A stretch of 64,000 bases of DNA. Origin: a virus. Taxonomy: Duplodnaviria; Heunggongvirae; Uroviricota; Caudoviricetes. Location of the stretch: IMG/VR virus record IMGVR_UViG_3300047560_002175, positions 1 through 64,000 of that record. The stretch is one strand, 5' to 3'. Below, piece by piece: positions 1-64,000 of this stretch. The notes under the pieces were generated by a model. That model worked only from the letters and a program-made list of their open reading frames with translations. It searched no databases and was not told the origin of the DNA. Each line of letters opens with the position of its first letter. Positions within the stretch are counted from its first letter, which is position 1. Made by a program: the position numbers and the translations under genes.

Positions 1-1831
1 TATATGCTGAAAAGTAACAAGAGTCAGTATCACCATATATAATAGCTTTGCCTAAATGATTATATTCACCTGTAATAATTTCATTTACCTTTGCAGCCAT
101 ATGTTTAGCTACTTGTCTACCAGTTAGTGTAGTAGATTGACCAATACGCTTATCAAAGAATCTACAACCTGGATTAAGAATTGCACCGTATAAACTATTT
201 AGGTTAATCTTCTTAACTAGTTGTCGTTTATCCCAGTATTCTTCTTCAATTTTATTACCAGAAGCAATGGCTTCTTTCAGTTTCTTCTGCATATCTTTAC
301 GTTCTGAATACCAACGTTTAAGTAGACCTGAAATAACACCTTCTTTTTCGTATGTAAATATAGTTCCATTGGCTGACATGACCCATGGTTGATTACTTTC
401 AAACACTAGTCTATATACTTCTGCAGCACTCAATACATTACTATCGCCGTTTTCCCAGTCAACTACGATATCAGTACCTATTTCTTCATTCATTACTGAA
501 GTATATTCAAGTGTACCAAATAATCCTTCCCATGCAGCAGCAAATGATTTACCTTTAGCTATTTGTAAGCTAATATATTCGTCAGTTGCTATTGGTCTTA
601 ATTGTCCTACAATAGTTTCCGGACCCATATTTAATGCTCTAATAACACTAGGATATAGTGAATTGATATCAAGTGATCCAACCCAATCGTGAATACCTTC
701 TTTTGGATATGCAACATACGCACCGGCAGCTTGAACTGCATCTTCTCTGCGTCTATTTGGAACAACAAAACCTCTATTATGTGCTTCGTTGATAATAGCT
801 TGCTCTGTTACTGCAACTGCGCCCATGGTTGTTTGTAATAATACAGTATTTTCATGTGCAACAGTATTAGCCAAATCGATAAACTTTAGTTTTTTATCAA
901 GACGATCTAATAGCATAGTATCTTGTCTGTTATATTCAATGAATGTTTTAAAATCATTGTTGTATAACTGATCAAGTGTACCTTCGTATTGTGTTTTTCT
1001 ATCACCTAACTCGTATTCTGCAATAGCATCGAGTCTAAAACTATGTCGTTCTTCATATGTGTACTTTTGATATAGTTGTAAACTATCTAAATGGATACGT
1101 CCAATAAGATCATATGTTACTGCAGTTTTGCCATAGCGTTCATATTCACGTCTTTTTGGAAATTGATCAAATAAACAGAATCTGCGGGTATCATCTTTTG
1201 ATAATACTTTAGTAACACGATTTACTGTATATGGAATATCAAACCCTTCGCTATTCCAACCACTTAAAATGTCAGCATCATCGATTAGTGTAAGAAACGT
1301 ATCTAATAATTCTGCTTCAGTTTTAAATAAAAAAGTATTTGGGAACTCTTTTACTTGTTCAGTGGCTTCCTCCATGGTTAATGTCTTAGGAGGAATAGCT
1401 AAACAGATAAGAGTTTCCAACCATTGTAAGTGTACAGCAATTGAAGTGATTGGCATAAATGCATCATCAGGTGTTGCATAGCCACGTTCTGGGTCAAAAT
1501 CAACCTCGATATCAAAAAACGCAACATTTAACTTAGGTGCGTCATGATTGAGGTAATTTTCAGATAAATGTGTGAAAATTGGATTGATATCAGCTTCAAA
1601 CGTTTTTGAATTTGCGTGTATAGAAAGTTCTTTTCTATACTCTTTTGTATTTTTACAGACAATACGTGATACTGGATCACCGTAAATTGATTGATATCTA
1701 CCTTTTGGGTCTTTATAATATAATGTGTGTTTAACAGGTGAATCTTTAAACTCTCTTTCACCTTTTTCATTTCTTTCTACAATTTTAATGACATCGTTAC
1801 TTCTATCAAAGTATGCATCTACATAACTCAT
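1..1831 (-). CDS. Family B DNA polymerase (T4 gp43-like), N-terminal ~610 codons; the gene continues beyond the window start
   Basis: Manual translation of the minus strand gives MSYVDAYFDR from the ATG at 1831, with a GGAGG RBS upstream. Downstream it reads KKINLNSLYGAILNPG (pol motif B) and IIYGDTDSCYF (motif C) near position 60. There is no in-window stop, so the ORF track missed it. The middle part was translated less carefully. Confidence 0.8.
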   Translation of the reverse strand, partial: MSYVDAYFDRSNDVIKIVERNEKGEREFKDSPVKHTLYYKDPKGRYQSIYGDPVSRIVCKNTKEYRKELSIHANSKTFEADINPIFTHLSENYLNHDAPKLNVAFFDIEVDFDPERGYATPDDAFMPITSIAVHLQWLETLICLAIPPKTLTMEEATEQVKEFPNTFLFKTEAELLDTFLTLIDDADILSGWNSEGFDIPYTVNRVTKVLSKDDTRRFCLFDQFPKRREYERYGKTAVTYDLIGRIHLDSLQLYQKYTYEERHSFRLDAIAEYELGDRKTQYEGTLDQLYNNDFKTFIEYNRQDTMLLDRLDKKLKFIDLANTVAHENTVLLQTTMGAVAVTEQAIINEAHNRGFVVPNRRREDAVQAAGAYVAYPKEGIHDWVGSLDINSLYPSVIRALNMGPETIVGQLRPIATDEYISLQIAKGKSFAAAWEGLFGTLEYTSVMNEEIGTDIVVDWENGDSNVLSAAEVYRLVFESNQPWVMSANGTIFTYEKEGVISGLLKRWYSERKDMQKKLKEAIASGNKIEEEYWDKRQLVKKINLNSLYGAILNPGCRFFDKRIGQSTTLTGRQVAKHMAAKVNEIITGEYNHLGKAIIYGDTDSCYFSAY

Positions 1832-2019
1832 GCTGCACCTCCGTTACGATTAATATCGCGGTTTGTTGCATGATTGTTAATCCATGTCATAAATGATTCT
1901 TCGTCACGTATTTTAGCAACTTCTTCATGTGCGTGTACAACGATGCTGCATTCACATCTTGATGAGCATATTTCTGGACGGATACAATCCGCACAGGTAC
2001 TAAATTTAAAGTCTTCCAT
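1828..2019 (-). CDS. Small Cys-rich protein (5 Cys, possible Zn-binding), translationally coupled to the polymerase by an ATGA overlap
   Basis: 63-aa ORF. Its TGA stop overlaps the polymerase ATG. Motif CADC..C..C.C. No recognisable family. Confidence 0.35.
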   Translation of the reverse strand: MEDFKFSTCADCIRPEICSSRCECSIVVHAHEEVAKIRDEESFMTWINNHATNRDINRNGGAA

Positions 2020-2105
2020 ATTGTAAATCTCTGTGTATGTGATTTGTGGCTCACAAATACCCTTTTGCAGCTTATGGCCTGCCTACCATGTTCTATAATT
2101 TTTAT

Positions 2106-2360
2106 TTAGATTTTTTTAGTAACGTCTAAGATTGCTTCAATTTCTTCCCAATCTTCGTTATGATCTGCCCAGTTACCTTTATGTGCAATTTTAATAGCTT
2201 TATTGATAACTGCTGGTTTGATTTGTAACTCTTCTGCTACTGCTTTTACAGTATCTTTTAAGCCAGTTTGTAAATCTTCAACTTCTCTTAATACTAATGA
2301 ACCTTCATTGATTAGTTTTTCAAGTTTAGATTTTTCTTCTGGACCGTATGCTCTACTCAT
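2106..2360 (-). CDS. Hypothetical acidic 84-aa protein
   Basis: ORF with its own sigma70-like promoter and an AAAGGAG RBS. No family recognised. Confidence 0.4.
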   Translation of the reverse strand: MSRAYGPEEKSKLEKLINEGSLVLREVEDLQTGLKDTVKAVAEELQIKPAVINKAIKIAHKGNWADHNEDWEEIEAILDVTKKI

Positions 2361-2390
2361 TGTTTTCTCCTTTGTTTAAATTATGTATAT

Positions 2391-2419
2391 ATTATAGTAT
2401 CAGTTGTTCGTATTGTCAA
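2391..2419 (-). promoter_or_regulatory. Sigma70-type promoter (TTGACA-17-TATAAT) for the gene 2106-2360
   Basis: Minus strand reads TTGACAATACGAACAACTGATACTATAAT, followed by AAAGGAGAAAACAATG. Confidence 0.6.
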
Positions 2420-2430
2420 CTACTAATTAT

Positions 2431-2460
2431 AAAAAAAGGCAGTTTAACCTGCCTTTTTAT
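2431..2460 (-). terminator. Rho-independent terminator after the gene 2461-3408
   Basis: AAGGCAG-TTTAAC-CTGCCTT hairpin flanked by A and T runs (bidirectional shape). Confidence 0.6.
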
Positions 2461-3408
2461 TTAATAGTTTCTTAATTCATTTGCCGTTTCTGGATCTTTT
2501 TCCATTTCTTGTTTAAGTGAATTTAATTGCTGTAATAAATTACGAATTTCTTCAACATCTGTTTGAGCCGGCGGAGGCGTAACTGGTGCAGCTGGCGGAG
2601 GTGTTCCCTGTGAAGCTGGCGGTGTTACTTGGTCTGCAGGTTTAGCACCTTGCCCTTTAGGCGGTTGATTATTTAACCCCCCTTGAATCTGATCAGTTCT
2701 GAGCGCATTACTGTCTGGTTGATCTTTTTCTTTTTTAGGATCTGGTTCAACTTTTGGAGTTACTGGTTCAACTTTTGGAGTTACTGGTTTAACTTTTGGA
2801 GTTACTGGTTCAACTTTAGCAGCAGTTAATTCGTCAAACTTAGATTGAAATGCTGGAGTCCAAATACCATCTTCAGGTATTCCTGCATTATATTTAAGAT
2901 TCAAAAGATGTTGTAACGCTTGAATACTACCGTCTGGTTTTGGTTTTGTCTTTTCATCTTTGTTTGGTTTTTCATTATTAGTTGGCTTTTCATTATTGTC
3001 TGTCTTAACTTTTCCTGTAAGTGCATCAAAATAATCTTTAGCCAGCCATCCGCTGCCAACTAATCCAGCAGCACCTATTCCTTTGCCAAGTGTTTGTCCA
3101 GTTTTGTTTACTGCAACATCTTCAGGTGATGGAACATCCCATGTTTTATGAGCAGCAGTTACTTTACCACTTGGATCTTTAACTTTTGGAACTTTGATAG
3201 TTTTTCCAAGTGCTGATTGTTGTCCAAGACCTCTAATTAAGTTCCAAAATGGTCGATCAGCACCTTCAGACAAATATTCATTCTCAACTGTATTCATATG
3301 TTCTTGCAACAAAGATACAGGTGATTGAATTGGTTGTTCTTGATGATCAATTGCATCTAATTTTTGTCGTAAATTAGACATTGATTCCGCTATAGTAACT
3401 TGTTTCAT
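2461..3408 (-). CDS. Protein with a peptidoglycan-binding (PG_binding_1-like) motif and a Pro-rich PKVEPVT tandem repeat
   Basis: IQALQHLLNLKYNAGIPEDGIWTPAFQSKFDEL fits the LQ..L...G...DG.fG..T..A...FQ pattern. Contains 4 copies of VTPKVEP. Confidence 0.5.
   Translation of the reverse strand: MKQVTIAESMSNLRQKLDAIDHQEQPIQSPVSLLQEHMNTVENEYLSEGADRPFWNLIRGLGQQSALGKTIKVPKVKDPSGKVTAAHKTWDVPSPEDVAVNKTGQTLGKGIGAAGLVGSGWLAKDYFDALTGKVKTDNNEKPTNNEKPNKDEKTKPKPDGSIQALQHLLNLKYNAGIPEDGIWTPAFQSKFDELTAAKVEPVTPKVKPVTPKVEPVTPKVEPDPKKEKDQPDSNALRTDQIQGGLNNQPPKGQGAKPADQVTPPASQGTPPPAAPVTPPPAQTDVEEIRNLLQQLNSLKQEMEKDPETANELRNY
2742..2817. repeat. 21-bp coding tandem repeat, about 3.6 copies (ctggttcaacttttggagtta)
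   Basis: Direct head-to-tail copies seen in the sequence. They encode the VTPKVEP repeat. Confidence 0.8.
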
Positions 3409-4610
3409 TATTTTTGTGCTCCGTATTTTTGTAAGATATGTTGTCTAATTGCTTGTACTGTCTGCTCATTAAACTCACCATCTTCCGGAATTTGATCACC
3501 GTACTGTTGATTTATCGCAGATTGGAACATTTGAACTTCTTGAGATGCTTGTTCAAGGTTTGAAGGTTGTGCATCTGCGCCAATTTCTGGGGTTTCAACA
3601 CCGTATCCGCCACGCAATGCTGCTTGTCCGCCGTATGCTGCTGCACCGGCTGCTATTCCTTTTCCTAATCCTAAAAACTTACCAGGTCCTACGATTGAAC
3701 CAGCTACATTTCCGCCTGTGTATGCTCTGGGATAATTTTTATCAGCATTTTGAAAACGAGCTATTTCTGCAGGAACTTCATCTTTATACGATGTTCCTTT
3801 TACAAGTGATTTTACACCTGCGTTAATATCTGGACCTAATCCAAACGTTGCACCATTATACGCACCAAGTCCGGCTGCCTTAGCAGCTTCCCAATCAAAG
3901 TCTTCATTCATACTAAGTACAATTGATTCTGCTAATGACGGTACATTTGGAGTAATTTTATTTTTTGCTATATTGTTCATTGAATCTGATCCTAAACTTG
4001 GTGGCGGAGCCGGAGGAGCCGGAGGAGTTGAATAATTGTTAGGTGTATCTTGTCGACCATATACTGGTGCTTTATGAGCATCATAGTCTTGAAGAAAACT
4101 TAACGCCTCAGGCGGTAATTGAACTCCACGTTGTTGTAGATTAAGGATCTTATCTCTAATAGCTCTTTTTAATCTTACATATTCAGCTAGTCGATGCGTT
4201 CTTAAGTTTTGTTTCTCAGCTGCGGCTTGGCTTTGTGTAGTTAAATGAGCACCTGCAGCTTTATATACTCTATCATCATCAAACCAACCAGCTTGTGGTA
4301 GTTTAGCGTTTGGAGGAAGTAATCCGGCAGCTGAGAGTTTCTCAGCTGCTTCAAATGGTACTTCATCTTCATCATCGACATCAGTACTTCCATCGGCTTC
4401 GATGTAATTTCCTGTAACAGGATCCACTAGTCCTTCAAACCCATTTTGTTTAGCTAATTTTGCTATTATTGGATATCGTATACTATTGTCTTGTTCGTAG
4501 CCTGAGATATAGGCAACTAATGATGAAAGTGTTAAACCTTCAGATAACACGTCTAACTTGTTTAATAAATTTCTAAAATCCATTATCTTTTCCTTGACGT
4601 GGGGCACCAA
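3408..4610 (-). CDS. Hypothetical Gly/Ala/Pro-rich protein (possible virion or internal protein)
   Basis: 400-aa ORF, PPAPPAPPPS segment, G/A-rich C-terminal half. Confidence 0.45.
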   Translation of the reverse strand: MVPHVKEKIMDFRNLLNKLDVLSEGLTLSSLVAYISGYEQDNSIRYPIIAKLAKQNGFEGLVDPVTGNYIEADGSTDVDDEDEVPFEAAEKLSAAGLLPPNAKLPQAGWFDDDRVYKAAGAHLTTQSQAAAEKQNLRTHRLAEYVRLKRAIRDKILNLQQRGVQLPPEALSFLQDYDAHKAPVYGRQDTPNNYSTPPAPPAPPPSLGSDSMNNIAKNKITPNVPSLAESIVLSMNEDFDWEAAKAAGLGAYNGATFGLGPDINAGVKSLVKGTSYKDEVPAEIARFQNADKNYPRAYTGGNVAGSIVGPGKFLGLGKGIAAGAAAYGGQAALRGGYGVETPEIGADAQPSNLEQASQEVQMFQSAINQQYGDQIPEDGEFNEQTVQAIRQHILQKYGAQK

Positions 4611-5124
4611 CTATTCTGTCATATTGGTGCATACTTAAAACTTTTCCAGTTGAACTTAACTTAATCAATCTTTCAGTAACATCGTGTAAGTCCATATCTG
4701 TTTGAGCATCTTCTCTTGCATACTCTAATAATCGAATTAGTAATGGTATATCCATTTTAACAATATCTGTTGGATTTTCTGTAGATTCAGTCGGTACAGC
4801 ACTGTAACCAGGTATAGCATCTTCCATTACTTTAGCTGCAATCATTTGAGCATAACTTTTGAGTTCTGCTTTTTGAGCAAAAACTTGTTCTTCTTGTTCA
4901 GCAGATGCCTCAGCCATGTATTTTTTAAATAATGATGGCTTTGATGGTTTCTTTTCAATTGGTTCAGCATAGTGCTGCATTGCCATTTGTACAGGCAATG
5001 CAACTTTATGCGGATTTGAACCTTCTGTAATGATAGACATGAATTTCTTCATATCGTTAGTATTTTCTACAGGAACAGACTCTTTAACTGAGTCCATTGC
5101 TTGTAGAATCTTTTTCATATCCAT
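4573..5124 (-). CDS. Hypothetical protein
   Basis: 183-aa ORF packed between neighbours on the same strand. Confidence 0.4.
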   Translation of the reverse strand: MDMKKILQAMDSVKESVPVENTNDMKKFMSIITEGSNPHKVALPVQMAMQHYAEPIEKKPSKPSLFKKYMAEASAEQEEQVFAQKAELKSYAQMIAAKVMEDAIPGYSAVPTESTENPTDIVKMDIPLLIRLLEYAREDAQTDMDLHDVTERLIKLSSTGKVLSMHQYDRIVGAPRQGKDNGF

Positions 5125-6935
5125 TATTTAATAACTCGTTCAGTGATCATTTTTAAACGATCTAATTCAGTTGATTCTTTATATGCACCGTAACCCATTC
5201 CTTGATTTAAGCCTTGAGTATATTTTTGTAATTCTTCTGGATGTTGTGAATAGTACAATCTACGTGCTGCATAATCTTGTTCTTTAGCAGCATTATCTGC
5301 ATCTTTTTGTGCCATTCTAGCATCAAATTGAGCTGAATGTTTATTGGCCATTTGATCAAAATTATCACTTTTGTTATCAAACCATTGTTGGGCACGTTCG
5401 TGATCTCGATCCATTTGTGCCCATTGTCTTTCATCAGCACCTGGTCCAAATAATCCTGGCATTCTTTGTTGCGCACGTTTCCAATCTGCATCTGAAATTG
5501 GTTTTCCACCTTGTGACATTGGCTCTTGTGACATTGGCTCAAATTGTGCGTTTTGTTTTTCTTGAGCGGCATATTCTTCAGGTGAAATATCATAACCCAT
5601 GTCATCTTTGAATTCATTCAATCCGCTATTTCTCATAATTGCATTAATTTCTGCTGACTCAGTTTTAGATTTTTTAATAGCGTTATCTACTGCACCTCTA
5701 TGTTCTTCTGGACCAGTTTCAAGTTTACCATCCTCGTCATAATCTTTGTCAGCTGTTTTTGCAGCTTTCTTTTCTTCTAAATAAGAAACAGATTCTTTAA
5801 TATTTTTCCACATTGCAGCAGCGGCGATTTTTTTACCTTTTTCGCCGCCACCTGCTTTGGCTGCAACTTTATCAAAGTTTTTGCCTGGTTTACCGATGTC
5901 TTTGCCTGCTTTTGCGTCTTTAGCTACTTTTGATCTTTCTTTAGAGGTAAGATGACCGCCAGGTTTTTTTTTACCTTCGTAAAATGACTCATCAGTTTTT
6001 GTTTCTTTTTTAGCGTAAGGATTGCCAGTATCTTGACTGTTTACACTTGATTTAGGTTTTTCTTTTTTTTCACCTGAATCTTTTTTAGGTTCTGATTTAG
6101 AACTAGAATCTTTTTTTGGTTGTGTTTTTTTAGCAGGTTGTTTTGGTGCAGATGATTCTGCAGATTTACTTCCTGGACGTTTAGGCTGTTCTTTTTTGGT
6201 GATAATTTCATCATCCATTGCGTTGCCTTTTAAGTTTTCTTCATCATCTGGAATGCCGTTGTGGTTAGCATCAACTTTTGATTGAACAAAGTTACGTAAG
6301 ATTCTATGTTTGTTTACTAATTTTTTAGTACTAGCTGGAAGTTGTTTCTCTACCATACCGGATCCACCACATTCTCCGCATGTATGCATAACACCTTCTT
6401 TAACTGCTTTTGGTTTTTCAAGTTTATCGGCTTGATCAATTTTAAGGGCTGCAAGTGTTTTTCTTGCTTCCATTAAAGCTTTTTTCATTTGTCTTTTTTC
6501 ACTTTCTGAGTACATATCGCTTTTCTCTATCTTATCGCCGTATTCGCTGAACTTCATTTCGTATTCTAAATAATGATAAACTGAAGAAATATAATCTGCA
6601 GCTTTGGTAATTTTAGCTTGAACCCAAGATTCAAACTGATCATTATCTTCAATTTTCTTAAATAATTTAACACTGTATTTTGCCAACTTAAACAAGTCAG
6701 CTTTAACCATTGCACCTTCATCATCACTTTCGATGTTATGATCTTTATGATCAATTTCTTTATGTGAAATATCAACACTTGGTGCAGGTAAATCGAATTT
6801 AGGCAAATCTAGTTCAAGACCTGCAAATTCTGAAAGTTTTTTTCTATGTTTCATGATAAACTCCGTTATAGTATATTTAGCTTCTTTTAATGGTTCCACC
6901 GGTAAATAAGTCTCCGCCTTCCATTTGTGCGCCAA
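5124..6935 (-). CDS. Large, highly charged Lys/Glu-rich hypothetical protein with a CGECGGSG motif
   Basis: 603-aa ORF with a long K/S/E-rich low-complexity central region. Confidence 0.45.
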   Translation of the reverse strand: MAHKWKAETYLPVEPLKEAKYTITEFIMKHRKKLSEFAGLELDLPKFDLPAPSVDISHKEIDHKDHNIESDDEGAMVKADLFKLAKYSVKLFKKIEDNDQFESWVQAKITKAADYISSVYHYLEYEMKFSEYGDKIEKSDMYSESEKRQMKKALMEARKTLAALKIDQADKLEKPKAVKEGVMHTCGECGGSGMVEKQLPASTKKLVNKHRILRNFVQSKVDANHNGIPDDEENLKGNAMDDEIITKKEQPKRPGSKSAESSAPKQPAKKTQPKKDSSSKSEPKKDSGEKKEKPKSSVNSQDTGNPYAKKETKTDESFYEGKKKPGGHLTSKERSKVAKDAKAGKDIGKPGKNFDKVAAKAGGGEKGKKIAAAAMWKNIKESVSYLEEKKAAKTADKDYDEDGKLETGPEEHRGAVDNAIKKSKTESAEINAIMRNSGLNEFKDDMGYDISPEEYAAQEKQNAQFEPMSQEPMSQGGKPISDADWKRAQQRMPGLFGPGADERQWAQMDRDHERAQQWFDNKSDNFDQMANKHSAQFDARMAQKDADNAAKEQDYAARRLYYSQHPEELQKYTQGLNQGMGYGAYKESTELDRLKMITERVIK

Positions 6936-8244
6936 ATAAATTACCTTTTTTTCCTTTTATATCTAAAGCATTAACTGCAGTACCGTCTTTCTTTTTTGGT
7001 TGTAGAGTTTTAGTTTGAATTACCTTTGTACCGCTCTTACCAGGTGATCCGCTGTATGCTTTCATTTTTCTATTTTTTCCAAGACTACCTACTGGATTTT
7101 CAACTGAACCAATATTTGCTGCAGTTGTATCACTTGCTGATTCAGCAAGTGGTAGTTTTGCATTGCATTGATCAAGATGAGTCTTTAATTCAGTATATAA
7201 TATTTTAATATATCTTTTGTACACTTTTTGATACTGTGGTTTAGGGTTTTGTCTAAAGAACTGATAATAATGTTCTGTATTGTCGTCCTTAGACATACCA
7301 AGATGTCCAGTCTTTGATAATTCATTAAGAATGGCTTGCATATTTGCAGCATGACTTTTTAAATCACGATATTGACTTTTAGATTTTCTAATAATAGACA
7401 CTGCAGAGTTATGTGCAAATGCTGGTATTTCTCTTTGATCAGCAAGATACAATTCAACTGTTCTTTTATCCATCGGACCGCTTGATACATTAGATTGTGT
7501 ACCTTGTGCAGTTTCTCCACGCTTTGCTACATAAGATTTAGTTTCATGATTTTCAGGATCTTTTTTTATTTGAATTACATGAGTTAGCTCGTGTATTAAA
7601 ACTGGAGTTAGTGAAGAAGCAATTGTTTCAGCTATGCTGTGACTGAAATTAGTTGGATCAAATGAATGAATAAATTCATTAAATTGCTCAATATCAGTAA
7701 CCTGTACTTGTGGCATTTTAACATTTACAAATGGTAGCCCTTTAGTTAGCAACTTATTTGCAATTGATGTTACAAAATTCAATAACGGAGTTCTAATCAA
7801 TTTGTAATTAAGAACAACCATTGGTATATTACCAAATAGTTCACCTGTGTTTTTCTCAGTTGCATACGCAGTTGCTTTCATTTCATCAAACTCTAATATT
7901 ACCATTAGTTGCATTATATCACTGGTGTGTCTCCCAAATTCTGCAGATAGGTTTTCAGCAATGCGCCCAACAGCAGCTTCACATAACAAATAAGCAAACT
8001 CTTTATTAGTAATTACTGAATTATTTGATACGGTAATGCCTGCTGGTATTTTTTTAGTATTGGGATTGTTTGATTGAACTTGAGATCGGGTTGAAGTAAT
8101 AGTAGTTCCATCAAATTGTATGTTATTTGATAAATCAACTTCGTTACCTGCATTATTATTGATTATAGATATAATTGCTGATTTTAATTGATCTGCATGT
8201 TGTGATAATGATATAGCTTCTGCTATAATTTCAGAGATTATCAT
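6877..8244 (-). CDS. Hypothetical protein with an HExxH motif (candidate Zn-metallopeptidase)
   Basis: VLIHELTHVIQ motif. 455-aa ORF. No further family assignment. Confidence 0.4.
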   Translation of the reverse strand: MIISEIIAEAISLSQHADQLKSAIISIINNNAGNEVDLSNNIQFDGTTITSTRSQVQSNNPNTKKIPAGITVSNNSVITNKEFAYLLCEAAVGRIAENLSAEFGRHTSDIMQLMVILEFDEMKATAYATEKNTGELFGNIPMVVLNYKLIRTPLLNFVTSIANKLLTKGLPFVNVKMPQVQVTDIEQFNEFIHSFDPTNFSHSIAETIASSLTPVLIHELTHVIQIKKDPENHETKSYVAKRGETAQGTQSNVSSGPMDKRTVELYLADQREIPAFAHNSAVSIIRKSKSQYRDLKSHAANMQAILNELSKTGHLGMSKDDNTEHYYQFFRQNPKPQYQKVYKRYIKILYTELKTHLDQCNAKLPLAESASDTTAANIGSVENPVGSLGKNRKMKAYSGSPGKSGTKVIQTKTLQPKKKDGTAVNALDIKGKKGNLFGAQMEGGDLFTGGTIKRS

Positions 8245-8501
8245 AACTTATTACCCCACAATTCAAACCATGCAGGAGTACCAGGTTTGATGTTATTTTC
8301 ACGCTGATACTTTCCACGCTCGTCGTTTATAAATGATTCTTGTTTTAGGTTAGCGCGGTATTCGTGTAGTCTTGCTTCAGCACCTAAACCACCTAGATAG
8401 CTTGCAATTTTTAATTCTTGTATTGGATCATCGGGCGCGAGAAAACAGTCATCAGGACTGTCTTGTATTATGTTTTCTGTTGTTATTCTATACTGTTTCA
8501 C
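8241..8501 (-). CDS. Hypothetical protein
   Basis: 86-aa ORF with overlapping stop/start with neighbours. Confidence 0.35.
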   Translation of the reverse strand: MKQYRITTENIIQDSPDDCFLAPDDPIQELKIASYLGGLGAEARLHEYRANLKQESFINDERGKYQRENNIKPGTPAWFELWGNKL

Positions 8502-8504
8502 ATT

Positions 8505-8918
8505 TTAAACCCCATATCTGTTTCGTTTTGCAGCAGCAACTGGGCTAATTTTATGAGTATCGGGCGATTCTGTTGATCTTTTAGATGATCCTACTGACTT
8601 TCTGCTAATGCCCATTTGTTTTGCTGCAGCATCGAGCATTTTATCATCTTCGTCTGAGAATGAGATTGTAACAAAATCACCACCTAATGATCCTTTATGA
8701 GTTACTGCTGCTTTGTTAGGAGCACTTGAGAGCATCACACCGTACTTGTAAGCACGATATGGGTCGTTATTGTTATTTAATGCAGGATATGCAGTTAAAC
8801 CAGGAACTGCATCTCTTGCAGATTTATGTAGTTTATTCTCACGAATGATAACTTGCATCTCAGCAATGTCACGTTCTAGTTGTTCTATATCTTCTTTTGT
8901 AATTTTTTTCATATTCAT
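8505..8918 (-). CDS. Hypothetical protein
   Basis: 137-aa ORF. Confidence 0.4.
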   Translation of the reverse strand: MNMKKITKEDIEQLERDIAEMQVIIRENKLHKSARDAVPGLTAYPALNNNNDPYRAYKYGVMLSSAPNKAAVTHKGSLGGDFVTISFSDEDDKMLDAAAKQMGISRKSVGSSKRSTESPDTHKISPVAAAKRNRYGV

Positions 8919-10624
8919 TCCAATGTACAGTTTAATCCCTCCCGTGTGGCTTGAAATAAAGTTTTACCGTCTACAGTAATTTCTTCATCTACACCCGTTA
9001 TTAGTTGGAAATTAATTTTGTCACCTAATTTAGCGTACTCTCTTGCTTGTGTGCTACTAACGTTTGTATCATTAGATCTGTCACCGCTACTGACAAACTT
9101 TAATACTACGTGTTCTCTACCATTTGGTCCTCGTACATAATCGGTTGTACGAGTTGGACCACTGTTCCAGTTATTTAATGCAGTTTCTAAACTATTATTA
9201 CCTGGGCCTAACCTATCACTTCCTGCAATAAATGTCATGTGTCTATAGCCTTTATCGTATAGCCAACATGCAGCTTTCCATGGATCTGTTACAAAATCTG
9301 ACACTATAAATTCAGCATATTCCGGATGAATTTTCTTAATAAACTCAGTCTTAATATCGTAATTTAATGGATCATGTTTTGGATCACATTTGTTACTAGC
9401 AAAAATATACGCATGATTCTTACCAAGATCTACAGTTTGTTGCATTACTTTTGTATGTCCAATAGTCGGCGGATTCATTCTACCAAAGCAAAAAACTGCC
9501 ATTGGCATATTGCTTTTTGTTTCAATTTCTTCCGCTGGTATTTTGTATTTTGAAAAGTTAGCACGACTAAATTCTAACCGATTAATGATCTTTAATTTAT
9601 CATTACCGGCTCCTATTACATAGCCTTCGTGACTTATAATACTATTTATAATAGGTTGAACGGCACTGTGCAGTTGTTGCTCGTCAATCTGTCGTTTAAT
9701 ATCTAATTTAAGATTAGATATAGCACTCCATATTGCCCATAATCCTATTATACCTCTTTGAATATCTGCATTAAAACTGCCATCTTTTCTACACAGTTTT
9801 TCTCGTACACTATGGGTAAATCGAGGCTGTGCAAATTCTAAAAACCGTTCAACAATATTAGTTTCCATATCACCAGAGTTTATCATTTTAGTAATAAATG
9901 GACTCATTGCTGCAATTATACATTTGCATTTAGCCGTAGTAATTTTAGCAATACAAGCGTCTACGTTGCTGGAATGCGTTGTTATTGCATCTTGTGCGCG
10001 TAAAAGTAATGTGTTGTTTACTGTTATATTTGGTTTATTAGGCATTTGAGTTGCAATAAATGTGATATCTTTGCAATTTGAAAATACATCAAACCCTGTA
10101 ATAGGTTCGTCGGCTGCGTTTAGCCCTGGAAAGAATGTGTGTACAGCAATACCGCCTACACTATTAGAAATTGATTGTCCTAAGTCACTATTACAATCGA
10201 CATGATATTCAACAGTGTTAGGTTTAAAGATAAATTGATTGTTAATACAAGTAGGAGTTCCTGTCCATAACAAATCACCCATATAATACGTGTCTGTTAC
10301 TTTTGGAATAATATTTTCTAATGCAGGACGTAGAATATCTTCTTTAGCCCATAAGTCGCTACGTAATGAATTTCGAGAATTGTCATAATCTCGAATAGTT
10401 GTAAAGTCAAGTTTGCCAGCAGCGATTTGTTTAAACATGTGTTTATCAACAAATACTAAATTACCATTTGGATCTCGACCAAAAACTATTGCAGGAAAGC
10501 CATCCCATTTAATAGTTAATGTATCAGTGTTAAAAGAAAGACTACTTAGTTCATTAACTGCTCTCTGAGCTCCTTTAGATCCTTCTAAAATAATTAGATC
10601 TTCAGGGTGTGCAATTCCTGCCAT
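8915..10624 (-). CDS. Two-domain protein: N-terminal KxDG nucleotidyltransferase (ligase-like) motif plus C-terminal cytidylyltransferase-like (NMNAT/NadD-like) domain
   Basis: TIKWDGFPAIVFGRD near the N-terminus (KxDG at residue 39). C-terminal FGRMNPPTIGH (H-x-G-H nucleotidyltransferase motif) and VSSTQAREY (ISSTxIR-like). Confidence 0.5.
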   Translation of the reverse strand: MAGIAHPEDLIILEGSKGAQRAVNELSSLSFNTDTLTIKWDGFPAIVFGRDPNGNLVFVDKHMFKQIAAGKLDFTTIRDYDNSRNSLRSDLWAKEDILRPALENIIPKVTDTYYMGDLLWTGTPTCINNQFIFKPNTVEYHVDCNSDLGQSISNSVGGIAVHTFFPGLNAADEPITGFDVFSNCKDITFIATQMPNKPNITVNNTLLLRAQDAITTHSSNVDACIAKITTAKCKCIIAAMSPFITKMINSGDMETNIVERFLEFAQPRFTHSVREKLCRKDGSFNADIQRGIIGLWAIWSAISNLKLDIKRQIDEQQLHSAVQPIINSIISHEGYVIGAGNDKLKIINRLEFSRANFSKYKIPAEEIETKSNMPMAVFCFGRMNPPTIGHTKVMQQTVDLGKNHAYIFASNKCDPKHDPLNYDIKTEFIKKIHPEYAEFIVSDFVTDPWKAACWLYDKGYRHMTFIAGSDRLGPGNNSLETALNNWNSGPTRTTDYVRGPNGREHVVLKFVSSGDRSNDTNVSSTQAREYAKLGDKINFQLITGVDEEITVDGKTLFQATREGLNCTLE

Positions 10625-10645
10625 AATATACCTCTTATAAAAAAA

Positions 10646-11014
10646 TTAATCGTAAGTGCCGTCTTTTATATTATCAGACACGTCCTTAAACAACTGCTTA
10701 CATACTTTCTTACAAATCTTAATATCTATATCATCTGGTAATTCACGTATTGGATAATCCGTTAGATAACATTTATATGCTTTTTCTATTGTAGGTTTAA
10801 ACATTTTAAAACTAACATCTTTACCATCTTTTATTTTATCTTTGCATTTAAGAATAGTAGGATGCAAGTGTCGACGATAAACTTCGTCATTATTATGTAA
10901 ATAGTGGAGAAGATCATCGACTAAGTCAAAATCTATTTCACTACCTTTTTCAGTTTGTTTTGTAAATTGCTCACTTTTAAAGTGTGCATTTTCAAGTAAT
11001 TCGTTAATACGCAT
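10646..11014 (-). CDS. Hypothetical protein
   Basis: 122-aa ORF preceded by a TATAAATA motif. Confidence 0.4.
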   Translation of the reverse strand: MRINELLENAHFKSEQFTKQTEKGSEIDFDLVDDLLHYLHNNDEVYRRHLHPTILKCKDKIKDGKDVSFKMFKPTIEKAYKCYLTDYPIRELPDDIDIKICKKVCKQLFKDVSDNIKDGTYD

Positions 11015-11035
11015 GATAAATCCCGTGTTATTAGT

Positions 11036-11043
11036 ATATTTAT
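11036..11043 (-). promoter_or_regulatory. T4-type late promoter-like motif TATAAATA, about 22 nt upstream of the ATG at 11014
   Basis: Exact TATAAATA on the minus strand in the intergenic gap. Confidence 0.35.
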
Positions 11044-11044
11044 A

Positions 11045-11650
11045 CTAATTAAGAATCCTATCGATTGATAACTTAATATTGCCTAAATGTAATTTAACAA
11101 ATAAAAGAGTGTGTTCTCCTTTAACATATAATTGTGAGCCAGCATCATATCTATTTGGTTTTACAGATAACAACCGTTCAGTTTTTGGTTGAAGTTTAAT
11201 TTTGTCATTGTTGTTAGACCATTCTATAAACTCAGGATTAAGATTAGCTACTCCACCGAGCGTAACTCTAAAATCATATGGAGTATTTGGCATGTATACC
11301 ATTCCTCGTTCTAATCCATCTGGTGGAATACCAATTGAATCAACAAACCTTGGTATTAAATCTCGAATAGCAGTAATATCATTGTAATTGTTAGTATAGA
11401 TAATTAACGTTGGTAAATTAACTCTTGTTGCAAAGTTTTCCATATTCATTATATGTTCATATAGAAGAGTAGTTGCGTTATAATGATCTGGATAACGAAT
11501 ACTATCTATTTTAGAAACCATCTTAAGTCGTTTAGCATATTTAGACTTGTCATGTCCTTTAAAGATATCGCCATTGGCGAGAGTCAATACGATATTGTAT
11601 TGAAACTCGCCTTTGTACAATTTCTTAACAGTGGTAAACTTAATTGTCAT
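11045..11650 (-). CDS. Hypothetical protein
   Basis: 201-aa ORF. Confidence 0.4.
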   Translation of the reverse strand: MTIKFTTVKKLYKGEFQYNIVLTLANGDIFKGHDKSKYAKRLKMVSKIDSIRYPDHYNATTLLYEHIMNMENFATRVNLPTLIIYTNNYNDITAIRDLIPRFVDSIGIPPDGLERGMVYMPNTPYDFRVTLGGVANLNPEFIEWSNNNDKIKLQPKTERLLSVKPNRYDAGSQLYVKGEHTLLFVKLHLGNIKLSIDRILN

Positions 11651-13926
11651 ACTGCTTGATTAACTGCCCGTACATGATCAAGTGTTAGTACTGGCCCTTT
11701 AGTAATTACTTTAGGTTTTGCTGTTAATGAAATCTTGTCATCAACAACACTAATTGTTAACCAACCGCCGTTTTTAAGATCACCAAACAACATCATTTTA
11801 GCAAGATCGCGCTTGATCTCTTTATCAATTACACGATGTAGCGGTCTAGCACCCATCTTAGGATCAAAGCCTTTTTCTAACAACCAATTAGTTGCAGTTT
11901 TGTCAACTTTAATACGTACACCTTTGTCTTTAACTTGTTCACGAACTTCATCCATAAACTTGTTAATAACTTTAACCATTGAATCTTTACCTAATTTGCT
12001 AAAGGTAATAATACCGTCAAGTCTGTTACGGAACTCAGGAGTTAAAAACTTCTTAAGTTCTGCATCTGAATAGTCTTTTTCTTGAGTACCAAAGCCAATT
12101 TGATTCTTTTCTGCAGCTTGAGCACCAGCATTAGTGGTTAGAATTAGTACAATATGTCGACAATCTGCTTGTCTGCCGTTTGAACCTGTAATAAAACCAT
12201 TGTCCATCATTTGCAATAGTACAGTTGATACATCCGGATGTGACTTTTCAATCTCATCAAACAGCAATACTGCGTTAGGATTTTCTTGAATTTGTGTGAT
12301 CAATAACCCTGCACTGTCTTCAAAGCCAACATAACCCGGAGGACTACCAATTAATTTACTAATACTATGCTTTTCTTGATACTCAGACATATCAAAACGT
12401 AACAATTTAGTACTCAAGTGTTTAGCAAGTGCCTTAGCAGTTTCAGTTTTACCGCAACCTGTAGGCCCCATAAACACAAAACTACCAATTGGTTTATTTT
12501 CAGGTTTTAAACCTGCTTGTGCAACCATGATCTTATCAACAATTTCAGTAATTGCAGTGTCTTGGCCAAATACTTCTGTTTCAAGGGATTCTTGTAATGT
12601 GGCAATAGCACCGGTTTCAGTTTGCATAATTTGTTCAATAGGCATATTGATCATTTTTGCTAATTCAAACTGAATTTCAGGCTCAGATACGATTCTGTGT
12701 TCAGCAAGTTTTAAGTTAAATCGCGAACATGCACAGTCAATTAAGTCAATAGCTTTGTCAGGTAGCTTTTTATCCGCTTGATATTTAACAGATAATTTAA
12801 TTGCAGCCTGTAATGCATCGTCTTTGATTTTAAGTTTATGATGTCCTTCGTAGTATTTCTTAATACCTTTAAGAATCTGCAAAGTCATTTCTTGTGTAGG
12901 TTCATCAACAGTAATACGTTGGAATCTACGCATCAATGCACGATCTTTCTCAAAATGCTTACGATATTCATCCCATGTAGTTGACGCAATAACTTTGATG
13001 TTACCTTTACTAAGTGCAGGTTTCATCATATTAGCCAAGTCATTAGATGAATTACCTGAAGCACCTGCACCACTAATCATGTGTGCTTCGTCGATAAACA
13101 ATACGCATTTGCCTAATTTTTGTAGTGCTTTGATTACTTGTTTAAAGCGTTCTTCAAAGTCGCCTCTGTACTTAGATCCTGCTAACATTGCAGCAATATC
13201 AAGATTGTACACTGTATAATCTAATAAGAAATCTGGCACTGCTTCGTTGACAATATTATAAGCAAGCCCTTCAGCAATTGCAGTTTTACCTACACCTGGA
13301 TCACCTACCATAATAATATTATTTTTACTACGACGACCTAATGCTAGTGCAATATGCTCTAACTCGTCTTCTCTACCAATAACAGGATCAATCTTTTTAT
13401 TCTTAACTTCTTCATTTAAGTTAGTAGTATAAGATTGCAACGCCTTGTTAGTTGATTGATTTTTATTATCACCTACGTCATCGCCCATGTCAGTTGAATT
13501 CTGCATGTATTCGTTGAACTTTTCTTTAGTGATATTTACTTGTGATATATAGTAAAATGCCCATGTGCGCTTTTCACCTAACATTGCTAAGAAAAAGTTA
13601 GATGGTTCTATTTTTTGCCCACCATTAAACAATACCTGTGTAAATGATCTATTCAACACACGTTCAACTGCTTGTGTTTTTTTAGGTTTAACAACAACGT
13701 CAACTGTAGTAATTTCTTGACATTTAGTTTGTAAATGATTAAGTAATAAATTTTTCAAATAGTTTACGTCTGCCCCAACTCCTTGTAAAGCATTAGTAAA
13801 TGAACTATCTTCCATAAGCATCGAGCATAGAACATGTTCTAATGTTACATACTCATGGTGCATATTTTTTGCAGAGATAATAGCTTTGTCAAAAATCTCT
13901 TGTAATTTTTCGCTTGGTTCAACCAT
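11647..13926 (-). CDS. clpA: ClpA-like double AAA+ Clp ATPase (chaperone/unfoldase)
   Basis: Clp_N-like N-terminus. Two Walker A boxes, GDPGVGKTAIAEG and GPTGCGKTETAKAL. 759 aa with no long ClpB middle domain. Confidence 0.85.
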   Translation of the reverse strand: MVEPSEKLQEIFDKAIISAKNMHHEYVTLEHVLCSMLMEDSSFTNALQGVGADVNYLKNLLLNHLQTKCQEITTVDVVVKPKKTQAVERVLNRSFTQVLFNGGQKIEPSNFFLAMLGEKRTWAFYYISQVNITKEKFNEYMQNSTDMGDDVGDNKNQSTNKALQSYTTNLNEEVKNKKIDPVIGREDELEHIALALGRRSKNNIIMVGDPGVGKTAIAEGLAYNIVNEAVPDFLLDYTVYNLDIAAMLAGSKYRGDFEERFKQVIKALQKLGKCVLFIDEAHMISGAGASGNSSNDLANMMKPALSKGNIKVIASTTWDEYRKHFEKDRALMRRFQRITVDEPTQEMTLQILKGIKKYYEGHHKLKIKDDALQAAIKLSVKYQADKKLPDKAIDLIDCACSRFNLKLAEHRIVSEPEIQFELAKMINMPIEQIMQTETGAIATLQESLETEVFGQDTAITEIVDKIMVAQAGLKPENKPIGSFVFMGPTGCGKTETAKALAKHLSTKLLRFDMSEYQEKHSISKLIGSPPGYVGFEDSAGLLITQIQENPNAVLLFDEIEKSHPDVSTVLLQMMDNGFITGSNGRQADCRHIVLILTTNAGAQAAEKNQIGFGTQEKDYSDAELKKFLTPEFRNRLDGIITFSKLGKDSMVKVINKFMDEVREQVKDKGVRIKVDKTATNWLLEKGFDPKMGARPLHRVIDKEIKRDLAKMMLFGDLKNGGWLTISVVDDKISLTAKPKVITKGPVLTLDHVRAVNQAV

Positions 13927-13960
13927 TATTAGATCCTTGTGTAGTAGTTAATAAAGCAAT

Positions 13961-13989
13961 ATTATAAAGTATTTTAATTATAAAGTCAA
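13961..13989 (-). promoter_or_regulatory. Sigma70-type promoter (TTGACT-17-TATAAT) for clpA, overlapping the dnaJ terminator hairpin
   Basis: Minus strand reads TTGACTTTATAATTAAAATACTTTATAAT. The AGTCAAAT-A-ATTTGACT inverted repeat covers the -35 box. Confidence 0.55.
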
Positions 13990-14837
13990 ATAATTTGACT
14001 GTTTATTTGTTGCAATTGTGCCACCAATTCTGGTTTGGTAACTGCAGGGGTTTTTATTTTTACAACAGTAACAAATCTTCCAATCTGTCTATTGTGTAAA
14101 TTAGTAAACCCGCCGTGCGCTTTTGCATATTCTGTACCAGGTTGTACTCCTGGTTTAATAGTAATGTTATGTTTTTCACCTATTAAGTTGGTAACTTCTT
14201 TAACACAACCAATCATTGCTTCAATTGGTGAAATTTCAATTGAAGTAAATATGTCATTACCTTCGCGTCTAAAATTAGGATCAGGTATTACATTTATAGT
14301 TACATTTAAATTACCACGTGGAACACCCGGCTGTGAGTTATCTCCTAAGCCGTCATATCTAATAGTATCTCCGTTATCAATACCTGCAGGTACGTTAATT
14401 ACAACATGCTGTGGTTCTCCGCTAGGCAAGTTAATATTAGCATCTATTTGTTTTCCTTTAAATGTATCTGCTAATGTGACTTGAATTTGTAAATTTAAAT
14501 CTCGGTTACGGCGACCTTGTTGGAATCCATGTGCAAAGTGTTGTCCAAAAATATCATGCATATTAAACTGGAAGCCTCCACCGAAACTGTTACTAAATGG
14601 TCCTCCTCCACCAAATCCACCAAATCCACCAAATGGATTTCCATTTTGTTGCATATCATATTCTTGGCGTTTTTGTGGATCACTTAATGTATCATATGCT
14701 ACTGAAATATCTTTAAATGTAGCTTGGTCTCCACCTTTGTCGGGATGATGTTTATTTGCTAATGAACGATATGCTTTTTTAATATCGTCTTGTGATGCAT
14801 CTTTTGATACACCTAATTTTGAATAAAAGTCTGTCAT
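13986..14837 (-). CDS. dnaJ: DnaJ-class J-domain co-chaperone without a Zn-finger (CbpA/Sis1-like)
   Basis: DFYSKLGV...YRSLANKHHPDKGGD J-domain with HPD. G/F-rich linker GGFGGFGGGG. C-terminal substrate-binding domains. Confidence 0.85.
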   Translation of the reverse strand: MTDFYSKLGVSKDASQDDIKKAYRSLANKHHPDKGGDQATFKDISVAYDTLSDPQKRQEYDMQQNGNPFGGFGGFGGGGPFSNSFGGGFQFNMHDIFGQHFAHGFQQGRRNRDLNLQIQVTLADTFKGKQIDANINLPSGEPQHVVINVPAGIDNGDTIRYDGLGDNSQPGVPRGNLNVTINVIPDPNFRREGNDIFTSIEISPIEAMIGCVKEVTNLIGEKHNITIKPGVQPGTEYAKAHGGFTNLHNRQIGRFVTVVKIKTPAVTKPELVAQLQQINSQII

Positions 14838-14875
14838 GATTAATCTCTCATAATAAAAGGTCAGTTAGTATAGTA

Positions 14876-14904
14876 ATTATACTATACTAGAACTGACCTG
14901 TCAA
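14876..14904 (-). promoter_or_regulatory. Sigma70-type promoter (TTGACA-17-TATAAT) for dnaJ, embedded in a palindrome
   Basis: Minus strand reads TTGACAGGTCAGTTCTAGTATAGTATAAT. An imperfect inverted repeat GGTCAGTT...AACTGACC is centred on the -10 box. Confidence 0.55.
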
Positions 14905-14912
14905 GATTTTGA

Positions 14913-15158
14913 TTACTTACGTTTTTTAACTACTTTTTTTGGTGCAGGTTTAGCTGCTGGTTTTACAACTGGTTTTTTAGGTGGAACTTTTTTACCTTCA
15001 AACTTCTTGTGAACTTTGATAGTTTTACATTGTTTCTTACCTTTTACAGTTTTGCAAACTTCTTTAGTAGTTGGACCAACGTGTCCTTCTTCATGATTAG
15101 CATACGCAACTGGAGCTGCTAACATGCCAATAATAATTAATGATAATAGTTTTTTCAT
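14913..15158 (-). CDS. Secreted Lys/Pro-rich small protein (signal peptide)
   Basis: MKKLLSLIIIGMLAAPVAYA signal-like N-terminus. KPxxKP repeats. Confidence 0.45.
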   Translation of the reverse strand: MKKLLSLIIIGMLAAPVAYANHEEGHVGPTTKEVCKTVKGKKQCKTIKVHKKFEGKKVPPKKPVVKPAAKPAPKKVVKKRK

Positions 15159-15169
15159 ATTATTTCCTT

Positions 15170-15634
15170 TTATGATTTTGGAATTGGTTTAGCTGCAGGG
15201 CGTTTTCTTGCCACTTTAGGAGCTTCTTGTACAACAGGTTCTGGAGCTGGCTCTGGAATAACAACTGGTTCTGGTGCTATCACAGGAGCTGGTGCAGGCG
15301 CTGCTGGTGGAACATATACCGGTGCAGGAGCTGGTGCTGCTGGCGGTGGTGTAAAGCTGCTAAAGTCAGGTAAACTCGGACCTGCAATTTTTTCTTGTGT
15401 ACGACCGTGTGCTGAGATACCTAATACAACACCCATTGCAATGTGATAAAGACCGCCACCTTGTAATGTTAGTGGTTGCCACATATCTAAGTTTTGGCCT
15501 GGGTTATAGTATTGTAATATATTGTATAAGATTGGTCCTAAAACGAAGTCAAACAAACATGTAACCATGTATGTCATTGCCATCATTGGGCGCCAGTATC
15601 TTGTCATAAAATCCTCTTTATTTTGTTCTTCCAT
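15170..15634 (-). CDS. Membrane protein with a Pro/Ala-rich tail (holin candidate in the lysis cluster)
   Basis: Two hydrophobic segments, then PAPAPAPV repeats. Position next to the spanin and endolysin genes. Confidence 0.4.
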   Translation of the reverse strand: MEEQNKEDFMTRYWRPMMAMTYMVTCLFDFVLGPILYNILQYYNPGQNLDMWQPLTLQGGGLYHIAMGVVLGISAHGRTQEKIAGPSLPDFSSFTPPPAAPAPAPVYVPPAAPAPAPVIAPEPVVIPEPAPEPVVQEAPKVARKRPAAKPIPKS

Positions 15635-15649
15635 GTACGTTCCTTGTAT

Positions 15650-15919
15650 TTAAATCGCTTTTGCTGCGGTTGATGCAATTGTGATTGCAATTTCTATAAT
15701 TTTATTCAATTCTGCTTGTGCGTTAAGTGCTGCAGCATCTTCTATGATAATCCCTGTCGTAGAAATGTCTGATAATAATTCTTCATATTCTGAAGCACTA
15801 AGTTTTCCATTTTGATAATTGTTAGTTAGATCTTTAAGTTCTGTAGCTGCAGCCTCTAATGCATGACTTTTAACTGCATCAAATCCACTTAAACTATTTA
15901 AAATGTCTTGTGTATTCAT
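15650..15919 (-). CDS. Hypothetical protein
   Basis: 89-aa ORF. Confidence 0.35.
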   Translation of the reverse strand: MNTQDILNSLSGFDAVKSHALEAAATELKDLTNNYQNGKLSASEYEELLSDISTTGIIIEDAAALNAQAELNKIIEIAITIASTAAKAI

Positions 15920-16320
15920 CTTGGTTTACCTCCTATAGTTTGGGCAATTGTAGTTGCCGCTGTTGTTAAAATATCCATTTTTTGTTTACAATAAGCTTCA
16001 CTTATCTTTTCTGTTTTATGATATCGAACATGTAACGGTTGTGTTAAGTCCATTAGTGATTCTGATAATTTTATAGTAGCTTTATTTTCTGGTATGAATT
16101 CAGCATAGTTTTTAAATTCAATACTTTTTAAATATATACGATCTACAATAGGAACCATTTGTTGTTGGTTGCTGCAGAACTCGGAGCTTATTTGAGATAA
16201 GCTACGGATATCGTTAATTAGTTGATATTCATTTTGATCAAACTTAGCCATAAAATATGCATCCATTGCAGCGCAACCAGATAGCATACTAAGTATAATA
16301 ATTGCTAATACTTTTTTCAT
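15916..16320 (-). CDS. Lipoprotein (lipobox LSGC)
   Basis: MKKVLAIIILSMLSGCAA signal plus lipobox. Confidence 0.45.
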   Translation of the reverse strand: MKKVLAIIILSMLSGCAAMDAYFMAKFDQNEYQLINDIRSLSQISSEFCSNQQQMVPIVDRIYLKSIEFKNYAEFIPENKATIKLSESLMDLTQPLHVRYHKTEKISEAYCKQKMDILTTAATTIAQTIGGKPR

Positions 16321-16616
16321 TTTACGTCCTCATATATTTTCTTTTGTTGCGTGTACCAATCTTGCCAAGCAAGATATCGTTCTCGTAGTTCATAGTAAGA
16401 ACCGTAATTCTCACTAGCATTTTCTAATATATCACTTAGTTCCGGGTTAGTTTGAGATAATGTCTTTAACGTCGGTGCCGACTCCATCAAGGATGGAGGT
16501 ACCTTTGGGAAGCTCATTGTTAACGGCACTGTTGTAGAGCACCCTTGCAACATCAGGAACAGTACACTCGGCATTGATAATTTCTTTGTGTTCTTGAATA
16601 ATCTTTTTTGTTGCAT
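16317..16616 (-). CDS. o-spanin candidate (outer-membrane lipoprotein, Rz1-like), overlapping the i-spanin gene in another frame
   Basis: Lipobox LQGC. Pro-rich. The start lies inside the ORF 16447-16947. Confidence 0.5.
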   Translation of the reverse strand: MQQKRLFKNTKKLSMPSVLFLMLQGCSTTVPLTMSFPKVPPSLMESAPTLKTLSQTNPELSDILENASENYGSYYELRERYLAWQDWYTQQKKIYEDVK

Positions 16617-16947
16617 ATACTTTTTCCTTGATAACTTTTACTTTTTCTACTACACGAGTTTCAATTTGAACATTAACTTCTTTAGATTGTTGTTCAGCTA
16701 TTTCTATTTTTTGTTCAAGTTCTGCTACACGATTACGCCATTCCATTTCAACACCGTAACCACCTTTAAAGTAAACACCGGCAACTAATAAGATTGTTGA
16801 CAGTATATTTAACAATAACTGATATTGGTTAAGGAATGGTATGTACTTAATAAAAAATCCTGCTATAGTACCAATAGCACCTAATAGCAGGACTGTATTA
16901 ACTACCCAAAGTAAATATGCATCAGGGAGGAAATGTAAGAAAAACAT
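16447..16947 (-). CDS. i-spanin-like protein (N-terminal TM segments plus periplasmic coiled coil); alternatively a holin
   Basis: Hydrophobic N-terminus. AELEQKIEIAEQQSKEVNVQIE coiled coil. Directly downstream of the endolysin. Confidence 0.5.
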   Translation of the reverse strand: MFFLHFLPDAYLLWVVNTVLLLGAIGTIAGFFIKYIPFLNQYQLLLNILSTILLVAGVYFKGGYGVEMEWRNRVAELEQKIEIAEQQSKEVNVQIETRVVEKVKVIKEKVYATKKIIQEHKEIINAECTVPDVARVLYNSAVNNELPKGTSILDGVGTDVKDIISN

Positions 16948-17594
16948 TATGCACTCAATACTTTGATTGCGTTAGCATAGTGGTGTTTTCTGTCTTCTAA
17001 CCCAATAGTTCCGCCATTAATTCTTTTTGTTAAAGTAACAATGTCACCTTTGTCTGCCCATTGATTTAAATTATTAGTTTCCCAGAACCAGCAAGCACTT
17101 TGTACTGCACCTTCAAATGTTTCTAAATATTCAATTGTTTCATCGATATCCATTTCTAAGCTTTCTGCAAAACGAGTATAGTTGTCTTTACCGGTTAATT
17201 GGATAAGCCCACGCCCACAGAATTTAAATCCGTCACCAGTTGATTCATCGCCATTCCCCATACGACCGCCATACACTTTGCTTGCAATTTTTTGTGGATT
17301 TCCAGCATATGATTCTGCTAATGCATCGGTTGGGAAATATTTAGGGAATACTTTTCTCAATGTTGCTGCACGATAGTTTAAGTTTTCTTTCAATGCAGTG
17401 TAGTTTCCACTTTCGTGAGCAGTTTGAGCTAAAAATGCAGCAACTCGTTCTTTGCTCCAGATATCGTATTCTGGTAAGATTGAGCTTAATGCATCATACC
17501 ATTCTGCGATGTAAGGGTTGCCTGGTATAATTTTTGCTAAGTGTTCTTGTGTAAATGTAAATGCCATTATTTTTTCTCCAATGCTACAGCCCAT
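16947..17594 (-). CDS. Endolysin, glycoside hydrolase family 19 (chitinase-like lysozyme)
   Basis: FLAQTAHESG, GRGLIQLTGKDNY and INGG..G..DR motifs. The true start is possibly at the internal MAFTF. Confidence 0.8.
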   Translation of the reverse strand: MGCSIGEKIMAFTFTQEHLAKIIPGNPYIAEWYDALSSILPEYDIWSKERVAAFLAQTAHESGNYTALKENLNYRAATLRKVFPKYFPTDALAESYAGNPQKIASKVYGGRMGNGDESTGDGFKFCGRGLIQLTGKDNYTRFAESLEMDIDETIEYLETFEGAVQSACWFWETNNLNQWADKGDIVTLTKRINGGTIGLEDRKHHYANAIKVLSA

Positions 17595-18295
17595 CCGCTG
17601 TTTTCAAATATAAATGTATTACCAACTTTGGTAATATTGTAGTTTCCAATTCTTTTTGTAAAGTACATTACTTCTGCAATAGCACTTCCTTCTATTATAA
17701 TTGGACCTTGTATAGAATTATATACTTCAGATTTAGGTCCACTTGTAATAATATCAAAAGTTATAGTATCACTGTACGGTGTTTTAAATCTAAGTGACTC
17801 GTTAACAATATCAACTTCTGAAAAACTTTCTTTAAAGAAGGTACTAAAATTATCTAAACCGTGTTGTTTAGTTTTTTCTTCGTATGCTGCAGTGTCAGTA
17901 GGTATTGCTGATTTTAAATTTCTTAAAGTTGCGTCTTTGCTCTTAAAATTTTTAAAATATCGAAATCTCATATCAGACATTCCAGTTAATAATTCTATAC
18001 CGTTTAGTAATTCAAGAATGTTTGCCGGAGCTCTACTATTTCTTTCTAATTCAACAAAAACTTTATAAGTTCCATCTTCTGTTTCGCCAGGACTAACATC
18101 TGCATCAAGTACAAAGTCATATCCCATTTCAACAAAGTTTTCTAAATCGTTTGCAGGATCTTCATGATCAACTGTAAATGAGAGTACAATTACATCTTTG
18201 TCATTTCCGATTTTACTTTGGTAACAATCAATTTCAAAAACTTTTTTTACTAATTCTCGAAGATCTTTTGCGTGTAAACTTTCATTGATACTCAT
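17567..18295 (-). CDS. Hypothetical protein
   Basis: 242-aa ORF. Confidence 0.4.
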   Translation of the reverse strand: MSINESLHAKDLRELVKKVFEIDCYQSKIGNDKDVIVLSFTVDHEDPANDLENFVEMGYDFVLDADVSPGETEDGTYKVFVELERNSRAPANILELLNGIELLTGMSDMRFRYFKNFKSKDATLRNLKSAIPTDTAAYEEKTKQHGLDNFSTFFKESFSEVDIVNESLRFKTPYSDTITFDIITSGPKSEVYNSIQGPIIIEGSAIAEVMYFTKRIGNYNITKVGNTFIFENSGWAVALEKK

Positions 18296-18298
18296 AAT

Positions 18299-18910
18299 TT
18301 ACATCGGCATAGAAGCCGACCCTCCTGGCATTCCACCGCCCATTGGTGGCATTCCGCCACCTGGAGGAGGCATTCCACCACCTAACCCTGGCATAGGAGG
18401 TGTTGCTGCACCTGGTGCACCAGGTGCACCAGGAACTGGTGTTCCTTGACCTGGTATTGAATTTGGATCTATGTTTTCATTTTTTAATTTAGCCATGTAA
18501 CCATGGTACATATCAAATGCTAATTTTTTTGGCATTTGAATTTCTACAATCCAAATTGGATGTCTATCTAATTTACCTTTTTTAGTGTTAGGTCTGATAT
18601 CTTCTTGTGTTTTAATTGGACGTGGTTCGATGAGATGCGATTTTTGATATTTAACTTTGCATTTTAAATCTACTAATCGTTTTCCACCGTCAGGATTTGG
18701 CATGCTTTCTCTCGGCCACATAAAACCAGCTGTAATATAATGGCGATCAACTTTTGGACCATAGGCCAATTCACCATTTTCCCAGTTTTCATATACATAT
18801 AGATCTAATTCATCGAGAACTCGTTCAAAGTCTTTTAGTATTGCTAAATTTGAATTATTTTCATATAGATCTTGTATGTTTTTAATAATGTCTAATACAT
18901 CATGATGCAT
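18299..18910 (-). CDS. Hypothetical protein with a Gly/Pro/Met-rich C-terminus
   Basis: PGAPGAPG...GGGMPPPGGGMPPMGGGMPGG tail. ATAAATA motif upstream. Confidence 0.45.
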   Translation of the reverse strand: MHHDVLDIIKNIQDLYENNSNLAILKDFERVLDELDLYVYENWENGELAYGPKVDRHYITAGFMWPRESMPNPDGGKRLVDLKCKVKYQKSHLIEPRPIKTQEDIRPNTKKGKLDRHPIWIVEIQMPKKLAFDMYHGYMAKLKNENIDPNSIPGQGTPVPGAPGAPGAATPPMPGLGGGMPPPGGGMPPMGGGMPGGSASMPM

Positions 18911-19057
18911 AATAATATCCTAAAATGTTTATACTTATTTATCTTGGTTCGAAATCATACAGTATTTCTTTGTATTTGGCGAAATGCCAGTAAATATATG
19001 TGTAGCGACCATGTCGCTGTGGTTGTTACTATTCTAACATAACTAGGAGTTACCTAT

Positions 19058-19789
19058 ATGGGACACAAACGAGTACAAAAACGTTTTACATCACACGTCA
19101 ACATAGTAGAATTTCAACAACCAAAACAAATTAAACCTAAACGCTACAGTGTATCTTTAAATCCTCGCAACCAAAGTCAAAAAGAGTATGTTGCGATGTT
19201 ACAAGATGAATCTACTAGTATTGTTTTTGCAATTGGTCCGGCTGGAACAGGGAAAACGATGTTAGCTGTGCAACAAGGTATTAAATTGTTTCAAGAGGGA
19301 GTTATAGATAAAATTATTGTGACGAGACCGGCAGTGTCGGTAGATGAAGAATTGGGATTCTTACCAGGAACTTTAAATGAAAAGATGGCTCCTTGGACAA
19401 GACCTATTTTTGATGTATTCGGAGAGTATTACCATCAGACAGATATTGCAAAGTTTTTGGCTGAAGGTGAGATTGAGATTAGCCCACTAAGCTATATGAG
19501 AGGTAGGACATTTAAGAATGCTTATATCATTTTTGATGAGGCGCAGAATACAACGCCAAATCAAATGAAAATGGCTCTTACCCGCTTAGGAGAAAATTCG
19601 AGAATGGTTGTAACAGGGGATTTAGCACAAGCTGATCGCTTGCATGACAATGGATTATTAGAATTTATTGATAGATTAGACAATAATAAGACAGCGTTAA
19701 GCCATATTGATGTTGCGTATTTTACGCATAAAGATATTGAACGTCATAGTGCAGTTAAGGAGGTATTAGCACTCTACGGGGAAAGTTAG
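19058..19789 (+). CDS. phoH: PhoH-like ATPase
   Basis: AIGPAGTGKTMLAV Walker A and the overall PhoH pattern. GGAG RBS. Confidence 0.9.
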   Translation: MGHKRVQKRFTSHVNIVEFQQPKQIKPKRYSVSLNPRNQSQKEYVAMLQDESTSIVFAIGPAGTGKTMLAVQQGIKLFQEGVIDKIIVTRPAVSVDEELGFLPGTLNEKMAPWTRPIFDVFGEYYHQTDIAKFLAEGEIEISPLSYMRGRTFKNAYIIFDEAQNTTPNQMKMALTRLGENSRMVVTGDLAQADRLHDNGLLEFIDRLDNNKTALSHIDVAYFTHKDIERHSAVKEVLALYGES

Positions 19790-19806
19790 AAGTTTAAAAA
19801 TAGAAC

Positions 19807-19836
19807 TAGCAGCTGACTAATCAGCTGCTATGTTTT
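19807..19836 (+). terminator. Rho-independent terminator after phoH
   Basis: TAGCAGCTGA-CTAA-TCAGCTGCTA hairpin followed by TGTTTT. Confidence 0.6.
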
Positions 19837-20030
19837 AGCATAAAAAGAAAAAACTTTTGTTCATCAAATACCTTGTAACTTTCAATTTTACGATTGTTAA
19901 AATCAAAGTACACTTCGACACCATAGGTTTCTTTAAGCCAATTCCAAAAGATGTTTGGAAATCCTAGCTCTTTCCATTCTATAGTTGCTTTATTATGAGC
20001 ATCCTGTAATATATCAAGATCAATTGTCAT
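19821..20030 (-). CDS. Hypothetical protein
   Basis: 69-aa ORF overlapping dCMP deaminase by 4 nt. Confidence 0.35.
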   Translation of the reverse strand: MTIDLDILQDAHNKATIEWKELGFPNIFWNWLKETYGVEVYFDFNNRKIESYKVFDEQKFFLFMLKHSS

Positions 20031-20458
20031 AGTTTTTCAACAGTTATACCACATTTTTCTAAAAACTCAAGTCCAGCAGTACTACGATAAGTTTCTGTAT
20101 AGAACACTTTAATAATGCCGGACTGATATATCCCTTTAGCACACTCTATACACGGAGCATGTGTAATAAACATAAAAGCACCTTTACCTGATTCAGTCGA
20201 ACTAGCTAATTTCATTAGCGCATTCATTTCTGCATGGATGACTTCTGGTTTGGTTTTAAGATATGAACCACCATCTTGGATAATATCCATTTCTACTTCG
20301 CAAACATTATTCCAACCGGTAGGTGTACCGTTGTAGCCAAGACTAATAATACGATCATCTTTAACTACAACCGCACCAACTTTAAGCTTAACTGCGGAAC
20401 TAAGTTCCGCAAATGTATAAGCCGTTTTCATAAAAGCTTGTTTAAACTTAGCTTTCAT
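20027..20458 (-). CDS. cd: dCMP (deoxycytidylate) deaminase
   Basis: HAEMNAL and PCIECAK zinc-binding motifs of the cytidine/dCMP deaminase fold. Confidence 0.8.
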   Translation of the reverse strand: MKAKFKQAFMKTAYTFAELSSAVKLKVGAVVVKDDRIISLGYNGTPTGWNNVCEVEMDIIQDGGSYLKTKPEVIHAEMNALMKLASSTESGKGAFMFITHAPCIECAKGIYQSGIIKVFYTETYRSTAGLEFLEKCGITVEKL

Positions 20459-21309
20459 TACTTAATGCCAATCATCGGTAATGAGCTGTTAGGAACCATA
20501 GTAGTAGGCAATTCACCGTTCCATTTTTCAATAGCATTAAGTTCTGCTACGCCTGGGTTGTTTTTAACAGCTTCACCTTTTAAGTGAATGGCTTTAGCTT
20601 CAGCTTCTGCTACTAATAACCTTGCATTAGCTTCACCTTCTGCCTGTGCAACCGCAATAGCAGCCTGTGCTTTAGCAGTTTCAACTTGGTTTTGTCTTGT
20701 AATTGCCTGTTGCGATGCATTAATCTTTTCATTTATTGCAGTAGTAACAGTGTCTGGTAATCTAATATCGCCGACCCAAGAAAGATGATCTAAAATAATA
20801 CCGTATTGTTCAATCTCACCACGAACACGCTTTTCAGCAGCTTTGATTAAATCACTTTTGCCTTCGCCGTAGACTGTTTCAATTGACTTAGTCGATGATT
20901 CAGTATTGATTGCATCGCGCACTAGGTTTCTTAAGTAAACATCTGTAATTTCAGTAATACCTTTACGATACTTTTGGAATAAAACTGGAATTTTATCCTC
21001 TTGTAGCGTATATGTGATACCAATATCAGCATTTACACTTAAACCTTCTTTAGTTTGGAAGGTAATTGATTCGTCTTCTGCACGTCCTTCGGTATGTGAT
21101 TTAGTCCAAGTGTAGTTCTGCATAAAGGTTGGAAACGTGTATAACTCTTCGTTTACACCAATCCAGTATCGTCCTGGTCCTAATTGTTCAGTATCAACAC
21201 CTTTGTCGCCACCAAGTAAATGAACTTTAACACCAACTGTACCTACTTCAACTTTTGAACAACCTACGAGTGCAGTGGCAATTGCAGCAACTAAAAGTAA
21301 TTTTTTCAT
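20458..21309 (-). CDS. SPFH/Band-7 (prohibitin/HflC-like) lipoprotein
   Basis: Lipoprotein signal MKKLLLVAAIATALVGCS. AEGEANARLLVAEAEAKA coiled region. C-terminal AIEKWNGELP typical of SPFH proteins. Confidence 0.75.
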   Translation of the reverse strand: MKKLLLVAAIATALVGCSKVEVGTVGVKVHLLGGDKGVDTEQLGPGRYWIGVNEELYTFPTFMQNYTWTKSHTEGRAEDESITFQTKEGLSVNADIGITYTLQEDKIPVLFQKYRKGITEITDVYLRNLVRDAINTESSTKSIETVYGEGKSDLIKAAEKRVRGEIEQYGIILDHLSWVGDIRLPDTVTTAINEKINASQQAITRQNQVETAKAQAAIAVAQAEGEANARLLVAEAEAKAIHLKGEAVKNNPGVAELNAIEKWNGELPTTMVPNSSLPMIGIK

Positions 21310-21515
21310 TATTTTTTCTCCTCAAAAAGTTTTTCAATTTTGACATTTGCATCTTTAAGTAATGCGTAAAGTACAATTGGATCAATGACTAGTGCAATAA
21401 ACCAACCTAGTGTAAAAATATACCAGTCGTTTGATGACATACAGTATGGTAACACAAATATAAATTGGAGTGTAAAAAACACTAACACTCCAAGTAGTTT
21501 AAAATATGACAGCAT
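21309..21515 (-). CDS. Small two-TM membrane protein immediately upstream of the SPFH gene (possible NfeD-like partner)
   Basis: 68-aa hydrophobic ORF. Stop/start overlap with the SPFH gene. Confidence 0.4.
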   Translation of the reverse strand: MLSYFKLLGVLVFFTLQFIFVLPYCMSSNDWYIFTLGWFIALVIDPIVLYALLKDANVKIEKLFEEKK

Positions 21516-21574
21516 AAATGCTCCTGTTTATAAAAATAAAAGTATATTATACACTATATTATAATAAATGCAAA

Positions 21575-22498
21575 TTATAAATTACCTAACCGTATTAAAG
21601 TGGCTGCAAGGTTTATTTCAACATCACTAACTAGTGTATGGTCTACTAACCCTTGTTTAATAATAAGGATTGCTTTATCTTGTTTTGACTCGTCGTCACC
21701 AAATAATTGAATATTATCATATAACCATCTGTAGATGTCTTCCATTTCTTCTGGTCTTGCTTGCGAGCACACTAGTTTACGTGCATCAGATATCTTTCCT
21801 GCTTTAAAAAGTTCAACCATTTGAAGTTTATAATCAGTATCAGATGCACTGCCTTGTGTTGCAGCAACTAATTTACCATCTATACAGCTCATTTGTAATG
21901 TGTTGATACATTTTCTTAAATCAGGATAAGTTGCTGTTACAAAAGTATCAAGAGTATCTAAATCAAATTCAATATTTTCTTCTACTAAAATAGTTGCTAC
22001 CCTTGCTGTAAATTCTACAATATCAATTTTTTCAATATGGAAACCTTGACAACGTGAGTGAATTGCAGGAATAATTTTATTTGGGTAGTTACAAGTAAGA
22101 ATAAATCTTGCAGTTTCGTGATATTCTTCCATAACTCCACGTAAACTTGCTTGTGCTGGAGGAGTTAAGTAATCTGCTTCGTCTAATAATACAATTTTAA
22201 ATTGTCCAAATGGAATCATTTGCACGAACGACGTAATTCGATCACGCATTGTATCAATACCGCGTTCTCTTGATGCGTTTATTTCTAAAATGTCCAATGG
22301 ATCGATGTCTAATTCGTTGAATAGTATTTTTGCAAGAGTAGTTTTACCAATACCTGCAGCGCCACTGAATAAAAGATGTGGAATAGTTTTTTGGGCAACC
22401 CATGATTCAATTTTATTCTTTTGATCTTCGTCTTTAAAAACATAGCCATTAAGAGTTTTTGGTCGATATGATTCAACCCATAGAGCTTTTGTTGCCAT
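21575..22498 (-). CDS. Clamp-loader AAA+ ATPase subunit (T4 gp44 / RFC small-subunit-like)
   Basis: LLFSGAAGIGKTTLAKIL Walker A, DEADYLT Walker B, SRC motif (IHSRCQGF). Confidence 0.8.
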   Translation of the reverse strand: MATKALWVESYRPKTLNGYVFKDEDQKNKIESWVAQKTIPHLLFSGAAGIGKTTLAKILFNELDIDPLDILEINASRERGIDTMRDRITSFVQMIPFGQFKIVLLDEADYLTPPAQASLRGVMEEYHETARFILTCNYPNKIIPAIHSRCQGFHIEKIDIVEFTARVATILVEENIEFDLDTLDTFVTATYPDLRKCINTLQMSCIDGKLVAATQGSASDTDYKLQMVELFKAGKISDARKLVCSQARPEEMEDIYRWLYDNIQLFGDDESKQDKAILIIKQGLVDHTLVSDVEINLAATLIRLGNL

Positions 22499-22527
22499 TG
22501 TGTTACCTTTATTAGTTAAAAAAATAT

Positions 22528-22556
22528 ATTATACAGTGAACGACACAACTTGTCAA
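22528..22556 (-). promoter_or_regulatory. Sigma70 consensus promoter (TTGACA-17-TATAAT) for the clamp-loader gene, inside an inverted repeat
   Basis: Minus strand reads TTGACAAGTTGTGTCGTTCACTGTATAAT. The GAACGACAC...GTGTCGTTC repeat surrounds the -35 box. Confidence 0.6.
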
Positions 22557-22577
22557 GTGTCGTGTCGTTCAGTATTA

Positions 22578-22961
22578 TTAGTACATTGGTTGACTAAAGT
22601 CAAACGTTTGTTCTGTGGAAGGATTTGATAGTCCAATATTAACATCGGACGGCAAATGATTAGAAACTGCTAAAATTGCCTTATTGTCAACTCGTCTAAC
22701 GGTGACAATATCACCGTTTTCTTTTTTAACTTTAACGCCGCGTGTCCAACGACCGTGTTCAATTAAAATCCAGTCACCAACGCTTACATCTTGTTGTTCT
22801 GGACCAATTTTATATACTTGACCCCATCTTGGTCTAATACCTTCGGATGTTCCGTCGTCACTTTTAATAATAATACCACCTGCTGATACTTGTTCTTCAA
22901 AGTTCATATCAGTAATTAATACATTATCGTGTATAGTTTCTAATGTTTCTGTTATTATCAT
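22578..22961 (-). CDS. GroES/Cpn10-like co-chaperonin (T4 gp31 analogue)
   Basis: Mobile-loop-like SAGGIIIKSDDG. G.V..IG.....V.VGDWIL...ILAV pattern matching the GroES fold. Confidence 0.6.
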   Translation of the reverse strand: MIITETLETIHDNVLITDMNFEEQVSAGGIIIKSDDGTSEGIRPRWGQVYKIGPEQQDVSVGDWILIEHGRWTRGVKVKKENGDIVTVRRVDNKAILAVSNHLPSDVNIGLSNPSTEQTFDFSQPMY

Positions 22962-23320
22962 GCTTTACCTTTGTGTTTCTCTTTTAAACCATTTTGCAAA
23001 TCTTCTGTTTTTACAAGTTCAGTTGATGTTGATACAAATGGAACAGGAGTAGATTGTGTTACCGGAGTAGTAATTGGGGCTAACACATGTGGTTTAGGTT
23101 TAACCATTGGTTCTGGAATTCTGTGTGATTGTACAGGAGTCCCAGATGACGGAATATCATCTGTATGAGTAGCTCGAATGATCTGTCCATTTGGACCAAT
23201 TTCGTCGCCTCTTGCATTAATTTTAACATTGCTAACAGCAGGTGTTAATTCATGTTGAGCTGCTAATTTAGCCATGTCGACATATTTGCCTCTTGCTGAT
23301 CGATATAAATTTTGTGTCAT
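22958..23320 (-). CDS. Hypothetical protein
   Basis: 120-aa ORF. ATAAATA motif upstream. Confidence 0.4.
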   Translation of the reverse strand: MTQNLYRSARGKYVDMAKLAAQHELTPAVSNVKINARGDEIGPNGQIIRATHTDDIPSSGTPVQSHRIPEPMVKPKPHVLAPITTPVTQSTPVPFVSTSTELVKTEDLQNGLKEKHKGKA

Positions 23321-23344
23321 ATATAATCTCCTTTAGTTTTATAT

Positions 23345-23854
23345 TTATCTTAAAAAATCATGCCAATCTAAATTATATTTGATGCTATCAATTTTATGCA
23401 CACCTAGCAAATATAAAACAAAACTTGAAACGCTTGAGCCTCTCCCAACTCCCCAGACAACATTATTTTCTAAACAAGTATCTATAAAGAATTTAAGCCA
23501 TTGAAGAAGGTGCATCATATTTCTATTCTTAAATTCAGTTAGTTCTTCGTGTACACGGGTAGTTTCAATAGTTGAGTTACATTTAGCTATGCAATAAGAT
23601 TCTACATCAAAATTATAGTAATAATCAGGCATAAACCATTCATTTTGATTTAACATGTCATATTCTTCAATTGACAATGAGTTTACAGATTCATCAAATT
23701 GATGAATTTCAATTTCTGATACGGTTGATAATTGTGAAATTTCGTAACATTTTTCGGTTACAATAGTAGTTAATGGGATTTGATGCCCTGCGTACAAGGC
23801 ATCAAATATGTCTTTTTTATTAAAAATTGGATTTGAAAATTTGTCTGTTCTCAT
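23345..23854 (-). CDS. Hypothetical protein
   Basis: 169-aa ORF. Confidence 0.4.
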   Translation of the reverse strand: MRTDKFSNPIFNKKDIFDALYAGHQIPLTTIVTEKCYEISQLSTVSEIEIHQFDESVNSLSIEEYDMLNQNEWFMPDYYYNFDVESYCIAKCNSTIETTRVHEELTEFKNRNMMHLLQWLKFFIDTCLENNVVWGVGRGSSVSSFVLYLLGVHKIDSIKYNLDWHDFLR

Positions 23855-23862
23855 AATGTATT

Positions 23863-24093
23863 TTAACTTACATTAATGAGTTTGTCAAGTCCTTTATTGC
23901 GAGATTCAACGGCTAAATCCCATTCTGCTTTTCTTCTTTGTCTTAATTCTTCAGTGTACACATCTAATATGTTTATTATCTGTGATTGTACACTTGGGTT
24001 AGAAGTTAAGAAATACTTTTTATTTAAATCATTTATTTTTGATTCAATTTCATTTGTTTTGAGTTCAGCCAAGTTTGTTACTAATGGATGCAT
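23863..24093 (-). CDS. Hypothetical protein
   Basis: 76-aa ORF with coiled-coil character. Confidence 0.35.
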   Translation of the reverse strand: MHPLVTNLAELKTNEIESKINDLNKKYFLTSNPSVQSQIINILDVYTEELRQRRKAEWDLAVESRNKGLDKLINVS

Positions 24094-24101
24094 AAATTAC
24101 C

Positions 24102-24701
24102 TTATGGTTTTACATATTTTCCAAGATATCGCATAAACACTGTAACCCCGTGATCATTTGACCAGGCTTCTAATACAACGTAAGATTCTTTACTTACATG
24201 CAATGTAGTTGGGAAACTAATGTCTTTAATTACGTACCCGTTATTTTGTGTTGTGAACACAGTAACATCAACACCTGCTGCAATAGTAGGAACAGTAGTT
24301 AAATGAACACGCACTGATGCATATTGTCCTGTAGCAGGCCAATTAACAAATGCTAATGTAGTATCAGAGTTAATAGTTAATGTTAATTGTTGTGATATTC
24401 CTGAATCTAAGTTTACAGTTGCAACGTTTGATGCAATTGATCCAGTGTAGCTTGTACCGTATAATTTGTTAAAATTTCCATTTACAATTGAACTACCATT
24501 GATATCATTTTCAACTGGGTCTTCGTTGCTATCTAATGTACTTTTTAATACTGCTCGATTTTCAAATAATTGAAGTTCGATTTTTGCTTGATCTAAAGCT
24601 GTTTTGATTCTTAAGAAATTATCACGAAACCCTTGGCTATCGTTATCAACACCTGCGATTGGATAATTAGTAAGAATTGTGTTAGTTATAATACTGCTCA
24701 T
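24102..24701 (-). CDS. Probable virion structural protein (fibre/baseplate-associated)
   Basis: 199-aa ORF coupled (ATGA) to the downstream Ig-domain protein. Confidence 0.4.
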   Translation of the reverse strand: MSSIITNTILTNYPIAGVDNDSQGFRDNFLRIKTALDQAKIELQLFENRAVLKSTLDSNEDPVENDINGSSIVNGNFNKLYGTSYTGSIASNVATVNLDSGISQQLTLTINSDTTLAFVNWPATGQYASVRVHLTTVPTIAAGVDVTVFTTQNNGYVIKDISFPTTLHVSKESYVVLEAWSNDHGVTVFMRYLGKYVKP

Positions 24702-27070
24702 ATGTTGTTCCTGTTATTAGTGAATATAATGTATTTATCAGCATATTTGTTTGAAGATCGAATAATAATTCTATCTATCAAATAATCTAATAAATTAAAT
24801 TTAAAATTACTGTGTTTGATATTAAGTAAAACTTGATCTGCAGATCCAACTTTACAATAACACAATGGAACTGCTAAAGTATATCCAAGTTCTGTCCGTG
24901 TGTTTGGTTGAATTGATCTCATCCACAGGGGTAATAATTCATTGTCTGTCGTACTAATTAGACTTAAACTCTGTTGCCATCTTGTTACACTACTTGGATA
25001 ATACGTGTTGTTATTGACAATAGTATTTCGTGATAAATGATTTACTAATGAATCAATTGGATCGATCATGTGAATATAAATTACCTCATATACTGCTGTA
25101 TGTGTACCAGGTATCAATGCTACAGCTTTCTTTACTTCACCAAATCGAAATCTTTTATTTTTATAATTAGTCTGCATTTGATTAATATAATCTGATACAT
25201 CGGCTTCTTGTATACCTGCATAAATTAACATTGATAAATCTGTTTGCACACCAAATGCACGATCGTATGGACGATATATTAAATTTGGTTCAAAAATCGA
25301 TTGGTTTGTAATAAAGCCATCCCACAATATTCTATCATTAAGATCCATAAATGGTTTAACTACTACATTATCAAAGTTTGAGTGTGTAGGTGTTTTTATA
25401 GTTATTGAGAAGGTACGTTCAGTTGCGCTGTAATAAAACTGATCACGTGCTTCAACTGTAAATTTAAATTGCCGATCAATTGTAGTTTCACCGCCATCAT
25501 ATATTGTATCAGTGTCTAATCGATAATCAAATGTAGTCAATCCCTTACGACTAAATTGTTTATCAAATGTAGTAGTAGGTGATTGATCAAATGTAGTAAG
25601 CCCGTCATCCATCGCCGGAATTGAAATTACTGTTGTGAATTTAGTAATACCGTTAATGTTAAAGGTAGTTTCTCCATTATCAAAACTAATTAAAGTCGTC
25701 TTTACATCAAAATAGGTATCATCACTATCAAATCTTAAATTACTTGATAATAATGGAACTACTCCCATTATTTCACCGTCATATGACATAGTTAGCCCTG
25801 GCGGTAATGAACCAGCAACTACTGAATGAATTACTACAGCATCTTCAATTGTACTTGTTGCCTGTACACTAAACATCGATGGATAATCAGTTCGTATTTG
25901 TCCTAAATCGTTAGATCCAGCCCAAGTAATAACACTGTCTATTTCACCGATAAGTTTAACAGTAAAGGTTCTCGAAGAACTATTAGTTTCAGTTTTATTC
26001 TCATCTCCGTGGGTTGATGCTGTTACTGTAAATGAGTAGGTAGTTGTAATAGCAGGCTGGTATGGAACATAACCATATATTTCACCAGTGATAACATCAA
26101 ATGACAATCCAGTAGGTAATTTTGTAATATCATCAATTGAATAGTAAACTATACCAACGCTATAAACATCTAAAACTATAGTAACATAATTATTAGCTCG
26201 ATATGTTCCTAAGTCACTTGGAGTAATCCATACTGGAGCTTGTAGATATGTTACATCAGCTGTAAACAACCCAACATTTGAAATTAATTCGTCAGCATCT
26301 GCTCTAAAATAATCTTCGTTAACTACATATATTTCAAATTTACGTTTTGGAGTTAATATTCCATCTGTAACAGAAACAATAAATTCAAATTTACGATTAA
26401 TAGATTTAACTTTTCGTACAGCAAGATAATCGTACACTGCATAATCAAATGGAATAGTATCATAACCGTTTTGTTTTGGAGGAATAGCAAAGTCAAATGG
26501 GCCTACATCGTAATAACCGTTGTCATATGATCCAGATCCGCTTGCTGGTGTGATTGCAGTTACTTCGTTAACAACACCAACAATTCTACCATCAGGTGTT
26601 AGTGTAAGACCTGATGGTAATTCTCCATCACCTCGATTAATGAAAAAAGATATTTCTTGTCCTGCAGATAAATCGTAATCAATTGCATTGAGTTGATAAT
26701 TTACAACCGAATTATCAATTACAAATAATTGTTTTGCAGGACCAATATCAAGTAATCCAGCATTAGTTAGAATAATTGGAGCATCTGGCCCAACAACTGT
26801 TACTTCAAATGTTCTGTCAGCAATTAAATTATTGTATTTTGCACGAATACAAAAGTTATAGATTGTATCATCTGTTACTTCAACTGGTGCTCCGATTAGT
26901 CGATTTCCTTGTAATTTTAGGCCGCGAGGCAACGACCCAGTTATAATTGAATACGATACATTCAAATCGTCAGTTACTGGTAATTTTATATCAACATCAA
27001 TTCCCTCGGCGAGGGTTTCAAGGTTAATTTTATTTAAGGTGGAATTTTGTGTCCAAACATTAAGTGCCAT
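24698..27070 (-). CDS. Structural protein with about four putative-Ig (dystroglycan/cadherin-like) domains
   Basis: Repeated motifs ITGSLPRGLKLQGNRLIGAP, GELPSGLTLTPDGRIVGVV, AGSLPPGLTMSYDGEIMGVV. ATAAATA motif upstream. Confidence 0.5.
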   Translation of the reverse strand: MALNVWTQNSTLNKINLETLAEGIDVDIKLPVTDDLNVSYSIITGSLPRGLKLQGNRLIGAPVEVTDDTIYNFCIRAKYNNLIADRTFEVTVVGPDAPIILTNAGLLDIGPAKQLFVIDNSVVNYQLNAIDYDLSAGQEISFFINRGDGELPSGLTLTPDGRIVGVVNEVTAITPASGSGSYDNGYYDVGPFDFAIPPKQNGYDTIPFDYAVYDYLAVRKVKSINRKFEFIVSVTDGILTPKRKFEIYVVNEDYFRADADELISNVGLFTADVTYLQAPVWITPSDLGTYRANNYVTIVLDVYSVGIVYYSIDDITKLPTGLSFDVITGEIYGYVPYQPAITTTYSFTVTASTHGDENKTETNSSSRTFTVKLIGEIDSVITWAGSNDLGQIRTDYPSMFSVQATSTIEDAVVIHSVVAGSLPPGLTMSYDGEIMGVVPLLSSNLRFDSDDTYFDVKTTLISFDNGETTFNINGITKFTTVISIPAMDDGLTTFDQSPTTTFDKQFSRKGLTTFDYRLDTDTIYDGGETTIDRQFKFTVEARDQFYYSATERTFSITIKTPTHSNFDNVVVKPFMDLNDRILWDGFITNQSIFEPNLIYRPYDRAFGVQTDLSMLIYAGIQEADVSDYINQMQTNYKNKRFRFGEVKKAVALIPGTHTAVYEVIYIHMIDPIDSLVNHLSRNTIVNNNTYYPSSVTRWQQSLSLISTTDNELLPLWMRSIQPNTRTELGYTLAVPLCYCKVGSADQVLLNIKHSNFKFNLLDYLIDRIIIRSSNKYADKYIIFTNNRNNI

Positions 27071-27159
27071 ATTTGTTCTCGTTTTTAGTATTTATCCTTT
27101 AATTTACTTAATGCAGACTCCCATAATAACCGTACTAAATACAGTATCATATAGGAATA

Positions 27160-27486
27160 TTGATGACAAATAATAAAAATACACAACTTTCGGAGAAGAT
27201 TTTACAATTAGAAAAAGTTTACGTACAAAGAAAGTGGTGGTTGTATGCTAGCTCTCTTGTCTACACTATACTAATAGTTGTAATTTTTAGTTGGGATTAT
27301 TTAGTAAATAATGTGAGTAACAGATTATGGTGGGTTGGGATATCACTAGCGTTATTAGTTAGTATAAATTGGTGGTATTGGACTATGAGATCATTAGCTT
27401 CATTAATTCAAAGCATCTATGTTGAATATGGAATTTTAGATGAATTGCGTGTTGAAATTGACGAAATAAAAAGAATAATAAAATGA
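27160..27486 (+). CDS. Small membrane protein
   Basis: 108-aa ORF with two hydrophobic segments. First gene of the plus block. Confidence 0.4.
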   Translation: MMTNNKNTQLSEKILQLEKVYVQRKWWLYASSLVYTILIVVIFSWDYLVNNVSNRLWWVGISLALLVSINWWYWTMRSLASLIQSIYVEYGILDELRVEIDEIKRIIK

Positions 27487-27704
27487 AAGTAAAAGAAATC
27501 ACACAATTAGATGAAAAAGCAGTAAGTAAAGCCCAACAAAGATTTATGGGTATGGTTCATGCTGCTCATAAAAGTGGAAAAGCTGCCAGTCCTGAAGTTG
27601 CAAAAGTAGCCAAAGGAATGAGTAAAAAAGCTGCTAAAGATTTTGCCAGTACAAAACATAAAGGTTTGCCTAATAAAAAGACAAAAAAGAAAAAGAAAGA
27701 TTGA
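27483..27704 (+). CDS. Small Lys-rich protein
   Basis: 73-aa ORF, KKTKKKKKD tail. Confidence 0.4.
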   Translation: MKVKEITQLDEKAVSKAQQRFMGMVHAAHKSGKAASPEVAKVAKGMSKKAAKDFASTKHKGLPNKKTKKKKKD

Positions 27705-27729
27705 CTTATTGATTAAATGATCGTATAAT
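27701..27729 (+). promoter_or_regulatory. Sigma70-type promoter (TTGACT-17-TATAAT) for queD
   Basis: TTGACTTATTGATTAAATGATCGTATAAT read on the plus strand. Confidence 0.55.
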
Positions 27730-27756
27730 ATGTTTTTTTAAATAAAGAGATATTAT

Positions 27757-28299
27757 ATGAAATGGCAAATAGATAAAGAGTTCCATTTTGAAATGGGGCA
27801 TAGAGTATGGGCACAAAAATTAGAACATGCTGAGTTAAGTATTACAACTGATTGTGCGTGTAAACATTTACACGGGCATAGTTATGCAATTAAAGTGTTT
27901 TTAGGATCTGATAGTTTAGATCAATCAGAAATGGTTACTGACTTTAAAAATTTAAACTTTATGAAACAATTTGTAGATGATGTATTAGATCATAAGTTTA
28001 TGATCGATGTTAATGATCCAAACTTCAAATTAATTACAGGTCAAGATTGGGAAAATAATCCAACAACAGATCATCCATTTGCAAACTTTATAAACCTTGG
28101 TAGTTATAACTGGGTTGGTTTATCAGATGATGAAAAATTACATCTTAATAGTTTTGTATTAGTAGATTTTGTACCAACTAGTGAAAATATTTGTAGATAT
28201 TTGTTTGAATATGCACAATCACGTATTGGTGATTTAGCAAAAGTTACTGCAGTTGAGCTGTGGGAAACAAAGAAAAGTCATTGTAGATATACAGGATAA
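27757..28299 (+). CDS. queD: 6-pyruvoyl-tetrahydropterin synthase / QueD-like (6-carboxy-tetrahydropterin synthase)
   Basis: CACKHLHGHSY, the C-x5-HGH signature of the PTPS/QueD family. Length 180 aa. Confidence 0.75.
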   Translation: MKWQIDKEFHFEMGHRVWAQKLEHAELSITTDCACKHLHGHSYAIKVFLGSDSLDQSEMVTDFKNLNFMKQFVDDVLDHKFMIDVNDPNFKLITGQDWENNPTTDHPFANFINLGSYNWVGLSDDEKLHLNSFVLVDFVPTSENICRYLFEYAQSRIGDLAKVTAVELWETKKSHCRYTG

Positions 28300-28302
28300 A
28301 AC

Positions 28303-28329
28303 AAAGGCAGCGTAAGCTGCCTTTTTTAT
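28303..28329 (+). terminator. Bidirectional rho-independent terminator
   Basis: AAAGGCAGC-GTAA-GCTGCCTTT hairpin plus TTTTATT. Confidence 0.6.
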
Positions 28330-28332
28330 TGA

Positions 28333-28698
28333 CTAAACAGTCTTATCTTTTTTAGGACGACCTTTTTTCTTTTCAACAGGTGGTACTAATTTAACAATAT
28401 TTGTTAATGCGTCAGCTTTTGTAGGTTCTTTAACTTCTACAACTTTAGCTACTTTTGGCTTAGCTGGTTTTTTAACAGGTTTAACTTCTGCAACAACAGG
28501 TGTTACTACATCAATTGGTTTAGTTGCAGATGGTTTAGCTTTAGTTTTTGGTTTAGTTGCTTTTGGTTTTGCAGCTGGAGTTAATTTAACTTCTTTCACT
28601 ACAATAGTTTCACCGATGTCAGCATGCACTAATATAGGTGCTGATGTATCTTCTTTTACTTCTGATTTTTTGAATAATTGTTTAATAAATTCAAACAT
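28333..28698 (-). CDS. Histone H1-like / AT-hook Lys-Pro-Ala-rich DNA-binding protein candidate
   Basis: KPKATKPKTKAKP repeats and C-terminal KKKGRPKKDK (AT-hook GRP core). Confidence 0.45.
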   Translation of the reverse strand: MFEFIKQLFKKSEVKEDTSAPILVHADIGETIVVKEVKLTPAAKPKATKPKTKAKPSATKPIDVVTPVVAEVKPVKKPAKPKVAKVVEVKEPTKADALTNIVKLVPPVEKKKGRPKKDKTV

Positions 28699-28717
28699 AA
28701 ACTCTCCTTTTAATTAT

Positions 28718-29005
28718 TTATAAATGCCCTAGTGTCTTAAGACTACTTACTGGCATATCCCATATCTTTCTTCGTTCTACTCCTTTTTCTTGAGCAAATC
28801 GTTTAGTGTCACAATTCTCACAAACATGATAAACTTCATTTGTTAGTCGTTGAGGTGACATTGACCCTTTTTCTCTTTTAAAAATTGTACTGCATTTATC
28901 GCACCTTAAGACTACCATAGATTTTTTTCGAGAATAAACATGGTGTTTACCTAATTTGCTAGTACGATAATACTGTGTAAGTTCGTATTCAATAGATATA
29001 ATCAT
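28718..29005 (-). CDS. Zn-ribbon protein (CxxC...CxxC)
   Basis: CDKCSTIF...CENCDTKRF. Confidence 0.4.
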   Translation of the reverse strand: MIISIEYELTQYYRTSKLGKHHVYSRKKSMVVLRCDKCSTIFKREKGSMSPQRLTNEVYHVCENCDTKRFAQEKGVERRKIWDMPVSSLKTLGHL

Positions 29006-29040
29006 ACTTATATTTACATTAAGATTATAAAAATCTTTTG

Positions 29041-29047
29041 ATAAATA
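29041..29047 (+). promoter_or_regulatory. Late-promoter-like ATAAATA motif, about 38 nt upstream of the giant fibre gene
   Basis: GATAAATATT on the plus strand in the 79-nt gap before 29085. Confidence 0.3.
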
Positions 29048-29084
29048 TTGTAAAACAAGCGTTCACAAAGGGGTGTGACATAAT

Positions 29085-32000
29085 ATGGCAAAAAAAATAA
29101 TTGAAATTGGTGTTCAAGGGAATGACGGTACTGGCGACAGTATACGTGAAGCGTTTAGTAAAGTTAATGATAACTTTAGTGAAATTTATGCAGTATTTAA
29201 GAGTGAGGGTAAAATTAATTTTAGTGATCTATCTGATGGATGTACTTACATCAGTGATCAGCTTATCACCGCAAGTCACGATGGAACTACGTTAATTGCA
29301 AGAGATTTAGTACCAGGGAATGGTATATTCATATCTGCAACATCGTCGGCTATTACAATTGAAGCACAAGCAGCTTCATTATCAAATGATTTAAAACCAG
29401 AGATATCAGCACCATTTAATGCTAATAAATTTGCAATTGGTCGTTTGTCGGATCCAAGCGAAGACCTTGTAGATCTTTTTAACTTAGTATACGATATACC
29501 AACTACATTAGATGAGTTACCAGTAACTGTGGGATATGCAAATAGACGATATGCACAGTTAACTGAATCAGGTGTTATTGGTGTTTTAGAAAATGGGGTT
29601 ATAGTTCCAAGTCCTATACAAACAAGAGCAGAACCTACAACTCCTGATATTACAAACCCATTGTACGATCCAACATTAACTGGTAATTACTTGTCAACTG
29701 AAGTATTACCACGTAAGGACGTAGTATACCGTGGTGGTGATAAGATGACCGGTGCGTTAATCTTAAATGATCACCCAGGAGCAATGGCTGGAACAGTTGG
29801 TGCAATGTTTGATTCTGATCTACAGGCAGCAACTGCATTTTATGTAGATAACAAAACATTCACAAGTAATGTTAATTTATATGTTTCTGCGGCATCAGGT
29901 GACGATTTGCAACTTAGAACACCTGCAGGGAAAGAAGGTAGATATTGGAATTATGCGTTTAAATCTATCGGTGCTGCATTGTTACATGCTGAGTCATTGA
30001 TTAATTTAGCAAGTCAAGAACCTGGTCCTTACAAACAACGTATTTCTTATACACTTGGAGCAGATCAAACATTTTCAACAGTTCAACGTGTAAGATTAAC
30101 CGGTGGTGAATCTACAACACCTGGCTATGTTGCTGCATTTAACTTATTACAAGCTAATCGGTCATTTATTCAATCAGAAACAATTTCATATATTAATAAA
30201 AAGTATGTGAATAAATTTTCTTATAATAAAACACTATTTTCAAACAGAATAGAGTTTTTAATTAAAGCAGTATGTGATGATTTATTGTTAGGTGCTACTG
30301 ATCCAGATACATCAGTACCTGGAACAAATTATAGATCAATTCGGTCTGCTGTAAAATATTTACATGATGATCCATATTTAGAGCAATCGATTCAATGGTT
30401 ATCTGCTATTGAGTTTATTAGAAATCAAATTATTGAGTTTACATACGATGGACCTGCATTGCAAGATTATACTACTCAGTTAGTTACTGCATTATGCTAT
30501 GATTTGATTTTTTCTTCAAACTATCAAAGTATTCAAGCTGGTATTGCATTTAAAAATGCCGGAACTAAAGTAAGTGCAGAACAATTAGGTTCAATGCTTA
30601 CTATTAAACCTATTAACATTTTATCTGTAACAGTTAACGGTGGTGTTGTAACACTTAATTTCTTAACTCAATCATCGGCATTCTTATTAAACAGTGAAAT
30701 ATTAATTGATGCAGTGTTTACAAACGTTGACGATGAAACAAATGAAATCATAATTAAACCGAGTGAAACTGTTAACAATGTTACTACTATTACTTCTGTT
30801 ACTATTGATTCTGCATCAACTGTTTCATCTGTTAGTTTTAGAAAAGGTGGATATCCATTTATTAACGATGGCACATACACTGTAACAGGGTCGTTTGATC
30901 GTAAGAACTTAATTAATCTGTTGTTATTAACACCAGGTATTACAACTTATCCAAGTTCTGCAGTTGATATTACTGCTAATGCTACAATAGTGCGTGATAT
31001 AGTGTTAACTGGGACTATCCCAGAACCGGTTATGCCTACACCAAACAATCCACCAGCAGGGTATAATGTTCTTGGTCATGTTCATGCAAAATCGTTGTTA
31101 TTAGATAACATTTCATTTATTCAAGCTGAAGTAGTTGCTTATCTTAGTTCAGAATTCCCAGATGTATCATATAATCGAGAATTATGTTTGCGAGATGTGA
31201 AATATATCATTTGGAGTTTAGCATATGATTTAACATATGGCGGTAATAGTCAAAGTGTATATGCTGGTAAAAAATATTGGAATAATTCAACCAACTTTAT
31301 CATTGCATCTGAAAAAACCGCATGTGTAAGCGTAATTAACTATATCAATACATTGGCTCAAGCAGTCATTATAAACAGTGCGACTACTACGACCTATCAA
31401 CAATCAGTTAGACAGTACAGAAATGATACATTAACTAATGGTAATGTAGCATCAGCATCAATTGCAAGCAATGTTGCTACGATTGCAGCAATTGTGACCA
31501 GTTTAAGTAATGTTCCTGCTATTATAAATCCAAGTGTTACAACTGGTTTAGCAGAAATGCAAACTATTTTTGATAGAATTACTGCAGATATTGGAAATTA
31601 CACAGATGACACAAAATCTACATCGACAATATGGTATTTAGATAGTTATTTCCCAGTAATTAAGACATTAACTGATAAAGATAAGATTAATAACTTGTTT
31701 GATCAGATAATATCTATTGTATCCGGTGGTGTTTATCCGTCAGTAGTACCAGTTTATCCAATTGTAACTATTCCAACACCAGTTAACGTAAATGTTACTG
31801 ATGCATGGATTGTTCAAGCTACCGGATTGCTTGATCAAACAGCAATTAATACCATTGCACAATCTACAAATTCTTATATTGCGTCAGTTTATACAACAAT
31901 TACCTATAATTCAACTACTTTACAAAATGATATTAAAGATTTGTTGTTTGCAGCAATTTACGATTTAAAATATGGTGGTACATTGGCTAGTTTTGATGTT

Positions 32001-35000
32001 GCAACTACATTTACATTGTTAGGATCTAATGTTAATACTCAAAAAACAATAGTTCAAGCTGCAATTGATCATGCATGGTCTCTTACAAATACTTTATTAG
32101 TTGGAAATATAACTGGAGATACTTCAAATCATACAGTTAACAAATTGCGTGAAAAATTCACATTTGCTTCTTCATATTTTAGCAATAATCCGCCAATACA
32201 AGGCGACGATATTACAGTATCATTATTCTCAACTACTACATATGACAATGCTACTAAATTAAGAACCTTAATTTTAAATAGTTTATCTACTATTTCAAAC
32301 GATACCTTAACTTACATTGATTCAGTGTTTAAAGGTGGGTTTACTTATGATGAATCTTTATGTTATAGAGATTTAGGTTTGATTATTGATGCAATGTCAA
32401 TTGATTTAATCACTGGTGGTACATATCAATCTATAAATGCAGGTAAAAGTTTTTATAAAAACTCAAGTGCAAGAGCAGTTTCAATTGGTACACAATATAC
32501 ACAGTCATTTGATGGTATAATGTTTGCTCAATCAGTAGCATTGCAAGTATTAAATAAACAACTTAAGAATAGATACCAATTATTACCGCAAATTACACAA
32601 TTTGCAACAACAAATCCATCTAATTTAACATATATTAGCACAGGCGAATTACCAACTGATAGTATCGGTGTTACAGGCGATCGTTCATTGCCAGTTTCTC
32701 AAAATGCAATTGACACATTTGTTGCAAACATGTTAAGATTAACTGATATTATACAGTACGGTATAAGCGTTGCAGCAACACCGTCGTTTGGTTCAGGTAT
32801 TTGGAATTTATTAATTGACAATGGCGGGAGAGGCTATGTAGATCAAGGTTCTCCGTCAAATAACGACTTATTCCCAGCTAAAGTAATTGTAGGTGTTGGT
32901 ACTTCATCTATTGCTGCATCCAATGCGTATGGAAGTATTGTTACATATACATACGGCAGTGATATTTCCGGTGCACCTTTAGTGTTAGGCGATGTTGATA
33001 CACTTCAAGTACGGTTAACAAAGCCTGGATTCTTTAAATCTGCTTACACTTTAGTAGATCTTAACTGGTCTTTTGTTGGAACTACTGTTACAGTTACTAA
33101 AGCTAACCATACAATTACACAAGGTACTCGTATAATTGTAAACTTTGCCCAATTCTTTGGGTCTGGATCTAATGCCCCAATTGGAACTTGGATTGTATCG
33201 GCAGTAACAACTAACACATTTTCATTTGTAACAAGTTTAGCACCAATTGGAACTAGTACATTAATGACTGTAACGGTTCAAGTAGGTGAACAAATTGAAT
33301 TTGGTGAAACTGTTCGTGATTTGCAACTAACAATGTTCATTGAAAGTGGCATTTATTACGAAGATTATCCATTGAGAGTGTCATCAAACATATCTATTAA
33401 GGGTGACGAGTTCCGTAGAACTATAATTAGACCAAAAGATCGTATTAGTCAAAGCCCATGGCGTAAGATTTTCTTCTATCGTGATGCAATTGTTGATGCT
33501 TTAGAGGTAGGTTTAATTGATTATACCGGAACTAACTATGCTCCGAGCGGAATTACAGCGTCTTTAGACGGTGTAACTAATAAAATTGTGGTAACATTGA
33601 GCGGTAATTTCCAAGCACCATTGAGTTGGGTTGGTAAAGTGTTTGCTGATACTAATACTACAAACGGAAATGCAAAACGCGGTAAAGCTGTAGTTGACTC
33701 TGTTAGTGGTAATACTATAAATTGTACAGTAATTTACCCATTTAGCGTAAGTGGATTATATGCTGCCGGTAGTTGGAAGCTATTTGGTACTATAAATTAC
33801 GGTCGTCACTACTTAACTAACCCATTAGATGTAACAAGTACGGCTAAAAACAACAAAGATATCGACGTTTTATTATGTAATGAAGGTACACGTATTGTTG
33901 GTGTAACATTCCAAGGTCATGGCGGGTTTGCTATGGTACTTGATCCAGAAGGAAACATCAAAACTAAGTCACCGTATATTCAAGAATGCGCAAGTTTCAC
34001 ACAAAGTAACAATTATAAGAGATTTGCAGGTGGACAATACATTGACGGATTTGCAGGAAGACTATACGGTAACATCATAGGTGTTTCTAATGACGGTATT
34101 ACTGTAACTGTACAAGGTGAAACTAATAGTGGTTTAGATATTAGACCTCCACAACCACCATGTTCGTTCTATGTACGTGGAAAACGTTATCAAATTGATG
34201 ATATTGTAAGTTTTGATGCAACTACTGCAACTGTAGTATTAACATTGGATAAAACTACACCGTATTTACATACAACATCTGGTGTTTTAACATACGACGA
34301 TGTTAAAGCAAAACGTGATATCGGTTATGTTTTGGATGCAATTGCAAGCGATGCTGCATTAGGTACAACATATCGTTCAGTACATGCTGGTCGTTCTTTC
34401 TTAAAAATATATTCTAGTCGTTTAGTGGGAGATTTACAAGATCTTACTATTGCAGGTATTAATAAAGCATTAGAATTGTCAAATACAACACTTAGCGGTA
34501 GTACATATTCAAGTATTAGAACTCAATATGCCACTAATATTGCTATTATTACTTCTATGATTTCAAATGGAGTTAATGCAACACCAACTATTGTATGGTC
34601 TACTAGTTCAACAGCTGATGATAACTTAGCTCGTAATATTATTCAAAACAATAAAGCATTTATTAAGTCAGAAATTAGTGCATATATCGCACAATACTTT
34701 ACTTTAGGTGATTACCCAAGATACAATGTATTAACAAGTGAACGAGATGTTGGTTATGTACTTGACGCTATGACATATGACATGTTCTATGGTGGTGATA
34801 GTCAAACAAAAGATAGTGCAGAAGCATTCTTTTACAATAATACATCGTATATACCTGATGAAAATGTAATTTGTTCAGCTGCGTATACCAGATTAAAAGC
34901 TGTATTAGCTGCTGTAGTTGCGGGATCACCAGTTGTTGTAAGTTCAGGTAACAGTGTTTCACAAATACTAACAAATCCGCCAGCATCATCAGCCGGTTAT

Positions 35001-38000
35001 GTTACTAAATTAAACACACTGAGCGACATTGTTATTGATTATATTGCAGACGGTAGTTATAGTTCACCAAGAACAAGTGCTCGTACATATCCATTGTTAC
35101 CAGTAGGTACAACTGGAACTACAGCTTATAACTTATTCTTTGATACCGGAACAAATCCAGCTACTAAAACAACTGCTGAAACTACTATTGAAACTTCTGT
35201 ATCAACTTTCTTAAAAAATGGTGCAAACTTAAGAATTAATATTGAAGCTGGCGGTAACCGTTCAATGTTAGGTAACGATTTTGCTATGTTTAATGATTTA
35301 GCATATGGTATTTTAGCTACTAATGGTGCATTTACTGAACAAGTATGTACATTCACATATTATGCGCATACCGGGCTTTGGGCAAACAATGGTAGTAACT
35401 TACGTGGTGTAGGATGTTCAAATACATTTGGTAACTACGGTATGAGAGCATCCGGTTATGACGTTACTGAATTACCAGATAGTACAAATCTTGCTAATCA
35501 TATGATTCAAACTGCTCGAGTATATAAGCAAGGCATAGTTGCAAACGAAATGATTCCAACCGCAACTGTTCCGGCTATTGCAGTGTGGATCATTGGGTAT
35601 GATTATATTCCAACTAATGGTTCAATTATGGAAATTAATCATTCTGTTAATAGTGGAACTATCAATAGTTACACTGTAACATCGGCAGAATATACTACTA
35701 TACAATTTGCAAATCAAACTGTTCTTAAATTAAATTTAAACACAACTGACACAGGTTCTGGATCAGGTTTATCAAAAGAATTGTACGATGGACAAATGGT
35801 TTCTATTAGATCACTTAAAAATGTTAAGTTTAATAATGTTGATAATGTTAAACCAACAAGACCGTCAACTGCGTTACAATATGTTGATAATTTAAATGAT
35901 GTATATCGTATCATTGCTTACAATTTAACAGAATCAACTGGTGATATGTTAGGTGATAACATTGCAATATTACAAAGTGATAACTCATTTGCATATTACA
36001 ATTTTACAACTGATCCTAAATCAATAATAATAGGTGATCCTGATTCAAGTATCTATACTACTGTAGCATTAAACGGAGGCGCAACTACTAGTACATCATT
36101 AACTGTTACAAGTGCAACAGGTATTTTACAAGGTCACATAATTAGTGGTGTTGGCTTTACTGGACAGATAATTACTAACATTAACGGTAATGTTCTTACA
36201 TTAAGTTCAGCACCAAATGCCACACCATATGGCACTGTGTATTTTTCATTCAAAACACAAGGTTCTAAAGTAGGTGATACTAAAATTGCAGTTGATCAAG
36301 TTTCTCAATTAAGAATAATAGATCAAATTAACAAAGGCACTTATATTACAGCATGGAATGGTAGATTACATCGTGTATTGAGATATGTAACTCCAACATT
36401 TGCAGTGTCTAAAACTTATGCATCTTACAACAGTGGTACTTCTACAATGGTAGTAACTGGTTCAGCAGGATCGATTACTGCTGGTATGTTAGTTATTAAA
36501 CGAAATGCAACAACCGAAGCACTTGAATTTACCGGTACTGTAGTGTCGGCAACTGTAGTAGGTCTTACAACAGAAGTTGTGATATCAACTCCAAATCAAG
36601 TAGTAACTCCGTTAACTCAAGGCCCTGTAACATTTGGTGTAACTGCAAACGGTTATATTGAACTATCACCAAATGCATTTATAAACAATGCTGCTAATGG
36701 TGTTTCTGTTAATGCAATGACTTATCTAAGTTCAGACTTCCAAGTTGATAGTATTACTGCTAAAGTAGTAACTTTTGATATACCATTTAGTAAAGATAAT
36801 TTATTACCAAAAGTTGATAGTTATCTAACATTTGCAGGCAACTCAAATGCAAGTTATAATGGCGAATATCAAATAACCAGGGTAATAAATCAAACATTAG
36901 TAACATTGTCAACTATTACTGATTTTGTAGTAGGTATGGTTGTAACTTCACAAGTAACTACACAATTTATTACAAACTCAGGCGGTGTTTCAACATTTAC
37001 ATCAACTGCAAATCATAACATGGTATTAAATGATCCAGTAACAGTAAATGTTTCAAGTAATATGAATGGTCTTGTTCAAAGCACTACGTATTATGTTAAA
37101 ACAATTCCAACTTCAACATCGTTTACATTAAGTGCGACATCAGGCGGTACTGCATTAGGTAATTTTGGTATTGTTGTATCAGCTGGGGTTGTGATTATTT
37201 CGATAGCAACTAATTTAGGTGTATCAACGTTTACAACAAACACATCACATGGTTTAGTTTCTGGTAATACATTTGCACCAAATATCAGTACAAACAGTTT
37301 TGTTGCTGGAACTACCTATTATGTTAAAGATGTAACATCAAATACGTTTACATTAAGTGCAACATCAGGTGGTTTAGCGTTAGGAAACTTTGGAACTACT
37401 AATGTAATTTCATCGTCAGTATCATTTAAAACTCCACAGACTGCTATTATACCCGGCGGTAGTGCAATTATTCAATCTGTTTCATCTGATCCATTAGTTA
37501 AAACAATTGTAATCAGTCCTGCAGCATGGGTTCCTGCAAACTCGCCAATTAGAGCATCGTTAGCTGCAAGTGTAATGAGTATTTCAATTACATCAGGTGG
37601 TTCAGGATATACATCTGCACCATCTTTAACAATTGAAGGTGGTTCTCCAACTCAACGAGCAACTGCAACTTGTACAATTGTTAACGGTGAGATTAATGAA
37701 GTTCGTGTAATTATTAAAGGTAGTGGATATGTTTCTATACCGTCAGTTACAGTTACACCTGCGGTTGGTAATATTCCAACTTCAACTGCTGTATTATCTG
37801 TAAACTTATCAACTGCTGTATTGCGTGATGCTACTTCAACAACTGGTGTGTCTACAATACAGATGTCTGCATTGTATCCAACAGATCCAGGTACATTTGG
37901 AACTGTTACATCGATTACAGTATCTGCTGAAACTACAACTACTACTACATATAATTCAGTTAGTGGTTATTCAATGGCTTATACAGTATCATCAGGATCT

Positions 38001-41000
38001 ACAAAACCTGCAAATGATACTTGGTGCAAGGTTGAAGGTAATAGTAATGCGTTGTATAATGGATTTTTCCAAGTTATTTCAACTGCAAGCACTACAATTA
38101 CATTATTTTCTCCATTAAATCCAGGAATTTATGGAACTGGTACTACAACTATTACTTCTACTCCTACAAACGGAACAAGTACAAGTTTAGGTATTAGTAA
38201 ACCATTTAGTACTAAAGATGGATACACATTTAACATTGGTTATGCCGCAAATACATTTGCTCAAGTAACAACACGCATTAGTACATGTCGTGCTACTGGA
38301 CATGACTTCTGTGATATTGGGACAGGTGGATATAGTACAACAAATATTCCATATTCAATCTATGGTGAGCCTGCATTAAGTCGTCAAGTTTCACATGAAA
38401 CATTAGATGAAAGTGTAGGACGTTGTTTCTATGTATCAACTAACCAAGATGGTATATTTAGAGTAGGTAAATTCTTCTCAGTAGACCAAGGTACAGGTGT
38501 TGTAACACTTAGTTCAAAGACTGCATTGTCAAATATTGAAGCATTTGGATTTAGTGGCGGCGGTGCTGTTGTAAATGAATTTTCAACAGACTCAACATTA
38601 ACTGATAACTCCTCTAATAAAGTACCAGTTGAAAGTGCAGTACGTGGATATATTGATAAACGGTTAGGCATTGATCATGGTGGTTCTCCATTACCGTTCT
38701 TGTCAATTATTGGACCAGGATTTGTTCCATTAAATGGTTCAGCAAAAATGACAGGAGATTTGGTATTAGGTGGAAATGGTATTACAGGTGTTAGATCTCC
38801 AATTTCATCGTCTGATGTAGTAACTAAAGGTTATTTAGAGCAATCATTATTAGCACACAATTCATTAAATGAACTCGATGATGTAACATTAACTACTCCA
38901 AGTAACGGACAATCAATATTTTATGATTCAGTATCAGCTAAATGGAGAAATGCTGTATTCTCAGGAGATGTTTCAGTTTTAGTTCGCCCATCGACTACAC
39001 TTGACAATGTTATTGTTAGTAGAGGAACAGCATCTGGTATTGATAGTGAGTTTACATGTGATGCAAATGTTGGATTGTTTGTTGGACAACAAGTTACATT
39101 CTCTGGGACATATTCTGGTTCTGGGTTAATAAATGGTTATACTAATCCATCTACATATTTTATTATTGCAACTAATGGAACTACAACTTTCCAACTTTCA
39201 ACTGTAAAAGGTGGTGTTGCTGTTACTGCTACTGCAGGTACATTAGGTTTAACTGTAACGGTTCCGTTGATGTCAATTGCAATAGGTAGTGGAAGAATTG
39301 TTAATAGTATGATTAGTTCTGCTGCTAAAATTGATCAAAGTAAATTATCTTTGAATTTAGCAGGTACATCAACTACTACAGGCGGAACATTAGGTGTAGC
39401 AAGTTTCAGTAGTTATCAATTTAGTGTTGATGCTAACGGTTGGGTAACATTAGCTAATTCATCATCAGAAACAACCGGAACAACATTAACTAAATTGCAG
39501 CATGTTCCAGCTAAAACTGTATTGAGTAACTTAACCGATGGTTCTACAAATGTTGTTGCAAATTCTGCATCTGAGGTAGTTAGAGTTGGTGAAGGTATAC
39601 AACTTGGGTCGTTTACATCAGTTGGTGTTATGACAGTTACTTCAGTTTTAAATTCAAAACCAACTGGATTTGCTGTCGTTGGTATTACAACAACAGGTGA
39701 AGGGTCAAAAATTGTTAAAACTGGTACATCAGGTGGTATTGATGTTGCTGAATTATTAATTGATGGTTATTCTGTTCTTGATGTTGATGCAACACCTGTA
39801 GGTGGAGCTGCTTCAGCAATTGTACAGTTTAAGACACCAGGTAACTACACATTCTTAACTGCAACAGGTAACAACACAGTTAATAACCCAAGTGTTATTA
39901 GTGTTGCCGGAACATTAGATGTTACTGGTACTAATAGTTCAATAAAATGTTCATCTTTATCAACCGGTAGCACAGGTACAGAAGGTACATTAACTGGAGC
40001 TTGGAAATTAGCATCAGGTAGTTCGTTAGACTTTTCAGCAGGTTTTGTAACATCTTCGTCTGCAGGGTTAACATCGAGTGATTTAAATACAATAACAAGA
40101 CCAGCATTGATATTAGATTTTGCAAATAGTAAAACACTTGATCCTCGTATTTCGTTTACTCGTAATTCAATTGGAACATATACTAATGCACAAGGTTTAT
40201 TAGTAACTGCAAGCGTTCATCAAGCAAGATTTGATTTTAATCCAACAACTGGTGTATCAAAAGGTTTGTTAATTGAAGAACAAAGAACTAATGTGTTATG
40301 TGGATCTGCATCATTTGCAATATCAGGCGGAACTAACCAATGGGTTGATAGCAGTATTTCAAGAGGGGTAGGATCAACTTCACCTGCAGGAACAGCTACT
40401 ATTACATTTACTGCATCGGCAGGAAATGCAACAATTATAAGTAACGCAGTTGCATCGGGTACTTCATACAGAACTTTTTCAATATGGTTAAAAAGAGAAG
40501 CAGGTACAGGTGATATTCAATATACATTAAATAACGGTGCTACTTGGACTACACAGGCGATTACAAGTACATTAACACGTTATAGTTGGTCTGCTTCAGT
40601 TACTAATGCAAGTGTTGGTATTAGAATTGTAACATCAGGTAATTCAATTACAATGTGGGGAGCTCAGTTAGAAGATGGAGCATTTGCAACATCTTACATT
40701 CCGACTACAACTGCTGCAGTTATAAGAAGAGCAGATGTTGCAATCGTAAATGGAACTAATTTTTCAAGATGGTATAGACAAGCCGAAGGAACATTTGTAT
40801 TAACACATGCTGCATTAGGCATTGATGCTGTTGCAAATTCATATAATGGTGTTAAAGTTCAATCTACTGATTTAACTGCGTCTATGGAAATACGATGCGG
40901 GTCAACTGGTACAGGTTTATTGTATGATGTAAAAGGTTTAACTAATACTGGTACTACTCAGTTTGATTTTATTGGATATTCAACATTAACAGTAAATACT

Positions 41001-41210
41001 CCAGTTATGCAAGCATTTGGTTATAAGGCAAATGATTGTGCATATAGTGTAAATGGTGATGTTGCAGAAGAAGATACTGTAGCAACTATTCCAACTACAA
41101 TTGCTGAAATGGTAATCGGAGGCGCAGGCGCACAATATATCGAAAGAATTGCGTATTATCCACGTAGGTTAACTAACTTGGAAATTCGTTCACTCACATC
41201 AACTCTATAA
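29085..41210 (+). CDS. Giant (4041 aa) tail-fibre-like structural protein with repeated internal modules and a C-terminal LamG/ConA-like lectin-type domain
   Basis: N-terminal GNDGTGDSIREAFSKVNDNFSEIY (phage fibre N-terminal motif). At least 7 copies of a C.RD.gyv.DA...Dl.yGG..QS..AG..F module. Three copies of a YYVK...FTLSATSGG.ALGNFG module. Two GSGY..P..T repeats. C-terminal WGAQLEDGAFATSYIPT. Confidence 0.7.
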   Translation: MAKKIIEIGVQGNDGTGDSIREAFSKVNDNFSEIYAVFKSEGKINFSDLSDGCTYISDQLITASHDGTTLIARDLVPGNGIFISATSSAITIEAQAASLSNDLKPEISAPFNANKFAIGRLSDPSEDLVDLFNLVYDIPTTLDELPVTVGYANRRYAQLTESGVIGVLENGVIVPSPIQTRAEPTTPDITNPLYDPTLTGNYLSTEVLPRKDVVYRGGDKMTGALILNDHPGAMAGTVGAMFDSDLQAATAFYVDNKTFTSNVNLYVSAASGDDLQLRTPAGKEGRYWNYAFKSIGAALLHAESLINLASQEPGPYKQRISYTLGADQTFSTVQRVRLTGGESTTPGYVAAFNLLQANRSFIQSETISYINKKYVNKFSYNKTLFSNRIEFLIKAVCDDLLLGATDPDTSVPGTNYRSIRSAVKYLHDDPYLEQSIQWLSAIEFIRNQIIEFTYDGPALQDYTTQLVTALCYDLIFSSNYQSIQAGIAFKNAGTKVSAEQLGSMLTIKPINILSVTVNGGVVTLNFLTQSSAFLLNSEILIDAVFTNVDDETNEIIIKPSETVNNVTTITSVTIDSASTVSSVSFRKGGYPFINDGTYTVTGSFDRKNLINLLLLTPGITTYPSSAVDITANATIVRDIVLTGTIPEPVMPTPNNPPAGYNVLGHVHAKSLLLDNISFIQAEVVAYLSSEFPDVSYNRELCLRDVKYIIWSLAYDLTYGGNSQSVYAGKKYWNNSTNFIIASEKTACVSVINYINTLAQAVIINSATTTTYQQSVRQYRNDTLTNGNVASASIASNVATIAAIVTSLSNVPAIINPSVTTGLAEMQTIFDRITADIGNYTDDTKSTSTIWYLDSYFPVIKTLTDKDKINNLFDQIISIVSGGVYPSVVPVYPIVTIPTPVNVNVTDAWIVQATGLLDQTAINTIAQSTNSYIASVYTTITYNSTTLQNDIKDLLFAAIYDLKYGGTLASFDVATTFTLLGSNVNTQKTIVQAAIDHAWSLTNTLLVGNITGDTSNHTVNKLREKFTFASSYFSNNPPIQGDDITVSLFSTTTYDNATKLRTLILNSLSTISNDTLTYIDSVFKGGFTYDESLCYRDLGLIIDAMSIDLITGGTYQSINAGKSFYKNSSARAVSIGTQYTQSFDGIMFAQSVALQVLNKQLKNRYQLLPQITQFATTNPSNLTYISTGELPTDSIGVTGDRSLPVSQNAIDTFVANMLRLTDIIQYGISVAATPSFGSGIWNLLIDNGGRGYVDQGSPSNNDLFPAKVIVGVGTSSIAASNAYGSIVTYTYGSDISGAPLVLGDVDTLQVRLTKPGFFKSAYTLVDLNWSFVGTTVTVTKANHTITQGTRIIVNFAQFFGSGSNAPIGTWIVSAVTTNTFSFVTSLAPIGTSTLMTVTVQVGEQIEFGETVRDLQLTMFIESGIYYEDYPLRVSSNISIKGDEFRRTIIRPKDRISQSPWRKIFFYRDAIVDALEVGLIDYTGTNYAPSGITASLDGVTNKIVVTLSGNFQAPLSWVGKVFADTNTTNGNAKRGKAVVDSVSGNTINCTVIYPFSVSGLYAAGSWKLFGTINYGRHYLTNPLDVTSTAKNNKDIDVLLCNEGTRIVGVTFQGHGGFAMVLDPEGNIKTKSPYIQECASFTQSNNYKRFAGGQYIDGFAGRLYGNIIGVSNDGITVTVQGETNSGLDIRPPQPPCSFYVRGKRYQIDDIVSFDATTATVVLTLDKTTPYLHTTSGVLTYDDVKAKRDIGYVLDAIASDAALGTTYRSVHAGRSFLKIYSSRLVGDLQDLTIAGINKALELSNTTLSGSTYSSIRTQYATNIAIITSMISNGVNATPTIVWSTSSTADDNLARNIIQNNKAFIKSEISAYIAQYFTLGDYPRYNVLTSERDVGYVLDAMTYDMFYGGDSQTKDSAEAFFYNNTSYIPDENVICSAAYTRLKAVLAAVVAGSPVVVSSGNSVSQILTNPPASSAGYVTKLNTLSDIVIDYIADGSYSSPRTSARTYPLLPVGTTGTTAYNLFFDTGTNPATKTTAETTIETSVSTFLKNGANLRINIEAGGNRSMLGNDFAMFNDLAYGILATNGAFTEQVCTFTYYAHTGLWANNGSNLRGVGCSNTFGNYGMRASGYDVTELPDSTNLANHMIQTARVYKQGIVANEMIPTATVPAIAVWIIGYDYIPTNGSIMEINHSVNSGTINSYTVTSAEYTTIQFANQTVLKLNLNTTDTGSGSGLSKELYDGQMVSIRSLKNVKFNNVDNVKPTRPSTALQYVDNLNDVYRIIAYNLTESTGDMLGDNIAILQSDNSFAYYNFTTDPKSIIIGDPDSSIYTTVALNGGATTSTSLTVTSATGILQGHIISGVGFTGQIITNINGNVLTLSSAPNATPYGTVYFSFKTQGSKVGDTKIAVDQVSQLRIIDQINKGTYITAWNGRLHRVLRYVTPTFAVSKTYASYNSGTSTMVVTGSAGSITAGMLVIKRNATTEALEFTGTVVSATVVGLTTEVVISTPNQVVTPLTQGPVTFGVTANGYIELSPNAFINNAANGVSVNAMTYLSSDFQVDSITAKVVTFDIPFSKDNLLPKVDSYLTFAGNSNASYNGEYQITRVINQTLVTLSTITDFVVGMVVTSQVTTQFITNSGGVSTFTSTANHNMVLNDPVTVNVSSNMNGLVQSTTYYVKTIPTSTSFTLSATSGGTALGNFGIVVSAGVVIISIATNLGVSTFTTNTSHGLVSGNTFAPNISTNSFVAGTTYYVKDVTSNTFTLSATSGGLALGNFGTTNVISSSVSFKTPQTAIIPGGSAIIQSVSSDPLVKTIVISPAAWVPANSPIRASLAASVMSISITSGGSGYTSAPSLTIEGGSPTQRATATCTIVNGEINEVRVIIKGSGYVSIPSVTVTPAVGNIPTSTAVLSVNLSTAVLRDATSTTGVSTIQMSALYPTDPGTFGTVTSITVSAETTTTTTYNSVSGYSMAYTVSSGSTKPANDTWCKVEGNSNALYNGFFQVISTASTTITLFSPLNPGIYGTGTTTITSTPTNGTSTSLGISKPFSTKDGYTFNIGYAANTFAQVTTRISTCRATGHDFCDIGTGGYSTTNIPYSIYGEPALSRQVSHETLDESVGRCFYVSTNQDGIFRVGKFFSVDQGTGVVTLSSKTALSNIEAFGFSGGGAVVNEFSTDSTLTDNSSNKVPVESAVRGYIDKRLGIDHGGSPLPFLSIIGPGFVPLNGSAKMTGDLVLGGNGITGVRSPISSSDVVTKGYLEQSLLAHNSLNELDDVTLTTPSNGQSIFYDSVSAKWRNAVFSGDVSVLVRPSTTLDNVIVSRGTASGIDSEFTCDANVGLFVGQQVTFSGTYSGSGLINGYTNPSTYFIIATNGTTTFQLSTVKGGVAVTATAGTLGLTVTVPLMSIAIGSGRIVNSMISSAAKIDQSKLSLNLAGTSTTTGGTLGVASFSSYQFSVDANGWVTLANSSSETTGTTLTKLQHVPAKTVLSNLTDGSTNVVANSASEVVRVGEGIQLGSFTSVGVMTVTSVLNSKPTGFAVVGITTTGEGSKIVKTGTSGGIDVAELLIDGYSVLDVDATPVGGAASAIVQFKTPGNYTFLTATGNNTVNNPSVISVAGTLDVTGTNSSIKCSSLSTGSTGTEGTLTGAWKLASGSSLDFSAGFVTSSSAGLTSSDLNTITRPALILDFANSKTLDPRISFTRNSIGTYTNAQGLLVTASVHQARFDFNPTTGVSKGLLIEEQRTNVLCGSASFAISGGTNQWVDSSISRGVGSTSPAGTATITFTASAGNATIISNAVASGTSYRTFSIWLKREAGTGDIQYTLNNGATWTTQAITSTLTRYSWSASVTNASVGIRIVTSGNSITMWGAQLEDGAFATSYIPTTTAAVIRRADVAIVNGTNFSRWYRQAEGTFVLTHAALGIDAVANSYNGVKVQSTDLTASMEIRCGSTGTGLLYDVKGLTNTGTTQFDFIGYSTLTVNTPVMQAFGYKANDCAYSVNGDVAEEDTVATIPTTIAEMVIGGAGAQYIERIAYYPRRLTNLEIRSLTSTL

Positions 41211-41220
41211 GGAATAAACA

Positions 41221-43272
41221 ATGAGTAGTTTTATAGGTAATAAACCAAATCAAGTACCAACAAATGGTGATCTGGGAAGATTAGCATTTATGGATTTTAT
41301 AGGCATGGAGGACATTGGGTCCTCCATCCCAACTATTGTATCTGCATCTAACATTTATCCACAAGTAAAGATATCTTATGTTAGTGGAACTGTTACAATT
41401 GATACAATAACTCCTCCTCAGGATTTAATAAATGGTGGACAAATAACGTTAATACCAACTGGAGTATTTGCATTAAGCACTTCTGGAAATATTGCACTTG
41501 CAATCAACTCTGAAATTTCAAAAGCAATTATTTTGACATATGATTCAGTTGTTGCAAAATGGTATCCAAGTTATACTAATACAGTTAATAATTTAACACT
41601 AAATGGTACTGCAAATTCTACTATTACACTTGGAACAGGTGGTACCGTTGCATACACAAAAGATAAATTATCAGTATTTGCGCAAACAACTGCATCAGAA
41701 TTTGCCAGTGTTATTTCAGATGGATCAACCGGTTCCGGTAAAATAGTATTGGCAACAAGTCCAACATTAGTAACACCTGTATTAGGTGCTGCAACTGCAA
41801 CTTCGATTAATAAAATTGCACTTACTGCAGTGGCTACTGGATCTACAATTACACTTGCAGATCAAAAAACATTAACCGTAAATAACACCGTAACACTTAC
41901 TGGTACTGATGCATCAACCATTACATTTGGGACAGGCGGTACCGTTACTTATACATCTAATAAATTATCAGTATTTGCTGCAACAACTTCATCTGAATTA
42001 GCTGGTGTTATTTCAGATGAAACTGGATCTGGTTTATTAGTGTTTAATACAAGTCCAACATTAGTAACACCTGCATTAGGTGCTGCAACTGCAACTTCAA
42101 TTAATAAAATTGCACTTACTGCGGTAGCTACTGGGTCTACAATTACACTTGCAGATCAAAAAACATTAACTGTAAATAATACAGTAACACTTACTGGTAC
42201 TGATGCATCAACCATTACATTTGGGACAGGCGGTACAGTTGCATATACATCTAATAAATTATCAGTATTTGCTGCAACAAGCTCATCTGAATTAGCCGGT
42301 GTTATTTCAGATGAAACTGGATTTAGTACAACTGGTTTACTGATGTTTAATAACAATCCAACAGTAGTTACTGGAATAGTTGCTGATGCAGCATCAACTA
42401 CATTTAATTTAATCAATACTGTTTCAACAACGGTAAATGCATTTGGTGCAGCAACAACATTAAATGTTGGATATACTGGTACAGGTGTAGCATCAACTAC
42501 AAATATTTCAACAGGAGCATTAGCTGGATCATTTATTAAAACAGTTAACTTAGGAACCGGCGCTGCTTCTGGATCAACTACTAATATTAATATTGGTTCA
42601 AATATTGCCGGAACTACAGCAATTAATAGTCCAACTATTTCTACATTAAGTGCTACTCTTGATTTATTTACAACAACTGTTGGAACTGTTAATTTTGGTA
42701 GTGTAGCCACTACTATGGGTATAGGATATACTGGTACTGCAGCATCTACACTTAATATTTCAACAGGCGCAGTTACAACTGGTACAACAAAAACAATCAA
42801 TATAGGAACAGGTGGAGCTGCAAGTTCTACTACAACTATGAATATTGGAACAAGTGCAGGCGCATCTAATGTAACAATTGGGTCAACTGTATCTGGTACA
42901 ACTACTGTTAATTACAATTTAGATGTATTGCAGAACATTACAGCTCGTCAAAATGTTACAGCATATTTTAGTTCTGATAGAAGATTAAAAGAAAACATCA
43001 CACCTATTGAAAACCCATTAGATAAGTTGTTAACATTATCAGGAAATACATTTAAGTGGTCTGATGAATACTATGCAACACAAAATCAAGAAATGGTTAA
43101 ACAATATGATGTTGGGGTTATTGCTCAAGAAGTATTAGAAGTATTGCCAGAAGCAGTACATGAGCGTGATTCTGGAATGTTAGCAGTTGATTATACAAAA
43201 TTAATACCATTATTAATTGAATGTATTAAGGCTCAACAAAAACAGATTGATAATTTATTAGCAAAGGAGTAA
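41221..43272 (+). CDS. Tail fibre/spike protein with a C-terminal intramolecular-chaperone auto-proteolytic domain (peptidase S74-like)
   Basis: C-terminal SSDRRLKENITPIENP...GNTFKWSDE motif (S-D-x-R-x-K-x-N-I). Internal 90-aa repeats. Confidence 0.8.
   Translation: MSSFIGNKPNQVPTNGDLGRLAFMDFIGMEDIGSSIPTIVSASNIYPQVKISYVSGTVTIDTITPPQDLINGGQITLIPTGVFALSTSGNIALAINSEISKAIILTYDSVVAKWYPSYTNTVNNLTLNGTANSTITLGTGGTVAYTKDKLSVFAQTTASEFASVISDGSTGSGKIVLATSPTLVTPVLGAATATSINKIALTAVATGSTITLADQKTLTVNNTVTLTGTDASTITFGTGGTVTYTSNKLSVFAATTSSELAGVISDETGSGLLVFNTSPTLVTPALGAATATSINKIALTAVATGSTITLADQKTLTVNNTVTLTGTDASTITFGTGGTVAYTSNKLSVFAATSSSELAGVISDETGFSTTGLLMFNNNPTVVTGIVADAASTTFNLINTVSTTVNAFGAATTLNVGYTGTGVASTTNISTGALAGSFIKTVNLGTGAASGSTTNINIGSNIAGTTAINSPTISTLSATLDLFTTTVGTVNFGSVATTMGIGYTGTAASTLNISTGAVTTGTTKTINIGTGGAASSTTTMNIGTSAGASNVTIGSTVSGTTTVNYNLDVLQNITARQNVTAYFSSDRRLKENITPIENPLDKLLTLSGNTFKWSDEYYATQNQEMVKQYDVGVIAQEVLEVLPEAVHERDSGMLAVDYTKLIPLLIECIKAQQKQIDNLLAKE
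41671..42330. repeat. Near-identical ~270-bp direct repeats (about 2.5 copies) inside the fibre gene
   Basis: Repeated protein segment LTAVATGSTITLADQKTLTVNNTVTLTGTDASTITFGTGGTV with nearly identical DNA. Confidence 0.7.
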
Positions 43273-43275
43273 TAC

Positions 43276-46200
43276 ATGACACTACCATTAAGCAATAATG
43301 CTATATCAATGGGACAAGTTAACACTGAATTAAACTTAGCAGCCAATGCACAAATATCATTAAATGATCCTGCAGTTCGTACATTACTTGCAAAAACAGG
43401 TGATAAGACAACCATTTCGTTAGCAGACGGTTGGGGTAAATCTAACATTGGAGCTGTAACAAATCTTGCAGTTACAAATGGATCAGTTACTGTTATGTCA
43501 GCTACTGTTACATGGACTACACCTGCAACAGGAACTATAACAAAATATGAAATTTATGCAAAAGATGCAAATAATGTAGTTAAAGGTTTAATAACAATTA
43601 ATGCACCATTTTCTCCAATACCAACATCTGCAACAGTAACTGGTATGGCGTCAAATACTGCATATACCATTTATGTTACTACGTCAAACACATCGTCAAG
43701 TGCAACTGCAAGTGCAACTGTTCCGGTAACAACATTAGCATACAACTTCCCATTTACTACAGTTTCCAATGTAAATCCAAATACAGTTACATCATCAACT
43801 GTGGTTTCAGTTGGTGGATTACCAGTAAATCAAATTGTTACAGTTTCGGTCTCAGGTAGTGCTGGCGCACAATTTGCTGCAGCAAGCACACAAGCTGGTG
43901 CAACTTCATTTACGTCAACTTCTGGATTATACACAGCATCATCAAGTGGTATATTATATGTTGCTGCTCGAGTCACTTCAGGAACATTTTTAGCTGATGC
44001 AACTGCAACTGTTACAGTTGGTGATGGCAGTAGTACATTCACTGCAACTACACGAGCAGCTGATATATCTCCATCAAACACAGTGCCAATTATAATTCCA
44101 GCAAAAATAGATGTTCCTATCAATTCAGCAGTAACGTCAGAACAGTTTACAATTACTGGATTAGAACCAAATTATACTGGATTAGTAATTAGTGCATCGG
44201 CTGGCGCAACATTTGTTGCAGGTCCAACTAGTGGATCGTTACCGTCAGTTTATGTAAATTCTGGGACATTTACAGTTGGCGCAGACACTAACATTTATAT
44301 TAAAGCAAGAGTAACATCGAGCTCATTATTTGGAGCTGATGTAACTGGAACTTATACTATTGGATCAGGTACAGCCACATTTAAAGCTACAACAACTTCA
44401 AATGCATTTACTATTCCTGCAAAAACTGGACAGGCAATTAATACATTAATTACTTCAGATTCAATACTTGTTACTGGTCTTGAATATTCTACAAGTTATC
44501 AAGTATCAGTTGCAAATGGGTCTGGTTCTACAGGTGCAGCTTATGAAGCAGTTACTGGTACAGGTACGTTAACAGGAACATTTACATCATCTACTACATC
44601 AGTAACATCATCTGCTGTAGGTGAAATAAGAGTACAAGTAAGAGTTCAATCAAGTACACAAGGTTCTACAACAACTAGTGCTACATTATCAATTGGATCT
44701 TATAAGTCAGGTACATTTAGTGTAACAACACCAGTTCCTGATACAAGTCCAACATTTGGATCAACTTTTGCAGCTATTACAAACGTTCCGTTAGGTTCGT
44801 TAATTTTAGCAGCAGAATCTCCAATAACAGTAACCAGTTTAGAACCAAATTATAATATTCCAGTTAGTGTTACTGGTGGGTATTATTATATATCATCATC
44901 AACATTTACACCAGGTAATGTAACATTTATTAATACCGACTCAACAGTTACAACACCGACCGGTACATTGTATCTTGGTCTTAAAGCATCTGCTAACTCG
45001 TCTTCGTTTTTAACTGATTCGACTGCAACTGTAACTATAGGTTCGGGATCAACTTCGTTTAAAGTTACAACTACAACAGGAACATTTTCATTTACAACAG
45101 CTTCAAATCTTAATATAAGCACATCTTCAACTTCAAATGTTATAGCAGTAAATGGTTTACCATATCCGGGTACTGTTACAGTTAGTATACCAAACGCTGA
45201 TGCTAAAGTTGATGCAGGTACAACAACATCAATGAGCGGAACATATGAGTTTATTAAGAGTAATGTTTCTACTGTACAAGACGGAACTGGCGGTAAGGTT
45301 TATTTAGCAATCCGAGGAACATCGAGTGATTTATTCTCAACTACCGTTACATATACTGCCAGCATAGCATACACGCAAGGAACAAAATCTGGTACTTATA
45401 GTATTGGAACAAGAGCAGCAGTTACACAACCATCGACTCAATTTACATTTACAGATTTAACTGGACAGGCAAGATCTTCAACAATTACATCTAGTCAGAT
45501 TTCAATTACTGTAGAACCTAATTATACTCACACTATCACTGCTACTACAAATACTGGTACAACTGTAGGAGTTGATGCAGGTACAACTACATCAATGAGT
45601 GGTTCTTATGGTACATCAAAATCAGTAACAACTGATGGAACTGGTGTAATTTATATAACGGCATCGGTACAAACAGGTACTGCATATTCGACTGCATATA
45701 ATTGTACAATAACCGTTGGCACAATGTCTGATACTTTTACAGCAACAACTCTTGTACAGATTATTATTCCAGGATCAATCACATTGGGATTTAGTGGCAC
45801 TACATCAAGTTCAACTACAATGACTATTTCAGCTGGAAGCGGAAGTGCACCTGATTCATATTATTATGAAAGATACACAGATGCTGCATATACTGCTAAT
45901 AAGTTTACTGGAACAAGTCAAAGTTCAAATAGTTTTTCAGTTAGCTTACCAAGTTCAAACACTACTTATTATATTAAAGGTTTTGCAACTAATACTGCAG
46001 GAACAGGTTCAGGAACAGGTTCAGTTACATCAGCTGCAGCAGCACCAACAAGTGCTTCGATAGCATTTTCGTCAATTGCTGAAACATCTGCAACATTAAC
46101 TGTTACATCGACTGGTGCAACAACATGGGGTTATCAGCAATATACTGATGCAAATTATAATGTAGCAGTCGGAAGTACTGTATCAAGTAATGCTACAAAT

Positions 46201-48642
46201 AGTTTTGGGTTGTCAAGTTTAACAGGTGCAACTTATTATTATTTTAAAGGGTATGGTTCAAATACTGGTGGATCATCACCGTATTCAGCAGGACAATCAG
46301 TTTTAACAGTTCCTGGGTCAGTATCGGTGACTGCATCAACTCCAGTTTGGAATGCAGCTAGTTCAGTTTACACTTATACTATTAGTCTTTCGTATACCGG
46401 AACGGTTTCATCGTGGATAGCATATAGAGGACAAAATCCAAATTTAACTGCACCAACCGCACTTGGTACTGGAATTTTACCAAGTTCGTCATTTTCTGCA
46501 ACATCAGCTGTAAGTACAACTACATATTATTCAGGAAAGGCAACTAATGCATCTGGAACATCTGCGTCATATGGGCCAACTATATCAGTAACAGTTGGAG
46601 CTGCTCCAATTACTGCACCATCTAGTGCATCAATTGCATCTTCGTCAATTACTGAAACTACGTTAACATTGACTATTACATCTACTAATGCTACAACTTG
46701 GGGTTATCAAGAATATACTAACTCAAATTATAACGTAGCAGTTGGAAATGCTGTATCAAGTACGTCTACAAATAGCTTTGGTGTAACAGGTCGTACTGGT
46801 GGTTCTACATATTATTATGCAGGTTTTGGTTCAAATGCATCGGGAACATCGCCGTATTCTACAGGAATATCAGTATTAATGAAACCAAGTACACCAACAT
46901 TAACAGTTAGTAGTACACCATCCTGGAATGCAACTACATCAAAATATGATTATAGTACAACTTATTCTGGAGGTGGAACAACAGTTTCTAGTTATAAATT
47001 GTATCAAGGAACTTCAACAAGTGATTCTAATCCTACATTGTTAGGATCTAGTATTGTTGCGGTAGGTGTGACAGCTTCTACTAGCATGTACCTTAGGGCA
47101 ACTGCAGTTAACACTTCAGGTGAGTCTAGTGCAACTGGGTATGCTACTATAACTGCACCAGCAGCACCAATAACACCAGCAGCTCCAACAATAACGTTTA
47201 CAGCAGGAACTGGTACAGGAGTTACAGTAACTATTTCAAGTACAAATGCAACCGCATACAAATATAGTTACGCAACAACTACACCGTCATCTGCATCAAC
47301 TGATAGCAATGGCACTGTTACAATAGCTAATGGTACACTGTCAACTAACACAACGTATTATTTCGTTGCAATTGCAATAAGAACTGCAGGTGGTGTAACT
47401 ACACAATCAGCACTATCAAGTGCATATTCATATGCAACACCAGCACCGGCAGTTGGTACTGCATCTATTACTATATCTGATGTAGGTATAAGAAGTATTA
47501 AAGGAACAGTTTCTGCAACCAATGCAACTTACTACTATACACAAAATTACGATCCATATGCAGTCGGTGTTTGGCCAACTCCAAGATATAGACCATCAAG
47601 TTCATCACAATGGACCACTAGTACTGCATTTTCTCAAAACATACCTAGCGGACAAGCTATGTATGTATTAGCAATTAATTATAAATCTGGGTTTAATCCA
47701 TATTCATCGACTGACGGATGGACAGGTGTAAATTCATTTTCAGAAGGATATTCGTCTGGAACTGTTACACTAGTAGCATCTACTGGAACATACAATTCTC
47801 CTTCAACATCTACTGCGTCATTAGCAATACCATGGGATGTTGTTAAAATTAGAATCAGTGCAACCGGCGGCGGCGGTGGAGGCGGTGGTGCTAACTCAGT
47901 TAATAATGACGGTACTGGAGGTGCAGGTGGTGGATCACCGACATTGGCTGCAACATTTAATAAACCATCAGGCCAAACACACTTACTGATTTCAGTAGGC
48001 GGTGGCGGATACAGTGGTAACGGCGGTGGTTATACAAGTGGAAGTGGCACTGGCGGTAATGGTGGTATTGGTATATCTGGATATGCAGGTGGTGCAGGTG
48101 GCACTAAAGGCGGCACTGGAGTTTCAGGTGGTGGCGGTGGCGGTGGCGGCGCTTCTGTAGTTTCTACATACCCTAATAGCTATACATTAATAGTAGTAGG
48201 CGGTGGCGGTGGCGGACTCGGTGGTACATATCAATATAAAAGCAACATACCAATCGGTGGTGTAGTAACATCGTATTCGGGTAAAACTGACTATTCGGGA
48301 ATGGTTAATGGTACTGCCGGTGCAACACCAATTGCAACCGTTAACGGTGGTGGCGGTGGCGGTGGCGCCGGACCAGGCGGAGCAGGTGGGGTTGCTGGTA
48401 AAGACAGTGTAAATCTACCCGGAATAGGCGGTGCAAGTGCAGTATATTATAACAGTACTTATTATGTCGGGTCTGGTGCAACTTGGACTGCAGCACCTAC
48501 TGCACTTGTAACATCAACGTCTACTGATGCACCAGGTACCGGTGGTAAAGGTGGAACTTCATTTAGTAATACTAATTATATTGCAGCTGATTCATGGGCT
48601 GGATCTGCCGGACAGGTAACTTATACATTCTATGATGTATAA
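43276..48642 (+). CDS. Large (1788 aa) Ser/Thr-rich structural protein with FN3-like repeats and a poly-Gly-rich C-terminal domain
   Basis: Repeated ...TW.Y..YT..NY...G...S...N.F...T..TYYY.K... modules. C-terminal GGGGGGGGAN...GGGGYSGNGGGYTSGSGTGGNGG tracts. Confidence 0.6.
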   Translation: MTLPLSNNAISMGQVNTELNLAANAQISLNDPAVRTLLAKTGDKTTISLADGWGKSNIGAVTNLAVTNGSVTVMSATVTWTTPATGTITKYEIYAKDANNVVKGLITINAPFSPIPTSATVTGMASNTAYTIYVTTSNTSSSATASATVPVTTLAYNFPFTTVSNVNPNTVTSSTVVSVGGLPVNQIVTVSVSGSAGAQFAAASTQAGATSFTSTSGLYTASSSGILYVAARVTSGTFLADATATVTVGDGSSTFTATTRAADISPSNTVPIIIPAKIDVPINSAVTSEQFTITGLEPNYTGLVISASAGATFVAGPTSGSLPSVYVNSGTFTVGADTNIYIKARVTSSSLFGADVTGTYTIGSGTATFKATTTSNAFTIPAKTGQAINTLITSDSILVTGLEYSTSYQVSVANGSGSTGAAYEAVTGTGTLTGTFTSSTTSVTSSAVGEIRVQVRVQSSTQGSTTTSATLSIGSYKSGTFSVTTPVPDTSPTFGSTFAAITNVPLGSLILAAESPITVTSLEPNYNIPVSVTGGYYYISSSTFTPGNVTFINTDSTVTTPTGTLYLGLKASANSSSFLTDSTATVTIGSGSTSFKVTTTTGTFSFTTASNLNISTSSTSNVIAVNGLPYPGTVTVSIPNADAKVDAGTTTSMSGTYEFIKSNVSTVQDGTGGKVYLAIRGTSSDLFSTTVTYTASIAYTQGTKSGTYSIGTRAAVTQPSTQFTFTDLTGQARSSTITSSQISITVEPNYTHTITATTNTGTTVGVDAGTTTSMSGSYGTSKSVTTDGTGVIYITASVQTGTAYSTAYNCTITVGTMSDTFTATTLVQIIIPGSITLGFSGTTSSSTTMTISAGSGSAPDSYYYERYTDAAYTANKFTGTSQSSNSFSVSLPSSNTTYYIKGFATNTAGTGSGTGSVTSAAAAPTSASIAFSSIAETSATLTVTSTGATTWGYQQYTDANYNVAVGSTVSSNATNSFGLSSLTGATYYYFKGYGSNTGGSSPYSAGQSVLTVPGSVSVTASTPVWNAASSVYTYTISLSYTGTVSSWIAYRGQNPNLTAPTALGTGILPSSSFSATSAVSTTTYYSGKATNASGTSASYGPTISVTVGAAPITAPSSASIASSSITETTLTLTITSTNATTWGYQEYTNSNYNVAVGNAVSSTSTNSFGVTGRTGGSTYYYAGFGSNASGTSPYSTGISVLMKPSTPTLTVSSTPSWNATTSKYDYSTTYSGGGTTVSSYKLYQGTSTSDSNPTLLGSSIVAVGVTASTSMYLRATAVNTSGESSATGYATITAPAAPITPAAPTITFTAGTGTGVTVTISSTNATAYKYSYATTTPSSASTDSNGTVTIANGTLSTNTTYYFVAIAIRTAGGVTTQSALSSAYSYATPAPAVGTASITISDVGIRSIKGTVSATNATYYYTQNYDPYAVGVWPTPRYRPSSSSQWTTSTAFSQNIPSGQAMYVLAINYKSGFNPYSSTDGWTGVNSFSEGYSSGTVTLVASTGTYNSPSTSTASLAIPWDVVKIRISATGGGGGGGGANSVNNDGTGGAGGGSPTLAATFNKPSGQTHLLISVGGGGYSGNGGGYTSGSGTGGNGGIGISGYAGGAGGTKGGTGVSGGGGGGGGASVVSTYPNSYTLIVVGGGGGGLGGTYQYKSNIPIGGVVTSYSGKTDYSGMVNGTAGATPIATVNGGGGGGGAGPGGAGGVAGKDSVNLPGIGGASAVYYNSTYYVGSGATWTAAPTALVTSTSTDAPGTGGKGGTSFSNTNYIAADSWAGSAGQVTYTFYDV

Positions 48643-48643
48643 G

Positions 48644-49852
48644 TTATGAAATCTTCAATAATATAGTATCTTCATTAATGCGACCGTTTAATTTAGTATC
48701 GGTCGCATTAATATCTTCTAAAAACTTACGCAACATGATTTTATTCGCATCTTTAAACTCTTTAATCTTTTCTTCTGGCTTTCTTATAGATTTTTGAACA
48801 CTTTTATGCTCATCAAAACCTAAAATAACAGTACCTTTAACAGTTAAAGGCCCTGTAAACTCATCTGCAACGTATTTTCCAATTTTTCTGTTCTTAGTAT
48901 TGTAAACCCATAGCTCAGATGCACCAATTATGTTCACTGGATTAGCAGAAACAAGCTTCAATGGTTCAAATGTCTTCAAATATTTCAATTTTTCAACTAA
49001 TTTGTCCTTAGAAACTGACTTTTTAACTCTTGGGGCTTTATTAACCTTGCTTTCTTCAATCAACATGTTGCATGCTGATTCAATTTCTTTATAAAATGCC
49101 AATAAATTTCGTATTTCTTTCTTAGATTTAGTATTATATGCTTCTTGAAGTTGTTCGTAGCTGTCTAATTTTGTTTCATCAGTGGGTTTTCCGGCATTTA
49201 GCTCTTCTAAATCCTTTAAATTACGCGAGTAAATGTCTTTAATTATACGTGCATGCGCTGCTTTAGTTTCCTTAGCTTTAAACACGTTTATTAGCTTAAA
49301 TGCTTTGGGATCAAACGTAGCTGCGTTAGTAACCCAGCTGTCTATAGCATCTTCTATAACTTCGCACATGCTAATAGACGCTTCTTTTACACGAGCTTGT
49401 ATAGTAATAGTTTGAGTTGGCTTTTTAATATCGCTATCTTCATCTTCTACTTCAATATCAGCAGTACCTGCTTCAATAGTATCAGCAATTGCTTGTCTTA
49501 GCCATTCAGCCGCATCTCTGCCGTTATTAAAAGTTTCATGAACAGCTGGCATACCTCTGACAAGACAAGAAGCAATAGAACCCATAGTAGTACTTGACCG
49601 CCAATCTTTAGTAGCTTTATAATCTGTAATTTCTTTGTCTGTAAAGTCATTTGTATTCATCCATTTAAGTACTGCTGGTTTAATATCTTTACTGCTCAAT
49701 TGTAAATTATAATAATGCATGGCATTATGCCATCTTTTTCTATATTCACTTGGAGACCAATATTCCCAGTCAGCCCAACTTGGGCTTAAATCTTTCTTAG
49801 CATTTTCACGTATTGTTACTGATGTAACTTTTGTTTTCTTTTTTGTTGCCAT
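48644..49852 (-). CDS. Hypothetical protein
   Basis: 402-aa ORF convergent with the fibre operon. Confidence 0.45.
   Translation of the reverse strand: MATKKKTKVTSVTIRENAKKDLSPSWADWEYWSPSEYRKRWHNAMHYYNLQLSSKDIKPAVLKWMNTNDFTDKEITDYKATKDWRSSTTMGSIASCLVRGMPAVHETFNNGRDAAEWLRQAIADTIEAGTADIEVEDEDSDIKKPTQTITIQARVKEASISMCEVIEDAIDSWVTNAATFDPKAFKLINVFKAKETKAAHARIIKDIYSRNLKDLEELNAGKPTDETKLDSYEQLQEAYNTKSKKEIRNLLAFYKEIESACNMLIEESKVNKAPRVKKSVSKDKLVEKLKYLKTFEPLKLVSANPVNIIGASELWVYNTKNRKIGKYVADEFTGPLTVKGTVILGFDEHKSVQKSIRKPEEKIKEFKDANKIMLRKFLEDINATDTKLNGRINEDTILLKIS
48676..48716. repeat. Perfect 13-bp inverted repeat (ATTAATGCGACCG...CGGTCGCATTAAT) at the convergent junction, inside the 3' end of the ORF 48644-49852
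   Basis: Seen directly. No U-run on either strand. Confidence 0.7.
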
Positions 49853-49853
49853 G

Positions 49854-50651
49854 TTATGTCCAAAGTCCGTCTCTTATTTTAATAAGTCTAATCATCATTT
49901 CAGTATCTTCGATTTGATATTTTTGTTCAATCTCATGTTCAATTTCTCGCATAGATTTAAGTTTAGCATCTTCTTCTGGAGGACGATCTCTAAATATATC
50001 ACCTGTGTCGTTATCGTAAAACTCATTAATACCCGATGTATCACTTGGATCAACTCGGTTAGGACGCTCTTCAGTCCACCAAGTATATAATCTTGCAAGT
50101 TCTATTGCTACTACTGCTTGGTGTGATAACCTTGGAAAGTTAGATTCTGAATCAGGATAAGTTATTGAAGAAGCCCATTGTAAATAGTCTAAACCAGCTT
50201 GTTTACAACGCCAACCTCTAACATGTCCAAACCAACGATCTGGGTAATTATATTTTTCTTTTGCATGTTCATCGTCCCATCTAATATAACTCCATGCTAA
50301 TTCAATTTCAACAAAATTAACTAATTCGTTAAACATACATGGTAAAAATCTACCACCAAGATCTTGCCATGTTCCGGGTTTAATATCTTGTGGGTGAGCA
50401 GTCAATGCATGTGTTTTTGTAATCCATCTATTATCAATATAATATTTAATATTGTAATAAGTGTCTTGAGGAAACATAACCACATCTTGAATTTTATCAA
50501 GTAGTGTTTCTGCAATCCAATATCGAACTGGGTGGGTGGCCTTAGCAATCGTAGAAATAGAAGTCCACCCTTCACTAGATGCGTATTCAGGGTACTCAGT
50601 TCCACGAATCCAAGTACCAAACTTGCTTAAAGACCAATAGTTAGCTCTCAT
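49854..50651 (-). CDS. Hypothetical protein
   Basis: 265-aa Trp-rich ORF. Confidence 0.45.
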   Translation of the reverse strand: MRANYWSLSKFGTWIRGTEYPEYASSEGWTSISTIAKATHPVRYWIAETLLDKIQDVVMFPQDTYYNIKYYIDNRWITKTHALTAHPQDIKPGTWQDLGGRFLPCMFNELVNFVEIELAWSYIRWDDEHAKEKYNYPDRWFGHVRGWRCKQAGLDYLQWASSITYPDSESNFPRLSHQAVVAIELARLYTWWTEERPNRVDPSDTSGINEFYDNDTGDIFRDRPPEEDAKLKSMREIEHEIEQKYQIEDTEMMIRLIKIRDGLWT

Positions 50652-50663
50652 TGTTTTTATCCT

Positions 50664-51164
50664 TTAGTTATTTACGAATTGTTGTAAACTTGGTGGAGAA
50701 TAAGATTCTGGTTTTAAGATCTTACCATCCTCTCTTTTGATAACTTTACCTGTAGTTGGATCTACTTTAGACATATTTGATCGAATTACTTCATTCCATG
50801 CACCTTCTGCATCTACACCTAATGAATGTAATGCACCAACTGTAACAACTAAAATATCAATTAGTGCATCAAGTTGTTCAACACGATCATTATCATCAAC
50901 TGCAGCATGTAATTCACCGACTTCTTCTTTAATTAAATCTAAGTACATATTATATTGTGATTCACTGTAAGTGTCAACTGATTGATCACCAGCTATCATA
51001 AATGTTTTTTGATCTGTAAATACGTTTGTCATATAATTCCTTTTTTTAGTTGTTTCTATTAAATCTTTAATTATTTCTTTGTCGACTTCTTTCATTATTT
51101 CTTCGCCTAATATACGAGTTAGTTCTCTTTCTTGCAGTGACCGGTAATGTGGTTTAAGTTTCAT
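50664..51164 (-). CDS. mazG: MazG-like nucleoside triphosphate pyrophosphohydrolase
   Basis: EEVGELHAAVDDNDRVEQLDALIDILVVTVGAL pattern of the all-alpha NTP-PPase family. Confidence 0.65.
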   Translation of the reverse strand: MKLKPHYRSLQERELTRILGEEIMKEVDKEIIKDLIETTKKRNYMTNVFTDQKTFMIAGDQSVDTYSESQYNMYLDLIKEEVGELHAAVDDNDRVEQLDALIDILVVTVGALHSLGVDAEGAWNEVIRSNMSKVDPTTGKVIKREDGKILKPESYSPPSLQQFVNN

Positions 51165-51244
51165 CTTCTGGTTCCATTGCTAAGTAAATTAAAGCACATT
51201 CTTCTAACATTTTAAATTCTAATTGCATTGCTGTCAACTCTGAT

Positions 51245-51439
51245 TCATTCATTTTTAATGTCTTTGGTTAGGGTTGGTGTAACACATCCGACCGGTTTAG
51301 GTCGGATGTATGGTTCTTTTATAAACTCTACGTGGCAATCCACGCATATAAACATATCCCTAGATGTTATAATTAACATCCCAGCGCCGCAACGCGGACA
51401 CTGGTTTCCTGTTACTTCTTCATATGACTGTGTAGTCAT
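51245..51439 (-). CDS. Small Zn-ribbon protein
   Basis: CPRC...CVDC. Confidence 0.4.
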   Translation of the reverse strand: MTTQSYEEVTGNQCPRCGAGMLIITSRDMFICVDCHVEFIKEPYIRPKPVGCVTPTLTKDIKNE

Positions 51440-52800
51440 TTAGTCTTTCCCATTGCGCTATCAAACTGATCCTGTATTCGTTGCAACGAATCAGCTTCTG
51501 ATTTATCTTTGCGGAACTCTACAAATCTTGGCAAAAATAAACTGTAATATTGGTTGCTTGATGTAGGTGGCATAATGTTATTAGATTTAATTGTTACAAT
51601 AGTTCCATATAACTCGTCTTTACGAGTAAAGATATCTTTACGTAAATCATCTGAGAAACCAGAAGCATTTACTTCTAACAATTCATCTGAAGAGCGACAA
51701 GTAATTGAACCAAACAGTTTTTCGTTTTTACCTTTGCCTTCTGTAAATCCTACAATTTCTAAATCAACATCTACTTCAAGTTTAAGTTTAACTTGGTCTT
51801 TGCTTGTACCATCACGCCATTTAGCATCTGGACGTTTAATAATAGTACCTTCAAGACCTTGTTCTACTAACTCAAGGTAATGTTTAAATGCTTCTTCCCA
51901 TGAAAACACTAACTTAGTTTCAATCATTTTAACATATTGATAATCAGTTACTGCTTGTGATGCTACTCGATTTTTTAATTTATGGTATCGATCCCTATAC
52001 TCTTCAGAGCCTTTACCTTTTGGTACAGCTTCAGATAACGGAATTTGATCCCATACTAAAAATAATGGCCATTCATTTTCAGCAAACGATCCGCCGTCTG
52101 AAACACTGTTTAAAATACCATTGCCAATTTCACGTGGTAACACAACTCCGTCACGACATACAACAAGTTCGCCATGTGTTTGTGTATTACATTCCATTTT
52201 ACGTTGCATGTAATCAACAATGCCTTTAAATTGGTCTAACGGCATTGGATTACCACTTCTGCTTAATAATTCAATAGACAAGTCTTCATAGAAGTTAGCA
52301 TTGATATACATGCCGTCTGCTTTTAACTGTGAATACACACCTTTAGACCATGGCCAAGTATCAAGTTTAACATGTTTAGGTAATGAGCAACGTTGATATG
52401 GAAACTCTGGAATTAAACCCTTCCACACTTTATTTACTGTGGCTGCTTGAACACCACAGCGCAAGTCTTTATTTACAATTTTGATAACAACCTGTGCATC
52501 TTGTGCTGATACTGATTCTAAAATATTTTTAAGATGATCAATGCCTGCGTGACCTGTATAAGTACGGTCAGCTAGTGCATGTAAGTGGACAATAGCTTCG
52601 TCAAGCTGCATTTTTGCAAGTCCTGTGTTAGGAGTAAACTCAGGAATTTTTTTGATATTAAACGGTAGTAATTTATTATTAGCACAGTAGCAAATGTCTT
52701 TCAACAACTTGTTAGTGCTGTTCTGTTTGAGGATAGCTAATTTAGCGTTAGTTTTAGGTTCATTAGCTAACTGCTCTAAAATTGTAGAGATCATATACAC
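51436..52800 (-). CDS. ATP-dependent DNA ligase
   Basis: KADGMY adenylation motif (KxDG), about 450 aa as in T4 ligase. AGGAG RBS. Confidence 0.75.
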   Translation of the reverse strand: MYMISTILEQLANEPKTNAKLAILKQNSTNKLLKDICYCANNKLLPFNIKKIPEFTPNTGLAKMQLDEAIVHLHALADRTYTGHAGIDHLKNILESVSAQDAQVVIKIVNKDLRCGVQAATVNKVWKGLIPEFPYQRCSLPKHVKLDTWPWSKGVYSQLKADGMYINANFYEDLSIELLSRSGNPMPLDQFKGIVDYMQRKMECNTQTHGELVVCRDGVVLPREIGNGILNSVSDGGSFAENEWPLFLVWDQIPLSEAVPKGKGSEEYRDRYHKLKNRVASQAVTDYQYVKMIETKLVFSWEEAFKHYLELVEQGLEGTIIKRPDAKWRDGTSKDQVKLKLEVDVDLEIVGFTEGKGKNEKLFGSITCRSSDELLEVNASGFSDDLRKDIFTRKDELYGTIVTIKSNNIMPPTSSNQYYSLFLPRFVEFRKDKSEADSLQRIQDQFDSAMGKTK

Positions 52801-52823
52801 TCCTGTTTAATTAAAAAAAATAT

Positions 52824-52852
52824 ATTATACAGCAATTAGCTAATGTTGTCAA
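52824..52852 (-). promoter_or_regulatory. Sigma70 consensus promoter (TTGACA-17-TATAAT) for the DNA ligase
   Basis: Minus strand reads TTGACAACATTAGCTAATTGCTGTATAAT. Confidence 0.6.
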
Positions 52853-52955
52853 GAGTTAATCATCTAATAAAAACATTAGTATTGCCAGTGTTGAAATGAT
52901 TGCGCACATTACTGCACCAAATTCGTCTGCTACATTAGTCATAAGTATTCCCCCA

Positions 52956-52987
52956 TAAAAAAAGCTCTTGGTGTCAACCAAGAGCTT
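52956..52987 (-). terminator. Rho-independent terminator after the BI-1 gene
   Basis: AAGCTCTTGG-TGTCAA-CCAAGAGCTT hairpin followed by a U7 run on the minus strand. Confidence 0.65.
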
Positions 52988-53007
52988 TGATACCATGCTA
53001 ATAATAT

Positions 53008-53712
53008 TTAGTCTTTGGAACTAAGGATGTTTAATAAACTTAAAAATAAGTTGATAAAATCCAAATACAAGTTCAATGCACATAACAGTTCGGTATTAGT
53101 GTTTGCGCTATATCTGAGCATTTCTTGAGTTTTCTGAACATCGTATGCAGTAAAGCCCATAAACACAATAATAGTAATGCCACTAATAACTAAACTGAAT
53201 ACTGAACTCATAACAAAGATATTAATCAGCCCAGCAAAAATCAATGCAATTAAACCAACCATTAAAAAGTCACCCCATGATGACAAATCTCGTCGTGTAT
53301 AAGCACCATATACTGCCATAGAACCAAATAGCACTGCTGCACTGGACAATGCAGTAGCAACTGATTCAAACGAAGCCATTGCTATTGCTGGCCCCATCAT
53401 AACACCAATCATCGATGAAACGATTAAAAATCCAACATAACCAACGACTGAACTAGCATCATCGTTAGTTAAAAACCAAGCTAATAACATTATTGCAGGT
53501 AATGGTGCAAATATTGAAACCCAAAGCATAGGGCCGGTGTATAAGAAATGCATTAGTGCAGGACTGGCATAGACTGCTGCAACTGTCAAAAATGACGTTA
53601 AGATTGATAAGAACACATTTTTATATACACGCACCATTGGTGTATATACAAGTTCTTTTTGTAAAGCTGATAACATATTATTCTCCTTTATATTTAGGTT
53701 GTTGACCTGCAC
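53008..53712 (-). CDS. Bax-inhibitor-1 / YccA-family seven-TM membrane protein
   Basis: MAVYGAYTRRDLSSWGDFLMVGLIALIFAGLINIF and ISGITIIVFMGFTAYDVQKTQEM match the BI-1/YccA signature. Confidence 0.7.
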   Translation of the reverse strand: MQVNNLNIKENNMLSALQKELVYTPMVRVYKNVFLSILTSFLTVAAVYASPALMHFLYTGPMLWVSIFAPLPAIMLLAWFLTNDDASSVVGYVGFLIVSSMIGVMMGPAIAMASFESVATALSSAAVLFGSMAVYGAYTRRDLSSWGDFLMVGLIALIFAGLINIFVMSSVFSLVISGITIIVFMGFTAYDVQKTQEMLRYSANTNTELLCALNLYLDFINLFLSLLNILSSKD

Positions 53713-53962
53713 TTGCCATAATAATTTCTTTATTAGGTCCGCAGGAATAAAATTCTACTTCGTAAAGATCTCTCGCGTGACCTAAGTATGTACACCCAAG
53801 AGGTTTTGAAATTGCTCGTCTTTGATCAGTGTATTTTACAGTATTAAATGTTAATCCTCCAACTACTGCTAACCCAACCATTACAACTGTTACTAATGCG
53901 GATTGAAATATCAGTCCGCCTAATACTCCTAAGAAAATTATTAGTATCATTGTTAAAATCAT
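53678..53962 (-). CDS. Small two-TM membrane protein
   Basis: 94-aa ORF overlapping both neighbours. Confidence 0.35.
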   Translation of the reverse strand: MILTMILIIFLGVLGGLIFQSALVTVVMVGLAVVGGLTFNTVKYTDQRRAISKPLGCTYLGHARDLYEVEFYSCGPNKEIIMASAGQQPKYKGE

Positions 53963-54987
53963 TCTGTAACTCCTTTAGAATTGTGATAATTATATAGTTC
54001 AAATGAAGCAAGGTTTTTGCCTTTGCTTTCTGCCATTATGTCAAAGTTATCTAAAAAGCTCAATGCCCAGTCATTGACTGCAACATTCCAGTAAAAGTTA
54101 GAATGAGCTCGAAGTTTTTGTTTATTTAATCCAGATTCAAGCAATAGTTGAAGTTCTGGCAAAGTTTGTTTGTTATGGGTTGGTAGCACATCTTCCCTAC
54201 TAATAGAATAATGCATAGTGGGGCGACGACCACGCCAGCTATCAATAACCCTTTGTACGCGCTCATCGTCCGGCTGTATGTATTCGCCTGTTTTAATAAA
54301 GTGATGGTGTATATCCAAAACCACAGGTACTCTACTAGCAAGGGTAAGGCAGTCATCAAGTCCAAAAGAAATCTCCTCATTTTCTACAGTAATACAATTT
54401 TTAGCAACATCGCTTAATCTTTCGTAAGCGTCTAAGAAACCTTGTGGACCACGTTTACCTGCAATATGCACATTGATTTTCATATCCTGAAATTCCTTGC
54501 CATATCCCATCCAACGTGCCATGTCTGCATGATATTCAAATTCTTCAATACTGCGTTCAACTACGTCATCTCGATCAGATGCTAGTACACAAAACTGACC
54601 TGGGTGGAAACTAAGTTTAATATCATTCGTTTTTGCAATTTCGCCAACACGAGCAAACTCACGCGCAATATAAGCAATCACATCAGGTTTTTTGTAAAAG
54701 TAAGAATAGTTTTCGTGTGTGTAAACAGGAAGTATATCGCTACTAATACGTAACATACGTAATGGTTGTGGAAGTGTAGAAACTTTGAGTACTAATTTAC
54801 GAGTAGCTTCAATATTTTGTTTTATTAGTTCCCACAGTTTTTTCTCAGCATTAGCTGGGAGTTGTCTGCCAAGCCAAGCAACTGTAGTAGTGCCTGTGTT
54901 ATATTTTTTACAATCGTCAGTTGATTTAATTCCGTCAACTTGATGCGGAAAATCAATAAACTTGCAAGCAAAGCCTATTCTGTACAT
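53959..54987 (-). CDS. uvdE: UV-damage endonuclease UvdE
   Basis: RISSDILPVYTH, SFHPGQFCVLAS, INVHIAG, ITVENEE, LDIHHHF and DIMAESKGKNLA line up with Bacillus/S. pombe UVDE. Confidence 0.8.
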   Translation of the reverse strand: MYRIGFACKFIDFPHQVDGIKSTDDCKKYNTGTTTVAWLGRQLPANAEKKLWELIKQNIEATRKLVLKVSTLPQPLRMLRISSDILPVYTHENYSYFYKKPDVIAYIAREFARVGEIAKTNDIKLSFHPGQFCVLASDRDDVVERSIEEFEYHADMARWMGYGKEFQDMKINVHIAGKRGPQGFLDAYERLSDVAKNCITVENEEISFGLDDCLTLASRVPVVLDIHHHFIKTGEYIQPDDERVQRVIDSWRGRRPTMHYSISREDVLPTHNKQTLPELQLLLESGLNKQKLRAHSNFYWNVAVNDWALSFLDNFDIMAESKGKNLASFELYNYHNSKGVTE

Positions 54988-55011
54988 GAATACCTCGTGT
55001 TAGTAGTGAAT

Positions 55012-55037
55012 AAAAAAGGGGTCATAAGACCCCTTAT
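55012..55037 (-). terminator. Rho-independent terminator
   Basis: AAGGGGTC-ATAA-GACCCCTT hairpin plus a U-run on the minus strand. Confidence 0.6.
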
Positions 55038-55040
55038 TGT

Positions 55041-55289
55041 TTAAGCAACGTTGTGTACTGGTTCACTAAATTTTAATGCAAACCATGCAAACTTTTCATC
55101 GGAATTAAATTGAACGTATTGTTCGTTGTCACCGTCAAATACAATGTGTGCATCGTATTCTGCTAATGCTTCTTGTGCAATACGTCTAACGCCGTCTTTG
55201 TCGTTGTCAAGAATATGTTGACGAACTGTTGCCATGTACCAGTTGTCGTGAAGTTTTGTATCAAATTCTAATTTATGCATAGTAAACAC
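55041..55289 (-). CDS. Hypothetical protein
   Basis: 82-aa ORF with its own promoter and terminator. Confidence 0.4.
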   Translation of the reverse strand: MFTMHKLEFDTKLHDNWYMATVRQHILDNDKDGVRRIAQEALAEYDAHIVFDGDNEQYVQFNSDEKFAWFALKFSEPVHNVA

Positions 55290-55304
55290 CTCATGTAAGT
55301 AATT

Positions 55305-55333
55305 AAAAAAAATATATTATACAATAATAATAA
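55305..55333 (-). promoter_or_regulatory. Sigma70-type promoter (TTGCAA-17-TATAAT)
   Basis: Minus strand reads TTGCAATTGTTTTATTATTATTGTATAAT. Confidence 0.5.
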
Positions 55334-55357
55334 AACAATTGCAAGTACTAAGACATT

Positions 55358-55388
55358 CAAAAAGAAAGGAGCCTAAGCTCCTTTCTGT
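55358..55388 (-). terminator. Rho-independent terminator after pmoC
   Basis: AAAGGAGC-CTAA-GCTCCTTT hairpin plus CTTTTTG on the minus strand. Confidence 0.6.
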
Positions 55389-55404
55389 ATGTACAACTTA
55401 GATA

Positions 55405-56175
55405 CTACGCTAAGTTGGATTTAAGTAATTTTGAAATAGCTTGTACTTCAATATTTACCACACCTAATACACCTAAAGCAGCCCATCCAAAGAATACAAA
55501 CCCGTAGTGTAATGGTGCTACGAATAGTTCTTCCATGAACCAGAAAGTGTGTCCCCATTCGTTTAATCCAACGTTTGGAAGAATCATAAATGGCCCGATT
55601 ACAGATACCATGTATTGTAATGGTAAGCCTTTTTGGTAGGTAGGCAAGCGTGTTTTAGCATATAAGAATGCTGCGACACCTGTGATGATGTAGATAGGAT
55701 AACTTAGATAAAACTCAATAACATGACTTGGTGTAAAATCAGTATCACGGACAATCGTTTGATGCCATGTACCATCTTGTTCTGTAAAGTATGAAGCACC
55801 GTAATAAATTGCAATACCATACATTACTAACCAAACCCAGTGTGTAAAATGTCGACGCAGTTCCTCGCGAGGTGTAATTGACATTACGTTGCGATCACGT
55901 GATTTCCAAAGATAACCCCATAATACAGAAGCGGTTAGGATTTCAAGAACCATTTCAATGTATAGGAAGTTCATCCAATATGTTTCAAACTCTGGTGCAA
56001 ATGAGTCTAAACCAGCAGACCATCCATAAACACCTTCATACCAACGGACCCACCCGTAAAATACAACGTACAACGCTGCACCTGCGAGCATGTTTGTTTT
56101 GTTTAAAAGTGAAGCTTCTTTAGCTTCAGCTTTTACTGTTTCAATTGTAGCTGACATGTTGTTTCTCCTAAGCAA
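55405..56175 (-). CDS. pmoC: Ammonia/particulate-methane monooxygenase subunit C (AmoC/PmoC family, bacterial type)
   Basis: SYFTEQDGTWHQTIVRDTDFTPSHVIEFY...AFLYAKTRLP and MILPNVGLNEWGHTFWFMEELFVAPLHYGFVFFGWAAL closely match bacterial AmoC/PmoC. Six hydrophobic helices. AGGAG RBS. Confidence 0.85.
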   Translation of the reverse strand: MLRRNNMSATIETVKAEAKEASLLNKTNMLAGAALYVVFYGWVRWYEGVYGWSAGLDSFAPEFETYWMNFLYIEMVLEILTASVLWGYLWKSRDRNVMSITPREELRRHFTHWVWLVMYGIAIYYGASYFTEQDGTWHQTIVRDTDFTPSHVIEFYLSYPIYIITGVAAFLYAKTRLPTYQKGLPLQYMVSVIGPFMILPNVGLNEWGHTFWFMEELFVAPLHYGFVFFGWAALGVLGVVNIEVQAISKLLKSNLA

Positions 56176-56270
56176 GGGAAAATAAAAACGAAGTGCAACA
56201 CCCGTTACACTTCAACTCGAGTTAAAACTATTTATAATAAACTGAGTATTTTACTCTGTAAATATTATAA

Positions 56271-56298
56271 ATTGTGTTACATTATACAGTAAAAAAAT
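56271..56298 (-). promoter_or_regulatory. Sigma70-type promoter (TTGACT-16-TATAAT) about 100 nt upstream of pmoC
   Basis: Minus strand reads TTGACTTATTATTTTTTTACTGTATAAT. Confidence 0.55.
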
Positions 56299-56325
56299 AA
56301 TAAGTCAACAATTAATTTTACCAAT

Positions 56326-56532
56326 CTATCTTGGTGGGAAATCTTGCGGTGGAAGTGGATGTCCTTCATGTTTGTGATGTCTGGTATAATGATGTTCTAA
56401 ATTACCAGGTCTAATATAATCACGGTGGACAGGCTTTGAATCGCAGCCTGTCATTAAAAATACTGCAAATAGCAAACTAACGACTAGTAACAATTTCATC
56501 GACAAGCCCATACATAACACTCTCTTCAGCAC
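56326..56532 (-). CDS. Small His-rich lipoprotein (candidate periplasmic metal-binding peptide)
   Basis: Lipobox LMTGC. Mature part contains HHYTRHHKHEGH. The start may be at an internal Met because the ORF overlaps the clpP 3' end. Confidence 0.45.
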   Translation of the reverse strand: MLKRVLCMGLSMKLLLVVSLLFAVFLMTGCDSKPVHRDYIRPGNLEHHYTRHHKHEGHPLPPQDFPPR

Positions 56533-57058
56533 TCATAAAACAATCACGACTCATGTCTTGTTTAAGTTTTTCAAACGATTGTCCAGTGTTTTTTACATAC
56601 ACTTCAGTTAAATAAGTATTCAACTTTAATGTTTCTTCAAGTGCAATTTGCATGTCAATTGCAGTACCGCGTGTACCTGAACTAACTTGATGAATCATGT
56701 GTCTTGCGCTTGGAAGAATTTTACGTTTACCTTTAGCACCTGAACTAGCAAGTAAACTGCCCATACTACATGCTTGACCCATAACAATAGTAGAAACATC
56801 TGGTTTGATAAAGTTCATTGTATCGTAAATTGCAAGTCCTGCAGTAACTGAACCACCTGGGCTATTGATAAAGAAGTGGATATCTTCGGTACCTTGACTT
56901 TCTAAGAACAGTAACTGGGCAACAATAATACTTGAAGATTGTTCGTTAACATCTGTATCTAACATAATAATCCTATCTTTGAGCAATCGCGAATAAATGT
57001 CATAACTGCGTTCGCCTTTTGCTTCTTGTTCTACGACCATTGGGATTAAACTTGGCAT
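56477..57058 (-). CDS. clpP: ClpP serine protease subunit
   Basis: GQACSMGSLL (catalytic Ser) and HMIHQ (His), with the typical ClpP fold pattern. GGAG RBS. Confidence 0.85.
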   Translation of the reverse strand: MPSLIPMVVEQEAKGERSYDIYSRLLKDRIIMLDTDVNEQSSSIIVAQLLFLESQGTEDIHFFINSPGGSVTAGLAIYDTMNFIKPDVSTIVMGQACSMGSLLASSGAKGKRKILPSARHMIHQVSSGTRGTAIDMQIALEETLKLNTYLTEVYVKNTGQSFEKLKQDMSRDCFMSAEESVMYGLVDEIVTSR

Positions 57059-57089
57059 TGTATCTCCTTGTGTTAAGTAATAAAAGTAT

Positions 57090-57118
57090 ATTGTAAAGTA
57101 AAACTATTAAGAAGTCAA
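57090..57118 (-). promoter_or_regulatory. Sigma70-type promoter (TTGACT-17-TACAAT) for clpP
   Basis: Minus strand reads TTGACTTCTTAATAGTTTTACTTTACAAT. Confidence 0.5.
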
Positions 57119-57122
57119 ACTA

Positions 57123-64000: not shown

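Follow-up and report, generated by a model that had tools for sequence, protein, structure and literature searches.

Why should a tailed phage carry a gene for one subunit of a bacterial copper membrane monooxygenase, from which bacteria would that gene have come, and what would the phage gain from it? The locus considered here lies in a 64-kb stretch of phage DNA, analyzed over its whole length and hereafter called the window, in which a first-pass annotation had recognized an AmoC/PmoC-like reading frame. As that annotation had noted, freshwater pmoC-phages have been reported before: Chen et al. (2020, Nat Microbiol; PMC7674155) described 22 genomes of 159-527 kb, belonging to myoviruses related to T4-like and cyanophage lineages. 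Phage pmoC has thus been known since 2020, and the window provides a new intact, intron-less example of it, not a new phenomenon.

The window gene encodes a full-length PmoC

The mechanical reading frame on the minus strand (55405..56175) counts 256 aa from a TTG codon. This frame, as first annotated, does exist, but the product is likely to be 250 aa long and to begin at ATG 56157, a start preferred because of the AGGAG upstream of it and the residue-for-residue fit to a 250-aa bacterial PmoC (Table 1). Pfam PF04896 (AmoC) is covered over the whole model (E=1.8e-121, 404.5 bits; cut-off 26.7), and the NCBIfam models NF041641 (AmoC_BACT) and TIGR03078 yield 397.4 and 357.9 bits, above their curated cut-offs of 319 and 280.6, respectively. 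The best solved structures are the pMMO C subunits 6cxh_C (512 bits) and 7s4l_C (510 bits), to which the product is about 89% identical from residue 1 through 250; PmoC chains in PDB score 329-512 bits, and AmoC chains 232-244 bits. The motifs quoted in the first-pass annotation are found in the product, bearing out its almost motif-for-motif match, and the matches fall inside the AmoC/PmoC family on the PmoC side, so that, judged by these scores, the protein is the PmoC of gammaproteobacterial methanotrophs (Methylococcales) and not AmoC.

Alignment with 1yew_C gives a constant offset of +28 from window to Methylococcus capsulatus Bath numbering, by which D128, H132 and H145 correspond to the CuC ligands Asp156, His160 and His173 of the Bath protein, and N199, H203 and H217 to Asn227, His231 and His245, the Asn/His/His set of subunit C that we take, from the 2022 cryo-EM structures (7s4h-7s4m), to belong to CuD. 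All six copper-site ligand positions are unbroken, including the Asp/His/His set to which attention had been drawn earlier, and the gene encodes a full-length PmoC that looks catalytically competent.

Table 1. Coordinates of features in the window and in related phage loci
Feature	Locus	Coordinates	Strand	Remarks
pmoC CDS, 250 aa + stop, allele without intron	window	55405..56157	-	Pfam, NCBIfam and PDB full-length matches
Shine-Dalgarno AGGAG, 7 nt 5′ of ATG	window	56165..56169	-	from sequence; kept in related phage loci
Stem-loop 2 of leader + U-run, 9-11 bp, ~20 nt 5′ of RBS	window	56189..56214	-	terminator-like scan
Two leader stem-loops	window	56189-56274	-	structure conserved, sequence not
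TATAAATA box in leader	window	56229..56236	-	conserved 5′ of pmoC in most of the phage groups
Candidate sigma70-type promoter, TTGACT-16 nt-TATAAT	window	56281..56308	-	11/12 match; hexamers conserved
Intrinsic-terminator-like hairpin (10 bp, 5 GC) + T-run, 18 nt past stop	window	55353..55386	-	terminator-like scan
Small His-rich putative lipoprotein ORF	window	56326..56532		lipobox-like LMTGC; 7 His in mature part
ClpP	window	56477-57058	-	
Variable island orf82, UvdE, orf94, BI-1	window	53008..55289	-	between pmoC cassette and micro-ORF/ligase
UvdE	window	53959..54987		Pfam match 2e-41
BI-1	window	53008..53712	-	Pfam Bax1-I, 7e-45
28-aa hydrophobic micro-ORF, MTNVADEFGAVMCAIISTLAILMFLLDD	window	52856..52942	-	downstream of pmoC
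Terminator-like hairpin preceding the next site	window	52988-52961		
Sigma70 consensus TTGACA-17-TATAAT, 12/12	window	52824-52852	-	directly upstream of ATP-dependent DNA ligase gene
ClpB/ClpA-like AAA+ protein	window	11647-13926	-	phrog_4871, 819 bits
DNA polymerase fragment, 169 aa	window	23345-23854	-	phrog_11127
4041-aa ORF	window	29085-41210	+	
fn3-containing ORF, 1788 aa	window	43276-48642	+	
Intron in pmoC	L001	10615-10863		RF00028 69.2 bits
Intron in pmoC	L005	10659-10916		RF00028 86.4 bits
Intron in pmoC	L014	8659-8916		RF00028 87.8 bits
Intron in pmoC	L023	8615-8863		RF00028 63.9 bits
Intron in pmoC	L026	~8643-8890		RF00028 82.9 bits
Intron in pmoC	L044	~8130-8382		RF00028 93.9 bits
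Two introns in pmoC	L045	~8588-8794 and 8888-9102		RF00028 86.6 and 90.6 bits
Predicted exon-exon junction, site A				...GGTCATACTTT joined to CTGGTTTATGGAG...
Predicted exon-exon junction, site B				...CATTA(T/C)GGGT joined to TTGTATTTTTTGG...
Endonuclease-family gene	L001	11023-11673	-	phrog_314 E=2.8e-24
Endonuclease-family gene	L014	9032-9913	-	phrog_314 E=5.4e-12
Endonuclease remnant	L005	11038-11133		
Endonuclease remnant	L041	8786-8884		
Endonuclease remnant	L019	1320-1418		
tRNA array	L005	3155-5555		
tmRNA in array	L005	3323-3702		124 bits
Further group I intron	L005	4003-4197		75.6 bits
tRNA array	L026	1833-2204		

Phage context and stand-alone status

The window has a GC content of 35% throughout, and its pmoC is flanked by phage genes on either side. 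These comprise a virion and tail set (long-tail-fibre-type and virion proteins, an endolysin and a holin-like ORF), a replication and nucleotide set (clamp loader, DNA polymerase fragment, PhoH, MazG-like, QueD-like and ATP-dependent DNA ligase), and genes for ClpP, a ClpB-like ATPase, metallophosphatases and DUF2828. Genes for capsid, terminase or sheath were not found in the 64 kb, nor did Rfam reveal any tRNA or intron there. The phage context described earlier is real; the label T4-like is supported only loosely, by the clamp loader and the long-tail-fibre-type domains. The 4041-aa ORF has no Pfam domain, and its last ~220 residues provide its sole match, to a PHROG tail protein; a 683-aa long-tail-fibre-type protein is situated between it and the 1788-aa ORF. 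The DNA polymerase fragment is the only polymerase ORF seen, and the gene may be split or interrupted, as are other genes in these phages. The ClpB/ClpA-like protein, ClpP and the BI-1/YccA-family protein possibly constitute a protein-quality-control toolkit of the phage; no conserved linkage of this set to pmoC was found.

Searches with PmoA and PmoB (tblastn) returned chance matches in the 64 kb (E>3), and neither gene was present in any of 86 phage loci. In bacteria, pmoA is located ~120 nt downstream of pmoC in essentially all of those with enough flank among 80 species-representative loci. The window pmoC is a stand-alone phage-borne gene of bacterial type for subunit C, as first proposed. 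This resembles the Chen et al. phages, which likewise are low-GC tailed phages carrying a gamma-type pmoC without pmoA or pmoB, with the Asp/His/His site kept and the termini diverging from those of the host (PMC7674155).

Among 50,697 GenBank phage records, neither DNA nor proteins matching those of the window were found, and no PmoC at all; PHROGs contain no family for it. A large protein database holds proteins 93-97% identical to the window PmoC, on contigs of 83-358 kb, and IMG/VR yielded 116 relatives of the gene, of which 80 loci were kept. The order DUF2828 ... metallophosphatase - IF1-like - ClpP - small lipoprotein - pmoC - micro-ORF - ligase is common to the window and loci L001, L013/L014 and L015, on contigs of 83-355 kb. 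The contig of L001 spans 355 kb, which brings to mind the >300-kb gamma-type phages LR_4, LR_5, LR_6 and LM_4, with Methylobacter as the predicted host (PMC7674155), and the window phage is probably an undescribed relative of this ~350-kb Methylobacter-phage group. It would differ from the published phages in that no recorded protein is identical to its PmoC or its UvdE, a UvdE-BI-1 island lies downstream of pmoC, and its flanks are only ~77% identical at the nucleotide level to the nearest syntenic loci. JGI metagenome contigs and IMG/VR gave no exact match to a 39-mer spanning the junction of pmoC and the island. The pmoC cassette is also found in unrelated backbones, such as that of L005, where the genes upstream encode a histidine kinase and a response regulator.

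The C subunit is likewise carried alone by amoC viruses, both those of Thaumarchaeota and the freshwater phages of ammonia-oxidizing bacteria (bioRxiv 10.64898/2026.06.18.733297); the latter are, as the phage studied here would be, large freshwater phages, and the same HMM detects amoC and pmoC. Unlike in amoC viruses, the window protein is PmoC both by identity, as the structure scores above indicate, and by phylogeny, its nearest relatives being from Methylococcales.

Candidate expression signals

The first-pass annotation had endowed the gene with its own sigma70 promoter and its own terminator, and both are upheld at the sequence level. Neither the two hexamers of the candidate promoter nor the 16-nt distance between them varies among the window, L015, L001/L014 and L012, whereas the intervening sequence is scrambled. 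Promoter-like sites occur in this AT-rich region at chance density (28 found, 24.1 +/- 5.1 expected), and the promoter claim therefore rests on conservation, not on the match. At the other end of the gene, a GC-rich hairpin occupies the same post-stop position in 10/10 phage loci inspected, with differing sequences. No terminator was detected between the upstream lipoprotein ORF and the promoter. A self-contained cassette, with promoter, structured leader, strong RBS, CDS and terminator, is well supported as a prediction.

Downstream of the promoter, the leader consists of a stem-loop, the TATAAATA box, stem-loop 2 and the RBS. It folds better than 200/200 shuffles (z=-3.76), and the pairing of stem-loop 2 is maintained by compensatory changes among relatives. 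Stem-loop 2 could serve as an attenuator or a 5′ stabilizer, or could terminate the ClpP unit upstream; since a terminator-like hairpin intervenes between promoter and RBS, pmoC expression could be attenuated or otherwise regulated. Among known cis-regulatory RNAs, the leader gave only a chance-level match to the S15 leader (15.7 bits vs 39.5), and these candidates were rejected. A host-derived promoter or leader was rejected as well: the upstream 173 nt, searched with blastn-short, matched phage loci only, and 0/80 bacterial pmoCAB loci. In view of this lack of homology to bacterial pmoC leaders, regulation of the gene would be phage-specific.

The TATAAATA box matches the T4 late-promoter consensus, and might conceivably be a second, T4-late-type promoter of pmoC. 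Its orientation bias is 12 vs 3 in 206 kb, although about five of the 12 are homologous sites and not independent. As a general T4-type late promoter it was rejected, with 6 occurrences in the window vs ~12 expected and none in front of the large structural genes. The suggestion that the unit is built for early expression by host RNA polymerase is not supported; in published data, phage pmoC is co-expressed with structural genes, read as late expression (Chen et al., PMC7674155). The 12/12 sigma70 consensus site in the window lies just ahead of the ligase gene (Table 1).

Origin of the gene and host guild

The nearest bacterial PmoCs, 90-92% identical to the window protein, are operonic copies from lake MAGs labeled Methylobacter, Methylomonas, Methylococcaceae or Methylococcales, and the top 80 bacterial genomes (84-92%) are all Methylococcales-type. 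In a neighbor-joining tree, the window protein falls among PmoCs, within a clade made up solely of phage sequences, 12 distinct ones from several backbones (bootstrap 78/100), and the neighbors of this clade are the operonic lake-MAG sequences L088/L093. Based on the nearest operonic PmoCs and on the clade placement, the host guild is that of methanotrophic Methylococcales (Methylobacter/Methylomonas-type), not ammonia oxidizers, so that of the two guilds initially offered as alternatives only the methanotrophs remain. The low GC of the phage, regarded at first as notable for such a host, is in fact ordinary: published pmoC-phages range from 32 to 44% (PMC7674155), and the DNA on either side of the nearest host pmoCAB operons is ~35-40% GC.

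Synonymous divergence between the window gene and its nearest hosts is saturated (dS ~1.4), and phage alleles differ from each other by dS of 0.5-2 with dN/dS of 0.03-0.05, which together argue for an old acquisition followed by strong purifying selection in phages. The GC3 of pmoC (0.304) exceeds that of every other large ORF in the window (37 ORFs; mean 0.211, sd 0.045), yet lies under the values of host pmoC (0.32-0.40), as would be expected of a partly ameliorated foreign gene. The 19 differences between the window PmoC and that of the nearest host are unevenly spread, with 11 in residues 1-35 and three in the last 20; the 195-residue core has only five, all conservative, and is ~97% identical. 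The phage-specific residues S2, T7, E11 and L24 crowd into the N-terminal tail. As a whole, these observations find their best explanation in a long-ago acquisition of pmoC from a Methylococcales methanotroph by the ancestor of a large freshwater phage clade, a scenario that we consider rather probable, though far from certain.

Neighbors of pmoC

The first-pass annotation had also suggested that a His-rich lipoprotein, BI-1 and UvdE might work together with PmoC. All three genes are present, but a functional link to pmoC is not supported, given their poor conservation. The lipoprotein ORF, which overlaps the end of ClpP, is restricted to the syntenic group of the window, in which several of its His residues are replaced by Tyr. 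The island containing UvdE and BI-1 is missing from the closest syntenic relatives L001/L014/L015, in which pmoC is followed by the micro-ORF and ligase, and L012 is the one other locus, out of 86, with UvdE-orf94-BI-1 close to pmoC. Going by gene order, orf82-UvdE-orf94-BI-1 forms a variable island and is neither a conserved module nor part of the pmoC unit.

The neighbor most consistently tied to phage pmoC is the 28-aa micro-ORF, seen in 16 viral loci on several backbones and absent from the flanking 3 kb in all 80 bacterial pmoCAB loci. Its short hydrophobic product might act in the membrane as a partner of PmoC. Neither the micro-ORF nor orf82, orf94 or the lipoprotein has any matches in PHROGs or Pfam.

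Group I introns in pmoC of related phages, and adjacent homing-endonuclease-family genes

The closest protein matches to the window PmoC were called as C-terminally truncated products of 211, 214 or 221 aa. Alignment at the DNA level shows that the pmoC of these closest relatives is interrupted by an insert of 249-258 nt, in silico removal of which restores the exact reading frame. Each insert in pmoC is a group I intron by Rfam RF00028 (gathering score 50; Table 1) and lacks an ORF. There are at least four insertion sites: CDS nt 614 (between GHTF and W), ~nt 642 (after ELFVA), nt 658 (between HYG and F), and after residue 45. Where the boundaries can be placed exactly, T ends the upstream exon and G ends the intron. 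Introns from different sites are 59-79% identical. In L005 and L014, however, the introns are identical at 258/258 positions, despite exon 1 being 87% identical and the surrounding genomes unrelated, which is a signature of recent transfer. The CDS of the window pmoC is continuous and has no RF00028 match at either the gathering threshold or E<=1.

In alleles with a site-A intron, and in L013/L014 (site B), a reverse-strand ORF of a homing-endonuclease family is found directly downstream of pmoC. The proteins, of 217 aa in L001 and 294 aa in L014, have a GIY-YIG-like N-terminus and a weak NUMOD3 match. Remnants of such genes are retained in several other loci (Table 1), and also in L046. No free-standing endonuclease gene is present beside pmoC in the window or in the intron-less L015; in the window, the post-terminator junction held by endonuclease genes in relatives is filled by the UvdE-BI-1 island. 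Elsewhere in L005, the tRNA array includes a tmRNA gene and a further group I intron, apparently beside or within a tRNA gene; L026 has a permuted/alpha-type tmRNA.

A precedent is known from cyanophage S-PM2, in which psbA contains a group I intron and is adjacent to the free-standing endonuclease F-CphI, an arrangement termed collaborative homing (PMC6083498, Zeng et al. 2009). The relatives of the window similarly pair an ORF-less group I intron in pmoC with an adjacent free-standing endonuclease gene. They differ from S-PM2 in that their endonucleases belong to phrog_314 and are GIY-YIG/NUMOD-like, F-CphI being EndoVII-like, and in that pmoC has at least four intron sites. At the level of the recipient gene, psbA (D1) and pmoC are alike in being phage copies of a labile, metal-site-bearing membrane core subunit of the host energy-harvesting enzyme; the enzyme and the host guild are different, and the window itself has neither intron nor endonuclease. 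Within the literature that could be searched, no paper linked group I introns to pmoC, nor did the 2026 amoC-phage preprint.

Taken jointly, these data make it reasonably probable that phage pmoC is the second natural case of a collaborative-homing auxiliary metabolic gene, after cyanophage psbA. ORF-less introns at no fewer than four sites would be mobilized with the help of free-standing endonucleases, and the intron sites would appear to concentrate in the segment encoding the CuD-site motif. The seemingly fragmented genes would be intact and in need of splicing, the window allele would be uninvaded and presumably cleavable, and the cassette together with the micro-ORF would move as a unit between unrelated backbones. 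We infer both the self-splicing of these introns and the specificity of the endonucleases.

Possible roles of phage PmoC

We favor, with some reservation, the view that pmoC is a phage auxiliary metabolic gene, an old acquisition from Methylococcales kept by purifying selection, the product of which replaces host PmoC. During infection, host RNA polymerase, possibly phage-modified, would transcribe the cassette; phage PmoC would enter the host intracytoplasmic membranes and substitute for host PmoC in (PmoABC)3, and methane oxidation would continue as host gene expression declines, supplying reductant, energy and carbon for phage replication. The logic would be the same as that of cyanophage psbA/D1. 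Assembly with the A and B subunits of the host is suggested by the similarity of the core to that of operonic host PmoC.

A less likely possibility, to be taken seriously nonetheless, is that phage PmoC is a condition-specific or stress-recovery subunit resembling pmoC3/amoC3, which would alter enzyme properties, metal use, stability or regulation through its divergent cytoplasmic tails. Singleton copies of the C-subunit gene, such as amoC3 of Nitrosomonas and pmoC3 of methanotrophs, are established as stress-responsive, and the window gene resembles them as a stand-alone C subunit with its own expression signals. The fact that 14 of the 19 residues in which it departs from the nearest host PmoC lie in the termini, together with the phage-specific residues in the N-terminal tail, would fit such a specialization, an idea also raised by Chen et al. 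(PMC7674155). Unlike singletons, however, the window gene resides in a phage genome and groups with operonic copies, its nearest bacterial relatives having pmoA next to them, and its core is nearly unchanged from theirs.

It is improbable that pmoC is a selfish or neutral passenger, a mobile moron that introns and homing endonucleases use as a landing pad, without benefit to the phage. Mobile introns and endonuclease genes at or beside pmoC of the relatives, the presence of the cassette in unrelated backbones, and partial pmoC genes in some published phage populations (PMC7674155) would be in line with this. However, dN/dS stays at 0.03-0.05 over saturating synonymous divergence and all ligands are kept, the introns sit at positions from which splicing would give back the exact frame, and expression of phage pmoC in situ is high, within the top 20 expressed phage genes in Methylobacter as host (PMC7674155). 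Even more doubtful is takeover or exclusion, whereby phage PmoC would poison or rewire host pMMO or block superinfection: an excess of a stand-alone subunit could in principle upset stoichiometry, an argument with no direct support, but phage and host PmoC hardly differ in their active-site and core residues, and the infected Methylobacter population was the fastest-growing methanotroph in Lake Rotsee (PMC7674155). Finally, although assemblies often break at pmoC owing to its similarity to the host gene (Chen et al., PMC7674155), there is hardly any chance that a bacterial pmoC was mis-assembled onto phage DNA or that the contig is bacterial or a prophage, given that independent assemblies with ~77% nucleotide identity share the order ClpP - small ORF - pmoC - micro-ORF - ligase, that leader and terminator are phage-specific and conserved, that a GC3 of 0.30 is under host values, and that pmoA is missing.

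Implications for phages of methanotrophs

With the auxiliary metabolic role as the preferred reading, phage PmoC could modulate the escape of methane from lakes, and the host in question is now narrowed to Methylobacter/Methylomonas-type Methylococcales. The window allele is well delimited and comes with a candidate promoter, a structured leader and a terminator, making the timing and regulation of its expression testable. Of greatest interest, though, is a result from beyond the window, namely the mobile introns and endonucleases of its relatives, for which the window, with its intact pmoC as opposed to their fragmented genes, serves as the uninvaded reference allele. The comparison with these relatives further suggests that several published phage pmoC genes described as fragmented, and implicitly defective, are functional intron-containing genes, which would change the estimates of how many pmoC-phages have a working gene, and would explain the low-level transcription of a "non-coding region" reported in Lake Rotsee.
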